From an uncultured Acidobacteriota bacterium (GTDB lineage Bacteria > Acidobacteriota > JAQAZP01), in contig CAWIIB010000009.1 of NCBI GenBank assembly GCA_963836075.1, positions 2,880,001-2,944,000 of the forward strand: a stretch of 64,000 nt of DNA, read 5' to 3'. The notes under the pieces were generated by a model. That model ran no database searches, had not been told where the DNA came from, and was given only the letters and a program-made list of their open reading frames with translations. The translations under genes were made by a program, and so were the position numbers. This document shows, one piece after another, positions 1 to 64,000 of this stretch (position 1 is its first letter; each line of letters begins with the position of its first letter).

Positions 1-753
1 GCGGAGCTGGACCGGCTGCGGGCCATTGCCGGCGACCGGGGGATCCACCTGGTGGAGGATGCGGCCCATGCGGTGGCCTCGTCGTATCGCGGCCGGGCCG
101 TGGGTTCGTCGGAGAACCTGGCCGCGTTCAGCTTCTATGCCACCAAGAACCTGGCCACCGGGGAGGGTGGGATGCTCACCGGCCACCCGGACCTCATCGA
201 CCTGGCGCGTCCGCTGTCCCTTCACGGGATGAGCCGAGACGCCTGGAAGCGCTACGACAAGGCCGGCAGCTGGCGTTACAACGTGGCGGCCCCCGGATTC
301 AAGTACAACATGACCGACATCCAGGCCGCACTGGGCCTCTGCCAGCTCGCGAAACTGGGCTCTTTCCAGCAGCATCGATCGATGCTGGCCGGGCTGTACG
401 GGGAGGGCTTTTCGGGCTGCGACCTGCTCCAGATGCCGGCCTCCCGGCCGGAAGTCGAACACGCCTGGCACATCTACCTCGTGCGCCTGCGCACCGAGGC
501 GCTGACCATCGACCGCGACCAGGTGATCGAGGAACTGCGGGAGGCCAACATCGGCACGTCGGTGCACTTCATCCCGCTGCACCTGCACAGCTACTACGCC
601 GAGCGGTGCGGGGTGTCATCCGCGCAGCTGCCCGTGGCCTCCGCCGCATTCCCCCGGCTGCTCAGCCTGCCCATCCACCCGGGCATGACCCGCGGCGACG
701 CGGAGCAGGTGGCCGCGACGCTGAGGGATATTCTGGAGCGCAACCGCCGGTGA
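1..753 (+). CDS. DegT/DnrJ/EryC1/StrS family PLP-dependent sugar aminotransferase (5'-truncated by window edge)
   Basis: Frame is open from base 1 (AELDRLRAIA...VEDAAHA). Motifs EDAAHA, FSFYATKNL.TGEGGM, GFKYNMTDIQAALG and SVHFIPLH. Confidence 0.93.
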   Translation, partial: AELDRLRAIAGDRGIHLVEDAAHAVASSYRGRAVGSSENLAAFSFYATKNLATGEGGMLTGHPDLIDLARPLSLHGMSRDAWKRYDKAGSWRYNVAAPGFKYNMTDIQAALGLCQLAKLGSFQQHRSMLAGLYGEGFSGCDLLQMPASRPEVEHAWHIYLVRLRTEALTIDRDQVIEELREANIGTSVHFIPLHLHSYYAERCGVSSAQLPVASAAFPRLLSLPIHPGMTRGDAEQVAATLRDILERNRR

Positions 754-773
754 GCGGGGCCCCGGGGGGCCCG

Positions 774-2759
774 TTACTGGATGAAAAGGCCGGCTCCGGA
801 GGCTCCGTCGCCGTACTGATCGTGCACCCAGCCGTCCAGAGAGACCGTGCCGACCAGGGTCCGGAAGAGCCCGGTCCGGCGTGAGCGGATGGCCATGGTG
901 GCCAGGCCGTCGCTGTTGGTCCGTCCGCTGCGCATCCTGGACTGGCCGTTGGGGTACATCATCTCCGCCGTGACCACTGCGTCGGCCACCGGCAGCCCGG
1001 CGGCATCCACCACCGTCACCTGGGCCAGGATGCTGTATAGCTGTTGCGCCTCGTTGAATACCGAACTCATTGTCGTTCCGGAGACGTGGAGCCGCTGCAG
1101 CGGCGGGTCGACGTACTCGTCAAAGCCCATGTCGGCGGTGGCCACCAGGTCGCCGTCGCCGTCCATGGGCCGCGGGTCCCCTTCCCGGTCCGCCGCGGGA
1201 GCCTCGTCATTGAAACCGCTGTCGATGCCGGGTGATGAGGCGGTCAGACCGAAATCGCCGCCCAGCTGGTCGAAAAACATCGGGTTTGCCGAGAGATTGC
1301 CCGGGCCGGGCACCACGCCGTCTTGCACCAGCGAGTAGCTGACGGTGGCATCGCCACCCGCCAGATCGGACCCGTTGTCCCAGAGGATGCTGTTGGTCAC
1401 CGCAGCCGTGGCCCCTTCCGCCAGCATCAGCCCGCCCCCGGAACCCGTGGCTGAATTCCCGGCGATGGTGCTGTTGAGCAGCCAGGCCGAACCGCCGCTG
1501 ACGCTGATCGCTCCGCCGGTGCCCTCGGCGGCATTCCCGGCCATCAGGCAGTTCGCCAGTTGGGCCAGCGATCCGGCCTCCGTGACCGCGATGCCGGCGC
1601 CATCTCCGCCCTGGGTGGCCAGGTTGCCGGTGACCATCACGCCGTCGAGGGTCGCGCTGCTCTCATCGGCGACGCGCAGGGCACCGCCCAGGGGCGCGAA
1701 GTTACCGCTGATCCGGCCCCCGGAGAAAACGGGTGCGGACGTCTCGTTGGCCATCACGCCGCCGCCGGAGGTGAACCCCTCGTTGTCCTCGATCAGGTTG
1801 CCGCGGAATTCCGGCCTGGACTGGTTGATCCACACCCCGCCGCCCAGGGCCGAACTGTTGTTGGTGATTTCATTGCTCAGCAGCGCCAGGTCGTTCATCT
1901 TGCGGATGTAGACCCCGCCGCCCATCCGGTCGCCGAGGTTGTTGGTGATCGTATTGCCCACCAGGATCACGCTGCAGTAGAGCTTGGTGGCGATGCCGCC
2001 GCCGTGGCGGAGACCGCGGTTCCCGTCGATCAGGTTGTCGGCCACCAGGGCGCTGGAATAGAGCCGCACGGCCACGCCGCCCCCGCCCACCGAGGTGTTG
2101 CCGGTGACCGAGTTGGAGCTGATTTCGCCATAGGTGTGGTCGTCGAAATAGACACCCCCGCCCGCCGAGGTGTAGGGGTCGTCGGTGAAGTTGTCCCGGA
2201 CGTCATTTCCGGTGAAGATCACGTTCGAGGCGCCGGCATAGAACCCGCCGCCCCGCCTGACGGCGTTGTTGGCAGAGATCAGGTTGCCGGTGACCGTGGC
2301 CACGCTGCGCATGAGGTCGATGCCGCCGCCGGAATAGCCGGCCGAATTGCCGCTGATCACGTTGCCGGTGATCAGCACACCGGCGTCGGTGACCGCGATG
2401 CCGCCGCCGTTTTCAGCCAGCCCGTTGGTGATGGTGAAACCGTCGATAACGGCAGTCTCGCCTTCCCCCGGGGCGCGGGCGGCCGGAGGCGCGGAAATGG
2501 TGATAACCGAACCGGCCTGCCCACCGTCGATAATGGTGGCTTCAGGCCCGTCAGCGCTGGTCAGCAGGATGACTTTGCCCTGCAGGTCGACATTTTCCAC
2601 ATATGTGCCGGCGGCCACCAGGATGGTGTCGCCATCGGCCGCAGCCGTGACGGCGGCCTGGATGGTCGGCTGGTCCTGGGGCACCCCGATGGTGTCGGCC
2701 ACGGCGGCCGGCGCCAGCAGCATGAGGAGCAGGGTCAGAATCGCACTGTATCGAGACAT
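774..2759 (-). CDS. Secreted right-handed parallel beta-helix repeat protein with C-terminal Ig-like domain
   Basis: Signal peptide, then VPQDQPTIQAAV...GDTILVAAGTY.E. Many 'GN.A..GGG' beta-helix repeats; SPGIDSG...DGDGD...DMGFDE (choice-of-anchor Q-like) segment. Confidence 0.85.
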   Translation of the reverse strand: MSRYSAILTLLLMLLAPAAVADTIGVPQDQPTIQAAVTAAADGDTILVAAGTYVENVDLQGKVILLTSADGPEATIIDGGQAGSVITISAPPAARAPGEGETAVIDGFTITNGLAENGGGIAVTDAGVLITGNVISGNSAGYSGGGIDLMRSVATVTGNLISANNAVRRGGGFYAGASNVIFTGNDVRDNFTDDPYTSAGGGVYFDDHTYGEISSNSVTGNTSVGGGGVAVRLYSSALVADNLIDGNRGLRHGGGIATKLYCSVILVGNTITNNLGDRMGGGVYIRKMNDLALLSNEITNNSSALGGGVWINQSRPEFRGNLIEDNEGFTSGGGVMANETSAPVFSGGRISGNFAPLGGALRVADESSATLDGVMVTGNLATQGGDGAGIAVTEAGSLAQLANCLMAGNAAEGTGGAISVSGGSAWLLNSTIAGNSATGSGGGLMLAEGATAAVTNSILWDNGSDLAGGDATVSYSLVQDGVVPGPGNLSANPMFFDQLGGDFGLTASSPGIDSGFNDEAPAADREGDPRPMDGDGDLVATADMGFDEYVDPPLQRLHVSGTTMSSVFNEAQQLYSILAQVTVVDAAGLPVADAVVTAEMMYPNGQSRMRSGRTNSDGLATMAIRSRRTGLFRTLVGTVSLDGWVHDQYGDGASGAGLFIQ

Positions 2760-2906
2760 TGGTATTCTCCATTGATGTTCTGGTGAGAGAAGGGGGCCGC
2801 CGGTGAAGGGAGAACAACATCGCAGGCCCCTCTATTGCGACATCTAAGTATTGGGAATTACCGGGAATTGGTCAAGTTATTTAGCGGGGAAAAGAAGGGA
2901 AAGAGC

Positions 2907-2955
2907 AAGGGCGGAGCGCCCGGCACCGCTGGTGCGGCCGGAAAACTCCGCCCTC
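2907..2955 (-). terminator. Probable intrinsic terminator of the 2980-4819 gene
   Basis: AGGGCGGAG...CTCCGCCCT inverted repeat followed on the minus strand by a pyrimidine-rich tail, just downstream of the stop codon. Confidence 0.5.
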
Positions 2956-2979
2956 TCGACCTGGCTGGCCGGGCGCCGA

Positions 2980-4819
2980 TCAGTCCATCAGCTGGTAGCT
3001 CCGGCGCCCGTACGTCCGTCCAATGGCGCCGCGGTAGTCGATATCGCTGGTGTACGGCCAGGACACGTCATCGTAGGAGACACCCGGGGTGTACACCTCG
3101 TTGGCCGACGGGCGGTAGCGGCCCATCATGGTCAGCGGATCGAAGGTGCCTTCATCGATCGCGGCCACATCGAAGCCCGGATCGATCTCCAGGCCCGCCG
3201 TTTCCCAGTCGGTGCCCGACTGGCTGCGGAAATCGGACAGCGAGTAGAACACGCCGCTGCTGCCCCACTGGAAGAACATCGGCATGAATCCCGCACCGTT
3301 GCGCCAGTAGATATTGCCGTTGTACTCCGTTCCCTCGGAGGCCAGCTCGCTGGAGCAGCATATCCGGTCATCGAGCGCGAAAAAGATATTGTTCCGCACC
3401 TGCTTGTGGATGCTGCCGTCCACCACGTTGGGACCGAAGGCGTAGTGTGCGATCCGTCCCTTGCGGGCGATGAAGGTGTTGTTGTAGATCTTCCACTGGG
3501 CTTCGGTGGATCCCTCGTCATGGGAGCCGAAAGGTGTTCCGGCGGACCAGACCGGGTAGCGGTCGTCGCGCCAGCTGCCCACACGGCCCGAGCGGTGGTA
3601 GCCGGTGGAGTCGATGATGTTGTGGTGGATGTAGACCTCACCGCCGGCCTCGTCGTGGGGCAGGATCGAGATGCCCAGCATGGTCTTGTGCAGCAGGTTG
3701 AAACCGATCTCCACGTCCCAGACGTTTCTCAGGACGTCGATGGCGTCGTCCCGGGTATTGTGAAACGTGTTGTGCATCACCCGGGTACCGCTGGAGCCTT
3801 CACGCACGCCGATGCCGTCCATGGTGTTGCTGATGGTGCAGTAACTGATGATGAACCCCGAGAGGTCGCCGTTGATCGCCATGGACTGGAACTCCGGATA
3901 GGCCTCGGCCACGTCCTGCCCCCCGCCCTTGACGTCGGTCCAGTAGACATAGTGCGGCATGCCGTTGTTGAATGTGCAGCGGGTGATGGTGCACTCCCGG
4001 GCACTGCGCACCAGCACACCGTAACGGCCGTGCTGAAAGGTGCAGTCCCGGATGATCAGGTTCCTGGTGTCGTCCCGCAGATCGATGGCGGTGGAGGCGT
4101 GGCGGAAGTCGATGCGGTCGAAGATCACGTGCTGCGCACCGCTGGCCATCACCAGCTGGCCGGACAGGAAAACGGCGATACGGTTCAGCCGCGGGTTGGG
4201 GTTCGCCGGCAGGGGCGGCATCGGGTTCCCGTTGTGATCGGTCTGGTCATTGGGATTCATCACCAGGCGGATATAGATGTGGCAGTCACCCCGCAGTTGC
4301 ACCCCCGGTCCGATATAGAGCGGGTCCGTGCCGTTCAGCGGTCCAAAGTTCGTCGAGTCCATGTTTGCCGCGCTGGAGGACCTGGACCAGGTTTGCGTCG
4401 TCGTCCAGCAGCCAGGCGCCGGCATAACTGCCGTTGTAGGTGCGGGTGCTGCGGTAGAGTTTGAGGTAGCTGTCCACCAGCTCCCAGTCATTGTTTGGCG
4501 CCGTGCTGTATTGCGGCTCGGCGCCGTCGATCACGGCTTGCTCACCCGGATAGGACCTGATGGTGATCGGCGCTTCCTGCGTACCCTGCAGCATGACGAT
4601 GATATCGCTTTCGTAGTAGACACCCCCCCTGAGATAGACTGTGTCCCCCGGCTGCAGGTCGCTCATCACGGCATGCTGGACAGAGTTCCAGGGATTGTTG
4701 AAGGTGCCGCTTCCGGTCTGGTCCGAACCCGTTGGTGACACGTAGAACTGTCCTGCTCCGGCGCACGGGCCGAGGACCAGGGTGAGCATGAGCACCAGCA
4801 ATCCGGGCTTGTACTTCAT
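2980..4819 (-). CDS. Secreted beta-helix (pectin lyase-like/DUF1565-type) protein; +1 frameshift near 4380, probably a sequencing error
   Basis: N-terminal part in ORF 4286-4981 (MKYKPGLLVLML signal, FYVSPTGSD, LQPGDTVYLRGGVY) joins the beta-helix part in ORF 2980-4491. Span length mod 3 = 1. Confidence 0.8.
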
Positions 4820-4914
4820 CAATTCTCCTCTACCTCTTCCGTTGTTATGCACCAGCCCGCGGTCGTGCCGGTCAGGGTTTGGCCGCAGGAAGGCACTGGA
4901 TACATAGATATAGA

Positions 4915-4930
4915 AGCAAGCGATGTACCA
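4915..4930 (-). promoter_or_regulatory. Sigma54 (-24/-12) promoter of the beta-helix gene
   Basis: Minus strand reads TGGTAC-ATCGC-TTGCT, matching TGGCAC-N5-TTGCW with exact GG-N10-GC spacing, about 95 bp upstream of ATG 4819. Confidence 0.65.
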
Positions 4931-5083
4931 CAGGTGAGGGACGGACATACATGCCTTCAACATGCTGTCAACAAAAGACAAAACGGATTTGCACGGGGCG
5001 GCAAGTCAATTCGGGCCGGGCGTGTGCGAATTCTGGGTGACGGAATTGTAATTCGGAGTCAAAACGGAAACTGGCGGTGGTGG

Positions 5084-5797
5084 TCAGGCCAGCCTGTTCA
5101 GCAGCCTGCGGTAGGCCTTGATCCCATACAGCGCCGGGGACCAGAACAGCATGGGCATCTTCATGCTGAACCGGTATCGAGCGGGCCCCGGACTGCCGTC
5201 CGGCTGTATCTGGCGGACGATGTGGATGTGGAAGAAAACCAGGATCACGATCAGTGTGAACTGCCTGACCATGGAGAAGCCGCACTTGAGAAACAGCTTT
5301 TGCGAGGGGATGTTGACCGGCTCGATGGCCACCTCGATGCGGGTGACTTCGGGCCGCGCCCTGAAGAACTCCACCGTGCGGTAGATCATCAACGTCCCGA
5401 GGCCGGACTTGCGAAACTCTTTCCTGGCCATTCCCCGGTGCAGGTAGGCCGTCCCCGTCTCGATCGGATCCTGTGCGCAGGAGAGGGCGTGGGGTTTTCT
5501 CTTCACCTTGCACCAGTGGTAGTAGACCGGCTCGCCGTCCCGGACAATGTAGTGACCGACCTGCCGCTGGTTGAGGAATTTCCGGAACCGCCTGACGGAC
5601 CGGGCTCCGGGCCAGCGGCTGAGCGCCGGCAAGGCCTCGTCGTCGATGTCGCTGACGTTCAGATCCACCGCATCGGGGGTGATGGGCACCGTGTCCGATT
5701 CCAGATCGAATCGAAAGACCAGTTGTTTGCTGACGGCCGCCAAAGCGGACAGCAGCCGTAACACCAATGCCACGAGGCGGGGTCTGTCCTGTTCCAT
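5084..5797 (-). CDS. GNAT-family N-acetyltransferase-like protein
   Basis: AYLHRGMARKEFRKSGLG (acetyl-CoA binding R/QxxGxG) and N..SQKLFLKCGF motifs. Confidence 0.7.
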   Translation of the reverse strand: MEQDRPRLVALVLRLLSALAAVSKQLVFRFDLESDTVPITPDAVDLNVSDIDDEALPALSRWPGARSVRRFRKFLNQRQVGHYIVRDGEPVYYHWCKVKRKPHALSCAQDPIETGTAYLHRGMARKEFRKSGLGTLMIYRTVEFFRARPEVTRIEVAIEPVNIPSQKLFLKCGFSMVRQFTLIVILVFFHIHIVRQIQPDGSPGPARYRFSMKMPMLFWSPALYGIKAYRRLLNRLA

Positions 5798-6017
5798 GTT
5801 CTTCCCGTTGCACTGAGCCGCGTCCCATTGACCCGCTACCTCTTCCAGTCTAGCCCAAAATCCGGGCCGGTTCCAGCGAGTGCCCCGGGGATACGCAGGT
5901 CAGCCCGGAAATTTTTACCGCTTGATGTTACAATCGGACCATAGTATTCAGAGTCGATGCCGTGCAGCCGTGGACCGTACAATTACGGATCGCGGCGGAA
6001 GTTCAGGAGGTCGTCAG

Positions 6018-6737
6018 GTGGGTGTGCTCGGTGGAAAAGCGTTGCTGCTGCTGAAGTTCGTCATCCGCCGGCTGGTCCTCGTCAACAGGCAATTCCGTTT
6101 CCGCTGGCCCGACCCCATCATTCGCGATGCCGCACTTCCTGAAGGCGTGGTGTTTGCCCAGGTGACCCACGAAAATGTCGGGCTCATTCGGGAGTGGAAG
6201 GGGGCCCTGCTCGAACGACGGTTTCGGGTTCTGCTGAACCGCAAGCACCTGGGGATCTACGCGCTTTCGGACAACAGGGTTGTGGGTTTCCTCTGGCTGG
6301 CGATCAACCTTGGTTCCACTCCCGCCTGCTTTCAGTATGATCTGATCGACGTTGGCGAGGCGATCTCGGCCAGGTCCGAAACACGTCCGGAATTCCGTCG
6401 AATGAGAATCGCGTTTCATGTGCACGCCGAGATGCTCGAACTGGTGCGCAGGATCCATGGCGGCCAGGTGACGAGGATCTGGGGGGTCACACCCACCAAC
6501 AACCGGGAGATGCAGGATCTGGCCCACACCCTCAATTGTGTTCGCGTTCAGGAGCAGCAGGTGGTGGCTTTTCTCGGCCTGCTGTTCATCAACCGCATCT
6601 GGGATCTGGTGCCCGATACGACCCGGCGATCCGGCAGCGGCCGAATCGTGGTCCGCTGGCGTGTGCCGGACCTCCTCTACACGCCATGGGTCATTCGGTT
6701 GTGGCGGGGGCCCCGGGCGCGCGCACTCCGAAAATAG
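6018..6737 (+). CDS. Divergent GNAT-like protein, paralogue of 5084-5797
   Basis: GTG start with AGGAGG RBS at 6005-6010. ETRPEFRRMRIA motif; colinear similarity to the upstream GNAT. Confidence 0.6.
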   Translation: MGVLGGKALLLLKFVIRRLVLVNRQFRFRWPDPIIRDAALPEGVVFAQVTHENVGLIREWKGALLERRFRVLLNRKHLGIYALSDNRVVGFLWLAINLGSTPACFQYDLIDVGEAISARSETRPEFRRMRIAFHVHAEMLELVRRIHGGQVTRIWGVTPTNNREMQDLAHTLNCVRVQEQQVVAFLGLLFINRIWDLVPDTTRRSGSGRIVVRWRVPDLLYTPWVIRLWRGPRARALRK

Positions 6738-8976
6738 TTCCGTAGCGTTTCAGATTGAGTTGCTCCGCGAATGCCTGAACCTTGGTAATCGTGCTGCTCG
6801 ACCTTCTCGTGTCATCGAGGCAGTCGCCGTCGAGAAAAAGCGTGGGGTAGCCGCTGTTTCGGATCTGGTGCTGGATACTCTCGCTGGCCAGGGGACAGTG
6901 GCCGAAGAAATGGGCAAAAAGGATGATGCCGTCCACCCGGTAGGTTTTCGCCATCTCCATGATGTAGGACATCCTGCTGTTGATGTGATTGATCGGCTGG
7001 ACGATTCTCCGGGCGATGCTCTCGTAGGGCTGGTCCGGATCCAGTATCGGCCAGTGGATATGGTTCAGTTCTTCAGCGACGATGGCGCAGCCCATCTCAC
7101 CTTCCAGGGCCTGGAAAATCGACGGGTCATTGTAGTCCCAGAGATAGAGCCAGAGGATCCTGTGCTTCTCTCCCAGGCTGAACAGCGGCGATTCGCCGGG
7201 TGCTAAGCGACGTGCCCGTTCGGCCAGTTCCTCATAATATGCTTTTGTGACCTCGACGAATTCGCGGCTGCCCCATCCCGTGGAATAGAGCATGGCCCGT
7301 TTCAGCAGTTCAGACCCAAGGGCCAGGGCCGGATTCCCGGCCCGCAGCTCTTCGGTCAGGATGTGGTAGCGGCGAGCCCGGTTGGTGTTCTCGATGATTT
7401 CGCGCAACTTATCCGGATCGTGCCGGACACCCAGTGTCTCCTCGATCCGGGTTACGGCCTGCCGGAGCTGGAGGGCCAAAAAATCGATCCCGGCCTGGTT
7501 GTCGAAGGTGAACGTGGGAAGGTCCAGGGTGCAGACCTGCCTCTCGGTGTCGATGCCGAACTGCTCGTGCGCGCGGTCGATAACCCGCAGCATGTGCTGA
7601 CGGTAGTAGTCGCAGCTTCCGCTGGTATGGAAGATGAAATCGGGCCTGGGCGTCCGTTCGAGCCGTCCCAGCACCGACGAGAGTATGGTGCAGGTGGCCC
7701 GGTCCACACCCTCTTCTCTCGATGCGGTCAGCAGGTTTTCCTGCGCCATTTTCTGATCGATTGCCGCCAGAATGGGCAGGGCCAGGGGAACGATGTCGAA
7801 GAGATGGCAGATTTCGCTGGGGAAGAGGGTGCCGCTCCAGGCAACTTTCGGCCTCGACGGCCCTGTCCGTGCGGCGAGACCCAGCTGCTTCTTGAGCGAC
7901 TCCTTGCGCCGTCTGTCGCTGGTGAGCGGCGGGCACAACCTCCGCCCGGTCTCCCGTGCCGCATCGCCGATCTCCATGCTTTCCCTGGCCAGCAGGGCTG
8001 CGCCGAGCGCACCCATCAGGTGCGAGACGGGCCTGAGTTGACCCGTTTCGTCGCGGTACTCCTGGAGCTCGGGGACGACCAGCAGTGGTGCCGAGTTTCC
8101 GGGAAGGTTCCTGCTTTTCTTCAGCAGGTGGTCCAGGCCCAGCCGGACACCGGAATTGAACGAGACACCGCCCTGGAACGATATCCTGCCGCGGTAGTCC
8201 CGCAGAGCGGGCATCACTGTGTTGTAGATCTGTTTGGCCTGGGCCCAGCAAATTGCTGCCGTCCGTTCGGGAAGGGTCAGCGATCCTTTTTTCTTCACAT
8301 AGGAGGACTTGGTGAAAACCGTACAGGTCGACGAAAAAACTTCCAGCGGCATCGGTGATTCGTTGCTGAGGGAGGCGATATACCGCTCGATATACTTCCC
8401 GCCGATATCACCGAACTCCGAGACGCTCATCTGTTCCACCCGGGCTATTTCCTCCAGATACGCCCCGGTGCCGGCGGCGCAGAGCCCGCTCATCTGGAAA
8501 TCGATCGGGCTGGATAGCCGGATGACCTTCGAGTCCTGGCCGCCCACATCGATGATCGCCTGAACGCCATCGGTATTGGAGGCTTCCTGCATTCCCCGCG
8601 AGTGGGCGCTGATTTCGCTGACCAGCCGGTCCAGGGGAACGGAAAAGGGAATGCCCTTGTGGACCTGGTTCCCGGTGGCGATGAAACAGTCGATCTTCAC
8701 CCCGAACGTCCCGCTGCAGGAGGAGACGAACTCTTCGGTCCGCTCCACGATGAAGTTCGAGTTGCAGGGGTTCCTGCAGTCTCCACAGGATTGGATGCAG
8801 TGGTTGCCGGTGGTCCGTTCCGGACTGTCTTCCGCCTCGCTGACCGGGCAATAGCGGGAATCCAGTATCTTTCCGGCATTGTCGATCAACACCAGGACGA
8901 GACTCACCGCCCCCACATCCAGACCGAGGTAGGCTGGGGGCTTTTTGTCCGTGCATTGCTCGGCTGAAGTCATCAT
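6691..8976 (-). CDS. Fused acyl-CoA dehydratase activase (BadF/BcrAD/HgdC ATPase) + 2-hydroxyacyl-CoA dehydratase (HgdAB/FldBC-like)
   Basis: ASKHA activase motifs LGLDVG, EISAH, IIDVGGQDSK, CAAGTG, CTVF, GGV..N and GALGAA. C-terminal HGD-D motifs TC, SCD, VDGII....FGHC, LFLDGD and TKVQAF.E. Confidence 0.85.
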   Translation of the reverse strand: MMTSAEQCTDKKPPAYLGLDVGAVSLVLVLIDNAGKILDSRYCPVSEAEDSPERTTGNHCIQSCGDCRNPCNSNFIVERTEEFVSSCSGTFGVKIDCFIATGNQVHKGIPFSVPLDRLVSEISAHSRGMQEASNTDGVQAIIDVGGQDSKVIRLSSPIDFQMSGLCAAGTGAYLEEIARVEQMSVSEFGDIGGKYIERYIASLSNESPMPLEVFSSTCTVFTKSSYVKKKGSLTLPERTAAICWAQAKQIYNTVMPALRDYRGRISFQGGVSFNSGVRLGLDHLLKKSRNLPGNSAPLLVVPELQEYRDETGQLRPVSHLMGALGAALLARESMEIGDAARETGRRLCPPLTSDRRRKESLKKQLGLAARTGPSRPKVAWSGTLFPSEICHLFDIVPLALPILAAIDQKMAQENLLTASREEGVDRATCTILSSVLGRLERTPRPDFIFHTSGSCDYYRQHMLRVIDRAHEQFGIDTERQVCTLDLPTFTFDNQAGIDFLALQLRQAVTRIEETLGVRHDPDKLREIIENTNRARRYHILTEELRAGNPALALGSELLKRAMLYSTGWGSREFVEVTKAYYEELAERARRLAPGESPLFSLGEKHRILWLYLWDYNDPSIFQALEGEMGCAIVAEELNHIHWPILDPDQPYESIARRIVQPINHINSRMSYIMEMAKTYRVDGIILFAHFFGHCPLASESIQHQIRNSGYPTLFLDGDCLDDTRRSSSTITKVQAFAEQLNLKRYGTIFGVRAPGAPATTE

Positions 8977-8977
8977 G

Positions 8978-10912
8978 CTACCCCTGATCGAGCCGGCTTG
9001 CGGGAGTGACCGGCCCGGGAGATGAGCGTTCCAGGGTGTGCAACTCGCGGATCAGGTCCAGCAGTTCGGATCTGGCCGTACGGAAAGTGGCCGGTGTGAT
9101 GACCCGGTCGATGCGCTGGCCGCCGGGAGCCAGATCCATGAACGGGGCGAGAATCGACTGCAGGCGAGCGGCCATCTTTCGGCTCACTTCCGGGTGGCTC
9201 TTTTTCAGTTCGATCAGCAGGTTTTCGGCCAGCGTGCAGTAGCGCAGGTCGTTCACCCCTTCGCGCACCGCCTCCCACCAGTAGGTGGGCACCATCCCGT
9301 CCTTGCCGGGGTAGGCGATCACCGGGTCCTGGCCGTCCTCATCGGTGAAGGGCGTTCCCCGGGGGCGGAAATAGGTCCAGGCCGCCGCGCCGTCCAGACG
9401 GCTGTTGAAGAGGTAGAAGCCGAAGAGCAGCCGGCCATAGAATGGTGACTTGAAGGAGCCCAGCGGGAAGTAGTAACACTCGATCCAGTCATGTTTGGAC
9501 TGCGGTGTTCGGCCGTCCCGTGTGCGGCCCCCGGCGACGTCATCCTGTAGCGTACCGATGTAATCGAACAGCTCCTGGTTACGTGACGAGGGCCGCTTTC
9601 CGGCGGGCGCGCTGCCCCGCGACCCCCTGTCCCTCCGCGTCCGCTCCTCGCGGTCTCCGCGCGGTGCCCCCTTTGCCGTGCTGCGCTCCTCGCGATCACC
9701 GCCGGCCCGGCCGATGGACTGCAGGCCCAGTCCGTAGTTTGCCCAGTCCAGAGGCTCGAAGGCCCCCGGCAGGCCGTAGTCGGCCAGGGTGGTGTAGAGG
9801 TCGCTGTCGCGCCGGGCCAGTTCCGTGGCCAGCGGGTAGGGCAGGGATGTGGTGACCCGCCCGCCCAGGGCATGGATTCTGGCGGACAGCTTCACATGAT
9901 CGGCCATCCGGGACCAGGGTCGGCCGGTACGGCGCGACTTGGGCTGCGGCTCGTCCACCCCGTAGAAATACTGTTGCAGGTCTCCGGCATTCAGACCGGC
10001 CTCCGGCCTGGACCGCGGTTCGTCCATCTGGACCAGGTGCGTGAATCCCAGCTCCTGGAGCAGGCCCACGGCCTTGTCTCGCGCCTTTCCACTGAGCACC
10101 CCGGTGAGGCGGGTGGCGGTCATGCCGTGGGCCGCCTGGTCCCGCATGGCCTCTTCGAAGCGGGTGGCGGAGGGGGAGGCGAAGTCGTTGGCCACCCTCA
10201 GGATCTTGCCGTGGGGGGGGAGGGCGAAGGGCAGGACCTCCACCAGCAGCGGGATGGTGAGATCCAGCCCGGGGGTGTCGGCCGCGATGGTGACCGAGGC
10301 CTGGTAGCTGCCCGGTGCGAGTTCCGCCGGAACGGTCACCCTGAGCAGCAGGTATTTGACCTCTCCGGGACCCAGGGTCGCCGTGACCAGGTCACCGGAC
10401 AGCTGCGAGGCCAGCCGGCCCGCGGTTGCCGTTGTGATCCGGCGGTCGAACTTCGGTTCGTCGGAAAGCAGGATGTCGGGGTAGGCGGAGCTGAGCGCGG
10501 CCAGCTGCCGTGACCCGAGCAGTGTGCCCATGTAGCGGTTGTTGCGGGGAAGCCCGCGGATGAGGTAGACCTCGACCAGTTCCAGGGTCTGGCCGCCGGG
10601 CCCCGTGGCGCTGCCGGCACGAGCGGTGATCGTCCGCAGCTCGGTGACGCCGTGGATCCCCACCACCGCCACGGTGGTGGTTTCCCCCGGCGCGGCGGCG
10701 GCACGGATCGTCTCCGGAAAGCCGGGGGCCGCGCTGGCGGAGAGTGGGCCGCCGGCGGGCAGGTCGATGGAAAAGGGCTCGACGGAGCGCAGGGTCAGCG
10801 TTTCGGCCCCTGCGGCCCAGGGGCACGAGACGAGCAGCAGCAGCGCCAGAACAGCGGGAAGAACCCGGTGGCCTGCTGAGGGCCGACTGTGGTGGTCTGT
10901 CCCGATCATCAT
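8978..10912 (-). CDS. Secreted hypothetical protein, glycoside hydrolase-like (DUF4091/GH123-like C-terminus)
   Basis: Signal peptide (LALLLLVSCPWAAGA), YFYGVDEP and C-terminal YPG....PT..WEAVREGVNDLRY. Confidence 0.6.
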   Translation of the reverse strand: MMIGTDHHSRPSAGHRVLPAVLALLLLVSCPWAAGAETLTLRSVEPFSIDLPAGGPLSASAAPGFPETIRAAAAPGETTTVAVVGIHGVTELRTITARAGSATGPGGQTLELVEVYLIRGLPRNNRYMGTLLGSRQLAALSSAYPDILLSDEPKFDRRITTATAGRLASQLSGDLVTATLGPGEVKYLLLRVTVPAELAPGSYQASVTIAADTPGLDLTIPLLVEVLPFALPPHGKILRVANDFASPSATRFEEAMRDQAAHGMTATRLTGVLSGKARDKAVGLLQELGFTHLVQMDEPRSRPEAGLNAGDLQQYFYGVDEPQPKSRRTGRPWSRMADHVKLSARIHALGGRVTTSLPYPLATELARRDSDLYTTLADYGLPGAFEPLDWANYGLGLQSIGRAGGDREERSTAKGAPRGDREERTRRDRGSRGSAPAGKRPSSRNQELFDYIGTLQDDVAGGRTRDGRTPQSKHDWIECYYFPLGSFKSPFYGRLLFGFYLFNSRLDGAAAWTYFRPRGTPFTDEDGQDPVIAYPGKDGMVPTYWWEAVREGVNDLRYCTLAENLLIELKKSHPEVSRKMAARLQSILAPFMDLAPGGQRIDRVITPATFRTARSELLDLIRELHTLERSSPGPVTPASRLDQG

Positions 10913-10923
10913 CCGAGATCTCG

Positions 10924-12323
10924 TTAGAGATACCCGAGCCCCTTGAGCCGTTCCTCGATCAGCGCGGTGAACTCCGTTTCCTGACCGGTTCTGGTGGACT
11001 CGATGGCGGCAACCCATCCGTCGAGCTTGCCCTGCAGGTTTTCGGCCAATTGGGGCTGGGCATCCACGATGTTGTTCAACTCGCCCGGGTCTTCATTGAG
11101 ATCGTAGAGTTCGTTATTGCCGTCCGAGCCCCAGATATATTTGTGGTCGCGGGTACGCAGGGCCCGCAGCTGGCGTTCGAAACGGGTGCGGTCGAAGTTG
11201 GGGAACAGCCTGGCGATGCGCCGGATGTTCGGCGCCAGTTCTTCGGAGATGGTGAACTGCAGGGGGTGCTCGGCGATCTGGTCCGGCAGCAGGCAGCGTC
11301 CCCGGATGTCTCCGGCCAGGCCGTTTCTCGAGGCGCCGGTGACGTCGAGGATGGTGGTGAACAGTTCGTTGCTCTGGACCAGTTCATCCGTCCGTACCCC
11401 GGCTTGGCCGGCGCTGGTGGGATACTTGATGACCAGCGGCACGTGGATCAGGGTGTCGTACAGACAGGTACCTGGTGCGCCATCATGCCGTAATCGCCGA
11501 GGTTCTCCCCGTGGTCCGAGGTAATGATCACCATCGTGTTGTCCATCGATGCGTAGTGGTCCACCACCTTGAGCAGCTCGCCGATCTTTTCGTCCATGTA
11601 GGCGATCTCGCCGTCGTAGCGGCCGGCCAGCAGCTCCAGGTCCTCTTCGCTCATTTTCTGTTCGCCGACGATGTAGCGGTGGGGGTCCTGGTTGACCTTC
11701 ATCGCCGCTGCGGTGCGGTCACCGAGAAAGCGCCGGGTCTGCTCGTGCTCGTAGTGCGGGAGATGCGGATCGCCGAGCAGGGCGAAGAGGAAGAAGGGCT
11801 TGTCCTTGCGATACTGGCCCCGGAACCACTGGTCGATCCATTTCACGGTGCTGCGGCTCAGCCGGCCGTTGCGCACGGCGTAGAGCTTCTCGTAGGCCTT
11901 GACCGCCGTGGCTCCCAGCTTGGTCATCCGGGACAGCCGTTCCATGAACGGATTGCGCAGCCAGTAGGTGTCGTAGCCCCGGTCGAACCCGAAGTCCCGG
12001 GCCAGCCAGGCGTTGTTGGGAAAGCCCACGGTCTGGTAGCCTTCGTCACTCATCACCTGGCCGATGGGCCGCAGCTCGTCGCTGAGCAGCGGGTTGTCGA
12101 AGGTGGTGCCGTGCTGGGAGACATGAAGCCCGGTGAACATGGAGGCGTGGGATGGCAGGGTCCAGCAGGCGGTGGAAAAGCAGTTCTCGTACAGCACGCC
12201 CTTCTCAGCCAGCCCCTCCAGAGTAGGGGTTGTCGGACGGGAATACCCGTAACAGGACAGGTGGTCCTGTCTGGTGGCATCCATGGAAATGAACACGACA
12301 TTCGGTCGGATGGTTGTAGGCAT
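10924..12323 (-). CDS. Sulfatase-like hydrolase/transferase (AlkP superfamily); +2 frameshift at GGTACC 11467-11472
   Basis: PNVVFISMD, WTLPSHASMFTG, YDGEIAYMD, TSDHGENLG. Removing 2 nt restores HQYCLYDTLIHVPL and joins ORF 10924-11442 (ELYDL..DPGE, RLKGLGYL). Confidence 0.85.
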
Positions 12324-12336
12324 CGTCACTCCTGGT

Positions 12337-12990
12337 TCAATCAAACCATCGCAAAACCTGGTACGCTTCCGCGAAGGCCAGGCCCGCTTCCATTCCACGC
12401 TGGTGGGCCTTGATCTCGATGGCGCCCTCGGAATAGGGGTGGGGGAACTGCCGGGCTTCGTTGACGTAGCAACTGAAGGCTTTCTTCTTTATCTCGATGG
12501 TGCGGGTCACGTCGACATAGAAGTTGGCCCGGAAATTGTCCGCATGGAACTCAGCGTTGTTGATCACTTCGCAAGCCAGCACCCGGGTGCGGCGGATGAC
12601 CGGACGGGCATAGAGCAGGGCCATCTCGTGGATCACCCGGTGGTCGCGATTGAGGTCCTGGCCGCTGTGGGTCAGGATCAGTTCCGGGTCGAGGCCCAGC
12701 GCTTCAAGTTCGCCGGTGATCTCCATGGTGCGGTAACTCTCGAACCGCTGCTCCTCCATCTCCAGGAAATGCACCTCGTGGATGCCCAGCACGGTGGCCG
12801 CCGCCTCGGTATGGGCCCGGTTGTCCACATCCTGCCCCTTGCGCTGGAAACGGGCGCAGGAGCCGATGACCAGCACCACCCGGTACCCCCGCTCCACAAG
12901 CAGCGGGATATATCCGCCGCAGCCCACCGATTCGTCGTCGCCATGGGCGACAAAAACAAGTGCCTGTCTGGTATTGGTCGCTGTTGTCAC
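12337..12990 (-). CDS. PIG-L/LmbE family deacetylase
   Basis: VAHGDDESVGCGG, THS.QDLNRDH, YVDVT, RGMEAG..FAEAY. Confidence 0.88.
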   Translation of the reverse strand: MTTATNTRQALVFVAHGDDESVGCGGYIPLLVERGYRVVLVIGSCARFQRKGQDVDNRAHTEAAATVLGIHEVHFLEMEEQRFESYRTMEITGELEALGLDPELILTHSGQDLNRDHRVIHEMALLYARPVIRRTRVLACEVINNAEFHADNFRANFYVDVTRTIEIKKKAFSCYVNEARQFPHPYSEGAIEIKAHQRGMEAGLAFAEAYQVLRWFD

Positions 12991-13005
12991 TCTTCTACTC
13001 CCCAA

Positions 13006-13895
13006 TCATGAAACCCGTGCCATGTCGATGATGCTTTCCGATCGCTGGGCGAAGTCCCTGGTCAGGGGTACGGCCTTGGCGATGCTCAGCAGGCCGCGGG
13101 AGGCCGGGTTGAGCAGCAGTGTGCGGGCCAGCGGCCGGAGCACCACCCGCAGCTGCAGAAGCCGCTTGTCGTAGCCGGCGTACCGTTTGTAGCGGTCCAG
13201 GCCCTTGAGGTCGAGGATCGACTCGAACCCCCCCGAGACAAGCATAATATCATCCCGGCGGATCATCTCCCGGATCGCGGTGAACTGCAGCGCGTGATTG
13301 GCGTTGCTTTTCATCAGCGATGTTCGCGACATCTCGTAGAGCAGGTGGACGGTGCCGTCGGTGATGAAATAGATGAAGAAGGCGGCCAGCTGCCCCTCGA
13401 CGAACGAGCCCCAGGCGCCGGCGCCGGGAGTGCTTTGGCCGGCGTCGCAGAACCGCCGCCACAGTTTCTCGTCCTGGAAGTGGGGGTCGGTCCGCTTCTG
13501 CCGGCCCAGCGTGTCATTGTTCAGTTCGAGGCCCTGGTCCCGCAGCAGGTCGAAGTCGATCTCCCGGACCTCGCAGTTCTTCAGACCCTTTCGCACGTAA
13601 GGGCGCTGCTTGATGTGCAGGCTGGGCAGGTCGTATTCCTTGTCCTCGACCACGTACAGCGCCCCGGCCTTGCCCCGGTCCCCCCGGGTGGTGGAGAACT
13701 TGAGCCCCAGTACCCGGTGCTCGCGGAAGATTTCGGCCAGCTCGTCCTGCAGGGCATCCTCGTCCTGATCGAGCATCAGGTCGGGGGGATACTGAGATAG
13801 ACGCTGCGGCTGGCCTCGTACCAGTAACTGTTCCGCGAGCGGATGACTTTGTACCCCGCCTGGCGCAGGAACTCTGCCATGTGATCGGCGTTCAC
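13006..13895 (-). CDS. FemAB/GNAT-like acyltransferase-fold protein; -1 frameshift in G6 homopolymer 13783-13788
   Basis: GTG start overlapping the GT4 stop (MNADHMAEFLRQAGYKV...SIPP) joins DLMLDQ... in ORF 13006-13950. Q R.YVRKG, ANHALQF and GLDRYKRYAGY motifs. Confidence 0.6.
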
Positions 13896-15119
13896 GATAT
13901 CCTCTTCTCGCTCTCCGGGACCGGTGCCAGCCTGGCGTCCCAGTCCACATCCGGCCTGCTGCGGTGGAGCAGCTCCCGGTACCATGTATCAGTACCGGAT
14001 GAAATAGCTTCGTTCGTCGAACTTTTCTTCCACCGTGGCGCGGGCCTGCCGCCCCAGCTTCCGGGCCAGATCCTCGTCCAGCAGGATCCGTTCGATGCCG
14101 TCGGCCAGGGGCACGGGGGACTTCACCGGCACCAGCAGCCCGTTGACCTCGTGCTCCACGGTTTCCCGGGTGCCACGCACATCGGTGCCCACCACCGGCT
14201 TGCCCATGGCGAAGGCCTCCATCACGTTGCGGGGTATCCCCTCGGCCCAGGTGGGCGAGACCAGCAGGTCCATGGTGCTGATCAGCTCGGGGATGTCGCT
14301 GCGGGTCCCCAGAAAGAGCAGCTTCCCCTCCAGGCCGAACTCCTTGATCAGGGCTTCGGGGTCGATCCCGCCCTTGGCCGGCGAGGCGGCGCCGATGGAG
14401 AGGAACGTCACCTTGTGGCCGCGGTCCTTGATCAGCATCCGCGCCGCTTCGAAATACTCGTGGAAGCCTTTCTCCACCACCAGCCGGCCTATCATTCCCG
14501 CCACTTTGTGATCCGGCGGGATGCCCAGCTCCTTCCTCTTGGCCGCCACCTGTTCCGCGGTGAACTTCTCCGGGTGGAAACGGCTGATGTCGATTCCGTT
14601 GCCCAGGAAGCGCAGTTTCTCCTCGGTGCAGATGCGGCGGTCCAGACAGGTCTGCAGGTCCTCGCGGTTCTGGCTCAGCACCAGCTGGCAGAAACGGGCG
14701 GCAAAGCGTTCGATCCAGACGTAGAAGGCCACGGCACTGGGCCGCATTTCGTCATGAAAATGAAAGCCGTGAATGGTGTAGAGGATCGCCGGCACTCCGG
14801 CGATCCGGGCGGCCATTCGGCCCAGCAGGCCCGGTTTGATGCAGTGGGTGTGAACGATGTGGAACCGTTCCTTCCGGAAATAGCGGACCAGCCTGATCAG
14901 CGTCATCAGGTCGCTCAGCGGCGTGATCCGGGAAGGGAAGGGGATCGCCTTGACGAAGAGGCCGTCCTCGTTGACGCAGTCCTCCTTGATGTATTCCCCC
15001 GGATTGCTGATGATCGAGGCGTCGTATCCCTGCTCCCTGAGATAGAGCATCTGGTTGCGCATGTGGATACGGATACCCAGATCGAAGTTGGTCAGATTGA
15101 CGACTTTAACCTTCTCCAT
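13892..15119 (-). CDS. Glycosyltransferase family 4; +1 frameshift at GTACC 13992-13996 gives a false early stop
   Basis: IVHTH..KPG, GNGID, GRLVVEKG, EGIPRNVMEA (EX7E). Removing one base extends it to ...ESEKRIS*, with TGA overlapping the next GTG. Confidence 0.9.
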
Positions 15120-15148
15120 CGTACACCCTGTCCGCCAGCCCTCTTGCG

Positions 15149-16802
15149 TCAGTCTATGTAGCCGAGATTGCGCAGCCGTTCCTCGACCTGTTCCTTCTCT
15201 TCGGGATTGAGCTCGTGCGCATCACCGCTGCCGCTGTCAACCGGTTCGGTGAAGCGCACCGGTTTCCGTTCCATCACGCCCGGCAGGTAGGCCTCCTCCA
15301 GCACCCGGCCGTCCATGTCGGTGGGCACCGGCAGGTCCAGCAGGTGGCAGATGGTGGGCGCCAGGTCGATGATCCGGGCGGTGTCGATGACCTCCCCCTT
15401 CTTGAAGTCCGGCCCGTGGGCCAGGAAGAGGCCGCGCATGCTGTGGGTGCCGCTGTAGTGGGCCAGGATTTCGCTGGTGGTGTCCCTGCTCATCCCGATG
15501 CCGCCGAAGTCGGCGTAGCGGTCGTCGACCCACTGCACGAAGAGGTCGGGCACCAGCGGGTCCATCAGGTCGGCGCCAAGTTCGTCCTTGCGAATCACGT
15601 TGGCCACCATCGGCTGGCCGTCCAGCGGCTCCTTGAGCGTGTCCAGGGCGGCGATGATCTTGCGGACCACCTCCTCGGTACTGCTCGCCGGGTTTGACGC
15701 AACCCTGTTCCTCGCGGCCTTCCACATTGATGTAGATCTGCCCGAAACCGCCGAAGGGGAAGGCCACGCTCCGGGACCAGTCCACGGACGAACCGAGGAG
15801 CATGGCGCTGCTGACCTTGACCCGCTTTTTTTGCGGTATCAGCTTGCGGGCCAGGTTGCGCAGTTTCAGGCGATTGATCAGTTTCAGCACGTTTTCCGGG
15901 GTGAGCCCGAGGTTGAACAGCGTTCCCCGGATCGATCCGCTGACACTCTTTTTCAGATTGAGCAGGCCGTGCTTCATGAACAGGTTGTCGAGGTAGACAT
16001 AGCGCCAGAAGGCGCAGGACCCGTGGTCCGACATCATCAGGATCGTGTCGTCATCGTTGAGTTTGGCCTTGATCTCGGCGATGGTCTGGTCCATCAGCTT
16101 GTAGTGGTCCAGCATCACGTTTCCGTACTTGGCCACACCCTCGGGGTCCTCCAGGGGGTACCCGGGGTCCTGGTGCCGGAAGAAGACATGGTTGAGGATA
16201 TCCGTCCCGCGGAAGACCACCATGAAGAAGTCCCACTCGTTGACCTCCATCAGGTGCAGCACAGCTTTCTGCCGCTTCCGCTCCACGTTCTCCACCACCT
16301 CGAGATAGGAATCCTCCTCGCCGATGCGGAATTTCTGGCTCCGTTCGATTTCATAGTCGAACCGGGAGAGCAGTTTCTCCTTCAGCGATGCGGGGTAGGT
16401 GAACTCGCTCTCGCGGCTCGGCGTTTCCAGGCCGGTGACCAGGAAGCCGTTCACCTCGGAGGGCGGGTAGGTGCTGGGGATGTTCATCAGACCCACCTTC
16501 TTCCCGTTGCGGGAGAGCAGGTCGCCGATGGACTCGCCCTTGATGTGGGTCTTGTTGAAGGGTTCCATGCCAATGGCCCCCTTGCGGCGGATCCAGGAGA
16601 AGAGGCCGTGGTTGGACGGGTTCTTCCCGGTGAGGAATGAGGTCCACGCCGGCGTGGTGACCGGCGGAATGACCGATTCCAGTGTTCCCTTTACTCCCTC
16701 TGATATCAGTTTGGAGAACGTCGGCAGGTGACCTTCGGCAGCCCACCGGTCCACGAAATCATAGGTGGCACTGTCCAGGCCGATGACAAATATCCGTCCC
16801 AT
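15149..16802 (-). CDS. Type I phosphodiesterase/nucleotide pyrophosphatase family (AlkP superfamily) protein; +1 frameshift at GGTAC 15677-15681
   Basis: IGLDSAT, PPVTTPAWTSFLTGKNP, MSDHG, SGTHSMRG, IIDLAPT and RLRNLGYID. Correction restores EQYEEVVRK. Confidence 0.87.
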
Positions 16803-17007
16803 TGGCGGCGAGCACTCCTGTATTTGGTCGCTATTGGTTTTCGACGGGTACCGTGAGACCGTTCCGGTTTCCGGCCGTGAGACCTGGCAGCCCGGTTCCG
16901 TTCAGGTATTTACCGTCGCCCCGGACCAGTTCAGACGACGGTTCGATGGGCGGCAAGCGCGTCTGCGCCGTGCAGAATGGGAGAAGTAGTTCACATCACC
17001 TGAAAAG

Positions 17008-17589
17008 TCAAGGGACCACTACCACATCCCCGCTGTTGAGAAAAACGTTCATCTCCAGGTTTTTCCCCTTCTTGACATCGTTGTAGTCGAAGGAGATGGC
17101 TTGCTGCCCGCCGGCGGTGCTGCGGATGATCTTGATCTTGTCCGGGTTGGATATGGCCAGGTTGTCAAACCCGCCGGCCATGGCCAGCGCCTGCAGCACA
17201 TTCACCGGCCGCTGGGCACCGAACTCCCCGGGGTTGTTGACCTTGCCGATGACGTAGACCTTGTAGCTGTTGGCCTCCTCCAGGATCACGATGATCTGGG
17301 TGTCCGGCAGGTATTCCCTGAGCCGCCGGGTGATCTCCGACCTGATCTGGGGAATGGTGTAGCCCATGGCCATCACGTCACCGGCCAGGGGGAAGGTGAT
17401 GTAGCCGTCGGGTTGGACCACCACCTTCCGTGAATGATAGTCGTCCTTCCAGACCAGGATTTCCAGTTTGTCACCCGGGCCCACCCGGTAGAACCGTTCC
17501 CGTTCGGCCTTGCTTTCCCCCTGCTGGGCAAGGGCAAGACCAGGCACGAGAAATGCGATGCAGATCAAGATGGCAGTGAGTGAACGCAC
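17008..17589 (-). CDS. Polysaccharide biosynthesis/export protein (Wza/Poly_export + SLBB)
   Basis: YRVGPGDKLEI.VW, V.PDGYITFPLAG, V.V.GKVNNPG, ALAMAGG, L.SGDVVVVP. GTG start with AAGGAG RBS. Confidence 0.9.
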   Translation of the reverse strand: MRSLTAILICIAFLVPGLALAQQGESKAERERFYRVGPGDKLEILVWKDDYHSRKVVVQPDGYITFPLAGDVMAMGYTIPQIRSEITRRLREYLPDTQIIVILEEANSYKVYVIGKVNNPGEFGAQRPVNVLQALAMAGGFDNLAISNPDKIKIIRSTAGGQQAISFDYNDVKKGKNLEMNVFLNSGDVVVVP

Positions 17590-17994
17590 AGGTACTATCT
17601 CCTTGAATCCGATTGACAATTCGTGGCCAGGTCTTACCTGCTGCCCGCGGGGCGCCACCGGCCGGGTATGCGCTTCACCTCGTCGATCCGGAATGTGGCG
17701 CAAGAGCATTTATTATATTGAAATTACCGAAAGTCGCAAGTTCTCCGGGCCCTCCCATCCCCGGGAGAGGGTATCGATCTTTTCGAACTGTGCTACAATG
17801 GCGATGATCAGAAAACAGGAGAGATGGTGGTGGACAGCACCCCGCCTCTTCCACACCCTAGTCTTATTCCAGGTGTATTTTTCATCGTGATTTGTCGACG
17901 TTGGGGCACAATCCGGACTGCGGGGATATGCACGTCACCTGTGCCCGGTGGCAGCCTGTCCACCATAGCCCGGCCCACCGGGACGGCAGGCCTG

Positions 17995-19284
17995 ATGGCC
18001 CTGCTGATGGTCCTCTTGTTGTTGCTCGGCCCGGCAACCGCGGTTCTGGCCGAGGATCTGGACGAGGGTGACGAAAAAGCGGATCGCGGTGCCCCCAAGC
18101 GGGTCCAGTCCATCGAACAGGCGATCAGGGGCAAGCGGCACCAGGGCCCCCTGTTCGTGAAGATGGCTCTTGCCCTGGAGCAGGTGGGCTACGATTCCAA
18201 CCTGTTCAATGACGAGGAGGACGCAACCGGGGCGTTCAGCATGACCCTGGCCCCGCAACTCGAGGTGATGCTTCCGGTGGGGGCGCACCAGCTGTTTCAG
18301 GCATCGGGCAAGCTCGGCCTGGTGGCGTTCAGCGAATCACCACCGGGCAACTATATCAACGTCTATGGCGGTGTGAGATACGACCTCTACCGCAAACGGG
18401 TCCATTTTTCGCTGACCGACCACTTCGCACGGGACCGGCGGCGGTTCAACGTGGAGTTCAACCAGCGGATCCTGATGAACAGCAACGAAGCCAGCGCGGA
18501 GGTTGCCGTGCGCCTGGCCAACCGGCTGCACTCCGGTTTCAATTACCATCTGAACTCGGTGCGCTTCGACAGCGGGGCCGAACTGGAAGATCAGCCCGGG
18601 CTGTCACTGTCCGAGATCCTCGACCGCGACGAGCACAAGGCCGGCTGGCGGTCCCGCTACGGCATCTCGTCGAGATCCACCGCCACGCTGGACCTGGACT
18701 ACACCGATTACCGGTTCAAGATGCCGGACAACATCCGCGAGTCATACGAGTGGTCCGCCTCCACCGGTATCGAGATCAACGAGCCGGCCGTAATTTCCGG
18801 TGTGGCGCAGATCGGCTACACGGTTTTCAGAGGCCGGGTGGTGGAGGACCAGGATTTCGACGGAGTGCTCTGGAACGCGGCCCTGACCTGGAAGATGAGC
18901 CAGAGGTTTCACCTGTTGCTGGAATCGAGACGGGACCGGGTTTTTTCTGCGTACACCGACAACCTGTATTTCCTGAATACGATCAACCAGCCCACCATCC
19001 GTATTCACCTGCAGGACCTGACCTGGCTCGGGCTGGGCTATGCCTGGTCCAACAGTCTCTACCCCGTGGAATCGATAGATGCCGGCACTGCGGAAGCCCC
19101 CAACTTCGTCGGCCGGGAGGACGAAATCACCGGCCCGGTGCTGACCCTCCGGCACCAGACGGGGAAGCAGGCGGGAAAGACCTACACCATGGGCATGGAA
19201 GCGCGCTACCTGACCCGTGAATCGAACGCGGTCAACAGCTACGAACGCTTCTTCGTCTTTTTCAGCTTTCAGGTGGAGCTGTAG
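17995..19284 (+). CDS. Outer-membrane beta-barrel protein (BBP2/capsular polysaccharide-associated type)
   Basis: Signal peptide, GYDSNLF, alternating amphipathic strands and C-terminal YERFFVFFSFQVEL. Divergent from the Wza-like gene; start could be further upstream (17824). Confidence 0.72.
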   Translation: MALLMVLLLLLGPATAVLAEDLDEGDEKADRGAPKRVQSIEQAIRGKRHQGPLFVKMALALEQVGYDSNLFNDEEDATGAFSMTLAPQLEVMLPVGAHQLFQASGKLGLVAFSESPPGNYINVYGGVRYDLYRKRVHFSLTDHFARDRRRFNVEFNQRILMNSNEASAEVAVRLANRLHSGFNYHLNSVRFDSGAELEDQPGLSLSEILDRDEHKAGWRSRYGISSRSTATLDLDYTDYRFKMPDNIRESYEWSASTGIEINEPAVISGVAQIGYTVFRGRVVEDQDFDGVLWNAALTWKMSQRFHLLLESRRDRVFSAYTDNLYFLNTINQPTIRIHLQDLTWLGLGYAWSNSLYPVESIDAGTAEAPNFVGREDEITGPVLTLRHQTGKQAGKTYTMGMEARYLTRESNAVNSYERFFVFFSFQVEL

Positions 19285-19291
19285 CCGGGAT

Positions 19292-21274
19292 TCAGTCCAG
19301 ATACCCCAACGCCTTCAATCGCGCCTGGGTCGCGGCATCCAGTTTCTGGCTCTGTGCCGCGCCGGCTCCGGCAGCCGCGGCGGCGGCCAGTTCCTCGTCC
19401 AGCAGCCGGCCCAACTCGGCCACCCGTTCGGGGTGCATCTCCGACAGATCGAACTGTTCCGTCATGTCCTGATCCAGCTGGAACAGTTCCACCAGCGGCA
19501 GCCCGCGGACATTGCCCTCGGTGGCCCGGACCAGTTTCCAGCCGCCGGCGATCACCGATTGAAGCTCGGTGCCCCTGAACACCGTCTTGGCCGTGACCTG
19601 CTCCAGGGGCCAGGCCGCCGGTTCTTCGGTGCCCGTTTCAGGCGCTACCTCGCCCGGGTGTCCGGGAGCGGCATGGTCCAGGGCCGAGATCAGGTCAATG
19701 CCCTGGAAAGAGTCGGGAATGGAGAGGCCCACCTGACCGAGAATGGTGGCGGCCACGTCCACCTGCCGGGTCAGGTGGCCGATCTCTGAACCGGCCAGCT
19801 CATTGCCGGGAAGCTTGATGATCAGCGGGACCTGGACCAGCTCCTGGTAGAGTGTGCTGCCGTGGAACCAGCCCTGGTGGTCATACAGTTCCTCACCGTG
19901 GTCGGCGGTGAGCACGATCAGGGTGTTGTCGTAGATCCCCAGTTCGCGCATCCGCTGGAACAACGTTTCCAAACGCAGGTCGAGGAACGAGATCTCCCCG
20001 TCATAGAGCCGCGACACCTCTTCGGCGCGAGCGGGGCCAGGATCGGGCGTATCCACCAGGTTCAGTGCCTCGCCACTGTACGGATGGGCGAAGTAGGGAT
20101 CGTGGGGTTCCATGTACTGGACGAAGAAAAAGGTGGGACGGCTGGCCGGCGCGGTCTCCAGGCCGGCCAGCAAATGCTCGTTGACCGTGTCCGCGTCCTG
20201 GTAGAACTCTTGCACCCGGCTCTTCCGGCCAAACAACTTTCGCACCCGTCGCATCAGCCAGTGGCCCAGCAGTTTGCTGGAGGACTCGTCGGCAAGAAAA
20301 AGAAACTCCGGTGCGAGGTAGGTGAACTCGTTGAATCCCTGGTTGAAGTTGAACGACTCGTTGACGTTGATGTTGTTGACATACCCCACCGTCCGGTATC
20401 CCTGCCCCCCCAGCGCTTCGGCCAGCGTGATCAGCTCGTCCGGCAGCTGGTCGTTCAGGCCGTTAGTCTTGTGCGAGGCCGGGTGCAGCGAGGTGAGCAG
20501 CGAGGCGGTGGCCGGCCGGGTCCAGGAGGATTGGGCGATGTTGAGGCGGAAGAGGACGCCGTCGCGGGCCAGCTCGTCCATGGCCGGGGTCTCATTGCCC
20601 CGGTAGCCATAGCAGGAGAGCCGGTCGGCACGCAGGGTGTCGATCATGATCAGCAGGATGTGCGGGGCCGGGGTCACCCCGTCGGCGGCGGTGGGGGCGG
20701 GCCCCTGCGGTTCGCTGATTTCAGCGGCCGGCCGGCCGATCATGGTGGCGGCGAACAGCGACAACAGGACCACGGCCATCAGCGCCGCAGTGCAGCGGGC
20801 CCGGGGAAGCAGCCGGAACGGTTTTATCCTGGTCAGCGCACGGACGGAGAAAAACAGAATGAAAAAGAGCAGGATCAGCGCGGCCAGCACCAGGAGGTTA
20901 CCCCAATGGGGGAAGGGCGCGTTGAGCAGCAGGTCGCGGCCGACGCGCATCCGGCCCAGGATCGCCAGGCCTGGGGCAAGAACCAGTGCAAGAATCAACG
21001 CGTAGAGAGCGGCCCGTTCGCCGCCGGGCCGCTTGAAGACCTTCCGGCAGAGCCAGAGCAGCACGCCCATGGCCATGCCCGCCGGGGCCACCTGGATGGC
21101 ATAGAGCATGGCGGCATAGAAGAGGATTCCTGGGGCCACCTCGCTCCAGCTGTTGAACCACAGCCAGCAGCATTCGGCCAGCGCCAGCAACAGGCCGGAG
21201 AGCAGGCCGGCACTGAGGCCGGTCATCAGGTAGGTTATGAAAGATGAAGCGGCCGTGGTTTTTTGCGGGGGCAT
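19292..21274 (-). CDS. Membrane-anchored sulfatase-like hydrolase/transferase
   Basis: About 5 N-terminal TM helices, then ILLIMIDTLRAD, SSWTRPATASLLT, EPHDPY, YDGEI, TADHGEE and RLKALGYLD. Confidence 0.87.
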   Translation of the reverse strand: MPPQKTTAASSFITYLMTGLSAGLLSGLLLALAECCWLWFNSWSEVAPGILFYAAMLYAIQVAPAGMAMGVLLWLCRKVFKRPGGERAALYALILALVLAPGLAILGRMRVGRDLLLNAPFPHWGNLLVLAALILLFFILFFSVRALTRIKPFRLLPRARCTAALMAVVLLSLFAATMIGRPAAEISEPQGPAPTAADGVTPAPHILLIMIDTLRADRLSCYGYRGNETPAMDELARDGVLFRLNIAQSSWTRPATASLLTSLHPASHKTNGLNDQLPDELITLAEALGGQGYRTVGYVNNINVNESFNFNQGFNEFTYLAPEFLFLADESSSKLLGHWLMRRVRKLFGRKSRVQEFYQDADTVNEHLLAGLETAPASRPTFFFVQYMEPHDPYFAHPYSGEALNLVDTPDPGPARAEEVSRLYDGEISFLDLRLETLFQRMRELGIYDNTLIVLTADHGEELYDHQGWFHGSTLYQELVQVPLIIKLPGNELAGSEIGHLTRQVDVAATILGQVGLSIPDSFQGIDLISALDHAAPGHPGEVAPETGTEEPAAWPLEQVTAKTVFRGTELQSVIAGGWKLVRATEGNVRGLPLVELFQLDQDMTEQFDLSEMHPERVAELGRLLDEELAAAAAAGAGAAQSQKLDAATQARLKALGYLD

Positions 21275-21289
21275 GAAAAATATCTTCCA

Positions 21290-21919
21290 TCAGGTTGAGG
21301 CCGCCTCGGCGGCACGGTTGCGCCAGAGATCCGGGTCAACCGCGCCGGCCATGGCCTCCACGTCCAGCCCTAAACCAAGAAACTCTTCTATCCGTCGGGC
21401 AGCGGTCATCGGGTCCTGCTGCACTTTCGTGTAATGCTGGTAGAGTACGTCAAAACAGGGTCGCTGGTCGAGGATTCGTTTCACCTCGGCCAGGTGCTTG
21501 TCGTAGACCTTGATCATCTGCTGGTCGTCAACGTCCGATGTTTCGCCGCGGCGCTCGAGCATCCGGGCCTGGGACGCCAGCACCTCCGAGTATTCGCGGT
21601 GCACGAACAAGACCTTGTAACGGTTGTCGTCGGGCAGGTGCGGGAGCAGGTAGGAGATCACCTTGATCACCTTGCCCCTGGCGGACTTGACCCACGACTT
21701 GTCATCGCTCTTGTCCAGCGCCTTGACCCGCTCGTATTCGAAATACCCCTTGGGGTTGTCGTCGTCGGCAGCCCGGATCCCGTCCTGCATCACGTCCAGC
21801 CCGCCGGCCTCGAGCATCTTCATGCTCATCGATGTGCCGGAGCGGGGCAGGCCGGAAATCACCACGATGGGCTCCCCGTGTTTCATCTTGTTCAGAAACT
21901 GTCGAAGCGCTGCAGACAT
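21290..21919 (-). CDS. Sulfotransferase family protein
   Basis: SGLPRSGTSM (5'-PSB loop), DNPKGYFE and R...EVLASQ. Confidence 0.8.
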   Translation of the reverse strand: MSAALRQFLNKMKHGEPIVVISGLPRSGTSMSMKMLEAGGLDVMQDGIRAADDDNPKGYFEYERVKALDKSDDKSWVKSARGKVIKVISYLLPHLPDDNRYKVLFVHREYSEVLASQARMLERRGETSDVDDQQMIKVYDKHLAEVKRILDQRPCFDVLYQHYTKVQQDPMTAARRIEEFLGLGLDVEAMAGAVDPDLWRNRAAEAAST

Positions 21920-21951
21920 TACGATCCCCCTTTGATATTTCGGCTCCGTCC

Positions 21952-24055
21952 CTAGGTCGCCTGGGCCTGGATGGCGGTGATCACCACGGTGTTGACGATG
22001 TCGGTCACCGTGCAGCCGCGGCTCAGGTCGTTGACCGGTTTGTTCAGCCCCTGGAGCACCGGTCCCACGGCCACGGCATTGGCCGACCGCTGCACCGCCT
22101 TGTAGGTGTTGTTGCCGGTGTTCAGGTCGGGGAAGATGAACACCGTGGCCCGTCCGGCCACGCTGCTCTCGGGCATCTTGGTCCGGGCCACGCCGGCATC
22201 CACCGCCGCGTCATACTGGATCGGGCCCTCGATGGCCAGGTCCGGGCGCAGCTCCCTGGCCCGGCGGGTGGCCTCGGTGACCATTTCCACATCTTCGCCG
22301 CTGCCCGATTTGCCGGTGGCGTAGGAGAGCATGGCCACCCGTGGGCTGACGCCGAAGGCGGCGGCGGTGTCGGCGCTGGAGACCGCGATCTGGGCCAGTT
22401 GCTCGGCGGTGGGGTTGGGGTTCACTGCGCAGTCGCCGTAGACCAGCACCCGGTCGGCCAGACACATGAAGAAGACGCTGGAGACCAGCGAGATGCCCGG
22501 CCTGGTCTTGATGAACTCGAAGGCCGGGCGCACGGTGTGGGCGGTGGTGTTGATCGAGCCGGAGACCATGCCGTCGGCGTGTCCCTTGTGCACCATCATC
22601 GTGCCGAAGTAGGTGGGGTCGATCATCGTGTCGCGGGCCTGCTGCTCGTTCACGCCCTTGTGCTTGCGCAGCTCGGCGTAGGTGCCGGCAAAATCCTCCT
22701 GCCACTCCGACTCGGCGGGGTTGATCAGGGTCGCCCCGTCGAGGTTCACCTGCAACTTCTCGGCCCGGTTCTGAATCTCGGTCACGTCCCCCAGCAGGGT
22801 CAGTTTGACCACCCCGCGGCGGAGCAGCGAGCCGGCGGCGCGCAGGATCCGTTCCTCGCAGCCCTCGGGCAGCACGATGTGCCGCGGGTCGGCGCCGGCC
22901 TTTTCCATCATCTTGTGCAGGAACAGCTTCGGCGTGATCTTGTCCTCGCGCAGGGCGGTGATGCCCGAACGGATCTGGCGGTGGTCCACATGCTCGTCAA
23001 AGATCACCTGGGAGGTCTCGATCTTGCGGTAGCTGTGGGGCGTGATCTCGGAGACCACCCGGTTAACGTTGATCGAGGTCTGGTAGGTGCCGGTTTCCAC
23101 GGCCAGCACCGGGATATTCACTCCGCGCAGTCCCTTGATCAACTGGTCCATTGTTTCGGTGGGCTTGAATCCGCTGCTGAGCAGGATGCCGGCGATCTTC
23201 GGCATGCGGTTCGACAGCTGGGAGGCCATCAGGCCCAGCAGGATGTCCGCCCGGTCACCGGAACTGATCACCAGCGATCCGGGCCCCACCCGTTCCAGCA
23301 GGGCATCCAGCTGCATCGAGGCGATCTGGAAGCTGTAGACCAGGTTGTCGAGGTAGCGCTTGCCGTAGACCACTTCGGCCCCCAGCGCTTCGGCCACCTC
23401 GTCCATCCTCGGTTTGGCCAGGATGTCCTCTTCGGGGATGGCGCCCATGAAGGGAATGCCGGCGGTGGCAAACCGCTCGGTGAGTGTGGCCCGCACCTGG
23501 TCCAGCGTGCCGGCGTCCACCCGGTTGGCGATCACCCCCATCAGGTCGCAGCCCCGCTCGTCGAACTGCTCCTTGCTGATCAACGTATTGTCGAAGATGT
23601 CGCCGGCGGTCCGCTCGCGGCCGCTGACCACCAGCAGTACCGGGGCGCTGAGGTTGCGGGCGATGTCGGCGTTGACGTCGAACTCGAAGGCAGTGGTGGC
23701 GCCCTGGTAGTTGGTCCCCTCGATGAGCACGAAGTCGCGCTGGCTTTCGTAGTGCTTGTACTTGGTCAGGATCTCGTCCAGCATCTCGTCGTACTTGCCG
23801 GCGGTGATCATGTCCATGGCCCGGCGTTCGGGGACCCCGATCATCAGGTCGGGGTCGCAGTCGAGGCCGTAGACGTCGCAGATCAGGCGGACGCTGCGGT
23901 CGGTTTCCCCTTCGCCGTCGGTGCCGGCTCCGGCCGATGGGGCGGAAATAGCCCACCTTGCGGATCTCCCGCTCCAGAAAGGACATCAGTCCCAGCACGA
24001 TGGCGCTTTTCCCCGCTCCGGCCCCGGTGGTGGTGAGATACAGATTCTTTGACAT
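21952..24055 (-). CDS. pta: Phosphate acetyltransferase, long form (AAA_26 + DRTGG + PTA_PTB); +1 frameshift near 23925-23935
   Basis: N-terminal GAGKSAIVLG...GYFRPIG. C-terminal IVLPEG.E.R, DGMVSG, GDCAVN, EGPIQYDAA, FPDLNTGN and KPVNDLSRG. Confidence 0.93.
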
Positions 24056-24350
24056 TTCAGGCCTCGATTAGCGCTTGGAAAACAATCATTAAAAAACCCT
24101 TTACACCATTGCCTCCGTACCCGGCAACCCCGAATCCCGGAAGAGCCGGAACCATAGCACGGTCCGATCCGGGGGTAAAGTGAATAATCGGATTTCTGCG
24201 GCAACAAATTGAGTCCCTTGCCGCTGCTTCATTGCATCCCATTTTCAGTCCGCCATATACTCATCACCGAGGTCCGTGGGCCGGACCCGCCGTACAGGAA
24301 ACGCAGCCGGTGGGATCGGGGGCCGGAAACCGCGGCAGCAGGGAGTGGCC

Positions 24351-26855
24351 ATGTCTCGTCAGCAGGAGAGGAGAATAGCGGAACGGCAGTGCTGGATGAC
24401 GGCCCTGGCCCTCAGTGCACTGCTCCTCGCCGGGTCCCTCTGCGGGGCGGTGGAAATCCCCGAGGCGGCCCTCTTCATGCAGCGCTCCATCTCCCAGGCC
24501 CAGCTGGCCGGTGACCGGGTGCGGGCCGCCGGTGACCTCACGGCACTGGCCGAACTGTCCCCGCCGCTCTCCCGGGCGCTGCACCACCGGTTCCTCCGGG
24601 GTGTGTTGTACGAGGAGGCGGGGGAGCGGCTGGCGGCCCGGGAGGCGTACCAGGGCTACCTCGCCGAGGAGGGGGAGGAGGCCCTGCTCGCTCCCTATGC
24701 CCTGCAGCGCCTGGCCGCACTGTTGGAGCTGGACGGGGAGCCGGCCGCGGCGGCCGGGGCATTTGAACGGGCGGCCGTGTCCGGCGGTCCGGGCTGGCCA
24801 TCCTACGGGGAAGCGATCCATGGCGCCGTGCGCTGTGCGTCGGCCGCCGGTGACTGCGGCGAGGCCGCCCGGCTCTGTAAACTGCTGCAGGGCAGGAAAC
24901 ACCGGAACCTGTCCCGCCGGGCCGGGGTTCTGCTGAGCCGCTGTCTCATCGATAGCGGCGAACGGGAAGCCGGGCGCTGGCGGCTCCAGATGCTGCTGGG
25001 CGAAGACCAGGGGGATGACCCGGCCCTGGAGGCGTACCAGCTGCTCTCCCGGCCGGAAACGAAAACGGGAGGAGCGGAGAAGACCACGTCGATGTTCGCC
25101 TCGCCCCGGGAAGAGGCGTGGTGCATGGGCAACGCGGCTTACCGCAACCGGCTGTTCGACGAGGCGGTGGACTGGCTGAGCCGCCTGATCAGCACCGGCG
25201 AGAGCAGCAATAGTTCCTACCAGGACAAGGCCACGTTTCTCATCGGCCGCTGCCGCCTCCTCGAGGGGGATTTCGCCTCGGCCCGCCAGTGGTTTCTGCT
25301 CGTCGGCGAGCAGTTCCCCAAGACCCTTTCCGGCCAGGACGGTCTCTACTTCGGGGCAGTGTGCCACCTGCGGGTAGGGAAGGACGAGGCCGCTCTGCAG
25401 GAGCTGAACAGGTTGGCGGTCGCCGACACCCGGCCTTCGGTGGCGACCAAGGCGGCGACCACCGCGGCCTGGCCGCTGAAAAAGGAGCGGGACGCCGCCG
25501 GCCTCGACCGCCTGGCCGTTCGGGCGGGCGAACTGGGCGGGGGCCCGGTCACCAGGGCCGGCATCCTGATGCACCTGGCCGATGTCCAGCGCCGCAGCGG
25601 AGAGATCCCCTCGGCCATGGCCACACTGCAGCGGGTGATCAACCTCACCGGCCGCGACCAGCCGGTCCATGCCGAGGCCGCCCTCTGGCTGGCCCGGCAC
25701 CTGGCGGACGCCGGCCGGCTGCCCGAGGCCCTGCAGCAGTGCCTCCATGTCTCGCGGCTGGAGGTGCCCTCCCTCTTCCGCCGCCAGGCGCGGGTCATCG
25801 CCTCAAAGCTGGCCCGCTCGGCCTATGCCGACCAGGACCAGATCCTGATCCAGGGCGCCCGCAACCTGATGGAAGCCGACGACCACAGCGCCGCGCGGGA
25901 AGAACTGGAGAAGTTCCTGCTCACCTGTGGCTGGAGCTCCAAGCGGAGGGTGGTGCTCAACCTGCTCCAGGAACTCTACCGCCGGGAGGTCCCCTACAAC
26001 ATCCCCTACTGGGTCCGGGCGCTCCTGCCCGCCGACCTGGAGCAGGCGGCCAGCCGGGGCCGGGAGGGCGACGGGCTGCGGCGTGCGGCCGCCCTGCTGC
26101 GCATCGGCCTGTTCCGCGAGGCGGCGGATGAGCTGGAGGCGGGGGCGCGGTCGACACTGGACCGCTATGACCGTCAGTATTCAATCGCCCTCTGGGCGAT
26201 GATGGGCGGCAACAACGCCCTCTCGGTGCGCGCCGTGGAGCGGCTCACCAGTTCGGTGCCGCCGGCGGCCGTGCAGGAGGCCCTGCCGCTGAACATCCGG
26301 CTGCTCCTCTTCCCCGGCCACTTCTACCCGCTGGTGGAACGGGAAGCGGAAAAGCGCGGTCTCGACCCGCTGCTGGTGCTCTCCGTGCTGCGCGAGGAGA
26401 GCCGGTTCGGCAGCGGCGTGCGGTCGGGCGCCGCGGCCCGGGGACTGATGCAGATCCTCCCCGAGACCGCTGCCGAAGTTTCCCGGCAGTACGGCATCGA
26501 GTACGCCGGCGCCGACGACCTCTACCGGCCTGAAGTCTCCATCGCCATCGGTACCGCCTACCTGGCCTCACTGGTGGAGCGCTACCAGGGCAATGTGGCC
26601 GCCGCCCTGTCGGCCTACAACGGGGGCGAGGCCAACGCCGACCGCTGGGTCGCCGGTGCCTCCGACCCCGGCGACCCGTTCGACTACATCCGCGAAGTGA
26701 CCTTTCGCGAGTCCCGCAACTACGTGATCAAGGTGCTCTCCAGCTACGGGGCCTACCAGACCCTGGACACGAAACTTGTGGAGCACACCGGCGAGATCGT
26801 CGGTTCGTTCGTCGACTGGGATCTCTTCAGCGCTGACCTGCCCGCGGTGCACTGA
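24351..26855 (+). CDS. Soluble lytic murein transglycosylase (SLT domain) with TPR-like repeats
   Basis: REESRF, ARGLMQI.P.TA, AYNGG and ESRNYV.KV. Helical TPR-like N-terminal region and signal peptide. Confidence 0.9.
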   Translation: MSRQQERRIAERQCWMTALALSALLLAGSLCGAVEIPEAALFMQRSISQAQLAGDRVRAAGDLTALAELSPPLSRALHHRFLRGVLYEEAGERLAAREAYQGYLAEEGEEALLAPYALQRLAALLELDGEPAAAAGAFERAAVSGGPGWPSYGEAIHGAVRCASAAGDCGEAARLCKLLQGRKHRNLSRRAGVLLSRCLIDSGEREAGRWRLQMLLGEDQGDDPALEAYQLLSRPETKTGGAEKTTSMFASPREEAWCMGNAAYRNRLFDEAVDWLSRLISTGESSNSSYQDKATFLIGRCRLLEGDFASARQWFLLVGEQFPKTLSGQDGLYFGAVCHLRVGKDEAALQELNRLAVADTRPSVATKAATTAAWPLKKERDAAGLDRLAVRAGELGGGPVTRAGILMHLADVQRRSGEIPSAMATLQRVINLTGRDQPVHAEAALWLARHLADAGRLPEALQQCLHVSRLEVPSLFRRQARVIASKLARSAYADQDQILIQGARNLMEADDHSAAREELEKFLLTCGWSSKRRVVLNLLQELYRREVPYNIPYWVRALLPADLEQAASRGREGDGLRRAAALLRIGLFREAADELEAGARSTLDRYDRQYSIALWAMMGGNNALSVRAVERLTSSVPPAAVQEALPLNIRLLLFPGHFYPLVEREAEKRGLDPLLVLSVLREESRFGSGVRSGAAARGLMQILPETAAEVSRQYGIEYAGADDLYRPEVSIAIGTAYLASLVERYQGNVAAALSAYNGGEANADRWVAGASDPGDPFDYIREVTFRESRNYVIKVLSSYGAYQTLDTKLVEHTGEIVGSFVDWDLFSADLPAVH

Positions 26856-26877
26856 TCCCCCTGGAAGGAGCTGCCCC

Positions 26878-27489
26878 ATGGGCCAGATGGAAATCGAAGT
26901 GAAATACATCCTCCCCGGGGGCGCCGTGGAGGCGGACCGTCTGGCCCGGCGGATCGCCGGGCTGGCCGGTGCCGGGGGAGGGGAGCCGCAAGCGGGCCCC
27001 CGGCATTTCGAGGACAACTACCTCCTCGACTACCCGGGCACTCCCATCCGCCGCCAGGGGTGCGGTTTCCGGCTGCGCCTGACCCCGCTGGCCGACACCC
27101 TTACCTGGAAGGGGCCGGCACGGCCCGACCCCCGGCTGAAGATTCGAGAGGAGATCGAGGTGGGCATCGCCGGGGGGCGGGCCCTGCTGACCATCCTCGA
27201 GCGGATCGGCCTGCGGGTCATTTTCCGCTATCAGAAGTTCAGGCAGGCCTTCCCGCTGGCCGGGGGGCTGACCGCGGTGATCGACGAGACGCCCTTCGGC
27301 TGGTTCACCGAACTGGAGGGCCCCCCGGAAGAGATCGAGCGGGTCAGCCACCTGCTGGAACTGGACCCGGCGAACCACGTCCGGGCCAGTTATGCGGGAT
27401 ATTTTGTCATGGAGCTCGAACGCCAGGGGCGGAAGGGGGAGACTGAGGTGCTGTTTCCTCCGCAGCGTCTGGAGAAGGAAGAGACGTGA
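26878..27489 (+). CDS. CYTH domain protein (class IV adenylate cyclase/triphosphate tunnel metalloenzyme)
   Basis: EIEVK (ExExK), RLR, LTWKGP, REEIE, YQKFR, DETPFG.F.ELEG. Confidence 0.88.
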   Translation: MGQMEIEVKYILPGGAVEADRLARRIAGLAGAGGGEPQAGPRHFEDNYLLDYPGTPIRRQGCGFRLRLTPLADTLTWKGPARPDPRLKIREEIEVGIAGGRALLTILERIGLRVIFRYQKFRQAFPLAGGLTAVIDETPFGWFTELEGPPEEIERVSHLLELDPANHVRASYAGYFVMELERQGRKGETEVLFPPQRLEKEET

Positions 27490-28562
27490 GCACGGCGACC
27501 ACGGCGATGATCCTCGCGGCCGGCCTGGGCACGCGGATGGACCCGCTGACCCGCCAGCGGGCCAAGCCGGCTCTGCGTCTCTTTGACCTGCCGCTGATCG
27601 CCTGGCCCATGGCCTTTCTGGCCCGCTGCGGGGTCAAGCGTCTGGTGGTCAATTTGCACCACCTTCCCGGCACCCTGGAGCCGGAGCTGGTCCGCTTTTC
27701 ACGCCGGCTGGGGCTTCACCTGACCCTCTCCCGTGAAGAGGATGAAATCCTCGGCACCGGGGGCGGCCTCGGCGCGGCCGCTTCACAACTGCTGGAAGCC
27801 GGCCCATCAACCATGCTGCTGCTCAACGCCGACTCCCTCTTTTTCGGCGATCTGGCCGCGGCGGGCGAGGCGCACCGGGCCGGCGGGGCGGAAGCCTCGA
27901 TGCTGCTCCAGCCGCCCCCGCCGGGGGGGCGCTATGGCCTGGTGCAGACGGACAGTGAGGGCCGGGTGGTCTCCATTGCCGGCAAGCCGGCGCCGCCGGC
28001 GCCGCCGGCCGCGGAGTGGATGTTCGTCGGCATCCACTTTTTCGAACCGGCTTTGCTGCGGCGGATTCCGGCGGGCCGGGCGGTGGATATCAACGCCGAC
28101 GTCTACCGCGGGATGATCGGCGGGGGGGAGACGGTGCGGGGACTCCCGGTGAGCGGCTCCTGGCTCGATTTCGGCACGCCGCGGACCTTTCTGCGCAGTG
28201 CCCTGGCCCTGCTGGACGATGGCGCAGCGGGCGGCGATCTCTTTCCGCTGCCGCTGGAGCTGCCGGGCCGGTTCGATTCTGCCGCGCCGGCCTACCTGGG
28301 GCCTGATGCTCGCGTCTCTCCTGAAGCCCGGCTGCGACGGGCCGCGGTGGGTGGGGAGAGCGTGGTGGGGGACGGCTGCGCGCTCACCAGCAGCCTGCTG
28401 ATGGAGGGCTGCCGGCTGGGCCGTGAGGTGCACCTCGAGGAGTGCCTGGTGGGTCCGGGCACGGTGCTGCCCCACCATTTCTCCGCCCGGGGGGAACTGC
28501 TCAGCCAGGCCGGGGCGGGCGGGATGCCGGAACGCCGGCCGCTGGGAGGGAGTGTGGGGTGA
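27486..28562 (+). CDS. Sugar-phosphate nucleotidyltransferase (MurU/mannose-1-P guanylyltransferase-like, C-terminal LbH)
   Basis: MILAAGLGTRM.PLT...AKPA, NLHH, E.EILGTGGG, NAD and W.DFGTP. Confidence 0.85.
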   Translation: MSTATTAMILAAGLGTRMDPLTRQRAKPALRLFDLPLIAWPMAFLARCGVKRLVVNLHHLPGTLEPELVRFSRRLGLHLTLSREEDEILGTGGGLGAAASQLLEAGPSTMLLLNADSLFFGDLAAAGEAHRAGGAEASMLLQPPPPGGRYGLVQTDSEGRVVSIAGKPAPPAPPAAEWMFVGIHFFEPALLRRIPAGRAVDINADVYRGMIGGGETVRGLPVSGSWLDFGTPRTFLRSALALLDDGAAGGDLFPLPLELPGRFDSAAPAYLGPDARVSPEARLRRAAVGGESVVGDGCALTSSLLMEGCRLGREVHLEECLVGPGTVLPHHFSARGELLSQAGAGGMPERRPLGGSVG

Positions 28563-29560
28563 CCGATATGCCATCCGACCTGTCACCACGGACCGTCCGA
28601 GGGCTGGCCCGTCTCGGCCGGCCGGCTGCCGGCTGGGCACGGCTGGCCGGAGATGCCTCGGTGCGGCGGTTCTACCGCCGGGCCGCGGCGTCCGGGTCCC
28701 CGCCGGAAATCCTGATGGACACCGGTGAGCCGTTTGTGGAGGGCCAGGACCCTTTCTGTCTCACCGCCCGTTTCCTGGAGCAGCATCGCCTGCCGGTGCC
28801 GGAGGTCCGGGCGGTGGACGGGGAGGCCGGCCTGGTGCTGCTGGAGGACCTGGGTGACCGCACCCTGGAGAGCTGCTTCCCCGAAGTGCGGAGGGAGCGT
28901 CTCTACGAGGCCGCGGTGGACCTGCTCTGCGACCTCCAGTCCCTCGACGCCGGGCAGCTTCCTCACCGGCTCCCGGCCCGCCGGCTCTTTTTCGACGAAA
29001 AGAAGCTCCTTTGGGAGCTGCACTTCTTTCACCGCAATTTCTTCGGCGGCCTGCTGGGCCTGACCCTGCCAACCGTGGAGGAGGACGCGCTGCAGGAGTT
29101 CTACCGGCACCTCTGCTCCCGGTTGGCCGGATTGCGGCCCCGGGTTTTTTGTCACCGCGACTACCACAGCCGCAACCTGATGGTCACCGGGGACCGGCTG
29201 GTGATGGTGGACTTCCAGGATGCCCGTCTGGGGCCGGAGACCTATGACCTGGTGTCACTGCTCAGGGACTGCTACGTGGAGCTGGGGGAGGAGTTGGAGC
29301 GCCGCCTGATCGGCCGCTATCTCCGGCAGCGGGACCCGGCGGCCGAGGGGGAGGAGTTCCAGCAGCGCTTCGAACTCACTGCCCTGCAGCGGGGGATCAA
29401 AGCCGCGGGAACGTTTTCCCACCAGGCGGCGGAGCGGGCCAACCGCCGCTACCTGGCCTCCATGCCCCTCACCGCCAGGCACCTCGGCCGGGCCTTTGGC
29501 GCCCTGTCCGAATACGCTGAACCCGGCCGGATCATCCTCTCCCGGCTGGCCACCCTCTGA
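28559..29560 (+). CDS. amgK: Aminoglycoside phosphotransferase-family kinase, AmgK-like anomeric MurNAc/GlcNAc kinase
   Basis: LAGDASVRRFYR, LLEDLGD, HRDYHSRNLM, DFQDARLGP..YDLVSLLRD and QR..KAAGTF. Adjacent to a MurU-like gene. Confidence 0.75.
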   Translation: MTDMPSDLSPRTVRGLARLGRPAAGWARLAGDASVRRFYRRAAASGSPPEILMDTGEPFVEGQDPFCLTARFLEQHRLPVPEVRAVDGEAGLVLLEDLGDRTLESCFPEVRRERLYEAAVDLLCDLQSLDAGQLPHRLPARRLFFDEKKLLWELHFFHRNFFGGLLGLTLPTVEEDALQEFYRHLCSRLAGLRPRVFCHRDYHSRNLMVTGDRLVMVDFQDARLGPETYDLVSLLRDCYVELGEELERRLIGRYLRQRDPAAEGEEFQQRFELTALQRGIKAAGTFSHQAAERANRRYLASMPLTARHLGRAFGALSEYAEPGRIILSRLATL

Positions 29561-29573
29561 AACGGCACGGTAC

Positions 29574-29603
29574 AAAAAAAAGCCGGCCGCCAGTGGCGGC
29601 CGG
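29574..29603 (-). terminator. Intrinsic terminator
   Basis: Minus strand CCGGCCGCCACTGGCGGCCGGC followed by U8. Confidence 0.85.
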
Positions 29604-29668
29604 GTGGGTCAGTGGCATGTTGCAAGGGAGGTTGGTGAGATGATTCCTCTTGCAGCCCGATGCACGTC
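29574..29668 (-). ncRNA. Candidate sigma54-dependent small RNA (~95 nt)
   Basis: Bounded by a sigma54 promoter (29679-29694) and a strong terminator. No credible ORF. Folds into a long hairpin (UGCAAG-AGG...CCU-CC-CUUGCA) plus the terminator. Confidence 0.6.
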
Positions 29669-29678
29669 CACTATCTAT

Positions 29679-29694
29679 AGCAGGTTCCGTGCCA
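29679..29694 (-). promoter_or_regulatory. Sigma54 (-24/-12) promoter
   Basis: Minus strand TGGCAC-GGAAC-CTGCT with exact GG-N10-GC spacing. Confidence 0.65.
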
Positions 29695-29860
29695 CTTTGG
29701 TGATCAGCACCCACCAGGGCCTTACTATCGAAGAAAGTCGTTTGAAATGTGTGCGATGGGTTGCTCCGCGGGCTTCTGGATCAGTGGGGGCGGTCCGCTC
29801 GTGGTGCATGACCTTTTGACACGGCACCGGTCAGTGGTGCCGTTTTGGCACGACAGGACG

Positions 29861-31228
29861 TCATTCACCGTAGCCCAGCGCTCGTAGCTGCTCGCGAACC
29901 ACCGGGTCCTGGAGGGGCAGGTCGCCGGCCGGGGGGACTTCGCTTCCCTCCTGCCAGGCCCGCAGCGTCTGGAGCATCTGCCGGGCCACGGCTTCCTCGC
30001 TGGCGTACAGGTTTTCCGTCTCTCCGGGGTCCAGCGCCAGGTGGAACAGCTCGGGGTCCCCGCCGGCCGAACTGATCAGGTGCCAATCTCCACTGATCAC
30101 CGAGTATTGCTCCCCGGCCAGGAAGGGCCTGGGCGGCCGGGCAAAGGGCCGCCGCTGGCTGATCACCGCCTGCCGGGGTATGGTGCCGCCGGCCATCAAC
30201 GGTTGCAGGGACTGTCCCTCGGTATCCGGCGGGGGCTCCATGCCCAGCAGGTGGAGCAGTGTCGGCATCAGGTCCAGCAGGCTCACCGGTCCCTGGTGCA
30301 GGGCGGCCCCGGTGGAAGCGGGCCCTTCCGGCGCCCTGATCAGCAGCGGGACGGCCAGCTGGTGGTGGTAGAGAAACTCACCGTGGTCAAAGGCGTAAGC
30401 CCGGCGCTGCAGCAGCTCGGCCATCGATTCGCCATGGTCGGCGGTGACGGCGATCAGTGAACGGTGGAACGAACCGTGGCGCCGCATGGCCGCCAGCAGT
30501 CGACCCAGGTTGTGGTCGGCCCAGCCGATTTCGGCATCGTAGGCCGCCACCGTCTTTTCCACCATCTCCTCAGTCACATCACCGGGCCGTCGGAGAAAGG
30601 CGAATTTCAGCGGCAGTTCCAGGGAGGGGACATTGAAGCGGTCCCGGTATTCCTTCGGCGCATGGTAGGGCGTGTGCGGGTCCCAGAGGTGGACCCAGAG
30701 AAAGAACGGTTTTTCGTCCCGGCCGGTCAGCCACTGGATCGCTTCGTCCACCACCTCGCCGGCATCCCGTTCCAGTTCCGGGCCTGAGTAGACCTGGAAC
30801 CCCTGGTCGAGGCCGAACCGGGCGTGGACCGGGAAGGCGCCCACAAAGGCGGCGGTGGCGTATCCGCGGTCGGCCAGCAGTTCGGCCAACGTCACGGCGC
30901 TCTGCGGCAGGACCGCGCCGTTGTTCAGCACGCCGAGGCTTCGCGGGTGGCGGCCGGTGAGCAGGGCGGCGTGGGAGGGGGTGGTTGTGGGCATGGGGCA
31001 GAGGGCATCGAGAAAGAGGTGCCCCGAACGGGCCAGCCGGTCGAGGTGCGGGCTGGTGGGGCGCCGGCAGCCGTAACAGCCCAGGTGGTCGGCCCGCAGG
31101 GTGTCCACGGTGACCAGCAGGACCGGGGTGTCCGGGGCCGGGCCCTGCCGGCTGCAGCCGGAAAGCAGGCTTAAGATCGCCAGCACGAGGCCGGCGCCGC
31201 TGAATACTATCCTTTTCCCGAGGGACAT
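29861..31228 (-). CDS. Sulfatase-like hydrolase/transferase, lipoprotein
   Basis: Lipobox LSGC, VDTLRADHLG.YG, TTPSHAALLTG, DPHTPY, ADHGE and QLRALGYGE. Confidence 0.87.
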   Translation of the reverse strand: MSLGKRIVFSGAGLVLAILSLLSGCSRQGPAPDTPVLLVTVDTLRADHLGCYGCRRPTSPHLDRLARSGHLFLDALCPMPTTTPSHAALLTGRHPRSLGVLNNGAVLPQSAVTLAELLADRGYATAAFVGAFPVHARFGLDQGFQVYSGPELERDAGEVVDEAIQWLTGRDEKPFFLWVHLWDPHTPYHAPKEYRDRFNVPSLELPLKFAFLRRPGDVTEEMVEKTVAAYDAEIGWADHNLGRLLAAMRRHGSFHRSLIAVTADHGESMAELLQRRAYAFDHGEFLYHHQLAVPLLIRAPEGPASTGAALHQGPVSLLDLMPTLLHLLGMEPPPDTEGQSLQPLMAGGTIPRQAVISQRRPFARPPRPFLAGEQYSVISGDWHLISSAGGDPELFHLALDPGETENLYASEEAVARQMLQTLRAWQEGSEVPPAGDLPLQDPVVREQLRALGYGE

Positions 31229-31369
31229 TGGGGCCTCCACAGGTCGTCCGGCAACCTTAATGAGTCGTCGCGACAAAAGTCAAGGTGACTCCGCTGGCCC
31301 GGCCGGTTTACAATTCCCGGGTGGCCGGAGGTTCCGGCAGGTCACCGCGAGCGGGGGGATGGAGGAAGG

Positions 31370-31996
31370 ATGGGCGGTAAGACAAAGAACAGCCGCAGGT
31401 GGCTCCTGGAAGATGAATCGACGCTTCCCCGCGGTGCGCAGTTGCTGCTTCACGTCTGCTGTGCGCCCTGCTCCGCGGGGTCGCTGCGCCGGCTTTGTGA
31501 ACTCTTCCGGGTGACCATGTTTTTCGCCAACTCCAACATCCACCCCGCGGAGGAGTATCGCCGGCGGTTGGATGCCGCCCGCACCCTGGCCGGCAGCCTC
31601 GATGTCCCGCTGCTGGAGGCGGCCTATGAACCCCGCAGCTGGGCCGCCGCCGTGCGCGGGCAGGAAACCGCCCCCGAGGGCGGAGAGCGCTGTGCGTCCT
31701 GCATCAGCATGCGGCTGCGGGTGACTGCCCGCCACGCGGCGGACCAGCGGTTCCCCCTCTTCGCCACCACGCTGACCATCAGCCCGCGCAAGGACCCTGG
31801 GCTGGTCAACCCGGCCGGCCTGGCCGCCGCCGAGGAATTCGGTGTGCGGTTCCTGCGCTGCGACCTGAAGAAGAACGAGGGCTTCCTCGAATCGGTGCGG
31901 GTCAGCCGGGACCTCAACCTCTACCGCCAGCACTACTGCGGCTGCCGCTACAGCCTTCCCGCGGCTGAAAAAAATGCCCCTCCCGATGACGCGTAA
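31370..31996 (+). CDS. queH: Epoxyqueuosine reductase QueH (DUF208)
   Basis: LLHVCCAPCS, NSNIHP.EEY, PEGGERC..C...RL, TTL.ISPRK and YRQ.YCGC.YS. Confidence 0.92.
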   Translation: MGGKTKNSRRWLLEDESTLPRGAQLLLHVCCAPCSAGSLRRLCELFRVTMFFANSNIHPAEEYRRRLDAARTLAGSLDVPLLEAAYEPRSWAAAVRGQETAPEGGERCASCISMRLRVTARHAADQRFPLFATTLTISPRKDPGLVNPAGLAAAEEFGVRFLRCDLKKNEGFLESVRVSRDLNLYRQHYCGCRYSLPAAEKNAPPDDA

Positions 31997-32044
31997 CGCC
32001 ACCGGAAGGGGCTCCTCGAGCAGGCGGTGCTCGATATCGCCTGG

Positions 32045-34166
32045 TTAGTCCAGACCGAGGCGGGCCACGGTGGTTTTCTCCGCGGCGCCGCCCTTCTGCT
32101 CCTCGGTTATCATCATCGCCGGCCCGTCCAGGGGCGGCGGACCGTCACTGCTCTCCACGGCGATGGGCCCCAGGGCCACGCGGGCGCCGTAGCGGTTGTT
32201 CTCGCCGTAGGCCAGGATGTCCAGGCCGGCGATGGGCTCCAGGACCTCGCCGTCATAATTCCAGCCCAGCACCCGTGCCGTGAAGTCCACGTCCGGCCCC
32301 GGCCCGGTGACGATCTCGTCGATGCCGTCACCGTCGACGTCACCGCAGGCCACGACGACCCCGAAGCGGTACTCCTCACTCGTCTCGTAGGCGTTGAAGT
32401 TCACGCCGCTGATCGGGGTCAGCACGTCGCCGTCGTAGTTGAAGGCGCGGACGTGGGAGCCGAACAGTTCGCCCGGTCCCGGCCCGGTGATGATCTCGTC
32501 GATGCCGTCGCCGTCGATGTCGCCGCAGGCCACGTTGACCCCGAACTTCATGGTGTTGTAGGCCATGAAGCTGACTCCGGGGATCGACTCCAGTTGCGAA
32601 CCGTCGTAGTTGAAGGCGCGGACGTGGGGACCGAACACGTCGCCCGGGCCCGCCCCGGTGATGATCTCGTCGATGCCGTCGCCGTCGATGTCGCCGCAGG
32701 CCACGTTGGCCCCGTACTTCAGGGTGCCGTAGGCGAAGAAGTTGATCGCCGGGTTCGGTTCGAAGAGGGTGGACCCGTCAAAGTCCCAGGCCCGGATGTG
32801 CGGGCCGAACACCGCGCCGGGGCCCGGCGAGGTGAGGATCTCGTCCACGTTGTCGCCGTCGATGTCGCCGGCGGCGCACTTGGCGCCGAACTTCAGCGTG
32901 CCGTAAGCAAAGAAGCTGTTGTGGATCGCCTGGCCCCGGTCGTCAAAGACCCGGATCTGCGGGCCGAACACCTCGCCCGGACCCGGTCCGGTGAGGATCT
33001 CGATCCGCCCGTCGCCGGTGACGTCGCCGGCGCTGACGTTGACGCCCCACTTGTTGACCCCGTAGGCCATGAATTCGAGGCCGTGGACCATTTCGCCGGT
33101 GGCCGGATCGAAGACACGGACCTTCGGCGCGTTGGCCGGGCCGGGGCCCGGGCCGGTGATGATCATCGCCGGGATCGGGCCAAAGGCCACGGTGGCCTGC
33201 TGAGTGATGGCCACCCCGCCGGCCACGGCGCTGACCTGGGCCTCGGTCACGTCGGTGGACGACTGCAGCTGCTGGCTGTAGGTCCCGTCGCCGTGGTCCA
33301 CCACGGAGCCCAGCAGCGAGCCGGCCGTGGTTTCCAGAGTCACCACGAGGCCCGGCCCCACCAGCTCCAGGGATGAGTCGAGCGGAGTGACGGTGATCAG
33401 CGATACGCTGGCGCCGTCCGCCGGGATTTCCTCCGGGTTCGCCGTCACCGTGGTGGCTGTCCGGATCCACCGGCGGCGCGCCGGCCAGCACTTCCAGGAG
33501 TGCGCTGTCACTGAAGTGGCAGGCGATGGTGCCGTTGTCGTCGAGGGCCACCACCCGGATCTGGTAGATGCCGGGGCCTTCGAGTTGGCCGGCATTCACC
33601 ACCCTGGTGCCCGCGGGGCTGTCCAGCAGGGTTGAACTGGAGTAGCAGCAGTTGTCCGGATCCCACTCGGCGCCGTTGGGGTTGGAGAAGGAGCCGCCGA
33701 CCTTGCTCACCTCCAGGCCGGCCGAGGCAGCGCCCTCGAAACCAGAGACGTCCCAGGAGAGCTCGAAGAGCGGGCTGGAGAGGGAGACCAGGTCCGGGTT
33801 GAGCAGCGGCATGTCGGCCTCGCCGTCCCAGGGGACCACGGTGGCCGAGGCGACGTTGGAGTGCACGCTGTAGTTGTAGCTGGTGTCGTAGGCCATCACC
33901 ACGAAGTAGTAGGTGGTGCCCACGGCCAGGCCGGTGACATCCTGGAGAACCGCTTCGGGATCGGGCACGTCGACCCGGTCGGGGAAAGTGACCCCGTTGG
34001 TGCCGTACTTCACCCGGTAGCCGGCCAGATCGTCGGCCAGGACCGTATCCCACTGCACCTGCAGGGTGCCGGCCCGGGCCTGGGACAGGGGGGCAAGCAG
34101 GAAAACCACGGTCAGGGCCGCGGACATGAACACGAGAAGATGACGATTAATACTGGTTGTGGACAT
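32045..34166 (-). CDS. Secreted surface protein: FN3 + Ig/invasin-like + FG-GAP-like repeat propeller; +1 frameshift near 33460
   Basis: Signal peptide, DLAGYRVKYGT...GTTYYFVVMAYD (FN3), IPADG.S...ITVT (Big_1-like) and five GDxDGDGxDEI.TGPGPG repeats. Confidence 0.82.
32160..33170 (-). repeat. Five intragenic FG-GAP-like tandem repeats (period about 160-180 bp)
   Basis: GATCTCG(T)C...GCCGTC units recur near 32311, 32491, 32662, 32836 and 32995. Confidence 0.8.
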
Positions 34167-34242
34167 CTTCGCACCGCCTTTCGTTCAGATGTCGTTCTGG
34201 CGCCACCGGGGGCGCCGCCTTTTTTATCCACCCCCCTTGCAG

Positions 34243-34258
34243 AGCAACGGCCGTACCA
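34243..34258 (-). promoter_or_regulatory. Sigma54 (-24/-12) promoter of the FN3/FG-GAP gene
   Basis: Minus strand TGGTAC-GGCCG-TTGCT, about 75 bp upstream of ATG 34166, with an AT-rich tract further upstream. Confidence 0.68.
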
Positions 34259-34455
34259 GGTTGCGGCAGTGGGCAACGGTGCGAAATCCAAGCATCTATC
34301 TCTAACTGAATAAAGGGGATAAAAGTATTAACAGGACGGGTTGGGGGAAATTTTGTGGGGGGCTGGGCGGTGGTTTCGCGACAAAAAATTGACGATCGTT
34401 ACACGGTTGAACCCGGAATAGCCACCGGGTGATCCGGGAGTGACGCCGGGAAAGC

Positions 34456-34489
34456 AAAACGGCGCCGGCCTTGCGGCCGGCGCCGTTTT
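34456..34489. terminator. Intrinsic terminator, potentially bidirectional, downstream of the small Cys-rich gene
   Basis: AAAACGGCGCCGGCC-TTGC-GGCCGGCGCCGTTTT perfect 15-bp stem; loop is GCAA on the minus strand. Confidence 0.85.
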
Positions 34490-34510
34490 CAGTCTCGTTC
34501 GGGCTGGATG

Positions 34511-34762
34511 CTATTCGTCCATCGGTTCGAATTCCAGGCAGCCCTCTGCGTAGTCCTTGAGCAGGGTCTCGAGATTGTCGGTCATCCCCTCATCGGGGTC
34601 CACCTGGACGCATTCTTCCTCGTCCTCCCAGAAACCCTTCTTGCAATAGAGGTTAAGCAGGGCCAGAGCGTTGTTGCCGTTCTCCTGCTCCTGGAGTATC
34701 TTGCAGAACAGGCAGTTCATGCAGTTGATTTTACCGTTTCGGATGTGTGGAAATTTCTTCAT
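34511..34762 (-). CDS. Small Cys-rich acidic hypothetical protein (83 aa)
   Basis: AGGAG RBS, its own terminator, protein-like composition and CxxCxxC...C...C...C pattern. Confidence 0.7.
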   Translation of the reverse strand: MKKFPHIRNGKINCMNCLFCKILQEQENGNNALALLNLYCKKGFWEDEEECVQVDPDEGMTDNLETLLKDYAEGCLEFEPMDE

Positions 34763-35056
34763 CTGAATCAGCCACTCCTTACCAAACGAACATATCTCGA
34801 TCAATGGACATTCTACTCCAATCTTCTGCCGATTTCATTAAAAAAATTGACCTTAGGCACGATTTTTGGTGAGAATCTGAAGAATACTCCCCTCGAGGCT
34901 CCGGTAGAGGTGAAACTCTTCCAAACTCGTTGAATTGCGCTCTTTAGCCGGTTTCTGCTACCCTGATGATGAAACAGCCGTCCATACCTGGTCCACGGCT
35001 GCACAACAGCTCGGAGCGGTTCGGACTATTGCGATTTCTGCCATGGTGAGGTCCAC

Positions 35057-36076
35057 GTGAACGTGATTCTGGCCGGAGCGCTGTTCAAATGCGGGTTCAC
35101 CTTTCTGCTGGCCTTTGCCCTGGCCCTCTACCTGGTGCCCCGGTTGCGGGACGCCGCCATCCGGATGAACATCGTCGACACCCCGGACGGCAAACTGAAG
35201 ACCCAGCGCCGGCCGGTGCCCTACCTTGGCGGGCTGGGGGTCTACCTGGCCTTCCTGCTGGCCCTGGCGGTGACCTTTGAATTTGACCGGGAAGTGCTGG
35301 GTCTGATTCTGGCCGGGACCATCGTCCTGCTCCTCGGGCTGATCGACGATTTCCGGGCCCTGACCCCCGGGGTGAAGTTCATCGGCCAGATCCTGGCCGC
35401 CGGGGTGCTGATCAAGTGCGGCATCTACATCAAGCTGGTCTTTCTCCCGCTCTGGGCCTCGATACCCCTCACCGTGCTCTGGATCGTGGCAGTGACCAAC
35501 GCCTTCAACATCATCGATATCATGGACGGGCTCTCCGGCGGGGTGGCCTTCTGCGCCAGCATCCCGCTGGTGGTGGTGGCTTTTGTCAACGGGCGGATGA
35601 TGATCGCCATCGTCACCCTGGCCCTGGCCGGGGCGCTGCTCGGGTTCCTGCGCTTCAACTTCCATCCCTCGCAGATCTACCTCGGAGACACCGGCAGCAT
35701 GTTCATCGGGCTGATGATGGCCTCCCTGACCATGCTCGGCAGCTATACCGGGTCCAATGTGCTGGCCGCCCTCGGCCCGGGCATCATCCTCGGCGTCCCC
35801 CTGTTCGACATGCTTTTCGTGATGTATGTCCGGTGGCGGCGCGGTGTGCCGGTGATCCTGGGCAGCCCGGACCACTTCGCCCTGCGGCTGCGCCAGTGGC
35901 GGCTGTCCACCACCCAGACCGTGCTGGTCAGTTACCTGGCCACCCTGGTCTTCGGGGCCGTGGCCCTGGGCATGATGCTCCTGCCGCTGGAGCCGGCAGC
36001 CGTCCTGCTGGGCTGCCTGGTGCTGGTACTGCTGGCCGCGGCGCTGTTGCTCAAACGGATCGACATGAAACTGTGA
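35057..36076 (+). CDS. MraY/WecA-family undecaprenyl-phosphate GlcNAc-1-phosphate transferase (glycosyltransferase family 4)
   Basis: Polytopic membrane protein with P.LGG, GLIDD, NAFNIIDIMDGL, FNFHP..IYLGDTGS and DHF. Confidence 0.9.
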   Translation: MNVILAGALFKCGFTFLLAFALALYLVPRLRDAAIRMNIVDTPDGKLKTQRRPVPYLGGLGVYLAFLLALAVTFEFDREVLGLILAGTIVLLLGLIDDFRALTPGVKFIGQILAAGVLIKCGIYIKLVFLPLWASIPLTVLWIVAVTNAFNIIDIMDGLSGGVAFCASIPLVVVAFVNGRMMIAIVTLALAGALLGFLRFNFHPSQIYLGDTGSMFIGLMMASLTMLGSYTGSNVLAALGPGIILGVPLFDMLFVMYVRWRRGVPVILGSPDHFALRLRQWRLSTTQTVLVSYLATLVFGAVALGMMLLPLEPAAVLLGCLVLVLLAAALLLKRIDMKL

Positions 36077-36101
36077 GCGAGATACGGAAAGGCTGCGACC
36101 G

Positions 36102-36893
36102 ATGCTGACCACCATCGAGAAAATCGTCTTCTTGCAGAAAGCGCCGATTTTCGAGCAGATGACCAGCCGGCAGCTGAAGGTGCTCAGTGAAGTCACCGAG
36201 GAGGAGACCCTCGGTCCGGGCGAGGCGATCTTCGACGAGGGCAGCCATGGCGACCGGATGTACATCATCATCTCCGGCCGGGTGGAGATCCTCAAGTCGC
36301 TGGAGGAGAGCGGGGGCGGAGGGGCCACGGAGTCGCTGGCCATACTGGAGAAGCGCGAGATCTTCGGTGAGATGGCGATCCTCGACGACGAAACCCGTTC
36401 GGCCGCCGCGGTGGTCCGGGAGCCCACCCGCCTGCTCTCCATCCACAAGGACAACGTGCGGGAGCTGATTCACGACTACCCCGACATCGCCTTCGGCATT
36501 TTCAAGGTGCTCAGCAGCCGGATCCGCGAGGCCAACCGGCAGATCGAGCTGCTGCAGCGTGGCGACCAGCGCAAGGTGGTGATCACCGTGATCGACCCCC
36601 CGGACAGCCAGGCTTCCCACACCATGGTCACCTCGGCACTGGTGCTGGGCCGGCCCGAATCGTCCGAGATGCAGACCTACGACAAGTTCTCCATCCCCGA
36701 CCAGAGCCAGGAGATCTCCCGCCGCCACGCCGAGCTGGTTTTCGAGCGGGGCAAGCTGTTCCTGCGCGATCTGGAGAGCCTCAACGGCACCTGGGTGGGC
36801 GGCCGCCGCCTGGCCCGGGAACCGGCGCCCCTGGAGGACGGTTCCACCTTCCGCCTGGGCAGCCGCACCGAACTCCGTGTCAACTGGCGCTGA
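36102..36893 (+). CDS. Cyclic nucleotide-binding domain + FHA domain protein
   Basis: IFDEGS.GD.MYII.SG.V, FGEMAILD...RSA (cNMP); LGR...ISRRHA...DLESLNGTWV (FHA). Confidence 0.88.
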   Translation: MLTTIEKIVFLQKAPIFEQMTSRQLKVLSEVTEEETLGPGEAIFDEGSHGDRMYIIISGRVEILKSLEESGGGGATESLAILEKREIFGEMAILDDETRSAAAVVREPTRLLSIHKDNVRELIHDYPDIAFGIFKVLSSRIREANRQIELLQRGDQRKVVITVIDPPDSQASHTMVTSALVLGRPESSEMQTYDKFSIPDQSQEISRRHAELVFERGKLFLRDLESLNGTWVGGRRLAREPAPLEDGSTFRLGSRTELRVNWR

Positions 36894-36922
36894 CGCCTGT
36901 CCCCCATTGACGCCTGAGCGAA

Positions 36923-36952
36923 TTGACAGTTTTCCGGCCCAGGGGCTATACT
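36923..36952 (+). promoter_or_regulatory. Sigma70-type promoter of the GAK-type operon
   Basis: TTGACA-N18-TATACT. Confidence 0.6.
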
Positions 36953-37088
36953 TTTTCCACTTGCGCGAAACGATCAGAAGAGCAATTGGATACAGGTTTT
37001 TGACTTCTTCTTTTTCTCCAGCCCGCCCGGTTTCCGGTTCCCCGGCCGTATAGCGGAACCCGGCACCGGCGGGTTCAGGTGCCTGCTC

Positions 37089-38669
37089 TTGTCCGATCCT
37101 GACGATCTTGCAAAATTGTTGATCATCCAGGGGCGCAATATCCGCCTCCAGCAGGCCACCTGTCTCAACCGCCTGGTGGAGCCCGAGTACCCCGGGGCGC
37201 GCAAGGTGGAGGAGATGGACCGGGTGGTGGACCACCTGGCCCGGACCTTCGAGGACCGGTTCTTTTGCGCCCTGCTGGAGAGTGACTGCTCGGGCGATGA
37301 AACACGGCGCGACCGGTCGCTGCTCCACGTCTCCCGGCAGCTGGAGGACATCGGCGACCGGCTGGTGGAGCTGGCCCGGATCCGCCAGGACAACCGCATC
37401 CCCGTACTGGCCCCGGACGTCCTCGATCTGTGGCAGAACTCGATCAAGACGTTTACCGCGGCCCTGGAGGCCTTTTTCCAGGAAAGTATCCCCCTGGCCC
37501 GGGAGGCTTTCGAGATGGTGCTCAGCCTGGAGGACCTCTGCCAGGACCTGCTGCTGGGCTACCTGGACGGCGACAGTGATCGGGCCGGTCAGGAGTTCGG
37601 CAGCGAGGCGGCGGCCCGGGTGCTGGAAATCCAGTGCCTGCGTGGTGTGCTGCTGGCCCAGCTGCACATCGCCGAGAGCACCATCTACCGCGTCTCCGGC
37701 GAGCGCCTCAGTTTCAGCCAGTACATGCACCTCGAACGGCTGGCCAAGGAGGCCGGTGCGCGCACCGGCTGCTTCAGCTACAAGAACCTCTGGGGCGGGA
37801 TCAGCGGCGCGGTGGTGGGCAAACTCGACCTGGGCGAGAAAGGGCAGTGGGTCTTCAAGGACGGGATCACCAAGAAGATCCTCCCCGAGGTGGAGAACCT
37901 GAAGAAGTGGAACGAGGTGCTGGAAGGCGTGGTGCCCCGGCTGGTGGCGGTGGGCGGCGAAGGCGGGGAGACCCAGTCCTTCCTCTCCGAGTTCGTCGAC
38001 GGCGAACTGCTCTCCGACATCGTGCTCAATGGCACCTGGGAGGAGAAAGTCGAGGCCTTGCTTGCCCTGCACCGCACCCTGCGGCGGATCTGGGAGGCCA
38101 CCCTGCAGGAGCGGCCGCCGGAGATCAGCTATGTCCGGCAGATCCGCGACCGGCTGCCCTCGGTGTTCAACCAGCACCCCCGCCTGCGGATGATCCGCCG
38201 CTCCAGCAATCCCTCCGCCGCCTCGGTCGGCGAACTGCTGGACCGCGCCGGCGAGGCCGAACCCTCGCTGGTGCCGCCCTTCGCGGTAATGCTGCACGGT
38301 GATTTCAACGCCAACAACATCATGTTCAACCGCAAGACCGGCGAGGTGCGGTTCATCGACATCCACCGTTCGCAGCACGGCGACCTGGTGCAGGACCTGG
38401 GGGTCTTCCTTGTCTCCGGGGTGCGCAACCCGCTGGCCCGGATGACCGTGCTGGACGACCTGAAAAATATGAACAAGATGACCAAACGCTTCGCCAGGGA
38501 GTTTGCCCTGGCCCATGGCGATACGCAGTTCGACCAGCGGCTGACCCTCAGCCGTGCCCGGTCCTTCATCACTTCCAGCCGGCTGATCAGCGATTTCGGT
38601 TTTGCCAAGGAACTGTACCTGGAGGGCCTGTATTACCTAGATAAATTTGCCGAAAGGGTGAAGCCGTGA
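37089..38669 (+). CDS. PhoU-like domain + phosphotransferase (APH/kinase-like) fusion, GAK-system type
   Basis: N-terminal helical PhoU-like repeat (QLEDIGD). C-terminal kinase-like VFKDG..KK, LHGDFNANNI, FIDIHRS and QDLGVFLVS. Confidence 0.78.
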   Translation: MSDPDDLAKLLIIQGRNIRLQQATCLNRLVEPEYPGARKVEEMDRVVDHLARTFEDRFFCALLESDCSGDETRRDRSLLHVSRQLEDIGDRLVELARIRQDNRIPVLAPDVLDLWQNSIKTFTAALEAFFQESIPLAREAFEMVLSLEDLCQDLLLGYLDGDSDRAGQEFGSEAAARVLEIQCLRGVLLAQLHIAESTIYRVSGERLSFSQYMHLERLAKEAGARTGCFSYKNLWGGISGAVVGKLDLGEKGQWVFKDGITKKILPEVENLKKWNEVLEGVVPRLVAVGGEGGETQSFLSEFVDGELLSDIVLNGTWEEKVEALLALHRTLRRIWEATLQERPPEISYVRQIRDRLPSVFNQHPRLRMIRRSSNPSAASVGELLDRAGEAEPSLVPPFAVMLHGDFNANNIMFNRKTGEVRFIDIHRSQHGDLVQDLGVFLVSGVRNPLARMTVLDDLKNMNKMTKRFAREFALAHGDTQFDQRLTLSRARSFITSSRLISDFGFAKELYLEGLYYLDKFAERVKP

Positions 38670-39556
38670 AGATTGCCATTGCCGGTGTTATCGGAAAGTG
38701 GTCCACTGAACGACTGGCCGAATGTTTGCGCGCACGCGGCGCGGAGACCATGCTGTTCCAGGTCTGGGACTGCCTGCTGGATCTCGACGGCGGGACGGTC
38801 CGCTACCAGGGGAAGCCTGTTCAAGGCTTCGACGGAGTGGTGGTGAAGAAGATGGGTGAGTTGACCCACGAGAATTTCACCTACCGGTTGGGGGTGCTGC
38901 GCCAGCTGGAACGGAACGGGGCCCGCGTCTTTTCGCCCCCCGACCAGATCGCGGTGGTGGCCGACCGCCTGGAGGTGACCCGGACCCTGCGCTGGGCCGG
39001 CCTCCCCATGTCGCCCACGGTGGTCACCGAATCGGTGGACGAGGCCCTGGACGCGTTGTCCCGTTTCGGCAAGGGCGTGCTCAAGCCGATCTTCACCACC
39101 AAGGGGCGGGGCATGAAACTTCTGGATTCCGCAAACCGCGACGAAGCGGCGGCCGAGCTGGGCCGCTTCCGCGAAGCCGGCCTCGGGCCGTTCTACCTGC
39201 AGCAGTTCGTCGACGCCCGGGACGGACGGGACATCGGCATCTCGGTGCTCGACGGCAAAATCATCGGCACCTATTACCGCATCGCCGGGGAAGGTAACTG
39301 GATGACCACCATCCACTCCGGGGGCCGATACGAGGCCTGCGAATTGACACCTGAACTGGAAGAGATCGCCCTGCGCGCGGCCAATGCCTTCCGCCTCGAC
39401 TTCACCGGAGTGGACGTGGTGCAGGCGCCGGACGGCAGCCTGATGCTCTACGAGGTGAGCGCCTTTGGCGGCTTCAAGGGCTGCCGGGTGGCCCTCGACC
39501 TCGACGCGGCTGATCTCTACGCCGAATATATCGTCCGGACACTGGCGTCCGCCTGA
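38666..39556 (+). CDS. GAK-system ATP-grasp enzyme (RimK-like)
   Basis: WSTERLA, VVKKMG, KPIFTTKGRG, FYLQQFV, WMTTIHSGG.Y, FTGVDV and EVSAFGGF. Confidence 0.85.
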   Translation: MKIAIAGVIGKWSTERLAECLRARGAETMLFQVWDCLLDLDGGTVRYQGKPVQGFDGVVVKKMGELTHENFTYRLGVLRQLERNGARVFSPPDQIAVVADRLEVTRTLRWAGLPMSPTVVTESVDEALDALSRFGKGVLKPIFTTKGRGMKLLDSANRDEAAAELGRFREAGLGPFYLQQFVDARDGRDIGISVLDGKIIGTYYRIAGEGNWMTTIHSGGRYEACELTPELEEIALRAANAFRLDFTGVDVVQAPDGSLMLYEVSAFGGFKGCRVALDLDAADLYAEYIVRTLASA

Positions 39557-39570
39557 AGGAGAAGCGAATC

Positions 39571-40668
39571 ATGGGAACCATCCAACGGGTCCTCGAGGAA
39601 TACGATTCCGGGTTCAGCGCGGACCACCGGCTGCTGCTCGACCTGCACGGGGTGAAGATCCGGGTCAACACCGATTCGGACGAGGTGGCCGGGCTCCTGC
39701 GGGACTATTACGCCGACTACCTGGCGGCAGGCGGGCCGGAGGACGGAGGTGCAGACTGCTACCGCATCGACGCGCACCAGCGGTGGATCAAGGTCGACCA
39801 GGACGAACTGGCCATCTATGTGGAGCAGGGGAAGACCAAGCCCAAGGAAGCCTTCCTCGACGATCCCGATACGGGCCTGCGGTTGATGCTCAAGGTGCGC
39901 TCCGGGGTGCTGGCGCTGCTGGGCCGGCGGCACATCCGGGTCGCCGGCGACCTGGTGGGCTTCATCAACCAGCTGAACAACATCATCAATGCCGTGTTCA
40001 TCATCGACCGCATGGACGCGGGCTACACCCTGTTCCACGCCTCGGCCCTGGCCCGCGGCGACCGGGGGATGATCGTCAGCGGCCGCTCCGGAGCGGGCAA
40101 GAGCTCGGCGGCCATCTGGACCCTGGAGCACGGCATCTCGATCATCAGCAACGACCGGCTGCTGGCCCGGCGGGCCCCCGGGGAGGGGACCGGCGCCATC
40201 CCCATGCTCGGCGTGCCCAAGAAGCCGCGGATCAATCCCGGCACCATTGTCGGCAACCCCAAACTGCACGGGATGATGACGCCAGCGGAGCTGGCCCGCT
40301 ACCGGGCGATGCCGATGGAGGAACTGTGGCACGTCGAACACAAATACGACCTGCAGGTCAAGGCACTGTTCGGGCCGCAGGCCGAGCAGGCCACGGCCAT
40401 GCTTCACGCCGCCTTCTTTATCGACTGGGAAGTGGGTGGCGGTGACTACCACTGTGATCTGTTGCCCGGTGAGCGCTACCCCGAGTTCTACCGGGCGGTG
40501 TTCAAGGACGGCGGCGTGTTCGACCTGAACAATCGTGAGACGAGCCTTAAACCGGAGCACGAAGCGGAATATCAGCGGGTGCTTGAAGGCATCCCTGTCT
40601 ATCACGTGACCGGCGGTGTGTCCTTTGAATCGCTGGTGGAGAGCATTCTTCAGAGCGCCCGCGGGTAG
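39571..40668 (+). CDS. HprK-related kinase B (GAK-system type)
   Basis: KEAFLD, KVRSG, NQLNN.IN, HAS, Walker A GRSGAGKS, SNDRL, GVPKKPRINPGTI and LW..EHKYD. Confidence 0.82.
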   Translation: MGTIQRVLEEYDSGFSADHRLLLDLHGVKIRVNTDSDEVAGLLRDYYADYLAAGGPEDGGADCYRIDAHQRWIKVDQDELAIYVEQGKTKPKEAFLDDPDTGLRLMLKVRSGVLALLGRRHIRVAGDLVGFINQLNNIINAVFIIDRMDAGYTLFHASALARGDRGMIVSGRSGAGKSSAAIWTLEHGISIISNDRLLARRAPGEGTGAIPMLGVPKKPRINPGTIVGNPKLHGMMTPAELARYRAMPMEELWHVEHKYDLQVKALFGPQAEQATAMLHAAFFIDWEVGGGDYHCDLLPGERYPEFYRAVFKDGGVFDLNNRETSLKPEHEAEYQRVLEGIPVYHVTGGVSFESLVESILQSARG

Positions 40669-40715
40669 ACCCGTTCCGGCGTCAATACGAAACCTGTAAC
40701 GAGGGGGGGAAAGAG

Positions 40716-41459
40716 ATGAAGAAGAAGCTGTGGGATGACAGGATGTTGCCGCTGGGGTTGATCTGTCTGCTGGCCCTTTCCGCCGGCCCGGCCCTGGCCG
40801 GTGATTCGCCGGACTACCTGTACGCGGCGCGCAAGACCGTCGACCTCTACTCCATGCCCGCGGACACGGCCGATATCCTCACCTCGGTCCCCCTGGGCAC
40901 GATCATGCTGGAGATGGAAGAGTCGCCCACCGGCTGGGTCCAGGTCCAGACCATGGACAGTACCGTGGGCTGGGTGGAGGCGGTGGAGGTTTCCGACGAC
41001 GTTCCCACGCGCATCTTTGCCCAGCGTCCCACGGTGACGGTCCACTACTGTCCCACAATGGAATGCCCCGAGGTGGAGCGGGCCGGATTCGACACGGAGA
41101 TCATGCAGGTGGACGAGGACGACGACTGGGTCCAGGTGGTGATGCCCAACGGCGTGGTGGGCTGGGTCGATGAAGATTTCGTCTCCGAGAAACCGCCCAA
41201 GCGCTACGTGGTGATGGTGCCCAGCGCCAACCTGCGTTCGTGCAACAGCGAGGAGTGCCCGCTGATCACCACCGTCACCGCCGGGACAACGCTGATCCGG
41301 ATGGACAAGAGTGACGACTGGTACCAGGTGTGCACCACCAGCGGGGTCAGCGGCTGGATCTTCGAGGAACTGGTGCTCCGCGAGGACAAGGCGCAGCAGT
41401 TGCCGCCGTTGACGGTTCCGCCGGCCGGCAGCGCCGCGCCTGTGCCCACCGACGGATAA
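40716..41459 (+). CDS. Secreted protein with three SH3b-like domains
   Basis: Signal peptide; three repeats ending W.QV....G..GWV/I. Confidence 0.75.
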   Translation: MKKKLWDDRMLPLGLICLLALSAGPALAGDSPDYLYAARKTVDLYSMPADTADILTSVPLGTIMLEMEESPTGWVQVQTMDSTVGWVEAVEVSDDVPTRIFAQRPTVTVHYCPTMECPEVERAGFDTEIMQVDEDDDWVQVVMPNGVVGWVDEDFVSEKPPKRYVVMVPSANLRSCNSEECPLITTVTAGTTLIRMDKSDDWYQVCTTSGVSGWIFEELVLREDKAQQLPPLTVPPAGSAAPVPTDG

Positions 41460-41483
41460 CCACCAGCGGGCAGGGAGTGAACC

Positions 41484-42953
41484 ATGGCCAGGCTCATTAT
41501 CGTCAGCGGCCCCGGGGCGGGAACCGAGCACCTTCTCGAGGGCGGCAGGACCAGTATCGGCCGCGATCCGGCCAACACTATCGTGATCGGCGACAGTCTC
41601 GTGTCCAAGCGCCATGCCGAAATCATCCGCGACGAGGATGGCGGCTTGCGTATCGTTGACGTCGGTTCAAGCAACGGCACCCTGGTCAATGACCGGCAGG
41701 TGGTGGAGCACCGCTTGTCCCACAACGACGAGGTCCAGCTGGGCGAGAGCCTGCTGCGCTTCGAGAGTGAAGCGGCGCCGGCCGTTGACGATGGTGCGAA
41801 AACAGTCTTCATCGATGATGCGGCCACCCGCCTGTCGTTCCCCTCCGACGCCGTGGAGGCGGCCCGCTCCCCCCGGCCGCCCTCCGGCGGGGCGGAACCG
41901 GACAGCACCATCTACATCAGTGACGATGACGGGCCGGCCCAGGCCGCACCGTATCCGCCGGCGCCCGTTGCGGAGCCGGTCCCCAGGCTGCGGAAGAAAC
42001 AGACCAATCTGCCGGTGATGCCGATCCTGCTCGCCTTTATCGCGGTGATGATCATCATCGGCTGTCTGCTGACCTGGAAGGTGGTGCAGCGGACCCGCGG
42101 GGAACAGGCCCCAACGGCAGCGGAAACTGAAACGGCCGCGGTCCCGGACGGCGGCGGCAGCGCCGCGGAGGACGGTGCCGGCTCCGTACCGCCCACCCTG
42201 GTGGAGGAGGAGAACCTGATAGCCGAACCGCTGGAGTCCACCGCGCCGGTGCGGACGGCGCCGGCGCCGGTGACCGGATCGCGGACCGGACAGGCCGCGG
42301 CCCCGCCCCGGACCACTGCGCCGCAAACCGTTGCGCCGCCGCCGGCGACCTCACCGCCCCCGTCCACCCGGGCCCCCGCGCCGCCACCCGCCAGGACCTC
42401 TACACCGCCGCCCACGCGGACCTACACGCCGCCGGCCCGCCCCCGTGAAGTGCCGCCGTCCACCGGCAGCCCCGCCGGCACCGCGACCACGGGCACCGGC
42501 GGTCCGGCCACCGCCGCGACGGCGCCACCGGCCACCACGGCGGCCACGCCAAAGGAGGTGGTGCCCGACGCCACCCACGGAGTGCTGCACGTGATCACCA
42601 AGCCGGTGGGGGCCACCATCTACATCAACGAGGAACTGGTGGGGAAATCGAACACCAAGAAACGGATGTCGGCGGGAAAATACATCATCCGCCTGGAGCA
42701 CCAGGGGCAGTCGGTCACCGATGACGTGAAGGTCAAGGTTCAGCAGGTCAGCACCTTCTACCACGACTTTCTCCCTCCGCCGCCGGACGAGGACGAGGAC
42801 GAGGACGACAAGGACGACGACGACGAGGACGAGGACGAAGACGACGAGGACGAAGACGAGGATGACGAGGACGACGAGGACGAGGACGACGAGGATGACG
42901 AGAAGAAGAAAAAGAAGGGTTTCAAGAAGAGACTCAAGGACATTTTTGGTTAG
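41484..42953 (+). CDS. FHA domain + TM helix + Pro/Thr linker + PEGA domain protein with Asp/Glu-rich and basic tail
   Basis: IGR...VSKRHA...DVGSSNGT (FHA), TM ILLAFIAVMIIIGCLL and LHVITKPVGATIYIN (PEGA). Confidence 0.85.
   Translation: MARLIIVSGPGAGTEHLLEGGRTSIGRDPANTIVIGDSLVSKRHAEIIRDEDGGLRIVDVGSSNGTLVNDRQVVEHRLSHNDEVQLGESLLRFESEAAPAVDDGAKTVFIDDAATRLSFPSDAVEAARSPRPPSGGAEPDSTIYISDDDGPAQAAPYPPAPVAEPVPRLRKKQTNLPVMPILLAFIAVMIIIGCLLTWKVVQRTRGEQAPTAAETETAAVPDGGGSAAEDGAGSVPPTLVEEENLIAEPLESTAPVRTAPAPVTGSRTGQAAAPPRTTAPQTVAPPPATSPPPSTRAPAPPPARTSTPPPTRTYTPPARPREVPPSTGSPAGTATTGTGGPATAATAPPATTAATPKEVVPDATHGVLHVITKPVGATIYINEELVGKSNTKKRMSAGKYIIRLEHQGQSVTDDVKVKVQQVSTFYHDFLPPPPDEDEDEDDKDDDDEDEDEDDEDEDEDDEDDEDEDDEDDEKKKKKGFKKRLKDIFG
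42786..42902 (+). repeat. Low-complexity GAC/GAG tract encoding 39 residues, 38 of them Asp/Glu
   Basis: Read directly from the sequence. Confidence 0.9.
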
Positions 42954-43968
42954 GCGGTTGACGGTGTCCCTCACGGCCCCGGCCCTGATCCTCCTTGCGC
43001 TTTCGGCCTGCACCGGCTCTCGTGTCGCGGCGACGGTGGCCCTGCCGGCCGCTGCCGCTGCCGAGGGCCTCCACCAGCCGGCCCGGCTGCTTCCGGCGCT
43101 GGTGATCGAGCATCCCGACTTTTCCATCATCGACGGGGTCTGTGTCGGTCCCGGCGGCGAGATCTTCGTGTCGGACAAGGGCATCCATGCCATCTTTGTC
43201 TTTGATGATTCGGGACGGTTCCTGCGGCGGTTCGGCCGGCTGGGTGATGGTGAGGGGCAGCTGCACGAGCCCACCGGCATCGCCTTTGACCGGGACGGCC
43301 GCCTGGTGGTGGTGGACCAGGGCAACGGCCGGGTCCAGATCTTCAACACCGCGGGGCAGTTTGTCCTCGCCTTCGGCAACAAAGGCCGCAGGCCGGGGGA
43401 GTTCACCGAGCCCCAGGGGGTGGCCCTGGACGGCGAGGGGCGCATCCTGGTCACCGATGCCACGGCCAACCGGGTCCAGGTGTTCGACAGCCAGGGGCGC
43501 TACCTGCACGGTTTTGGTTCCTCAGGCAAGGGGGACGGCGAGTTTGACGAGCCGGAATCCATCACCGTGGACGCCCGTGGCCGGATCCTGGTGGCCGACG
43601 AGGGGAACCACCGGGTCCAGGTGTTCGACGCGGACGGGATTTACCAGTTCAGCTTCGGTGCTGTTGGCCAGGGGCCGGGCCACTTCGTCAAGGACGTGGA
43701 GGGACTGGCCCTGGATGGTGCCGGGCTGGTGTTCGCTCTCGACGAGAGGGGGGGCAAGATCGAAATCTTCGATGGCGAGGGCCGGTCCCGGGGCAGCTTC
43801 GGCGGCGGCCCGGGAGGGGAGCCGGGACAGTTCAACAGCCCCGATGGCATGACGCTCAATGAGGAACAGGGCCTGCTGCTGGTGGCCGACCAGGGCAACC
43901 GCCGGGTCCAGGTGTTCCGTCTGGACGAGATTCGCCGGGCGGTGAGCGGTGCGGCCGACGCCGGGTAA
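42946..43968 (+). CDS. NHL-repeat six-bladed beta-propeller protein, probable lipoprotein
   Basis: Repeated F..P.G(I/V)A.D..G.I.V.D.GNHRVQVF; lipobox-like LSAC. Start uncertain. Confidence 0.85.
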   Translation: MVRRLTVSLTAPALILLALSACTGSRVAATVALPAAAAAEGLHQPARLLPALVIEHPDFSIIDGVCVGPGGEIFVSDKGIHAIFVFDDSGRFLRRFGRLGDGEGQLHEPTGIAFDRDGRLVVVDQGNGRVQIFNTAGQFVLAFGNKGRRPGEFTEPQGVALDGEGRILVTDATANRVQVFDSQGRYLHGFGSSGKGDGEFDEPESITVDARGRILVADEGNHRVQVFDADGIYQFSFGAVGQGPGHFVKDVEGLALDGAGLVFALDERGGKIEIFDGEGRSRGSFGGGPGGEPGQFNSPDGMTLNEEQGLLLVADQGNRRVQVFRLDEIRRAVSGAADAG

Positions 43969-44004
43969 GCGGGTCGGGCCACCCACCGCGGAAAGGAAAT
44001 CAGG

Positions 44005-44586
44005 ATGTTCGCTCCACTGAACAGCACAAAACACCGGGCGCGTCTGGCCGCCTGCTGGACCCTGGTTCTGCTCTTCGTTCTGCTGGCGGGCAGCGGCTGC
44101 GGCGAGAGCAAACTGGATGAATACACCACCACGCTGCGCAAGGATTTCGACGCCGACGAGCGTGAAGAGGCAGCGGAGAAGCTGGGGAAGCTGGGTGACC
44201 CGGCCGCCATCCCCGCCCTCCGTGCCGCCACCCGGGACCCGGACGACAAGGTGCGGGAGGCCGCGGCCGAAGCCCTGGGGCTGCTGGCCGACCCTGCCTC
44301 CGGCACTGACCTGGTTGCCCTGCTGCGCGACCCGGAGAAGAAGGTGCGCCGCGAGGCGGTCAAGGCCCTGGGGCTGATCGGGGACCCCCAGCGGGTGGGT
44401 GACCTGCTGCCCATGCTGGGGGACCGGTCCAGCGACATCCGGGAGGAGACCGCCGAGGCCCTGGGCCGCATCGGCTCCCCGCTGGCCCTGCCGGCGCTGC
44501 AGCGCCTGGCCGCCGAAGACAGCGATGGGGACGTACGGCGGGTGGCCCAGTTCGCCGTGCGGCGCATCGAGGATCAGGCCCCGTAG
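44005..44586 (+). CDS. HEAT/PBS-lyase repeat lipoprotein
   Basis: Hydrophobic signal ending LAGSGC; repeated D...VR..AA.ALG..GD. Confidence 0.82.
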   Translation: MFAPLNSTKHRARLAACWTLVLLFVLLAGSGCGESKLDEYTTTLRKDFDADEREEAAEKLGKLGDPAAIPALRAATRDPDDKVREAAAEALGLLADPASGTDLVALLRDPEKKVRREAVKALGLIGDPQRVGDLLPMLGDRSSDIREETAEALGRIGSPLALPALQRLAAEDSDGDVRRVAQFAVRRIEDQAP

Positions 44587-44587
44587 C

Positions 44588-47500
44588 TCAGAGCACCTTC
44601 ACCGCCACGGCGGTGATGTCGTCGTGCTGCGGCGCTCCGGCGGCGAACCGCTGGACATCGCCGATCACCGCGTCGAGGATCTGCTTGGCGCTCATCCCGC
44701 CGGTGTCCATGCGCTCCAGCAGGCGCCGCAGGGCCCCGGTCTCGTAGAAGCGGCGTGAGGGGTCCTGGCTCTCCGGGATGCCGTCGGTGAGCAGCAGCAG
44801 GACGTCTCCGGCCTGGAGGTTGACGGTGCTCTCCTCGGTACTCCCCGTCGGGGAGGATGCCCAGCGGCAGTTTCGACCCCTCGGACTTCAGCGTCAGGAT
44901 CTCACCCCCCGAACGTTTGAGCAGCGGTTCCACCAGGCCGGCGTTGGTGAAGGTCAACACCCGTGAGGCCAGATCCAGACGGGCAAAGCAGAGCGCGGTG
45001 AAGGTGGAGCGCGAGGTCTTGTTGTATACCGGCAGGTTGGCCGCGGCCACCACCTCTGCCGCCGAGCGGTTGCGCCGTGCCTCGGCCTGGATCACGCCGG
45101 TGGTCAGCACGGCGGTGAGCGCCGCGTCCATCGATTTTCCGGCCACGTCGGCCACGGCGATACCGAGAGCGGTGTGATCGTCGTCGAGCCAGATGAAATC
45201 GTAGAAATCACCTCCCACCGTGTTGGCCGGGATACAGGTGCCGTCGATATCGTAGCCCGCGGTCTGCGGCGGGGCCTGGGGCAGGATGGACGCCTGGGTG
45301 TCGCGGGCGGTCTGCAGCTCGCTGCGCAGGCCCAGCACCCGCACCCGGTGGCGGTAGGCCGCGGTGACCGCGACGGCCATGGTCAGCGCCAGCAGCGCGA
45401 GGAACCAGCCCCGCTGCCAGAAGGGCGGGGTGACGGTGATGTCCAGCGACGCCTCCACTTCGCTCCACACCCCATCGTTGTTGGAGGCGCGGACCCGCAG
45501 GGTGTAGCGGCCCGGGTCGAGGTTGGTGTAGCTGGCGTGCCGCCGGGTGCCGGCGTCGTTCCACTCGTCGTCCAGCCCCTCCAGACGGTAGGTATACCGG
45601 TTTTTCTCCGGCTGGCGGAAGTTCAGCGCCGAGAACTGGACGTGGATGTCGTTGTAGCGATGGGGCAGGGTCACCGCGGCCCGGGAGGAGAGGGGCCGCT
45701 GGTTGGCCAGATCGAGGCCCGGCACCGTGATCCGGGTCAGCACCACCGGCGGCGTGCTGCGGTTTTCGGCGATCTCTTCCGGGTGGAAGCTGGTGTAGCC
45801 GTTGATCCCGCCGAAGAACATCTCTCCGTCGGGGCTCTTCCAGGCCGAGGCGGAGTTGAACTCGTTGCTCTGCAGGCCGTCGCTCATGTCGTAGTTGCGA
45901 ATCTCGAGAATTCCACCATCGCTGGAGTGCATGAAGCGGCAGATCCCATGGTTGGTGCTGATCCAGAAGCTGCCAACGTCGTCCTCCAGAATGGTGTAGA
46001 TCACGTTGTTCGGCAGCCCGTCCCGCACGTAGTAGCGCCGGCATTTGCCGGTGGCCGGGTCGAAACGGTTGAGCCCCAGGCCGGTGCCCAGCCAGAGGAT
46101 GCCGTCGGGCGTGGGGTGGATCGCCAGGATCCGGTCGTCGCTGACACTCTCCCGGTCCTGGGGGTCGTGTCGAAACCGGGTGAACGACCCGGTCGCCTCG
46201 TCGTAGCGGTTCAGCCCCCCGCCATTGGTTGCCACCCAGATGGTGCCGTCCCGGTCCTCGGCGATACAGTAGATGCCGTTGGAACTGAGGCTTGTCGGGT
46301 CGTCGTCGTCGCGCAGGAACCGGGTGAAGGTGCCCCTTTCGTGGTCCATCAGGTTCACCCCTCCGCCGCCGGTGCCGATCCAGAAACGGCCGCTCCGGTC
46401 CTCGTAGATGTACTGGACCACGTCGGAACTGATGCTGGCCGGGTCCTCGGGGTCGTGCTGGTAGTGAACGAAATCGTCGGTCTCCGGCCGGTAGCGGTCC
46501 AGCCCGTTGCCGGCGGTGCCGGCCCAGAGCGTGCCCTGGCTGTCCACCATGGCATACCAGACCGTGTTCAGGCTGAGGCTGCCTGGAACGTCCGGATCGA
46601 AGAGATGGCGGTGGTGCTTCCCGCTGCCGTCGACACGGGTCAGACCACCGTTGACCAGGCCGAGCCACAGGTTGCCCTCGGGGTCGCCGGTGATGGTGCG
46701 GACCACCAGGTGCTGGATGCTGTCCGGGTTTCCCTGGATGTGGGTGTGGTGGATGAACGGTTTCTTTTCCCGGTCGAAGATGTTCAACCCGGCCCCGTTG
46801 GTCCCGATCCAGATCAGCCCCGAGCGGTCCTCGATCATGGCCAGGATGAAATCGAGGCTCAGGCTGGCGGGATCCCCCGGAACGTAGGGGTAGTGGGACC
46901 AGGAAGCGTCCCCTTCTGCCAGGGTGCAGATCCCGGACAGCAGCGTCCCGACCCAGATCATCCCCCGGCTGTCGGTGAGCAAGGACGCGACGGGCTGCGT
47001 CGCCAGGTTTACGGCCTCTCCCGGGACGGAGGTCTGCCGGGTCACCCGGCCGGTGGCCGGGTCGATGCGGTTCAGACCCGCCCTGGTGCCGACCCAGATG
47101 TCACCGGACGGTCCTTCGCAGATGGCGAGCACAAAGGGGGAACTGAGCGTGGACGGATCCTCCGCAACGGAACCGTAGGTGGTTGCCGAGCCGCTGCGGG
47201 GATCGAGACGCGCCAGGCCGTTGTTGGTGCCGATCCACAGGTCGCCGCGGCTGTCCTCGAATATTTCTCGCACCGGGGCGGGTCTGCTGTCCGCCGTATC
47301 CCCGGATGCTTCCGAGTGATGGCTGAACGAATGGTCAGCGGGTTCGTAGCGGTCGAGGCCGGTCCTGGTGCCGGCCCAGATCCGGCCGGCGGAATCCCGG
47401 TGAACCGCCAGCACCACATCGTGGGACAGGCTCAGCGGGTCGCCGGCCGCGGCCCGGTGATGGGTGAAGCGGTCGGTGGAGCGGTCCAGACGGTCAAGCC

Positions 47501-47924
47501 CGGCCATGGTGGCCACCCAGATGCTCCCGTCCTCCCCCTCGCAGAGGCTGTTGACCATGTCGTGGCCCAGGGTTTCAGTGTCTTCCGGGTCGTGGCGGTA
47601 CACGGTGAAGGTGTAGCCGTCGTAGCGGTTGAGCCCGTCTTCGGTGCCGAACCAGAGGAACCCGACGCTGTCCTGGAGGATGCAGCGGACGCTGCTCTGG
47701 GAGAGGCCGTGTTCCACGGAAAGACGCTGAAAGCCCACCTCATTGGGCGTTACCGGCGTGCCCCCTTCCGCGGGGATGCCGAGCAGGGCGAGGATCAGGA
47801 ATCCTGTCACTGCGAGGAGCCGCAGGCGACAAAGCAACCTCCTCCGCACACCTGCCGCTGAAAGCGGATGGCTTCGGAGTGCCGCAAATGACAGCTGTTT
47901 CCACTCTGTTCCCTGTCGGTTCAT
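44588..47924 (-). CDS. Two-component-regulator propeller sensor (Reg_prop + Y_Y_Y) fused to SpoIIE/PP2C phosphatase; +1 frameshift at GGTAC 44837-44841
   Basis: About 14 D..G.IW.GT..GL repeats, YTYRLEG...ASYTNLDPG.Y, PPFW + TM, VGGDFYD and ADVAGK. Correction restores LLLTDGI...HDDITAV and a stop at 44588. Confidence 0.88.
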
Positions 47925-47992
47925 ACCTTAGTATACGCGGAAAGGACGGCCAAAGGTTTTGCGGCCGGCGCAGCGGGGGAGCGGGGGCAGGA

Positions 47993-49903
47993 TTACTTGT
48001 TGCGGGCCTTGCGCAGGGTCTCCTCGGTGACCGCCACCACCTGGCGCATCTGCATCGGTTTGGCCAGCACCTTCTGCACGCCGGTGCCCTTGACCTTGGC
48101 CTCTTCCACCTGGGCCCCCCAGCCGGTCATTACGATCACCGGGATCGACTTGTCGGAAGCCTTGATCCTGCTGGCCACCTCCCAGCCCGAGATTCCGGGC
48201 ATGCCGAGATCGGTGAACACCAGATCGTACTGGTGCTTGTTGAACAGCGCCATGCCGTCGATGCCGTCAACCGCCACGTCCACCTGGTGGCCCACCGAGA
48301 GGAGGATCTCACTCACCACTTCGCGGATATACTTGTCGTCGTCGATGACCAGGATGCGGCCCTTGTTGCAGCTCTCCCCGGGTTCCTCCCGCGGCGCCTC
48401 GGCCTTGGGTTTGCCGTTGGCCACCGGCAGGTAGATGGTGAACGTCGATCCATGGCCCTGCTCGCTCTCCACCATGATCTCACCCTCGTGGCGCTCGATG
48501 ATTCCGCAGGAGATGCTCAGCCCCAGACCGCTGCCCCGTTTACCCTTGGTGGTGTAGAAGGGCTGGAAGACCTTTTCCCGCACGTCGGGCGGGATGCCGA
48601 CGCCGTCGTCGCTCACCGAAGCAAAGACCCGGCCGCCGTGCATCCCGGTGCGCACCCTGATGGTGCCGCTCTCGCGAATGGCATCCACGGCATTGAAGAT
48701 CAGGTTGGTCAGCACCTCGCGCAGTTCGTTGCCCCGTCCCAGCACGTGGCGGATGGTTCCGTAATCCTCCTGCACGCGGATCTCCACGTTGTCCACCTGG
48801 GCCTCGTCCTTCCAGCGGGACTTGGTGATGGCCAGGGTGTCGCGGACCAAGGTGTTGAGGTCCAGCAGCTCCACCTCACGCTCGCCGCTGATCCGGCTGA
48901 AGCGGAGGATACGGCTCACCGTGTCGGCCCCGTCCAGGGCGGCGCGCTCCACCACCCGCAGCCGTTTCTTGATCTCTTCCCATTCCTGGGGTTTCTTGTC
49001 GCCCCTGGTGATCAGCAGCTGGACGTGGCCGAGGATGGCGCTGAGCAGGTTGTTGAAGTCGTGGGCCACTCCGCAGGACATCTCGCCGAGGGTGTGCAGG
49101 TTGTTCATCTTCATCACCTGCATCTCCATCTCCTTCACGGCGGAGAGGTCGCGGATGCCGGCGGCGATGTAGCGGATCCGTTCCGGAGCCTTGCCCGGCC
49201 GGGGGGTGCGGCGGCCGGCGAAGGGCAGCAGCTTGAAGCTGACCTCGCAGGGGAAGCTGCGGCCGTCCCGGCGCTGGGCGGTGACGTCAGTGTAGGACAG
49301 CTCTTCACCCTCGGGCAGGGTCTTGATGCCTTCCAGCAGCTTGCCACCGTCCACGTCGGGAAAGATGTTCTGCAGGGTGGCGTTGACCAGGTTCTCCGGG
49401 TCGGCGCAGAGCATCTCCGCCGCCCGGTTGTTGGCCGCGGCCAGCAGACCGCTCTCGGCCCGGAAGAGCAGCAGCGGCTCCAGGGCCACCGCCACCAGGC
49501 CGGCGGGGTTGATCACCGCCCCATGCTGGTGCTGCTTGATGCGGGTCAGCGTGCCCTGGGAACAGACAAATTTCTGGTCCTTGCTGTAGACCCCGGTGCT
49601 CTGCAGGTCGAAGTGGAATTCGCTGCCGTTGCGGCTGTTCAGGGTCAGCGGGTAGCCGTGGGTGGCCCGTTTCCCGGTGCGCCGTTCGTTGAACATTCGG
49701 CCGGCCAGCGGGTTGCGGTTGATATCGACGATCCTCGAGTAGTGCTCACCCAGCAGCTCGTCCTGACTGTAGCCGAGCATGCGGCTCAGCTTCTCGTCGA
49801 GGTAGAGGATGCTGCCGGTGGGATTGACCACGTATGTGGTCTGCGGAAGTGAGAAGGCCGATGTACCGTCCGTAGCATTGCCGGCTGATTGTGCCCCGCG
49901 CAT
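47993..49903 (-). CDS. PAS-domain hybrid sensor histidine kinase/response regulator
   Basis: Two PAS-like regions, AHDFNN H-box, NAVDA, DDGVG, FYTTK, GSGLGL, REC (VIDDD, DLGMP, KP). Confidence 0.92.
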   Translation of the reverse strand: MRGAQSAGNATDGTSAFSLPQTTYVVNPTGSILYLDEKLSRMLGYSQDELLGEHYSRIVDINRNPLAGRMFNERRTGKRATHGYPLTLNSRNGSEFHFDLQSTGVYSKDQKFVCSQGTLTRIKQHQHGAVINPAGLVAVALEPLLLFRAESGLLAAANNRAAEMLCADPENLVNATLQNIFPDVDGGKLLEGIKTLPEGEELSYTDVTAQRRDGRSFPCEVSFKLLPFAGRRTPRPGKAPERIRYIAAGIRDLSAVKEMEMQVMKMNNLHTLGEMSCGVAHDFNNLLSAILGHVQLLITRGDKKPQEWEEIKKRLRVVERAALDGADTVSRILRFSRISGEREVELLDLNTLVRDTLAITKSRWKDEAQVDNVEIRVQEDYGTIRHVLGRGNELREVLTNLIFNAVDAIRESGTIRVRTGMHGGRVFASVSDDGVGIPPDVREKVFQPFYTTKGKRGSGLGLSISCGIIERHEGEIMVESEQGHGSTFTIYLPVANGKPKAEAPREEPGESCNKGRILVIDDDKYIREVVSEILLSVGHQVDVAVDGIDGMALFNKHQYDLVFTDLGMPGISGWEVASRIKASDKSIPVIVMTGWGAQVEEAKVKGTGVQKVLAKPMQMRQVVAVTEETLRKARNK

Positions 49904-50103
49904 TCCACTCCCTTCCCTTCAACAAGGGCGGCCTGATTCTGTTGCATGTATATGAAAGGACCGGCTTCATCCTTCTATGGCGTGATGAGAACCTGATCCA
50001 AGTAGGGGTAAAAGGATACTAGCAGGTTACTGGCGAATATTCAAATGAGAAATGTGCCTTCCGGGAGATATTCTCTTGACTGAAAGTGGGTCGGGATGCA
50101 TTG

Positions 50104-50122
50104 ATTTTCGTATTATTTTCGT
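50104..50122 (+). promoter_or_regulatory. Direct repeat ATTTTCGT-N3-ATTTTCGT upstream of dinB, possible SOS-type operator
   Basis: 11-bp-period repeat (TTTC-N7-TTTC) about 45 bp upstream of the dinB ATG. Confidence 0.3.
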
Positions 50123-50164
50123 GTATGGTTTACTCCTGTGAATTCCGGGTTGCGGAGACATGGA

Positions 50165-51382
50165 ATGCGGCAGATACTTCATGTGGACATGGATGCCTTC
50201 TTCGTATCGGTGGAGGAACTGCGCGACCCGTCCCTCATCGGGCTGCCGGTTGTGGTGGGCGGCTCGTCCGAGACCAGGGGCGTGGTGGCTGCCGCATCCT
50301 ATGCAGCGCGAAAATTCGGCATCCACTCCGCCATGTCCATGGCCCGGGCGTCAAAGCTCTGCCCTTCACTGGTCCGGGTTTCCGGCCGGGGCAGCGACTA
50401 CTCGGCGTATTCGCGTTCGGTCTTCGACATCTTTCGCCGCTACACGCCGTGGGTCCAGCAGACGTCCATCGACGAGGGCTATCTCGACCTCACCGGGTTC
50501 GAGTCGCTCTATGGCAACCTGGTGCCCGTCTGCGCCGGAATCCGCCAGGCGGTTTTCGACGAGCTGGGCCTGCACTGTTCACTGGGCCTCTCCACCGCGC
50601 GCATGGTCTCCAAGGTGGCCTCCGAGCTGGGCAAGCCGCGGGGGATGGTGGTGGTGCTGCCCGGCCAGGAGGCCGCGTTCCTCCGCCCGCTGGACGTTGG
50701 CCGGATCCCGGGGATCGGGCCGAAGATGCAGGAGCAGCTCCATCGTCTGGGCGTCCACACCGTGGGTGACCTGCAGCAGCTGGATGAACGGCTGCTGGAA
50801 GAAAAATTCGGTGTCCACGGCCCGGCCATGCTGCAGCGGGCCCTGGGGCAGGACCGCTCCGTGGTGCACCTGGAAAAACGGGCGCCCAAGTCCATCGGCG
50901 CCGAGACCACCTTCCCCGAAGATCTCACCAACCGCACGGAGGTGCGGGCCGCCCTCCGGCGGCTGGTGGAGAAGTCAGCCCGCCGGATGCGGGCCAAGGG
51001 GTACGGCTGCAGCTGTGTGACGGTGAAGCTCCGCTCGCACAAGTTTCAGACCACCACCGCCGCCTGTACCGTCGACGAGCCCACCTGGGTTGATCAGCGG
51101 CTGTTCGAAACGGCTGCCCGGCTGCTGGACAAACTGTGGGGCGGGCGCTTTCCGGTGCGGCTGGTGGGGGTACGTTTGACCCGGTTCAAGCCGATGGAGA
51201 GCTCCCAGCAGTGCCTCTTTGACGGCCCCGACCGTGCCGAACAACTGGTCACCGGGATCGACATGGTCCGCGACCGCTTCGGCTTCGATGCGGTGAGCAC
51301 CGGGATGCAGTCCCGGAAGAAGCAGAAGGACTCGGAGAAATACTGGAGCGGGATCGGGTTCAAAAAAGATGAGGAGCCTTAG
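50165..51382 (+). CDS. dinB: DNA polymerase IV (Y-family)
   Basis: HVDMDAFFVSVE, ASYAARKFGI.SAM, SIDEGYLD, SKVASELGKP.G, KSIG.E.TF and RLVGV. Confidence 0.95.
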   Translation: MRQILHVDMDAFFVSVEELRDPSLIGLPVVVGGSSETRGVVAAASYAARKFGIHSAMSMARASKLCPSLVRVSGRGSDYSAYSRSVFDIFRRYTPWVQQTSIDEGYLDLTGFESLYGNLVPVCAGIRQAVFDELGLHCSLGLSTARMVSKVASELGKPRGMVVVLPGQEAAFLRPLDVGRIPGIGPKMQEQLHRLGVHTVGDLQQLDERLLEEKFGVHGPAMLQRALGQDRSVVHLEKRAPKSIGAETTFPEDLTNRTEVRAALRRLVEKSARRMRAKGYGCSCVTVKLRSHKFQTTTAACTVDEPTWVDQRLFETAARLLDKLWGGRFPVRLVGVRLTRFKPMESSQQCLFDGPDRAEQLVTGIDMVRDRFGFDAVSTGMQSRKKQKDSEKYWSGIGFKKDEEP

Positions 51383-51403
51383 CCTCATCAGTTTTCCGGC
51401 GAG

Positions 51404-52309
51404 TTACAACAGGGAAGGCTGAGAGCCCGGCGGATATTCCCGTATCTCCTCCAGCCGGGGATGGCGGGCCGCCAGGGCGTCGGGCACCACCACCTTTTTC
51501 CCGCTGACCATGTTCAGTAACTCGAGACCATTGACCACCGCCTGGCCGAGGAAGTGGTTGTTGGTCACCACGAAGGTCTGTTTGGCCCGCCTGGCGATGT
51601 TCATGATCCTCTCGTGCCAGGAGACCAGCTCCCTGCGGTTGTAGAGGTAGTCGTAACGCTGGTTCCGGTCGGTGCCCTCGCGGAACCAGTTGTCGCGGTT
51701 GCGGCCGTGGAAGCGGACGTAGCCCACCTCGCCGGTGGCCTGGTCCGACCCCTCCAGCGAGTCGCCCACCAGCGGCTGGTCGATGCTGCACCAGCCGGTG
51801 TTGAGATCGGTGAAGAACTGCCCCGCGTTCCCCTCACCCCATGACCCGTGCCGCACTTCCACCACCGGGCGGTAGGCCTCGAAGTCGGTGGCGATGCTCT
51901 CCACCACCCTGCGGTTCGGTGGTGTGTCGCGGAACGACCAGGGGAACTGGACCAGCAGGGCGCCCAACCGGCCGGCATCGGTCAGCGGGTCGAGGGCGGC
52001 CCTGAAGCGGGCGGTTTCCTCCGGGCCGGCCTCAGCGGTGCGGTGGGTGAAACCCTGGAACAGCTTCATGGTGAAACGGAAGTCGGGCCAGCGCTGCACC
52101 GTGCTGGCCCACTGGCTGGTGGTCCGCGGTTCGGGGATCGAATAGAACGAGCTGTTGACCTCCACCATGGGGAAGTGCCGGGCGATGAAACCGAGCTTGT
52201 CCCTTGTCCCCCTGGGGTAGACCCGGCCCTCCCAGTCGGGGTAGGACCAGCCCGCGGTTCCCACCCGGACCCGATCTTCCGTCACCCGGCTCCTCTCCAG
52301 CTGTTCCAC
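51404..52309 (-). CDS. DUF72 domain protein (YecE-like)
   Basis: VGTAGWSY.DW, VEVNSSFY, LVQFP.SF, VEVRHGSW, YVRFHGRN, RYDYLY and NNH. Confidence 0.92.
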   Translation of the reverse strand: MEQLERSRVTEDRVRVGTAGWSYPDWEGRVYPRGTRDKLGFIARHFPMVEVNSSFYSIPEPRTTSQWASTVQRWPDFRFTMKLFQGFTHRTAEAGPEETARFRAALDPLTDAGRLGALLVQFPWSFRDTPPNRRVVESIATDFEAYRPVVEVRHGSWGEGNAGQFFTDLNTGWCSIDQPLVGDSLEGSDQATGEVGYVRFHGRNRDNWFREGTDRNQRYDYLYNRRELVSWHERIMNIARRAKQTFVVTNNHFLGQAVVNGLELLNMVSGKKVVVPDALAARHPRLEEIREYPPGSQPSLL

Positions 52310-52389
52310 AGGACTCGCTCCTCATCGAAGGTCCGTTACAACTGTAGCCCGTCTTGATTCAACATGGCAATTCTGCTAGCGTCTTTTTC

Positions 52390-53979
52390 ATGGGAAACAT
52401 AGCGGGGATCAGCGATTTTCTCTCCTGGCTCCTCTCACGCCGCCACGACCCGCCCGGCTGGGATCAGCTGGTGCAGGACTTCGTGGACCGGGCCGGGGCG
52501 TGTCTGGCTGCTGGCCGGGCGGTCTGCCTGCTGGACCTGCCGGCCCGCGGAGAGGCGCGCGTGGTTGGCCCGCAGGTGGGCCGGGAAGAGGCGGGGCGGA
52601 TACTGCAGGCCTGGCAGACCCCCGGTCCGGCCCGGCGGGAAGAGGGTCTGGAGGGCTGGCGGCTGGTCCACCGCGGGGGGATTTTCGCCTTGCTGCTCAA
52701 GGGCGGCCCGGTCCCGGGTGAGGACGACGGGGCCGAAACCTGGCTGCCGGTGGCCGGCCAGGCGCTGGAGGCGGTGGTGGAGACCGGCACCCTGGGCGAG
52801 ACCATGGAGGCGGCGCGGATGGAAGTGCGCGGCCTGCTCCAGGGCAAGGAACGGGCGATGCAAAGCCAGAAGCTCGAGGCGGTGGGGCAGCTGGTGGTGG
52901 GGCTGACCCACGAGATCAACAACAAGCTCGGTCCGATTCTGATCTACACCCAGCTGGCCCAGATGGACCTGCCGGACGAGAAACTGGCCCAGCGGCTGGA
53001 GGTGATCGAGTCGAACACCATGGCGATCAAGGAGATCATCGAGTCCCTGGCCAACTTCGCCCACCCCCAGCAACCGTCCATGACCCGCTTCTCCATCAAC
53101 CAGTCGCTGTTCAACACGGTGAAGATGCTCAAGTACCGCTTCGAGAGCGAGGGGGCCGAGTTCCGTTTCGAACTGGACGAGGAGAACCCGTCGGTCTATG
53201 CCGACCGGGGGCAACTGGAGCTCGTCTTCCTCAACCTGGCCAGCAATGCCCTGGATGCCCTCAAGGACCGGCAGGACGCGGAACTGCTGGTGGTCAGTTC
53301 GCTCGAGCAGGGCCAGGTGGTGGTGCGGTTCAGTGACAACGGCCCCGGCATCTCCGACGAGATGAAGGCCCGGCTGTTCGAACCGTTCTTCTCCACCAAG
53401 GAACTGGGGCACGGCACCGGCCTTGGACTGAGCTCGGCTTACGGGATCGTGCGTGCTCACGGCGGCGAGGTGCGGGTGGAAAACCGGGATGGCGGGACCG
53501 GAGTCACCTTCACCGTGGAACTGCCGATCATCACCCGGCCCGGGGAGGACGGGGAGGCGGTCCGCCCGGCGCTGATGCTGGACGCGGAACGGACCTGCCG
53601 CATCCTGCTGGTGGACGACGATCAGCAGACGCTGAACATGATCCAGGCCATCTTCTCCGGGGTGCCGCAACTGGAGTTCACCTCCGCCCCGGACGGGGTG
53701 ATGGCCCGGCGGTTGCTGGACGAGACCCGCTTCGACCTGGTGCTCTGCGACCTGAAGATGCCCCGCCTGGGGGGGCAGGACCTCTACCATCTGCTGCGGC
53801 AGCGGGACCCGGAGGCCGCCGGGCGGATCATCTTTATGACCGGGGACCAGATCGGTCCGGACACCACCCGGTTCCTCAAGGAAACCGGTGTCTCCTGCCT
53901 GACCAAGCCTTTTGGTGTGGAGGAGATCTCCAGCAGCATCATCTCCGGTCTCGGCCTGGACCGCAGGGGAGAACCGTGA
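52390..53979 (+). CDS. Hybrid sensor histidine kinase with C-terminal receiver domain
   Basis: THEINN, NLASNALDA, DNGPG, FFSTK, GTGLGL, REC (LVDDD, DLKMP, KPF). Confidence 0.92.
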   Translation: MGNIAGISDFLSWLLSRRHDPPGWDQLVQDFVDRAGACLAAGRAVCLLDLPARGEARVVGPQVGREEAGRILQAWQTPGPARREEGLEGWRLVHRGGIFALLLKGGPVPGEDDGAETWLPVAGQALEAVVETGTLGETMEAARMEVRGLLQGKERAMQSQKLEAVGQLVVGLTHEINNKLGPILIYTQLAQMDLPDEKLAQRLEVIESNTMAIKEIIESLANFAHPQQPSMTRFSINQSLFNTVKMLKYRFESEGAEFRFELDEENPSVYADRGQLELVFLNLASNALDALKDRQDAELLVVSSLEQGQVVVRFSDNGPGISDEMKARLFEPFFSTKELGHGTGLGLSSAYGIVRAHGGEVRVENRDGGTGVTFTVELPIITRPGEDGEAVRPALMLDAERTCRILLVDDDQQTLNMIQAIFSGVPQLEFTSAPDGVMARRLLDETRFDLVLCDLKMPRLGGQDLYHLLRQRDPEAAGRIIFMTGDQIGPDTTRFLKETGVSCLTKPFGVEEISSSIISGLGLDRRGEP

Positions 53980-54260
53980 TGGCCATGGACCCGGACAGCT
54001 GCGACCCGGCCGAACTGGCCCGGCTGGCCTGTCTCGATCTGGACCACGAGGAACGCGCCCTCTTTGCCGGGCAGCTGCGCCGGATGCTCCGGGCCTTCAG
54101 CCCGATCAGCGACCTGCCCACGGATGGCGTGGAACCCTTTGCCCACCCCGGCGACCCGCTGTTGACCATCCGGGAAGACCAGCCGGTCCCCGGGGGCCGC
54201 CACGGCAGCCACCTCTCCGTGCCCCGGCTCTTCGGGCCGCAGCCGGGAGGGGAGCGGTGA
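53976..54260 (+). CDS. gatC: Asp-tRNA(Asn)/Glu-tRNA(Gln) amidotransferase subunit C
   Basis: LARLA.L, L.TDGVEP, REDQ and VPR pattern; directly upstream of gatA. Confidence 0.78.
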   Translation: MMAMDPDSCDPAELARLACLDLDHEERALFAGQLRRMLRAFSPISDLPTDGVEPFAHPGDPLLTIREDQPVPGGRHGSHLSVPRLFGPQPGGER

Positions 54261-55763
54261 GCGGGGCGGCCGGCAGAGAGTTCCCCGAACTGTACCGGCT
54301 GGAAGCGGCGCGGGCCGCCGAGCTGGTGCGCCGCCGTGAAGTGACGGCGGCCGAGCTGGCCACCGCGGTGATCTCCCGCCTGGAGGAGACGGAGCCGGTC
54401 CTGGCCGCATATACCGGGCTCCGCCTGGAGCGGGCCATGGATGACGCCCGGGCGGTTGATGCGGCGCTGGCCCGCGGGGACGATGCCGGCCCGCTGGCCG
54501 GGGTGCCCCTGGCGGTGAAGGACAATATCTGCCTGGCCGGACTCCCCACCACCTGCGGTTCCCGGCACCTGGCCGGGTACCTGTCCGCCGGAGGACGCCA
54601 CCGTGGTGCGGCGGCTCCGTTGTGCCGGGGCGGTGCTGTTGGGCAAGACCAACCTCGACGAGTTCGCCATGGGGTCGTCCACCGAGCACTCGGCCTTTGG
54701 CCCCACCCGCAACCCCTGGGACATCCGGTGCGTTCCCGGCGGCTCCAGCGGCGGCTCCGCCGCGGCGGTGGCTGCGGGCAGCGCCCTGGGGGCCCTGGGG
54801 TCCGACACCGGCGGTTCGGTGCGGCAGCCCGCCGCCTTCTGCGGCGTGGTGGGTCTCCGTCCCACCTACGGCACGGTATCCCGCTACGGGCTGGTCTCCC
54901 TCGCCTCGTCGCTGGATCAGGTGGGGCCCATTGCCCGCTCAGTGGCTGACTGCGCTCTGATTAACGGGGTGATCCGGGGACGGGACCCGCGGGACAGCAG
55001 CTCTGTTGACCTGCCTGACTCCGGCCCGGTGGAGCCGACCCACAGGGGGCTCGAGGGGATGCGACTGGGGGTTCTCCGACCACCGGCTGACGCGGGGCCG
55101 GCCCCCGAGGTGCAGCGGCTGTTCGGCGAGTCGCTGGAGCTGCTCCGCTCGCTGGGGGCGGAGCTGGAGCAGGTGGACCTGCCCCACCACCACCATGGCG
55201 TGGCGGTCTATGCCTTTAGCGCCGCGGCCGAGGCTGGTTCGAACCTCGGTCGCTACGACGGGGTGCGGTTCGGTGAGCGCCTGGGCGAGGAGTTGGGCCT
55301 GGAGGGCATGTATGTGAAGACCCGGTCGCGGGGCTTTGGCCCTGAGGTCAAGCGGCGGATCCTGCTGGGCACCCACGCCCTGCGCGCCGGGTATTACGAG
55401 GAGTGTTACCTGCAGGCGCAGAAGGCGCGCACGCTGATCCTCGGTGACTACCGCGAGGCATTCCGGACGGTGGACATGATATGCTGTCCCACCACCATGA
55501 CACCGGCCTTCCGGCTGGAAGAGAGAACGGAGAACCCGCTGGAGATGTACCAGAGCGACGTGAACACCGTCTGCAGCAGTCTGGCCGGACTGCCCGCCAT
55601 ATCCGTACCCTGCGGCCTGGCCGGGGACCGGCTGCCGGTGGGGCTGCAGTTCACCGGGCCGGCACACGGCGAACCGGCCCTCTTTCGGGCAGCGCGGGCC
55701 TTCGAGGACGTTTCGGGATACCGCAATATGGCGGCAACCGTTGCCCGGGGCGGTGAGGTGTGA
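54257..55763 (+). CDS. gatA: Asp-tRNA(Asn)/Glu-tRNA(Gln) amidotransferase subunit A; +1 frameshift at GTACC 54577-54581
   Basis: GPLAGVPLAVKDNI, GKTNLDEFAMGSS, PGGSSGGS, GSDTGGSVRQPA and RYDGVRFG...EVKRRILLGT. Correction restores GYCPPEDATVV. Confidence 0.92.
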
Positions 55764-57511
55764 TGATTTCACGGGGACGGACAATGGGGACGGTCCTGCT
55801 GCTGGCTCTGCTGGCCCTGCTCCCCGTGGCCGCCAGTGCCGACGGCGGCTGCGAACGTTCGCTGGAGATTGCCGAAGGGATCCGGGTCCGTGTGGAACAG
55901 GGAAACCGGATCGAACTGGAAGCCCTGCCCGAGCCGGGAGAGGGCTACTACCGCATCACCGAGCGGTTCACCGGCGAGCGGTCCAACTGGCAAGAGGTGC
56001 AGCTGCTCAACGGCACGCGGTCGCTGATCGAGGGGCGGTGGTACCGCATCCCCTTCGACCTCCTCTCCCCGCCATACCGCATGGCGGCGCTGCTGGCCGT
56101 CTTTCCCCACAACCGGGTGGAGGGCGGCCAGTTCATCCACCGGGTGGTCTGCAGCCGGTCGGGGGACGAGGGGGAGAGTTTCGGCGCCATCGCCCATTGG
56201 TACACCGGCGACAAGGACCGGGGACCGGACCTGGCCGCCCTGGTGGGTCAGGCCGAGTGGGACCTGCGGGTGGGCGAGGAGGTGGCCGTTCCGGTGGAGT
56301 GGCTGCTGCCCCAGCTGCGGGCCTGGGCCGAGGAGGAGGCGGTGCGGGACATCCCGCTGGAATACGGCCGGGACGAGCAGGGTGAATACGCCCTCTACCG
56401 GCTGAAGCAGGGTGAAGCGCTCTACTCCGCGGTGGTGATCCGCTTCACCGGTCTGATGCTGGCTGACGAGGTGAACGAGCTGGCCGCGCTGATCGCCAGG
56501 CGCAGCGGTATCGAGGACGTGACCGACATCCCCACCGGTTACGGGATCCGCATCCCGGTGGAGTATCTCTCCGACGACATGCTGCCCCCCGGGCACCCGG
56601 AGCGGGTGGCCTACCAGCTGAACCGCTTCCTCTCCAGCGGGTTCGAGAAGGGGGGCCGCGGGCTGAGCCTGGACGGGATCACGGTGATCCTCGACCCGGG
56701 GCACGGCGGCCGCGACCCGGGGGCCATCCACCACGGGGTGTGGGAGGATGAACATGTATACGACATCGCCTGCCGGATCAAAAAGGTGATCGAGACCCGC
56801 AGTTCCGGCCGGGTGGTCATGACGGTCAAGGACCGCAGCGGCGGGCACGCGCCCTCGGACCGGCGCCCGCTGGTTCGTGACGAGGACGAAGAGGTGACGG
56901 TGAGTCCGGCCTACCGGCTCACCGAATCGGGGGCCACCCGTGAGGGGGTCAACTTCCGCTGGGCGCTGGCCAACTACCACTTCATGGAACTGGTGTCCCA
57001 GGGCGCCGACGAGCACAGCGTGGTCTTCACCAGCCTCCACGCCGACGCGCTGCACCCCTCGCTCAGCGGGACGATGATCTACATCCTCGGGGCGCAGTAT
57101 GGCAGTTCACGGGTTTCGCTTTCCGGCTCGCAGTACCGTGCCCGCAGCGAGGTGAGAGCGTATCCGAAAATCGACTACTACAAGTCGGTCCGCTCGCGCA
57201 GCGAGGGCCTCTCCCGCGGCCTGGCCGAAGAAGTGCTGGCCAGCTTCCGCCGCAACGACCTGCCGGTCCACGGCTACAAGCCGATCCGCAACCACCTGGT
57301 CCGCCAGCGGCGGTCCTACGCGCCGGCGGTGCTGCGCAACAACGTCATCCCGCTGAAGATGCTGATCGAGGTCTGCAACCTGCGCAACGAGGAGGACAGC
57401 CGGCGGATGACCGACCCGGCCTACCGCCAGGCCGTGGCCGAAGCCTACGTGGAAGCGCTGAGCACCTATTTCGACGGCAAGAACGGCAAGGGTAACGGGA
57501 GGGCTTCATGA
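55760..57511 (+). CDS. N-acetylmuramoyl-L-alanine amidase (Amidase_3) with degenerate LysM-like N-terminal repeats
   Basis: ILDPGHGG.DPGA, E, SLHAD and LIEVCNL; signal peptide. Confidence 0.87.
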   Translation: MMISRGRTMGTVLLLALLALLPVAASADGGCERSLEIAEGIRVRVEQGNRIELEALPEPGEGYYRITERFTGERSNWQEVQLLNGTRSLIEGRWYRIPFDLLSPPYRMAALLAVFPHNRVEGGQFIHRVVCSRSGDEGESFGAIAHWYTGDKDRGPDLAALVGQAEWDLRVGEEVAVPVEWLLPQLRAWAEEEAVRDIPLEYGRDEQGEYALYRLKQGEALYSAVVIRFTGLMLADEVNELAALIARRSGIEDVTDIPTGYGIRIPVEYLSDDMLPPGHPERVAYQLNRFLSSGFEKGGRGLSLDGITVILDPGHGGRDPGAIHHGVWEDEHVYDIACRIKKVIETRSSGRVVMTVKDRSGGHAPSDRRPLVRDEDEEVTVSPAYRLTESGATREGVNFRWALANYHFMELVSQGADEHSVVFTSLHADALHPSLSGTMIYILGAQYGSSRVSLSGSQYRARSEVRAYPKIDYYKSVRSRSEGLSRGLAEEVLASFRRNDLPVHGYKPIRNHLVRQRRSYAPAVLRNNVIPLKMLIEVCNLRNEEDSRRMTDPAYRQAVAEAYVEALSTYFDGKNGKGNGRAS

Positions 57512-58209
57512 CCCGCGGCGCGGGACAAGGGACCGCCGGGGAGCGGCCCGCGGTCAGTCTGATCATCCCGGTGAACAACGAAGCGCAGACCCTGGCCGCG
57601 GTGGTGGCCGGGGCCCGTCCCCTGGTGGACCGCGTGCTGGTGGTGGACGACGGCTCCGACGACGGCAGTGCCGGGGTGGCCCGTGCCGCCGGCGCCGATG
57701 TGCTGGCCCACCCCCGGAGGCTGGGCAAGGGAGCGGCACTGCGCAGCGGGCTGGAGCAGCTGCTGCCTGACGCCACGGGATACCTGCTGTTCATGGACGG
57801 CGACGGGCAGCACGACCCGGCGGACATCCCGGCCATGCTCGCCCGGCTGGGCGACCGGCCGCGGCCCGACGTGGTGCTGGGCTGCCGGCTGCGGCCCGAA
57901 ACCCGGGACGACATCCCCCGCCTGCGCTACACCACCAACCTCTTTGGCAAGTTCGTCCTCTCCCGGGTCACCGGTCTCGACGTGGGGGACAGCCAGACCG
58001 GGTTCCGCCTGATCCGCGCGGACCGCCTGCGGGAGATCGAGCTGGAGTCCACCGGGTTTGAAATCGAGACCGAGATCATGCTCAAGCTCAGCGCCCGCCA
58101 CCTCCACCTGGTCAACGTGCCGGTTTCCATCAGTTACCATCCGGGTCGCAGCCACTACCGCACCGTGACCGACACCTACCGGGTCTGCATGGCCACCCTG
58201 CGCTACTGA
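57508..58209 (+). CDS. Glycosyltransferase family 2 (DPM-synthase-like)
   Basis: IIPVNNE, VVDDGSDD, GKGAAL, MDGDGQHDP, DSQTGFR and FEIETE. Confidence 0.92.
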   Translation: MTRGAGQGTAGERPAVSLIIPVNNEAQTLAAVVAGARPLVDRVLVVDDGSDDGSAGVARAAGADVLAHPRRLGKGAALRSGLEQLLPDATGYLLFMDGDGQHDPADIPAMLARLGDRPRPDVVLGCRLRPETRDDIPRLRYTTNLFGKFVLSRVTGLDVGDSQTGFRLIRADRLREIELESTGFEIETEIMLKLSARHLHLVNVPVSISYHPGRSHYRTVTDTYRVCMATLRY

Positions 58210-58357
58210 GAAATCGACATCAAACGCTGCCAATTGAAAAAAGCCCTTGACATTTTATGAAACTATACTTACTTTATAGTTATATTCAGTGGTGGGATAA
58301 TGGCCGTGGCTGTTTCATCAGCCTGCCCTCATCAAATTCGCTCCTGTGGAGTTCGCC

Positions 58358-61300
58358 ATGTCACATATACAACGGCAGATCATCATATCCTTCTGCCTCC
58401 TGACGACCTTGGTCATTCCCCTGAATGCCGCCACCATCCACGTGCCGGCCGACCAGCCCGCCATCCAGGCCGGCATCGACGCGGCGGCCGCTGGAGACAC
58501 GGTGCTGGTGGCGCCGGGCACGTACCAGGAGTATCTCAATTTCAACGGCAAGGCGATCACCCTTTCCAGCAGCGACGGCTATGCCCGCACGGTCATCGAC
58601 GGATATAACGGGATGCCGGTGAGGTTCGAAAACGGCGAGGGCCCCGAATCGGTGCTGGAGGGGTTCACCGTCACCCGGGGCAGTATGGGAGGGATCGTTT
58701 GCGATCAGGCCTCGCCGATAATCCGCAACTGCCTGATCACCGAAAACCGGGCCGGTTTCTATCCAGCCAGCGGAATTTACTGCGAGGAGTCCTCGGCCGT
58801 GATCACCGGAAACATCATCTTCGATAACGAAGACCGGGCCGCGGTGTTGCTGCAGAACTGGGACGGCCTGTTTACCGGCAATACCGTTGCCCGCAACATC
58901 CCGCGGGGCGGCATCCAGCTCACCGGGTCCGGCGGCGAGGTCAGCGGCAACATGATGGTGGCGAATATCAGCAGCGACGGCGGGGGCGGGATACGGTTGG
59001 AGAATTCCTCCACCCTGGTGTCCAACAATCTCGTCGCTGACAACTCCATCACGAATTACGCGTTCGGCGGCGGTATCTATGTCCACTCGTCGCCCCTGGC
59101 CGTCCTGGTCAACAACACGATTTCCGGGAATTCCTCTGTCCAGGAGGGCGGCGGTATCTGCTGCTATCCGGAACCGCCCGCGATCAGAAACTGTATCGTT
59201 TACGGCAACACGCCCAACGAGATCGCCTCCGAACTGGGCGGGCCGGTCACCACCGTCACCTGGTGCGACGTGCAGGGCGGTTACGACGGCCTGGGCAACA
59301 TCGACGAGATCCCGTTGTTTACCACCGGGCCGGGCGGCGAGTTCTATCTCGGCCAGGTGGCCGCCGGCCAGCCGGTGGACAGCCCCTGTGTCGATGCCGG
59401 GGCGATTGGCAGCAATGCCGTGTCCGGCAGCACCCGCACCGACCTGGCGCCGGACAGCGGGCGGGTGGACCTCGGCTGGCACACGCCGCTGGACACCACG
59501 GTTTCCGTGGACGCCCTGCCGGCCTCCCTCGAGTTCCGGGCCGTCCTCGGTGAAGGCCCGCCGGCGGACCAGGCCGTCCAGGTCTGGAACAGCGGGTGGG
59601 GGATGCTGCCGTGGTCGGTGACCAGTGATTCCGGCTGGCTCACCCTCTCTGCGGCATCGGGCACATCCTGGGGCGAGCTGGACACGGTGACCGTCAGTGT
59701 CGATCACAGCGGCCTGGGCGTGGGAGAGCACCAGGCGACGATCACCGTCAGTGCTCCCTCGACCAAGGGACCGCCGCTGGAGATCCCGGTGACCCTCATT
59801 GTCACCGCCGGCGTTCCGGGCTATTCACCGGCCGACTTCCGCTTCGATGCCGACCTGGGGGGGGCGCCACCACCGGTCCAGATACTCTCCATCTGGAACG
59901 CCGGCAGCGGCACAATGGACTGGTCGGTGACCAGTGATGCCGGCTGGCTGATCCTGGCCCCCGCATCGGGCCAGTCCACCGGTGAAATCGACGAAGTGAC
60001 CGTATCTGTGAATACCACCGGTCTGCCGCCGGGATTCAGCGACGCGGTGATCACCCTCCACACACCGGACTCAACGCCGACGTCGGTGGAGATCCCGGTG
60101 CGCCTGGCCCTCTCTGCCGACGGTCTGGTCCGGGTGCCCCAGGACCAGCCCACCATCCAGGCCGGCATCGATGCCGCGCTCTTCGGCAACACGGTAATCG
60201 TGGCCGATGGCACCTGGAGCGGCGACGGCAACCGCGACCTCGACTTCGGCGGCAAATCACTGGTCCTCGAGTCGGAAAACGGCCCAGCCGCCTGCATCAT
60301 CGAGTGTGACGGTTCGTATCTCGAACCGCACCGCGGCTTCTGGTTCCACAACGGCGAGGGGGCCGACTCTGTAGTCAGGGGGTTCCTCATCCGCAACGGC
60401 TATGCTTCCGATAATGGCACCGGAGATGGGGGCGGCATCCTCTGCCAATATTCCTCTCCCACCTTCGAGGACCTGGTGATCTCATTCTGTGTGGCCCCGG
60501 GCTCCGGTGGAGGAATATATGCCACCGGCTTATCCTCACTGATCAGCAACTGTGTCATCAGGGACTGTGTCGCCCAGTTCGGTTTCGGCGGCGGCGTCCG
60601 GGTCCATGACTGCGCCGGGCTGAAAATGCACAACTGCCTGGTCACCGGCTGTGTGGCTCTTGATGGTTATGGTTACGGCGGCGGGCTATACAGCACCGCA
60701 TTCGGAATGGAAGTGGACGGCTGTACATTCACCGGCAACATGGCCGGGGAGTTGGCCGGCGGCGTCTACGCCCACTCCTTCGACGTGATCCGCAACTCGA
60801 TCCTCTGGGACACGGACGGCTGGTATCCCAACCTGTTCTTCGAAACCACCGTCAGCTACAGTGACGTGTATGACATGGACGGGTACGTGGTTCCCGGTGT
60901 GGGTAACATCTTCGCCGATCCGCTCTTTGCCTCGGGGGCCGGGGGAGGGCACTACCTGAGCCAGGTGGCCGCCGGCCAGGCCTGGGACAGTCCCTGTGTC
61001 GATGCCGGCGACCCCGGCGCCTGGCTGATCGACGGCACCACCCGCACCGACGGGGTGAACGATGACGGCCGTCTGGACATGGGATACCACTATCCCGGCA
61101 CGGGGTGGGAGACGGTTGACTGCCAGCTCTCCTGCCAGCCCGGCTCGGGCACCCTGCCCTTCCAGTCGCAGTTCTGGGTCACCCTGTCCAGCCCGCTGGC
61201 CGAGGCCCGCCGGGTGGCGGCCCACGTGGACGTGGTGACCGGCAACGGCGTCTCGTACACCAACTGGCGGGCCGGTTGGATGAACCTCGTTCCTGCCGAG

Positions 61301-61474
61301 GTCTTTGCCACCGGATGGAACCAGATGTTCCCGGCCCTGCCCGCCCTGGTCGGCGACAACCTCTTTACCCTGGTCGCCGCGGACGTGACCCCGCCGCCGT
61401 ACAACCAGCCGCCCAACACCCCGTCGGGGGATTCGGACACGGCCAGTTGCACGGTGACCGGTGTGGCGCCCTGA
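58358..61474 (+). CDS. Large secreted protein: two beta-helix modules, two BACON-like Ig domains and a distinct C-terminal domain
   Basis: Duplicated VP.DQP.IQAGIDAA and YL.QVAAGQ..DSPCVDAG...TRTD; duplicated WN.G.G...WSVTSD.GWL. Confidence 0.85.
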   Translation: MSHIQRQIIISFCLLTTLVIPLNAATIHVPADQPAIQAGIDAAAAGDTVLVAPGTYQEYLNFNGKAITLSSSDGYARTVIDGYNGMPVRFENGEGPESVLEGFTVTRGSMGGIVCDQASPIIRNCLITENRAGFYPASGIYCEESSAVITGNIIFDNEDRAAVLLQNWDGLFTGNTVARNIPRGGIQLTGSGGEVSGNMMVANISSDGGGGIRLENSSTLVSNNLVADNSITNYAFGGGIYVHSSPLAVLVNNTISGNSSVQEGGGICCYPEPPAIRNCIVYGNTPNEIASELGGPVTTVTWCDVQGGYDGLGNIDEIPLFTTGPGGEFYLGQVAAGQPVDSPCVDAGAIGSNAVSGSTRTDLAPDSGRVDLGWHTPLDTTVSVDALPASLEFRAVLGEGPPADQAVQVWNSGWGMLPWSVTSDSGWLTLSAASGTSWGELDTVTVSVDHSGLGVGEHQATITVSAPSTKGPPLEIPVTLIVTAGVPGYSPADFRFDADLGGAPPPVQILSIWNAGSGTMDWSVTSDAGWLILAPASGQSTGEIDEVTVSVNTTGLPPGFSDAVITLHTPDSTPTSVEIPVRLALSADGLVRVPQDQPTIQAGIDAALFGNTVIVADGTWSGDGNRDLDFGGKSLVLESENGPAACIIECDGSYLEPHRGFWFHNGEGADSVVRGFLIRNGYASDNGTGDGGGILCQYSSPTFEDLVISFCVAPGSGGGIYATGLSSLISNCVIRDCVAQFGFGGGVRVHDCAGLKMHNCLVTGCVALDGYGYGGGLYSTAFGMEVDGCTFTGNMAGELAGGVYAHSFDVIRNSILWDTDGWYPNLFFETTVSYSDVYDMDGYVVPGVGNIFADPLFASGAGGGHYLSQVAAGQAWDSPCVDAGDPGAWLIDGTTRTDGVNDDGRLDMGYHYPGTGWETVDCQLSCQPGSGTLPFQSQFWVTLSSPLAEARRVAAHVDVVTGNGVSYTNWRAGWMNLVPAEVFATGWNQMFPALPALVGDNLFTLVAADVTPPPYNQPPNTPSGDSDTASCTVTGVAP

Positions 61475-61576
61475 ATCCCGGGGCCTTCCGATTGACTCCC
61501 CCTGTCCGCCCTGATGTAATACAGGCTGCCCGGCGGGGGGGCGGCCGTCCGGACATGCAATCAGGCCAGTGAGGAG

Positions 61577-62467
61577 ATGACCTTCAGCGCCGACATCAGT
61601 ATCAGTTGCCAGGGCCTCGAGCCGGATGCCGGCCGGGGGAGAAACGTGCTCACCGTGGACGTGGAGGAGTGGTTCCACGTCTGTGGCGTGCCGGGTCTGG
61701 AGGGTCCGGAGCAGTGGGCCTCACTTTCGAGCCGGGTGGCGGCTGACGTGGACCGCCTGCTGGAACTGCTGGACAGATCCGGCGCCCGGGCCACCTTCTT
61801 CTTCCTCGGCTGGGTGGCCGAGACCCATCCCGGCCTGGCGGCCCGGGTGGCTGCGGCGGGTCACGAGATCGCCTGCCACGGCCACCTGCACCAGCCGGTG
61901 AATCTTCTTGACCCGGACCGGTTCCAGGAGGACCTGGCCCGCTCGCTGGCCACCCTGCGCGGCGAGACCGGGATTCCGGTGGGCGGTTACCGCGCGCCCA
62001 TGTGGTCCCTGGGAATCGGCGCCACCCCCTGGGCCTTCGAGATTCTGGCCCGTCACGGCATCGGCTACGATTCCAGCCTCACCCGGGCCCCGGTGATCGG
62101 GGACCGGCGGCACCCGCAGGAGGCCTGCGAGCTCCTGTTGGAGGACGGCACCCGCCTGCGGGAGTTCCCGCCGCTGTCCGGCCGCCTCTGCGGGGTGGAC
62201 GGTGTTTTTCTCGGCGGAGCCTGGCCGCTGCGGCTCTTCGGCCCGCGCCGGGCGTTGCGGGCGGCCCGTCGGCTCACTGCCCGCGGCCTGCCCGCTGTCT
62301 TTTTCCTCCACCCCTGGGAACTGGACCCCGACCCGCCGCGCTTCCCCATGCCCCCGGCCCAGTGCTTCGTGCACTATGCCGGACTGAAACGGGGCCGGGC
62401 CGCCTGGGAAACCCTGCTCAGCGAGCTGGACTTCGTCCCCCTCGGCAAAGTGGCGGGTGCCGGGTAA
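61577..62467 (+). CDS. Polysaccharide deacetylase (CE4, DUF3473-type)
   Basis: TVDVEEWF, ATFFFLGWVAE, HEIACHG..H, GYRAP.WS, YDSS and HPWELDP. Confidence 0.9.
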   Translation: MTFSADISISCQGLEPDAGRGRNVLTVDVEEWFHVCGVPGLEGPEQWASLSSRVAADVDRLLELLDRSGARATFFFLGWVAETHPGLAARVAAAGHEIACHGHLHQPVNLLDPDRFQEDLARSLATLRGETGIPVGGYRAPMWSLGIGATPWAFEILARHGIGYDSSLTRAPVIGDRRHPQEACELLLEDGTRLREFPPLSGRLCGVDGVFLGGAWPLRLFGPRRALRAARRLTARGLPAVFFLHPWELDPDPPRFPMPPAQCFVHYAGLKRGRAAWETLLSELDFVPLGKVAGAG

Positions 62468-62490
62468 GGCCTTGTGATATCAGGGATTTC

Positions 62491-62519
62491 TTGACACTCT
62501 TCCGGGCTGAACCTACAAT
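62491..62519 (+). promoter_or_regulatory. Sigma70-type promoter of the fabD-ACP-fabZ cluster
   Basis: TTGACA-N17-TACAAT. Confidence 0.7.
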
Positions 62520-62599
62520 ACGCCCGGAAGTGAAACAGAACATCCGGGGTGCCGTTGTCGGTTTCTCCCGGTGACGGTGGGCAGGTCCCGGGAGAGGTG

Positions 62600-63526
62600 A
62601 TGAGGGCTTTTTTTTTCCCCGGCCAGATGTCCGAGCATCCGGACATGTGGTCGAACCTGGAGGCCCGGGTACCCAGGGCGGAGACGTGGCTGGCCAAAGC
62701 CGAGACAGCCTCCGGCCTGTCACTGTCCCACGCGGTGCGCGGCGGGAGTACCGAGGGTTTTGACGACCTCACCGCCCAGGTGGCGGTGCTGGCGGTCAAC
62801 GCGGCCTATGCCGCCCACCTGCGGCGCTGCGGGGTGGAACCGGACGCCGTGGCCGGGCACAGCCTCGGCTGCTATTCGGCCCTCGAGGCCGCCGCGGTCC
62901 TGCGTTTCGAGGACGCGGTGGGCCTGGCGGTGAGGGTGCAGCGCCTGGCCGAGGAGGAGCTGTCCGGGTTTGACGGGGCCATGGGGGTGCTGATCGGTCA
63001 CGCGCCCGAAACGGTGACCGGCGTGTGTGACACCGCCGGCGGCGGCCGGGCCCAGGTGGCCAATGTCAACACGTCGAGACAGGTGGTGATCTCCGGCCAC
63101 GGTCCGGCGGTGGACGCGGTGCTCGCCGCCCTGTGCGAAGGGGCGATGCGGGCGGAACGGCTGCACACCAGGATCCCGTTCCACAGCCGCTGGATGCAGC
63201 CGGTGGTGGACCGGCTGCTGGCTGAGGTGGACCCGGCCCTGTTCAGCCGGCCGCGGCTGGCGGTCTACTCGCATCTCGACGGCAGCCTGGTGGACGGTGC
63301 GGCTGAGGCCCGGCGCTTGATCTGCACCCAGATCGCCCGTACGCTGTTCTGGCCCGTGGCCCTGGAAGCCATGAGGGCCGGCGGGTGCCGCCGGTTCGTC
63401 GAGGTGGGGCCGGGTGACGTGCTGAGCCGGATGACCCGTTGGGTCCTGCGCGACACCGCGGTGTTGACAACGGAAAAGGATTTCGAGGAACTGCTTGGGG
63501 GTCACACGCCCCCCGATAACGATTGA
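62600..63526 (+). CDS. fabD: ACP S-malonyltransferase (FabD-like acyltransferase)
   Basis: FPGQ, GHSLG, AN.N...QVVISG, PFHS and EVGPG.VL. Confidence 0.85.
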   Translation: MRAFFFPGQMSEHPDMWSNLEARVPRAETWLAKAETASGLSLSHAVRGGSTEGFDDLTAQVAVLAVNAAYAAHLRRCGVEPDAVAGHSLGCYSALEAAAVLRFEDAVGLAVRVQRLAEEELSGFDGAMGVLIGHAPETVTGVCDTAGGGRAQVANVNTSRQVVISGHGPAVDAVLAALCEGAMRAERLHTRIPFHSRWMQPVVDRLLAEVDPALFSRPRLAVYSHLDGSLVDGAAEARRLICTQIARTLFWPVALEAMRAGGCRRFVEVGPGDVLSRMTRWVLRDTAVLTTEKDFEELLGGHTPPDND

Positions 63527-63570
63527 TCATTGGCGGCCGGCGACTCGGCCCGAGAGGAGTGGATCCGACG

Positions 63571-63843
63571 ATGAGCGAGGATGACAAGTCGCTTGCCCTG
63601 AGATTGAAGACGCTGATCATCACCCGGCTGAAGCTGGAGATCGAACCTGACGAGATCGAAAACCACCAGCCCCTGTTCGGCGAAGGGCTGGGCCTCGATT
63701 CCATCGATGCCCTGGAACTGGTGCTGGGTCTGGAGCAGGAGTTCGGGGTCAAGATCGAGGACGAGGAGGTGGGGGTCAAGGCCTTTGCCTCCATCGATGC
63801 CCTGGTCACCTTTGTCAGGGAGAAGGGCGTCCAGTCCGCATGA
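63571..63843 (+). CDS. Acyl carrier protein
   Basis: LFGEGLGLDSIDALELV phosphopantetheine attachment motif. Confidence 0.92.
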   Translation: MSEDDKSLALRLKTLIITRLKLEIEPDEIENHQPLFGEGLGLDSIDALELVLGLEQEFGVKIEDEEVGVKAFASIDALVTFVREKGVQSA

Positions 63844-64000
63844 GCGCCACCGCCGCCAGCGGCAGCGGCAGCATGGACCGGGACCGTGACGGCGGCCTGG
63901 AGGAGATCCTGGCCGTCCTGCCGCACCGCAGTCCGTTCCTGATGGTCGACCGGGTGCTGGAACGACGTCAGGGTCACTCCTGCCTTGCGCTGAAAAGGGT
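63840..64000 (+). CDS. fabZ: FabZ/FabA-like 3-hydroxyacyl-ACP dehydratase (3'-truncated by window edge)
   Basis: ATG overlaps the ACP stop; translates ...LEEILAVLPHRSPFLMVDRV. Confidence 0.75.
   Translation, partial: MSATAASGSGSMDRDRDGGLEEILAVLPHRSPFLMVDRVLERRQGHSCLALKR

Follow-up and report, generated by a model that had tools for sequence, protein, structure and literature searches.

Locus and Features

The DNA analyzed here is a 64-kb stretch from an uncultured Acidobacteriota bacterium (the window), and our subject is a short unit that sits between two convergent genes, namely, a PF00884 sulfatase gene on the minus strand (29861-31276) and a PF01636 APH-family kinase gene on the plus strand (28442-29560). 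An earlier note on this DNA had reported a minus-strand TGGCAC-N5-CTGCT motif followed, about 95 nt on, by a GC-rich hairpin with a U8 tail, and had proposed that the two delimit a stand-alone, trans-acting small RNA (sRNA). Both the motif, which reads TGGCACGGAACCTGCT at 29694-29679, and the hairpin, which has a 9-bp, all-GC stem and lies with its tail at 29603-29574, are present as described. The features discussed below are as follows.

29679-29694, minus strand: sigma-54-type promoter with −24 TGGCAC and −12 CTGCT, from motif and conservation
29574-29668, minus strand: predicted small RNA of about 95 nt, with its 5′ end placed at roughly 29665-29672, from conservation and contigs
29614-29657, minus strand: stem-loop 1 (RNA positions 12-55), predicted in the minimum free energy (MFE) and centroid folds
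29630-29644, minus strand: 15-nt apical loop AUCAUCUCACCAACC, a candidate seed, with a mean P(unpaired) of 0.99
29574-29603, minus strand: predicted intrinsic terminator with a 9-bp GC stem, a 3-nt loop, and then C and U8, from sequence; invariant in three genomes
29807-29853, no strand: conserved palindromic block, a candidate site for an activator (bacterial enhancer-binding protein [bEBP]), from conservation, with a putative function
29731-29747, no strand: semiconserved A/T-rich patch, possibly a DNA-bending (IHF-type) site, with eight invariant alignment columns

The neighborhood has further features of its own. On the plus strand, an NTP_transferase gene (PF00483) and the APH-family kinase gene (PF01636) adjoin at 27486-29560, a pair that presumably resembles MurU/AmgK-type sugar-1-phosphate recycling enzymes; their longest open reading frames (ORFs) overlap by about 120 nt, and the kinase therefore probably starts later than its longest ORF. 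A 516-aa protein encoded on the minus strand at 32045-33595 has Invasin_D3 and FG-GAP repeat matches and is a probable surface or secreted adhesin-like protein. Finally, the segment at 33558-34258 (minus strand) recurs in the same genome at C9:2202398-2203098, with 99.86% identity over at least 701 nt. The identity starts about 2 nt ahead of a sigma-54-like site, TGGTACGGCCGTTGCT, and each copy holds a gene for a signal-peptide protein about 95 nt after that site; the two copies look like a recent duplication of a promoter and its gene.

Promoter Motif and Sigma-54 Machinery

The predicted promoter has the canonical sigma-54 layout GG-N10-GC, with GG at −24, GC at −12, and the exact spacing of the TGGCAC-N5-TTGCW type; the C of its −12 GC falls at 29680, which predicts a +1 position near 29668. 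Its −12 element is CTGC, for which TTGC is the commoner form. CTGC at −12 is also used by other plausible local sigma-54 sites, and the extended TGGCACGG is common to several local sigma-54-like sites. The pattern TGGCAC-N5-YTGCW matches once in the 64-kb window, compared with 0.10 matches expected from shuffles, and 10 of 100 shuffled windows hold at least one match. Taken by itself, the motif is weak evidence, being only mildly unusual. Genome-wide, the pattern occurs 35 times with the N5 spacer, compared with 15, 3, 9, and 11 times for N3, N4, N6, and N7, respectively. No sigma-70-like promoter was found in 29000-30400.

A looser sigma-54 pattern picks out 86 sites in the genome, most of the intergenic ones standing 5′ of a gene on the same strand. 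A loose terminator finder run on all 86 flagged 6, 3 of which are intergenic. Of these, only the window sRNA site combines a convergent next gene with a strong hairpin that lies fewer than 100 nt downstream; the two remaining intergenic sites that were flagged show weak hairpins, at +262 (C1:16220) and +207 (C9:305523). The latter site (TGGCATGCACTTTGCT at C9:305523-305538 on the minus strand, with a weak hairpin and T-run about 207 to 224 nt downstream) has its next gene on the opposite strand and is possibly a second noncoding unit. Another site with both motif and terminator, at C1:432947, was rejected because it falls within the 3′ end of a coding gene.

The sigma-54 machinery is encoded in the same genome: there is RpoN (one PF04552 match, 226.9 bits), and there are enhancer-binding activators (43 PF00158 matches, of which 37 score more than 130 bits). 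No activator gene lies near the sRNA locus. Hfq is likewise encoded (PF17209, 93.7 bits, C1:139560-139742), and ProQ was not found in the genome, which is 94.7% complete.

Conservation and Distribution

When the window's own genome (G000) is aligned with two genomes of the same genus (G001 and G002), near-identity sets in at the T of TGGCAC and stops just past the U-tract. Identities to G000 are as follows.

RNA body, 29574-29668, minus strand: G002, 95/95; G001, 91/95
Promoter, 29669-29694, minus strand: G002, 25/26; G001, 24/26
Kinase gene, 28442-29560, plus strand: G002, 79.5%; G001, 76.9%
Third codon positions of the kinase gene: G002, 65%; G001, 68%
Spacer upstream of the promoter: G002, 42%; G001, 51%

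The promoter elements carry one change in G001 (G to A at 29687). Promoter and hairpin, the conservation of which had been put forward as a check on the sRNA claim, are thus both conserved in two same-genus genomes. Metagenome contigs extend this picture. Contigs from four runs were compared, two of DNA (X11 and X14) and two of RNA (X19 and X20). The X14 contig matches 29574-29694 only, with one difference, and resembles the window on neither flank; the X11 contig spans 29480-29900 (421 nt) with 18 differences, and none of the 15 that are listed lies within the RNA or the −24/−12 elements. More broadly, parts of the stretch are present in 20 listed public runs from 12 studies, mostly sediment metagenomes. 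On the strength of these alignments, we consider it confirmed that this is a discrete, strongly conserved unit bounded by a sigma-54 motif and a predicted terminator.

Could a promoter-like motif and a terminator simply have come together by chance in an intergenic region? The motif does turn up at least once in 10 of the 100 shuffled windows, but conservation this sharp, far above that of the flanking coding sequence and seen in three genomes and two metagenome contigs, already disfavors coincidence, which we regard as extremely unlikely.

The element is present in a single copy in its own genome and, among 41 relatives (own genome included), turned up elsewhere only in the two same-genus genomes. 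A covariance model (R1) scored about 170 bits for the three genus genomes and at most 24 bits elsewhere among 151 phylum genomes; the weak matches outside the genus were rejected, being terminators, a gene end, or a match that carries a tRNA-like T-loop motif. A promoter-plus-loop pattern matched 3 of 401 phylum genomes. No homologue outside the genus was found in the phylum genomes sampled (151 by R1 and 401 by pattern), and the alignments and model scores suggest that the element is probably restricted to one lineage, as far as sampled.

R1 matched none of seven pattern-derived loci, four of which (L040, L041, L044, and L045) were considered individually. L041, with its promoter in front of a gene, and L044 and L045, which have no terminator, were rejected as relatives. 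L040 (425-577, minus strand) is a contig of a Thermoanaerobaculia MAG in which a sigma-54-like TGGCACGGATGCTGCA is followed by 72 nt, CATCgCACCAACCTCCC, a strong terminator-like hairpin, and then ATG. It has a 12-mer in common with the window element, and in L040 the motif falls in a stem. As a relative, L040 is unsupported, given the lack of an R1 match and its absence from 40 genome relatives save for one weak match of 41 bits; it could be a leader, an attenuator, or a product of chance.

Upstream Neighbor and Candidate Activator Site

In G001 and G002, the upstream neighbor of the sRNA unit is not the sulfatase gene; it is a divergent queH gene (PF02677) that is 76 to 81% identical to the window's queH at 31370-31996. 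This arrangement bears on a scenario that the earlier note had named as one that would undo its proposal, namely, that the terminator merely ends read-through from the upstream gene. The two relatives have no codirectional gene upstream, and the terminator therefore cannot serve only that purpose; judging from gene order, read-through does not explain it, and the scenario falls away.

The sulfatase gene (29861-31276) is present in G000 alone of the three genomes: tblastn with its protein finds nothing at the syntenic loci of G001 and G002, where queH directly adjoins the sRNA unit. Either the gene was inserted in G000 or the other two genomes lost it. In the G000 alignment, it splits a palindromic block (29807-29853) from a queH-proximal segment with a conserved TACAAT element, and the block keeps with the sRNA despite being parted from queH.

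This block consists of GTGCC-N5-GGCAC overlapping GGCACC-N7-GGTGCC and lies about 115 to 160 bp upstream of the −24 element. Its identity is 42/47 in G002 and 36/47 in G001, compared with 42 to 51% for the adjoining spacer, and a separate X14 metagenome contig matches 29807-29866. Based on this conservation, the block may be an activator binding site. Genome-wide, one palindrome is found 7 times and the other 4 times, and it is only here that they stand near a sigma-54-like site; the idea that they mark a set of coregulated promoters was dropped, since the genome search found none at other sigma-54 sites. Between block and promoter, the A/T-rich patch at 29731-29747 (positions 154 to 170 of the first sequence in the alignment) could, by analogy with the glmY promoter (PMC3045617), be an IHF-type bending site, a possible but weak assignment.

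RNA Anatomy and Coding Potential

The 95-nt transcript is predicted to fold at −36.4 kcal/mol (z = −3.6), and only 1 of 200 shuffles is equally stable. The predicted structure comprises a 12-bp interrupted stem, a 15-nt loop (AUCAUCUCACCAACC), a C-rich linker, and the terminator. Of the fold that had been drawn previously, the long hairpin stands, while the register was slightly off: in the MFE structure, GGA pairs with UCC, which leaves the 15-nt loop. The loop is invariant across the three genomes at 14 of its 15 positions. None of the four G001 changes in the RNA, at positions 1, 2, 21 (bulge), and 26 (loop), touches a paired base of the fold, and the G001 variant adopts the same structure at the same −36.4 kcal/mol. 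Covariation in related genomes, which had been proposed as a check, proved uninformative; none of the 32 pairs in the predicted stems varies on both sides, the three close genomes offering too little variation.

The terminator stem (29603-29583) consists of nine G-C pairs about 65 nt past the predicted start, and the T8 run extends to 29574. On the plus strand, no U-run follows the hairpin, which therefore looks like a terminator on the minus strand alone.

Is the RNA a message? The sole closed sense ORF of at least 12 aa is one of 18 aa that starts with GTG at 29665; in G000 it amounts to 20 aa from an upstream GTG, and it is closed in all three genomes. That the ORF is kept in this way is what a very small protein would lead one to expect. 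Nonetheless, its GTG lies at or beside the predicted 5′ end, the nearest GAGG is 2 to 3 nt upstream and so too close to serve as a Shine-Dalgarno (SD) sequence, and the only two internal substitutions, both in G001, are nonsynonymous changes, R to S and I to N, at sites that are unpaired in the RNA. A small protein is thus very improbable here, and, as the earlier note had held, the sequence between promoter and hairpin appears to contain no credible ORF.

The claim that the RNA belongs to no known family also holds. A scan of the whole window with Rfam 15 at gathering thresholds gave no matches, and at E values of up to 10, there were terminator-level matches only. The best subthreshold match, Hrs13, scored 21.0 bits against a threshold of 52 and aligns with essentially the terminator alone. 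A tRNA/tmRNA scan found none. The unit is intergenic and noncoding and ends in a predicted intrinsic terminator with a U8 tail, which are the attributes of an Hfq-type sRNA.

Transcript Evidence

One of the two RNA runs, the metatranscriptome X19, holds a 206-nt contig that covers 29570-29665 with two differences. On its 5′ side, the contig has 7 further letters beyond 29665, which do not align to the promoter, and at the other side it runs 103 nt beyond the terminator into unlike sequence. The contig ends about 4 to 7 nt from the predicted start, and contigs of this kind define neither ends nor strand; the contig could also be DNA carried in the RNA library. It gives a weak indication, from an RNA library, that a 5′ end lies close to the predicted start. 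The second RNA run, X20, has no contig matching the stretch.

These data leave some room for the idea that the conserved block acts at the level of DNA, as a kinase terminator or 3′ stabilizer together with protein-binding sites, without giving rise to a stable regulatory RNA. The direct transcript evidence is that one contig, possibly DNA, and the hairpin begins 22 nt after the stop codon of the kinase gene (29560). Such a DNA element, however, would not account for two observations, namely, that some 70 nt between the hairpin and the consensus sigma-54 motif are conserved almost perfectly and that conservation has its edge at TGGCAC; for the kinase gene, moreover, the U-run lies on the wrong side. 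We consider it improbable. In our view, a short noncoding gene with its own promoter and terminator, almost unchanged in relatives, is therefore probably a real, if ordinary, regulatory sRNA.

The Loop and Its Possible Targets

What would such an RNA pair with? The earlier note had pointed to an ACCUCCC segment complementary to ribosome-binding sites (RBSs). The segment is present; its UCCC part lies in the stem of the predicted fold, where CUCCC has a mean P(unpaired) of only 0.23, compared with 0.99 for the loop, and the anti-SD reading is therefore weakened. The loop plus the adjacent UCCC has as its reverse complement GGGAGG-UUGGUGAG-AUG, i.e., an SD sequence, an 8-nt spacer, and a start codon. 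RsaE/RoxS-type sRNAs mask SD sequences with C-rich loops, and the window RNA is like them in having unpaired C-rich stretches (the loop CACCAACC plus UCCC and the linker CCCACCC) complementary to G-rich RBSs. It is unlike them in that it has no Rfam match, another promoter type, and a C-rich segment that is partly paired; by analogy, the resemblance may serve only as a lead.

Target prediction, another of the checks that had been proposed, did not single out any mRNA. No long perfect site was found anywhere else in the genome. The real loop gave 80 regions with duplex energies of −24 kcal/mol or lower, compared with 25 to 142 for seven shuffled loops, and 8 matches to 10-mer seeds in the 5′ regions of genes, compared with a shuffled mean of 4.8 (range, 0 to 14). 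A site at C9:2104217-2104561, ranked 34 of 4,084, was set aside as unsupported, since the predictions are no better than shuffles. For the proposal of a stand-alone, trans-acting sRNA, then, the discrete conserved unit is borne out, and the targets do not rise above shuffled controls.

The missing target enrichment is one reason to consider an RNA that is real and sigma-54 driven but does not mask RBSs in trans and acts instead by protein titration, as a sponge, or in cis as an antisense RNA to kinase read-through transcripts. Just 14 nt separate the kinase stop codon from the end of the sRNA gene, and on the plus strand the hairpin has no U-tract; furthermore, all three genomes keep the sRNA linked to the kinase gene, and it is the neighbor on the other side that changes. 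That linkage is weak evidence, however, given that the three genomes are close. Multiple GGA motifs are a family trait of CsrB/RsmZ, and the single GGA of the window RNA is unlike that build. Moreover, an invariant, open 15-nt loop, a U8 terminator, and a genomic Hfq fit a base-pairing sRNA. We judge an RNA that acts in one of these other ways to be rather unlikely, and we favor a base-pairing sRNA.

Proposed Mechanism

In total, we posit a new, stand-alone sigma-54 noncoding transcription unit giving a base-pairing sRNA that blocks the translation of mRNA, a reading to which we assign a probability of roughly 0.6. In this model, a bEBP would bind the palindromic block about 115 to 160 bp upstream of the −24 element, and the bound activator would switch on sigma-54 RNA polymerase at TGGCAC-N5-CTGCT. 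Transcription would then yield an RNA of about 90 to 95 nt that ends at the intrinsic terminator and is predicted to consist of one long hairpin, whose 15-nt loop is fully accessible, followed by a C-rich linker and the terminator hairpin with its U8 tail. This layout would fit the usual build of an Hfq-type base-pairing sRNA. Most likely, the loop would pair with the ribosome-binding regions of one or more mRNAs and thereby block their translation, and, with a 3-bp helix opened, CUCCC could join in the pairing. We infer transcription from the sRNA promoter, the activator site, the use of Hfq, the base-pairing mode, and every target.

A more far-reaching version can be imagined, in which a dedicated circuit of one bEBP, sigma-54, and a single sRNA operates in uncultured sediment Acidobacteriota, where the sRNA would be a broad RBS mask on a strongly translated class of mRNAs and environmentally widespread. 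The loop plus UCCC mirrors a complete RBS, and a broad mask, as opposed to a single target, is therefore possible; the presence of parts of the stretch in the public runs would make the RNA a widespread regulator if the circuit is real. We speculate along these lines only tentatively and hold this version to be possible but doubtful.

Relation to Known sRNAs

Stand-alone sigma-54 sRNAs are already well known. GlmY and GlmZ are two of them, and Qrr and CrcZ are further sigma-54-dependent sRNAs. The layout of the window unit matches this class, and the unit has the defining features of none of its families.

In the Enterobacteriaceae, GlmY and GlmZ are stand-alone sRNAs dependent on sigma-54 and GlrR, with conserved activator sites upstream and a site for a bending protein between (PMC3045617). 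The window locus is alike in its sigma-54 motif, its upstream conserved block, and the A/T-rich patch between. The GlrR consensus, TGTC-N10-GACA (PMC3045617), is absent from 29695-29860, where the block has a single TGTC, with GCAC in place of GACA 10 nt farther on. The window sRNA does not combine three GlrR sites with the GlmY/GlmZ fold, has no Rfam match, and, unlike GlmY/GlmZ, has no overlapping sigma-70 promoter. In addition, GlmY is a protein decoy, whereas the window RNA appears to be built like a base-pairing sRNA.

Pxr of the Myxococcales is a lineage-restricted intergenic sRNA of about 108 nt with a predicted sigma-54 promoter and stable stem-loops (PMC5568312). The window sRNA is like Pxr in being lineage restricted, as far as sampled, and intergenic and in having a predicted sigma-54 promoter. 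Pxr lies downstream of the neighboring sigma-54 response-regulator gene nla19 and has two or three stem-loops (PMC5568312); by comparison, the window sRNA has no adjacent activator gene and is predicted to have one hairpin plus the terminator.

For Desulfovibrio vulgaris, PMC4641369 places four noncoding RNAs in bEBP/sigma-54 regulons and indicates that regulators of noncoding RNAs tend toward free-living species. This activator-rich, free-living anaerobe offers another instance of noncoding RNA under sigma-54; the phylum differs, and our comparison was made by description and Rfam.

Implications

Beyond a handful of well-studied phyla, hardly any regulatory RNAs are known. In a review (PMC9029176), a table of annotated sRNAs counts 4 for Acidobacteria and 345 for Proteobacteria, and our search of the literature, covering main texts as opposed to supplements, found no description of a sigma-54 sRNA in Acidobacteria. 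The sRNA posited here would add an example to a known class and would leave the concept unchanged. The system that it addresses is sigma-54 signaling in activator-rich, uncultured sediment bacteria, and this candidate, whose limits are clear, whose promoter class is predicted, and which has a putative activator site and an evident seed, may offer an entry point to the output of sigma-54 in these organisms.

Follow-up and report, generated by a model that had tools for sequence, protein, structure and literature searches.

A GAK-type kinase-ligase core within a probably composite locus of an uncultured Acidobacteriota bacterium

Gene content and organization of the locus

The genes and features considered here lie in one 64-kb stretch of DNA (the window) and are, in order:

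35057 to 36076, plus strand: WecA/MraY-family polyprenyl-phosphate sugar-phosphate transferase (Glycos_transf_4; PF00953, 125 bits; NCBIfam WecA/MraY), 8 hydrophobic segments
36102 to 36893, plus strand: cytoplasmic cNMP-binding and FHA protein (cNMP-FHA), 263 aa (PF00027, 69.7 bits; PF00498, 56.3 bits)
36923 to 36952, plus strand: sigma-70-like promoter match, TTGACA-18-TATACT, 11/12 (consensus match only)
37089 to 38669, plus strand: PhoU-domain and APH-fold kinase (PhoU-APH), 526 aa, first gene of the trio (PF01636, 51.7 bits; PF01895, 36.9 bits)
38666 to 39556, plus strand: RimK-family ATP-grasp ligase, GAK type, 296 aa (TIGR04356, 288.2 bits)
39571 to 40668, plus strand: HprK-related kinase B (HprK-B), 365 aa, two-domain PEPCK-like (TIGR04355, 238.3 bits)
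40716 to 41459, plus strand: secreted 3xSH3b protein (PF08239, 3 stretches), Sec signal (…ALA/G) read from the N-terminal sequence
41484 to 42953, plus strand: FHA-TM-PEGA bitopic membrane protein (PF00498, 69.4 bits; PF08308, 30.6 bits; hydropathy)
42862 to 43968 (ORF), plus strand: NHL-repeat beta-propeller lipoprotein (PF01436, 5 stretches, 132 bits; lipobox LSAC)
44005 to 44586, plus strand: small HEAT-repeat protein (PF13646, 116.7 bits), signal peptide, probable lipobox (…LLAGSGC)
44588 to 47924, minus strand: sensor PP2C phosphatase, frameshifted (PF07494, PF07495 and PF07228, the last at profile positions 3-117 only)
47993 to 49903, minus strand: PAS hybrid histidine kinase/receiver (PF02518, PF00072, PAS, HisKA)

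The gene order and domain assignments of the first-pass annotation were reproduced in full, every gene and domain that it listed being present where it had been placed. From PhoU-APH to the HEAT gene, successive distances are -4, 14, 47 and 24 bases, an overlap and 36 bases; the negative value arises because the ligase gene begins within the last 4 bases of PhoU-APH. This packing is operon-like, and the genes are probably cotranscribed. The 195-base gap between cNMP-FHA and PhoU-APH holds the sigma-70-like site, which is one of four such sites in the region against 1.7 expected. The NHL lipobox cysteine is at codon 40 of the ORF, and because this ORF overlaps the FHA-TM-PEGA gene by 92 bases, translation must begin downstream of 42862. 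Two congeners show synteny with the window across the full 11.8 kb. The Glycos_transf_4 gene, given as context, ends 25 bases 5' of cNMP-FHA.

The sensor PP2C combines an N-terminal transmembrane segment, periplasmic Reg_prop propellers with a Y_Y_Y domain, a second transmembrane segment (residues 838-858) and a cytoplasmic SpoIIE-type PP2C domain. In the long ORF (44574-47924) the SpoIIE domain is lost after profile position 117 of 192, and a second frame, ending in HDDITAVAVKVL before a stop at 44590-44588, carries profile positions 113-191. A single base separates this stop from that of the HEAT gene (44586), confirming the head-on arrangement proposed earlier after frameshift correction. 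The 1-base frameshift is real in the sequence and corresponds to one extra C near 44837-44838 relative to congener locus L015, whose PP2C is in one frame; its cause is probably an assembly error.

Conservation and distribution of the GAK core

PhoU-APH, the RimK-type ATP-grasp ligase and HprK-B, in this order, are the invariant core of GAK (which we take to stand for Grasp/Amphipathic/Kinase), a fixed unit across many phyla. The system is described by the models TIGR04354 (amphi-Trp), TIGR04355 (HprK_rel_B), TIGR04356 (grasp_GAK), TIGR04357 (CofD_rel_GAK) and TIGR04358 (XXXCH). For comparison, the best 80 of at least 592 GAK loci were used, all from other species; leaving aside congener loci L014 and L015 gives 78 nongenus loci. 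The three genes are present in 76, 77 and 80 of these 80 loci, respectively, and all four loci in which PhoU-APH is missing are cut by a contig end at that point, so that PhoU-APH is as firm a core member as the ligase and HprK-B. The window shares with GAK the gene order, an HprK_rel_B match above the cut-off and a ligase for which grasp_GAK far outscores every other model. The resemblance to GAK claimed from the sequence was therefore borne out both by the models and by the order in 76 of the best 80 of at least 592 loci. In contrast to GAK loci elsewhere, the window locus lacks the amphi-Trp, CofD-like, XXXCH and 400-aa unknown genes.

A sample of 401 genomes of the phylum yielded HprK-B in three, all of one genus. 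Close relatives of the window HprK-B are 81 to 99% identical and the next ≤36%, and the trio proteins are ~33 to 44% identical to other GAK proteins. One Acidobacteriota genus probably acquired the trio, with strong divergence since. A full-text literature search found no study giving any GAK enzyme a substrate. The set, two unusual kinases with a glutamate-type ligase, is widespread yet unstudied, and the window holds a variant of this known system.

Predicted properties of the trio enzymes

Catalytic residues are invariant in family alignments of the trio enzymes, including K257, E267, H403-G-D405, N410 and D424 of PhoU-APH. The AF2 model of PhoU-APH (pLDDT 88.6) has APH(3'), APH(4), choline kinase and MTR kinase as Foldseek neighbors. 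HprK-B carries the P-loop GRSGAGKSS at residues 171-179 and exceeds the TIGR04355 cut-off of 200 bits. Its AF2 model (pLDDT 91.2) superposes over residues 1-365 on ATP-PEPCK (VIA Z 17.1, rmsd 4.2, 301 residues) and over residues 151-365 on HprK/P (Z 14.7, rmsd 2.5, 137 residues). A P-loop kinase domain is common to HprK-B and both families, at 10 to 20% sequence identity, but HprK-B differs from HprK/P in its scores for Hpr_kinase_C (19.2 bits, cut-off 33.3) and TIGR00679 (16.8, cut-off 240) and in an N-terminal domain that resembles that of PEPCK. The models thus give both trio kinases the folds of small-molecule kinases (APH/choline kinase for PhoU-APH, PEP carboxykinase for HprK-B), but resemblance in fold is not enough to assign a substrate, and over its C-terminal half the modeled HprK-B resembles HprK/P, which is a protein kinase.

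The ligase scores 288.2 bits with grasp_GAK (cut-off 300), 185.9 with MptN, 140.3 with rimK_fam and 94.5 with the RimK equivalog, and among solved structures it lies closest to RimK, LysX and ArgX (E value of 1.5e-29 to RimK structures). Like the RimK/LysX/MptN/CofF alpha-L-glutamate ligases, it is a full-length RimK-family ATP-grasp enzyme with a pre-ATP-grasp domain. Unlike them, it falls below every equivalog cut-off, lacks S6, LysW or cofactor pathway genes around it and comes from a ligase type invariably accompanied by two kinases. The targets of RimK and LysX are protein C termini, which counts against a small-molecule role.

Dispersed GAK partners and a candidate protein substrate

Among the best 80 of at least 592 loci, amphi-Trp genes lie nearby in 73 and CofD-like genes in 62; in 60 well-covered loci, amphi-Trp is retained nearby in 59, the sole exception being a congener. 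Histidine-phosphatase, NUDIX and metallophosphoesterase genes are other canonical neighbors. The 64-kb window contains no amphi-Trp, CofD-like or Hanks-kinase gene, as first reported, but this absence does not extend to the genome, where amphi-Trp, XXXCH and Hanks-kinase genes occur elsewhere. Locus B (C9:631334-634631) comprises a GAK-type histidine phosphatase (323 bits against an HMM from GAK-locus phosphatases), two amphi-Trp genes and a second PhoU-APH; locus C (C1:787130-787646) is an amphi-Trp-XXXCH fusion gene. CofD-like, 400-aa unknown and metallophosphoesterase genes were not found in the genome (94.7% complete). The module is consequently dispersed rather than "reduced," as it had been termed, with CofD-like alone of the partners first named as absent not found.

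Amphi-Trp proteins carry the N-terminal motif F-x-H-E-S-x-Q-D, in which Ser12 is ≥90% conserved, and an invariant Trp73. Together with the near-constant adjacency (59/60), often directly 5' of PhoU-APH, the conserved Ser fits a protein substrate, judging from alignments. HprK-B could then phosphorylate this N-terminal Ser and the ligase add amino acids, in the manner of HPr or LysW, with PhoU-APH as regulator and substrates supplied from loci B and C. The HprK/P-like C-terminal domain of HprK-B, the solved relatives of the ligase and the retention of amphi-Trp genes in the genome are consistent with such a role, as is the phosphorylation of a peptide Ser by lasso-peptide HPr-kinase homologues (excerpt of PMC8498205). 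However, amphi-Trp C termini are unconserved and so offer no RimK/LysX-style acidic end, HprK-B resembles PEPCK and not HprK/P in its N-terminal domain, and the accessory CofD-like, NUDIX, histidine phosphatase and metallophosphoesterase genes are typical of small-molecule phosphoester chemistry. In addition, locus B was not detected in congener G007, which also counts against the composite reading given below. We consider modification of amphi-Trp possible, though rather unlikely.

FHA proteins, the PP2C phosphatase and Hanks kinases

FHA domains read phosphothreonine. Both window FHA domains retain the canonical G-R, S-x-x-H and N-G residues; in cNMP-FHA (G-R, S-R-R-H, N-G-T), the FGE…RSA cassette is also intact. 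FHA-TM-PEGA has a cytoplasmic FHA domain, a transmembrane segment at ~176-198, a Pro-rich linker, a periplasmic PEGA domain and a poly-D/E tail. Its full-length relatives occur only in the genus (at least three of 401 genomes at 1e-22), and the cNMP-FHA architecture is common in Acidobacteriota without GAK.

The first-pass annotation had proposed signaling without a Hanks kinase, in which PhoU-APH and/or HprK-B phosphorylate proteins, the FHA pair reads the mark, PP2C erases it and the ATP-grasp ligase adds a second modification. Two canonical FHA domains do flank the trio, FHA-TM-PEGA sits inside the tightly packed run, and no Hanks kinase was found within ~180 kb of the locus. Two of the 10 FHA domains in the genome lie within 6 kb around the trio, which would be rare under uniform scatter and counts against our preferred, composite reading. 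In two other lineages, cNMP and phosphothreonine components also lie near GAK genes (a cyclase and a Hanks-cNMP fusion in four related Myxococcota loci, a cyclase-FHA fusion in L081), which likewise counts against the composite reading. The occurrence of FHA-SpoIIE fusions in the phylum shows that a phosphatase of the SpoIIE type can operate together with an FHA domain; fusion genes of this kind adjoin Hanks kinases at C9:706758-712106 and C1:2252965-2255963, exemplifying a Hanks/FHA/PP2C system. The window resembles that system in that 12 kb of it encode a pair of canonical FHA domains together with a SpoIIE-type phosphatase, but differs in its distance from any Hanks kinase, in a phosphatase of periplasmic-sensor type behind a histidine kinase and in a link to atypical kinases that is limited to one genus.

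Several observations nevertheless argue against signaling of this kind. HMMs built from this genome's domains detected FHA in one and SpoIIE in none of the 78 nongenus loci (from the best 80 of at least 592), so that the neighbors are not conserved beside GAK cores outside the genus. The three species sharing the arrangement form one genus, and its conservation is therefore shared ancestry. The absence of Hanks kinases applies to the window only: the genome has 33 Pkinase matches and ~29 Hanks kinase genes, available in trans, and of the eight FHA domains found elsewhere than in the window, five have a Hanks kinase gene no more than 3 kb away. The GAK-linked kinase in Myxococcota is itself Hanks type. 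The case for atypical kinases as writers is weakened by their small-molecule-kinase fold neighbors and by residue specificity, since FHA domains need phosphothreonine and characterized HprK-family enzymes phosphorylate Ser (according to an excerpt of PMC8498205, in line with established knowledge). As an eraser, the PP2C is no better placed: it is one of ~12 SpoIIE genes in the genome, is frameshifted in this assembly and lies 68 bases behind the hybrid histidine kinase in the same direction on the minus strand, making the latter its likelier operon partner. PP2C and cNMP-FHA each appear to be transcribed separately. Such a system is improbable. The GAK core, FHA residues, packing and synteny stand from the earlier interpretation, and most of its signaling reading does not; the two FHA proteins keep the residues of readers, but their linkage to a GAK core is restricted to one genus. 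A neighborhood peculiar to one genus therefore does not by itself define a new signaling system.

A proposed three-part composite and its envelope genes

We favor, with a probability of about 0.55 that includes the mechanism, a composite of a GAK catalytic core, a genus-specific envelope run and separate flanking units. The first part (37089-40668) is the catalytic core: an APH-fold kinase under PhoU regulation, an ATP-grasp amino-acid ligase of the RimK/MptN type and a P-loop kinase resembling PEPCK and HprK. Its usual partners are scattered (loci B and C) rather than lost. The trio may act as an ATP-driven small-molecule module in which a phosphate-bearing metabolite is phosphorylated twice and ligated once to an amino acid, with the PhoU domain as a gate and amphi-Trp proteins as binding or carrier partners in trans. 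In the second part, the trio would head, in this genus, a run that continues into the secreted 3xSH3b, FHA-TM-PEGA, NHL and HEAT proteins. The third part, cNMP-FHA (with the glycosyl-phosphate transferase upstream) and the sensor PP2C, would form separate transcription units. The FHA proteins presumably read phosphothreonine made by the genome's Hanks kinases, and any coupling of the trio to FHA/PP2C genes would be a genus-specific addition and not a GAK property.

In the best 80 of at least 592 loci, homologues of the SH3, FHA-PEGA, HEAT and PP2C proteins were found in L014 and L015 only, with one additional weak match to the NHL query (L085); the downstream envelope proteins adjoin GAK nowhere else in this set. 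The trio might alternatively have been repurposed in the genus, modifying or sensing a wall or glycan precursor together with the sugar-phosphate transferase and the SH3b, PEGA, NHL and HEAT proteins, with FHA-TM-PEGA as the link to the cytoplasm. This is highly doubtful. The argument is one of adjacency within a single genus, a comparable link is absent from the 78 other loci (same set), and the three enzymes are cytoplasmic but their four partners periplasmic. The long PhoU-APH branch (2.16 changes per column) suggests changed constraints, but comes from a quick tree whose search was unfinished and in which long branches are unreliable. The operon-like run and the loss of adjacent amphi-Trp and CofD-like genes are consistent with repurposing, as are the further envelope genes around the locus, which encode GT4, SLT, a MurU/AmgK-like pair and amidases.

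Gene content and domain structure of the locus

The host genome (6.2 Mb, 10 contigs, 94.7% complete) carries the locus in an ordinary chromosomal context, with no mobile genes in the window context. The GC content of the window is ~65%, and the nearest named relative is the Acidobacteriota MAG holding locus L015. Every gene named in the first-pass annotation, which was made from sequence without database searches, was recovered by ORF listing and Pfam/NCBIfam scans:

36102-36893, cNMP-binding and FHA domains (cNMP-FHA)
37089-38669, PhoU and APH domains (PhoU-APH kinase)
38666-39556, RimK-type ATP-grasp ligase (TIGR04356, 288.2 bits; cut-off, 300)
39571-40668, HprK-related kinase B (HprK-B; TIGR04355, 238.3 bits; cut-off, 200)
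40716-41459, three SH3b domains, Sec signal (SH3x3)
41484-42953, FHA and PEGA domains, one transmembrane segment at residues ~176-198 (FHA-PEGA)
42862-43968, NHL protein, lipobox LSAC
44005-44586, HEAT protein, probable lipobox
44574-47924, minus strand, Reg_prop, Y_Y_Y, and SpoIIE domains (PP2C)

We interpret this as a composite locus (probability, about 0.55), in which the core of a dispersed GAK system (the PhoU-APH, ligase, and HprK-B trio) is probably cotranscribed with four envelope genes in one genus and adjoins separate FHA and PP2C units. The core would most likely act as a phosphate-gated small-molecule module, cotranscription with the envelope genes is probable from gene spacing, and the FHA and PP2C genes would form their own transcription units, probably served by Hanks kinases.

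Both FHA domains exceed the Pfam cut-off (56.3 and 69.4 bits) and retain the G-R, S-x-x-H, and N-G residues, from which phosphothreonine (pThr) binding is predicted. FGE...RSA is retained in the cNMP domain, HGDFNANN and IDIH in PhoU-APH, and the P-loop in HprK-B. As read from the proteins, FHA-PEGA would place its FHA domain inside and its PEGA domain and poly-D/E tail outside, and the PP2C protein would hold a periplasmic propeller sensor between two transmembrane segments. On the periplasmic side, the FHA-PEGA tail (window positions 42790 to 42953) consists of a run of ~45 Asp/Glu residues that ends in a Lys-rich tip.

Elsewhere in the window, an NTP_transferase gene is followed by an APH-family kinase gene (27486-29560) near genes for an SLT transglycosylase and a CYTH-domain protein; we take the pair to be MurU/AmgK-like. 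GC content falls to 0.546 at 34000-35000, where two ORFs (34508-34933, plus strand; 34511-34804, minus strand) are without a Pfam match and a terminator-like hairpin spans 34198-34217. No Rfam matches were obtained in the window.

Membership of the GAK system

The window HprK-B passes TIGR04355 (238.3 bits versus a curated cut-off of 200) and fails the models of HprK/P proper (Hpr_kinase_C, 19.2 bits versus 33.3; TIGR00679, 16.8 bits versus 240). The ligase scores 288.2 bits with TIGR04356, below the curated cut-off of 300, and this is its top model by 100 bits; its GAK orthology is supported because its position is kept in 77 of the best 80 of at least 592 loci. PhoU-APH lies directly upstream of the ligase, as in 76 of the same best 80 of at least 592 loci, a criterion derived in this analysis and outside the named GAK models.

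Neighbour families were obtained by clustering, annotating, and HMM scanning crude ORFs of the best 80 of at least 592 loci.

Neighbour families of the GAK trio (best 80 of at least 592 loci)
amphi-Trp, 73/80
CofD_rel_GAK, 62/80
400-aa protein of no family, 45/80
XXXCH, 33/80
metallophosphoesterase, 16/80
histidine phosphatase, 14/80
SixA-NUDIX, 14/80
NUDIX, 8/80

None of these eight families occurs in the 64-kb window. Sixty of the best 80 loci (at least 592 in all) are well covered, with ≥1.5 kb upstream and ≥3 kb downstream of the trio. The lack of amphi-Trp (TIGR04354) in the window differs from 59 of these 60, the exception being L015, a locus of the window's own genus; 56 of the 60 have CofD-like or at least one of the phosphatases. 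A sharper definition of GAK follows for the best 80 of at least 592 loci: an invariant PhoU-APH kinase, RimK-type ligase, and PEPCK/HprK-like kinase, nearly always adjoined by amphi-Trp and completed by a CofD-like protein or a phosphatase/NUDIX set. The GAK set spans at least 592 species-level loci, and a full-text literature search found no study on GAK, HprK-related kinase B, or the combination of RimK, HPr kinase, and CofD. The sole amphi-Trp paper recovered lists one such protein in a table, among the abundant proteins of a proteome (PMC13490349).

Conservation of the trio and its neighbours

Close relatives of the window HprK-B are 81 to 99% identical to it, and beyond these none exceeds 36%. 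It is the sole such gene in the host genome (TIGR04355, above the cut-off), and 3 of 401 sampled genomes of the phylum encode it, all in the window's genus. A scan based on the HprK-B alignment, with one genome per species, confirmed at least 592 relatives among 595 pattern matches; the best 80 loci were kept and searched by tblastn with the window proteins.

Window proteins detected by tblastn (best 80 of at least 592 GAK loci)
HprK-B, 80/80
ligase, 77/80
PhoU-APH, 76/80, order always PhoU-APH, ligase, HprK-B
cNMP-FHA, 6/80 (two full-length, in the genus; four in Myxococcota, cNMP part only)
SH3x3, 2/80 (L014 and L015, both of the genus)
FHA-PEGA, 2/80 (L014 and L015)
NHL, 2/80 (L015, and a weak match in L085)
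HEAT, 1/80 (L015)
PP2C, 1/80 (L015)

The four of these best 80 of at least 592 loci without PhoU-APH have <300 bases of upstream sequence available. The ligase is truly absent from L033 (a gammaproteobacterial symbiont of a bivalve) and L054 (a Gammaproteobacteria MAG), where PhoU-APH is directly followed by HprK-B.

The whole 11.8 kb is syntenic in the congener genomes G026 (82%) and, over two contigs, G007 (87% and 79%). HMMs made from the FHA and SpoIIE domains of the host genome itself matched, among the best 80 of at least 592 loci, L014, L015, L081, and the window for FHA and only L015 and the window for SpoIIE. The proposal that FHA and PP2C genes are neighbours of GAK cores thus failed outside the genus, with FHA in 1 and SpoIIE in 0 of 78 nongenus loci (best 80 of at least 592; own HMMs). 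When other Acidobacteriota were searched for a trio-free SH3/FHA-PEGA/NHL/HEAT block, FHA-PEGA turned up in at least 3 of 401 phylum genomes, all in the genus (a lower bound, the initial screen being stricter).

Partners of the core at distant loci

The host genome contains three amphi-Trp matches outside the window, at two loci:

C9:631334-634631 (L100:5334-8631), locus B, four consecutive genes lacking ligase and HprK-B, then isocitrate lyase
C1:787130-787646 (L101:6130-6646), minus strand, locus C, amphi-Trp piece (70 aa) and then XXXCH in adjacent frames

Locus B encodes, in order, a His_Phos_1 phosphatase, an amphi-Trp protein of 149 aa with a Lys-rich N terminus, a second of 94 aa, and a PhoU-APH paralogue of 547 aa that is 33% identical to the window PhoU-APH over 334 residues. 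The phosphatase scores 323 bits against an HMM built from GAK-locus phosphatases. G026 also carries locus B, but no copy was found in G007. The XXXCH match (TIGR04358) of locus C, at C1:787130-787402, scores 67.2 bits and lies, like the amphi-Trp matches, in the genome and not in the window. In G026 the amphi-Trp and XXXCH parts are fused in a single 193-aa frame, and an indel in the host assembly is therefore probable; the G007 contig ends just past the amphi-Trp part.

The first-pass annotation described a reduced module lacking amphi-Trp and CofD-like partners. Their absence holds for the window, but amphi-Trp is encoded elsewhere in the genome; CofD-like (TIGR04357) had no match in this 94.7% complete genome at an E value of 0.1 or with our own HMM. 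The module is rather dispersed than reduced, with amphi-Trp at loci B and C, XXXCH at locus C, and a GAK-type phosphatase at locus B. Our own HMMs for the 400-aa protein and the metallophosphoesterase gave no match in the host genome (94.7% complete), and the 195-base gap before PhoU-APH contains no amphi-Trp remnant.

A quick tree of PhoU-APH, read in place of an incomplete careful search and carrying long-branch warnings, gives the window clade a branch length of 2.16 changes per column and groups the locus B paralogue with L065, L069, L079, and L085, GAK loci with an upstream histidine phosphatase, metallophosphoesterase, and two amphi-Trp genes. These placements suggest, therefore, that the two host PhoU-APH genes are not recent duplicates. 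The window's genus is the sole case seen among the best 80 of at least 592 loci with the enzymes and amphi-Trp encoded apart, an arrangement that could serve to test the mutual need of GAK parts.

Predicted properties of the enzymes and amphi-Trp

AlphaFold modeled PhoU-APH and HprK-B with confidence (pLDDT, 88.6 and 91.2, respectively). PhoU-APH scores 51.7 bits with Pfam APH (cut-off, 23.2), and K257, H403, D405, N410, and D424, which cover the catalytic Lys, the HxD...N residues, and the metal-binding Asp, are invariant in its alignment. The modeled fold of its kinase domain matches APH(3'), APH(4), choline kinase, MTR kinase, and corramycin phosphotransferase (E ~1e-7; TM score, 0.5 to 0.66 on the target), and a sequence search of the PDB gave no matches. 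The HprK-B model aligns with ATP-dependent PEP carboxykinase over residues 1 to 365 (Z, 17.1; rmsd, 4.2; 301 residues) and with HprK/P over residues 151 to 365 (Z, 14.7; rmsd, 2.5; 137 residues), and sequence similarity to HprK/P is confined to the P-loop region. As modeled, HprK-B is a two-domain PEP-carboxykinase-like protein, more than the C-terminal domain of HprK/P. The nearest structures to the ligase profile are RimK, LysX, and ArgX, and its NCBIfam score with MptN is 186 bits.

The alignment of GAK-type amphi-Trp proteins shows an N-terminal F-x-H-E-S-x-Q-D motif, with its Ser present in ≥90%, and also an invariant Trp. Many second copies have long Lys/Ala/Pro-rich tails; no conserved S6/LysW-like acidic C terminus was found, the C termini being variable. 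A protein-modifying GAK with amphi-Trp as the target is an unlikely, though still appreciable, alternative to the small-molecule module. HPr kinase homologues from lasso peptide clusters are described as phosphorylating the C-terminal Ser of the peptide (PMC8498205). A predicted complex of HprK-B, the ligase, and the 94-aa amphi-Trp of locus B had a score of 0.00 (mark, 0.32), which is uninformative either way.

Relationship of FHA and PP2C genes to the trio

The first-pass annotation envisaged a signaling system independent of Hanks kinases, with the two atypical kinases as writers, FHA proteins as readers, and PP2C as the eraser. Two of the ten FHA domains in the genome do flank the trio within 6 kb, and gaps from PhoU-APH to HEAT are only -4 to 47 bases. 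Cyclic-nucleotide or FHA genes also recur near other GAK cores: four related Myxococcota loci (L017, L021, L038, and L055) have a cyclase (adenylate/guanylate type) and a Hanks-kinase-cNMP fusion 3' of the CofD-like gene, and in gammaproteobacterial L081 a cyclase fused to FHA is encoded 7 kb upstream (L081:2830-3741). However, the genome has 33 Pkinase matches, of which 30 exceed the cut-off (~29 genes), 5 of the 8 FHA matches outside the window (10 in total) lie ≤3 kb from a Hanks kinase domain, and there are ~12 other SpoIIE matches. The flanking genes also look like separate units. The PP2C gene begins 68 bases behind a codirectional PAS hybrid histidine kinase gene, cNMP-FHA sits 25 bases behind a glycosyl-phosphate transferase gene, and the 195 bases separating cNMP-FHA from PhoU-APH contain a TTGACA-18-TATACT site (11/12 match).

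Proteins of the cNMP-FHA type are, moreover, common in the phylum: the query matches 140 of 401 genomes at 1e-15, many in the cNMP part only, and one of the 140, G024, carries an unpublished flag. Additional FHA genes, SpoIIE genes, or both lie ≤10 kb away in 4 of 12 fetched cNMP-FHA loci, three of the four being kin, and none of the 12 has a Hanks kinase. One, L114:7263-14801 (genome G154), encodes FHA-GAF-SpoIIE, cNMP-FHA, and an FHA-RDD membrane protein without GAK; its kin L115 and L117, and also L118, are likewise from Acidobacteriota without GAK. In this phylum, then, FHA, cNMP, and PP2C genes form clusters without GAK, and this neighbourhood looks specific to part of the phylum. The observation that no Hanks kinase is encoded nearby stands for the window, the nearest being ~180 kb from the FHA genes, but not for the genome, with its ~29 genes. 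Given the genus-bound neighbours, the genomic Hanks kinases, and the separate-looking units, the writer/reader/eraser reading is weakly founded and improbable.

A related reading is very improbable: that the trio was horizontally acquired, freed from its amphi-Trp/CofD partners, and placed in an operon with FHA-PEGA, SH3b, NHL, and HEAT genes, where an atypical kinase would write pThr for FHA in a Hanks-independent trans-envelope phospho-relay, the flanking genes supplying an FHA protein gated by cNMP and a PP2C with a periplasmic sensor. If it were true, the neighbours in Myxococcota and one gammaproteobacterium would indicate a general link of GAK to cyclic-nucleotide or pThr signaling. For the FHA/PP2C idea the outcome is mainly negative and removes a tempting reading as a new signaling system; its residue, the recurrent cNMP/pThr neighbours of GAK, is small and testable.

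Frameshift in the PP2C gene

The SpoIIE catalytic domain is split over two frames and complete in neither: the long PP2C ORF covers profile positions 3 to 117 only, and a second frame covers positions 113 to 191, ending …HDDITAVAVKVL* at 44590-44588. As the first-pass annotation had stated for the corrected frame, this stop lies 1 base from that of the convergent HEAT gene. Both SpoIIE parts are in a single, intact frame in L015, and the window has an extra C near 44837-44838 (TACCGAGG versus TA-CGAGG in L015). Three Hanks kinase domains of the host genome are each split into two adjoining pieces (C8:5093-5873, C1:1723089-1723869, and C9:72055-72826), which points to indel errors being frequent in this assembly. 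Because these three genes and the amphi-Trp/XXXCH gene are likewise split, the PP2C frameshift is, judged from the assembled sequence, a probable assembly indel.
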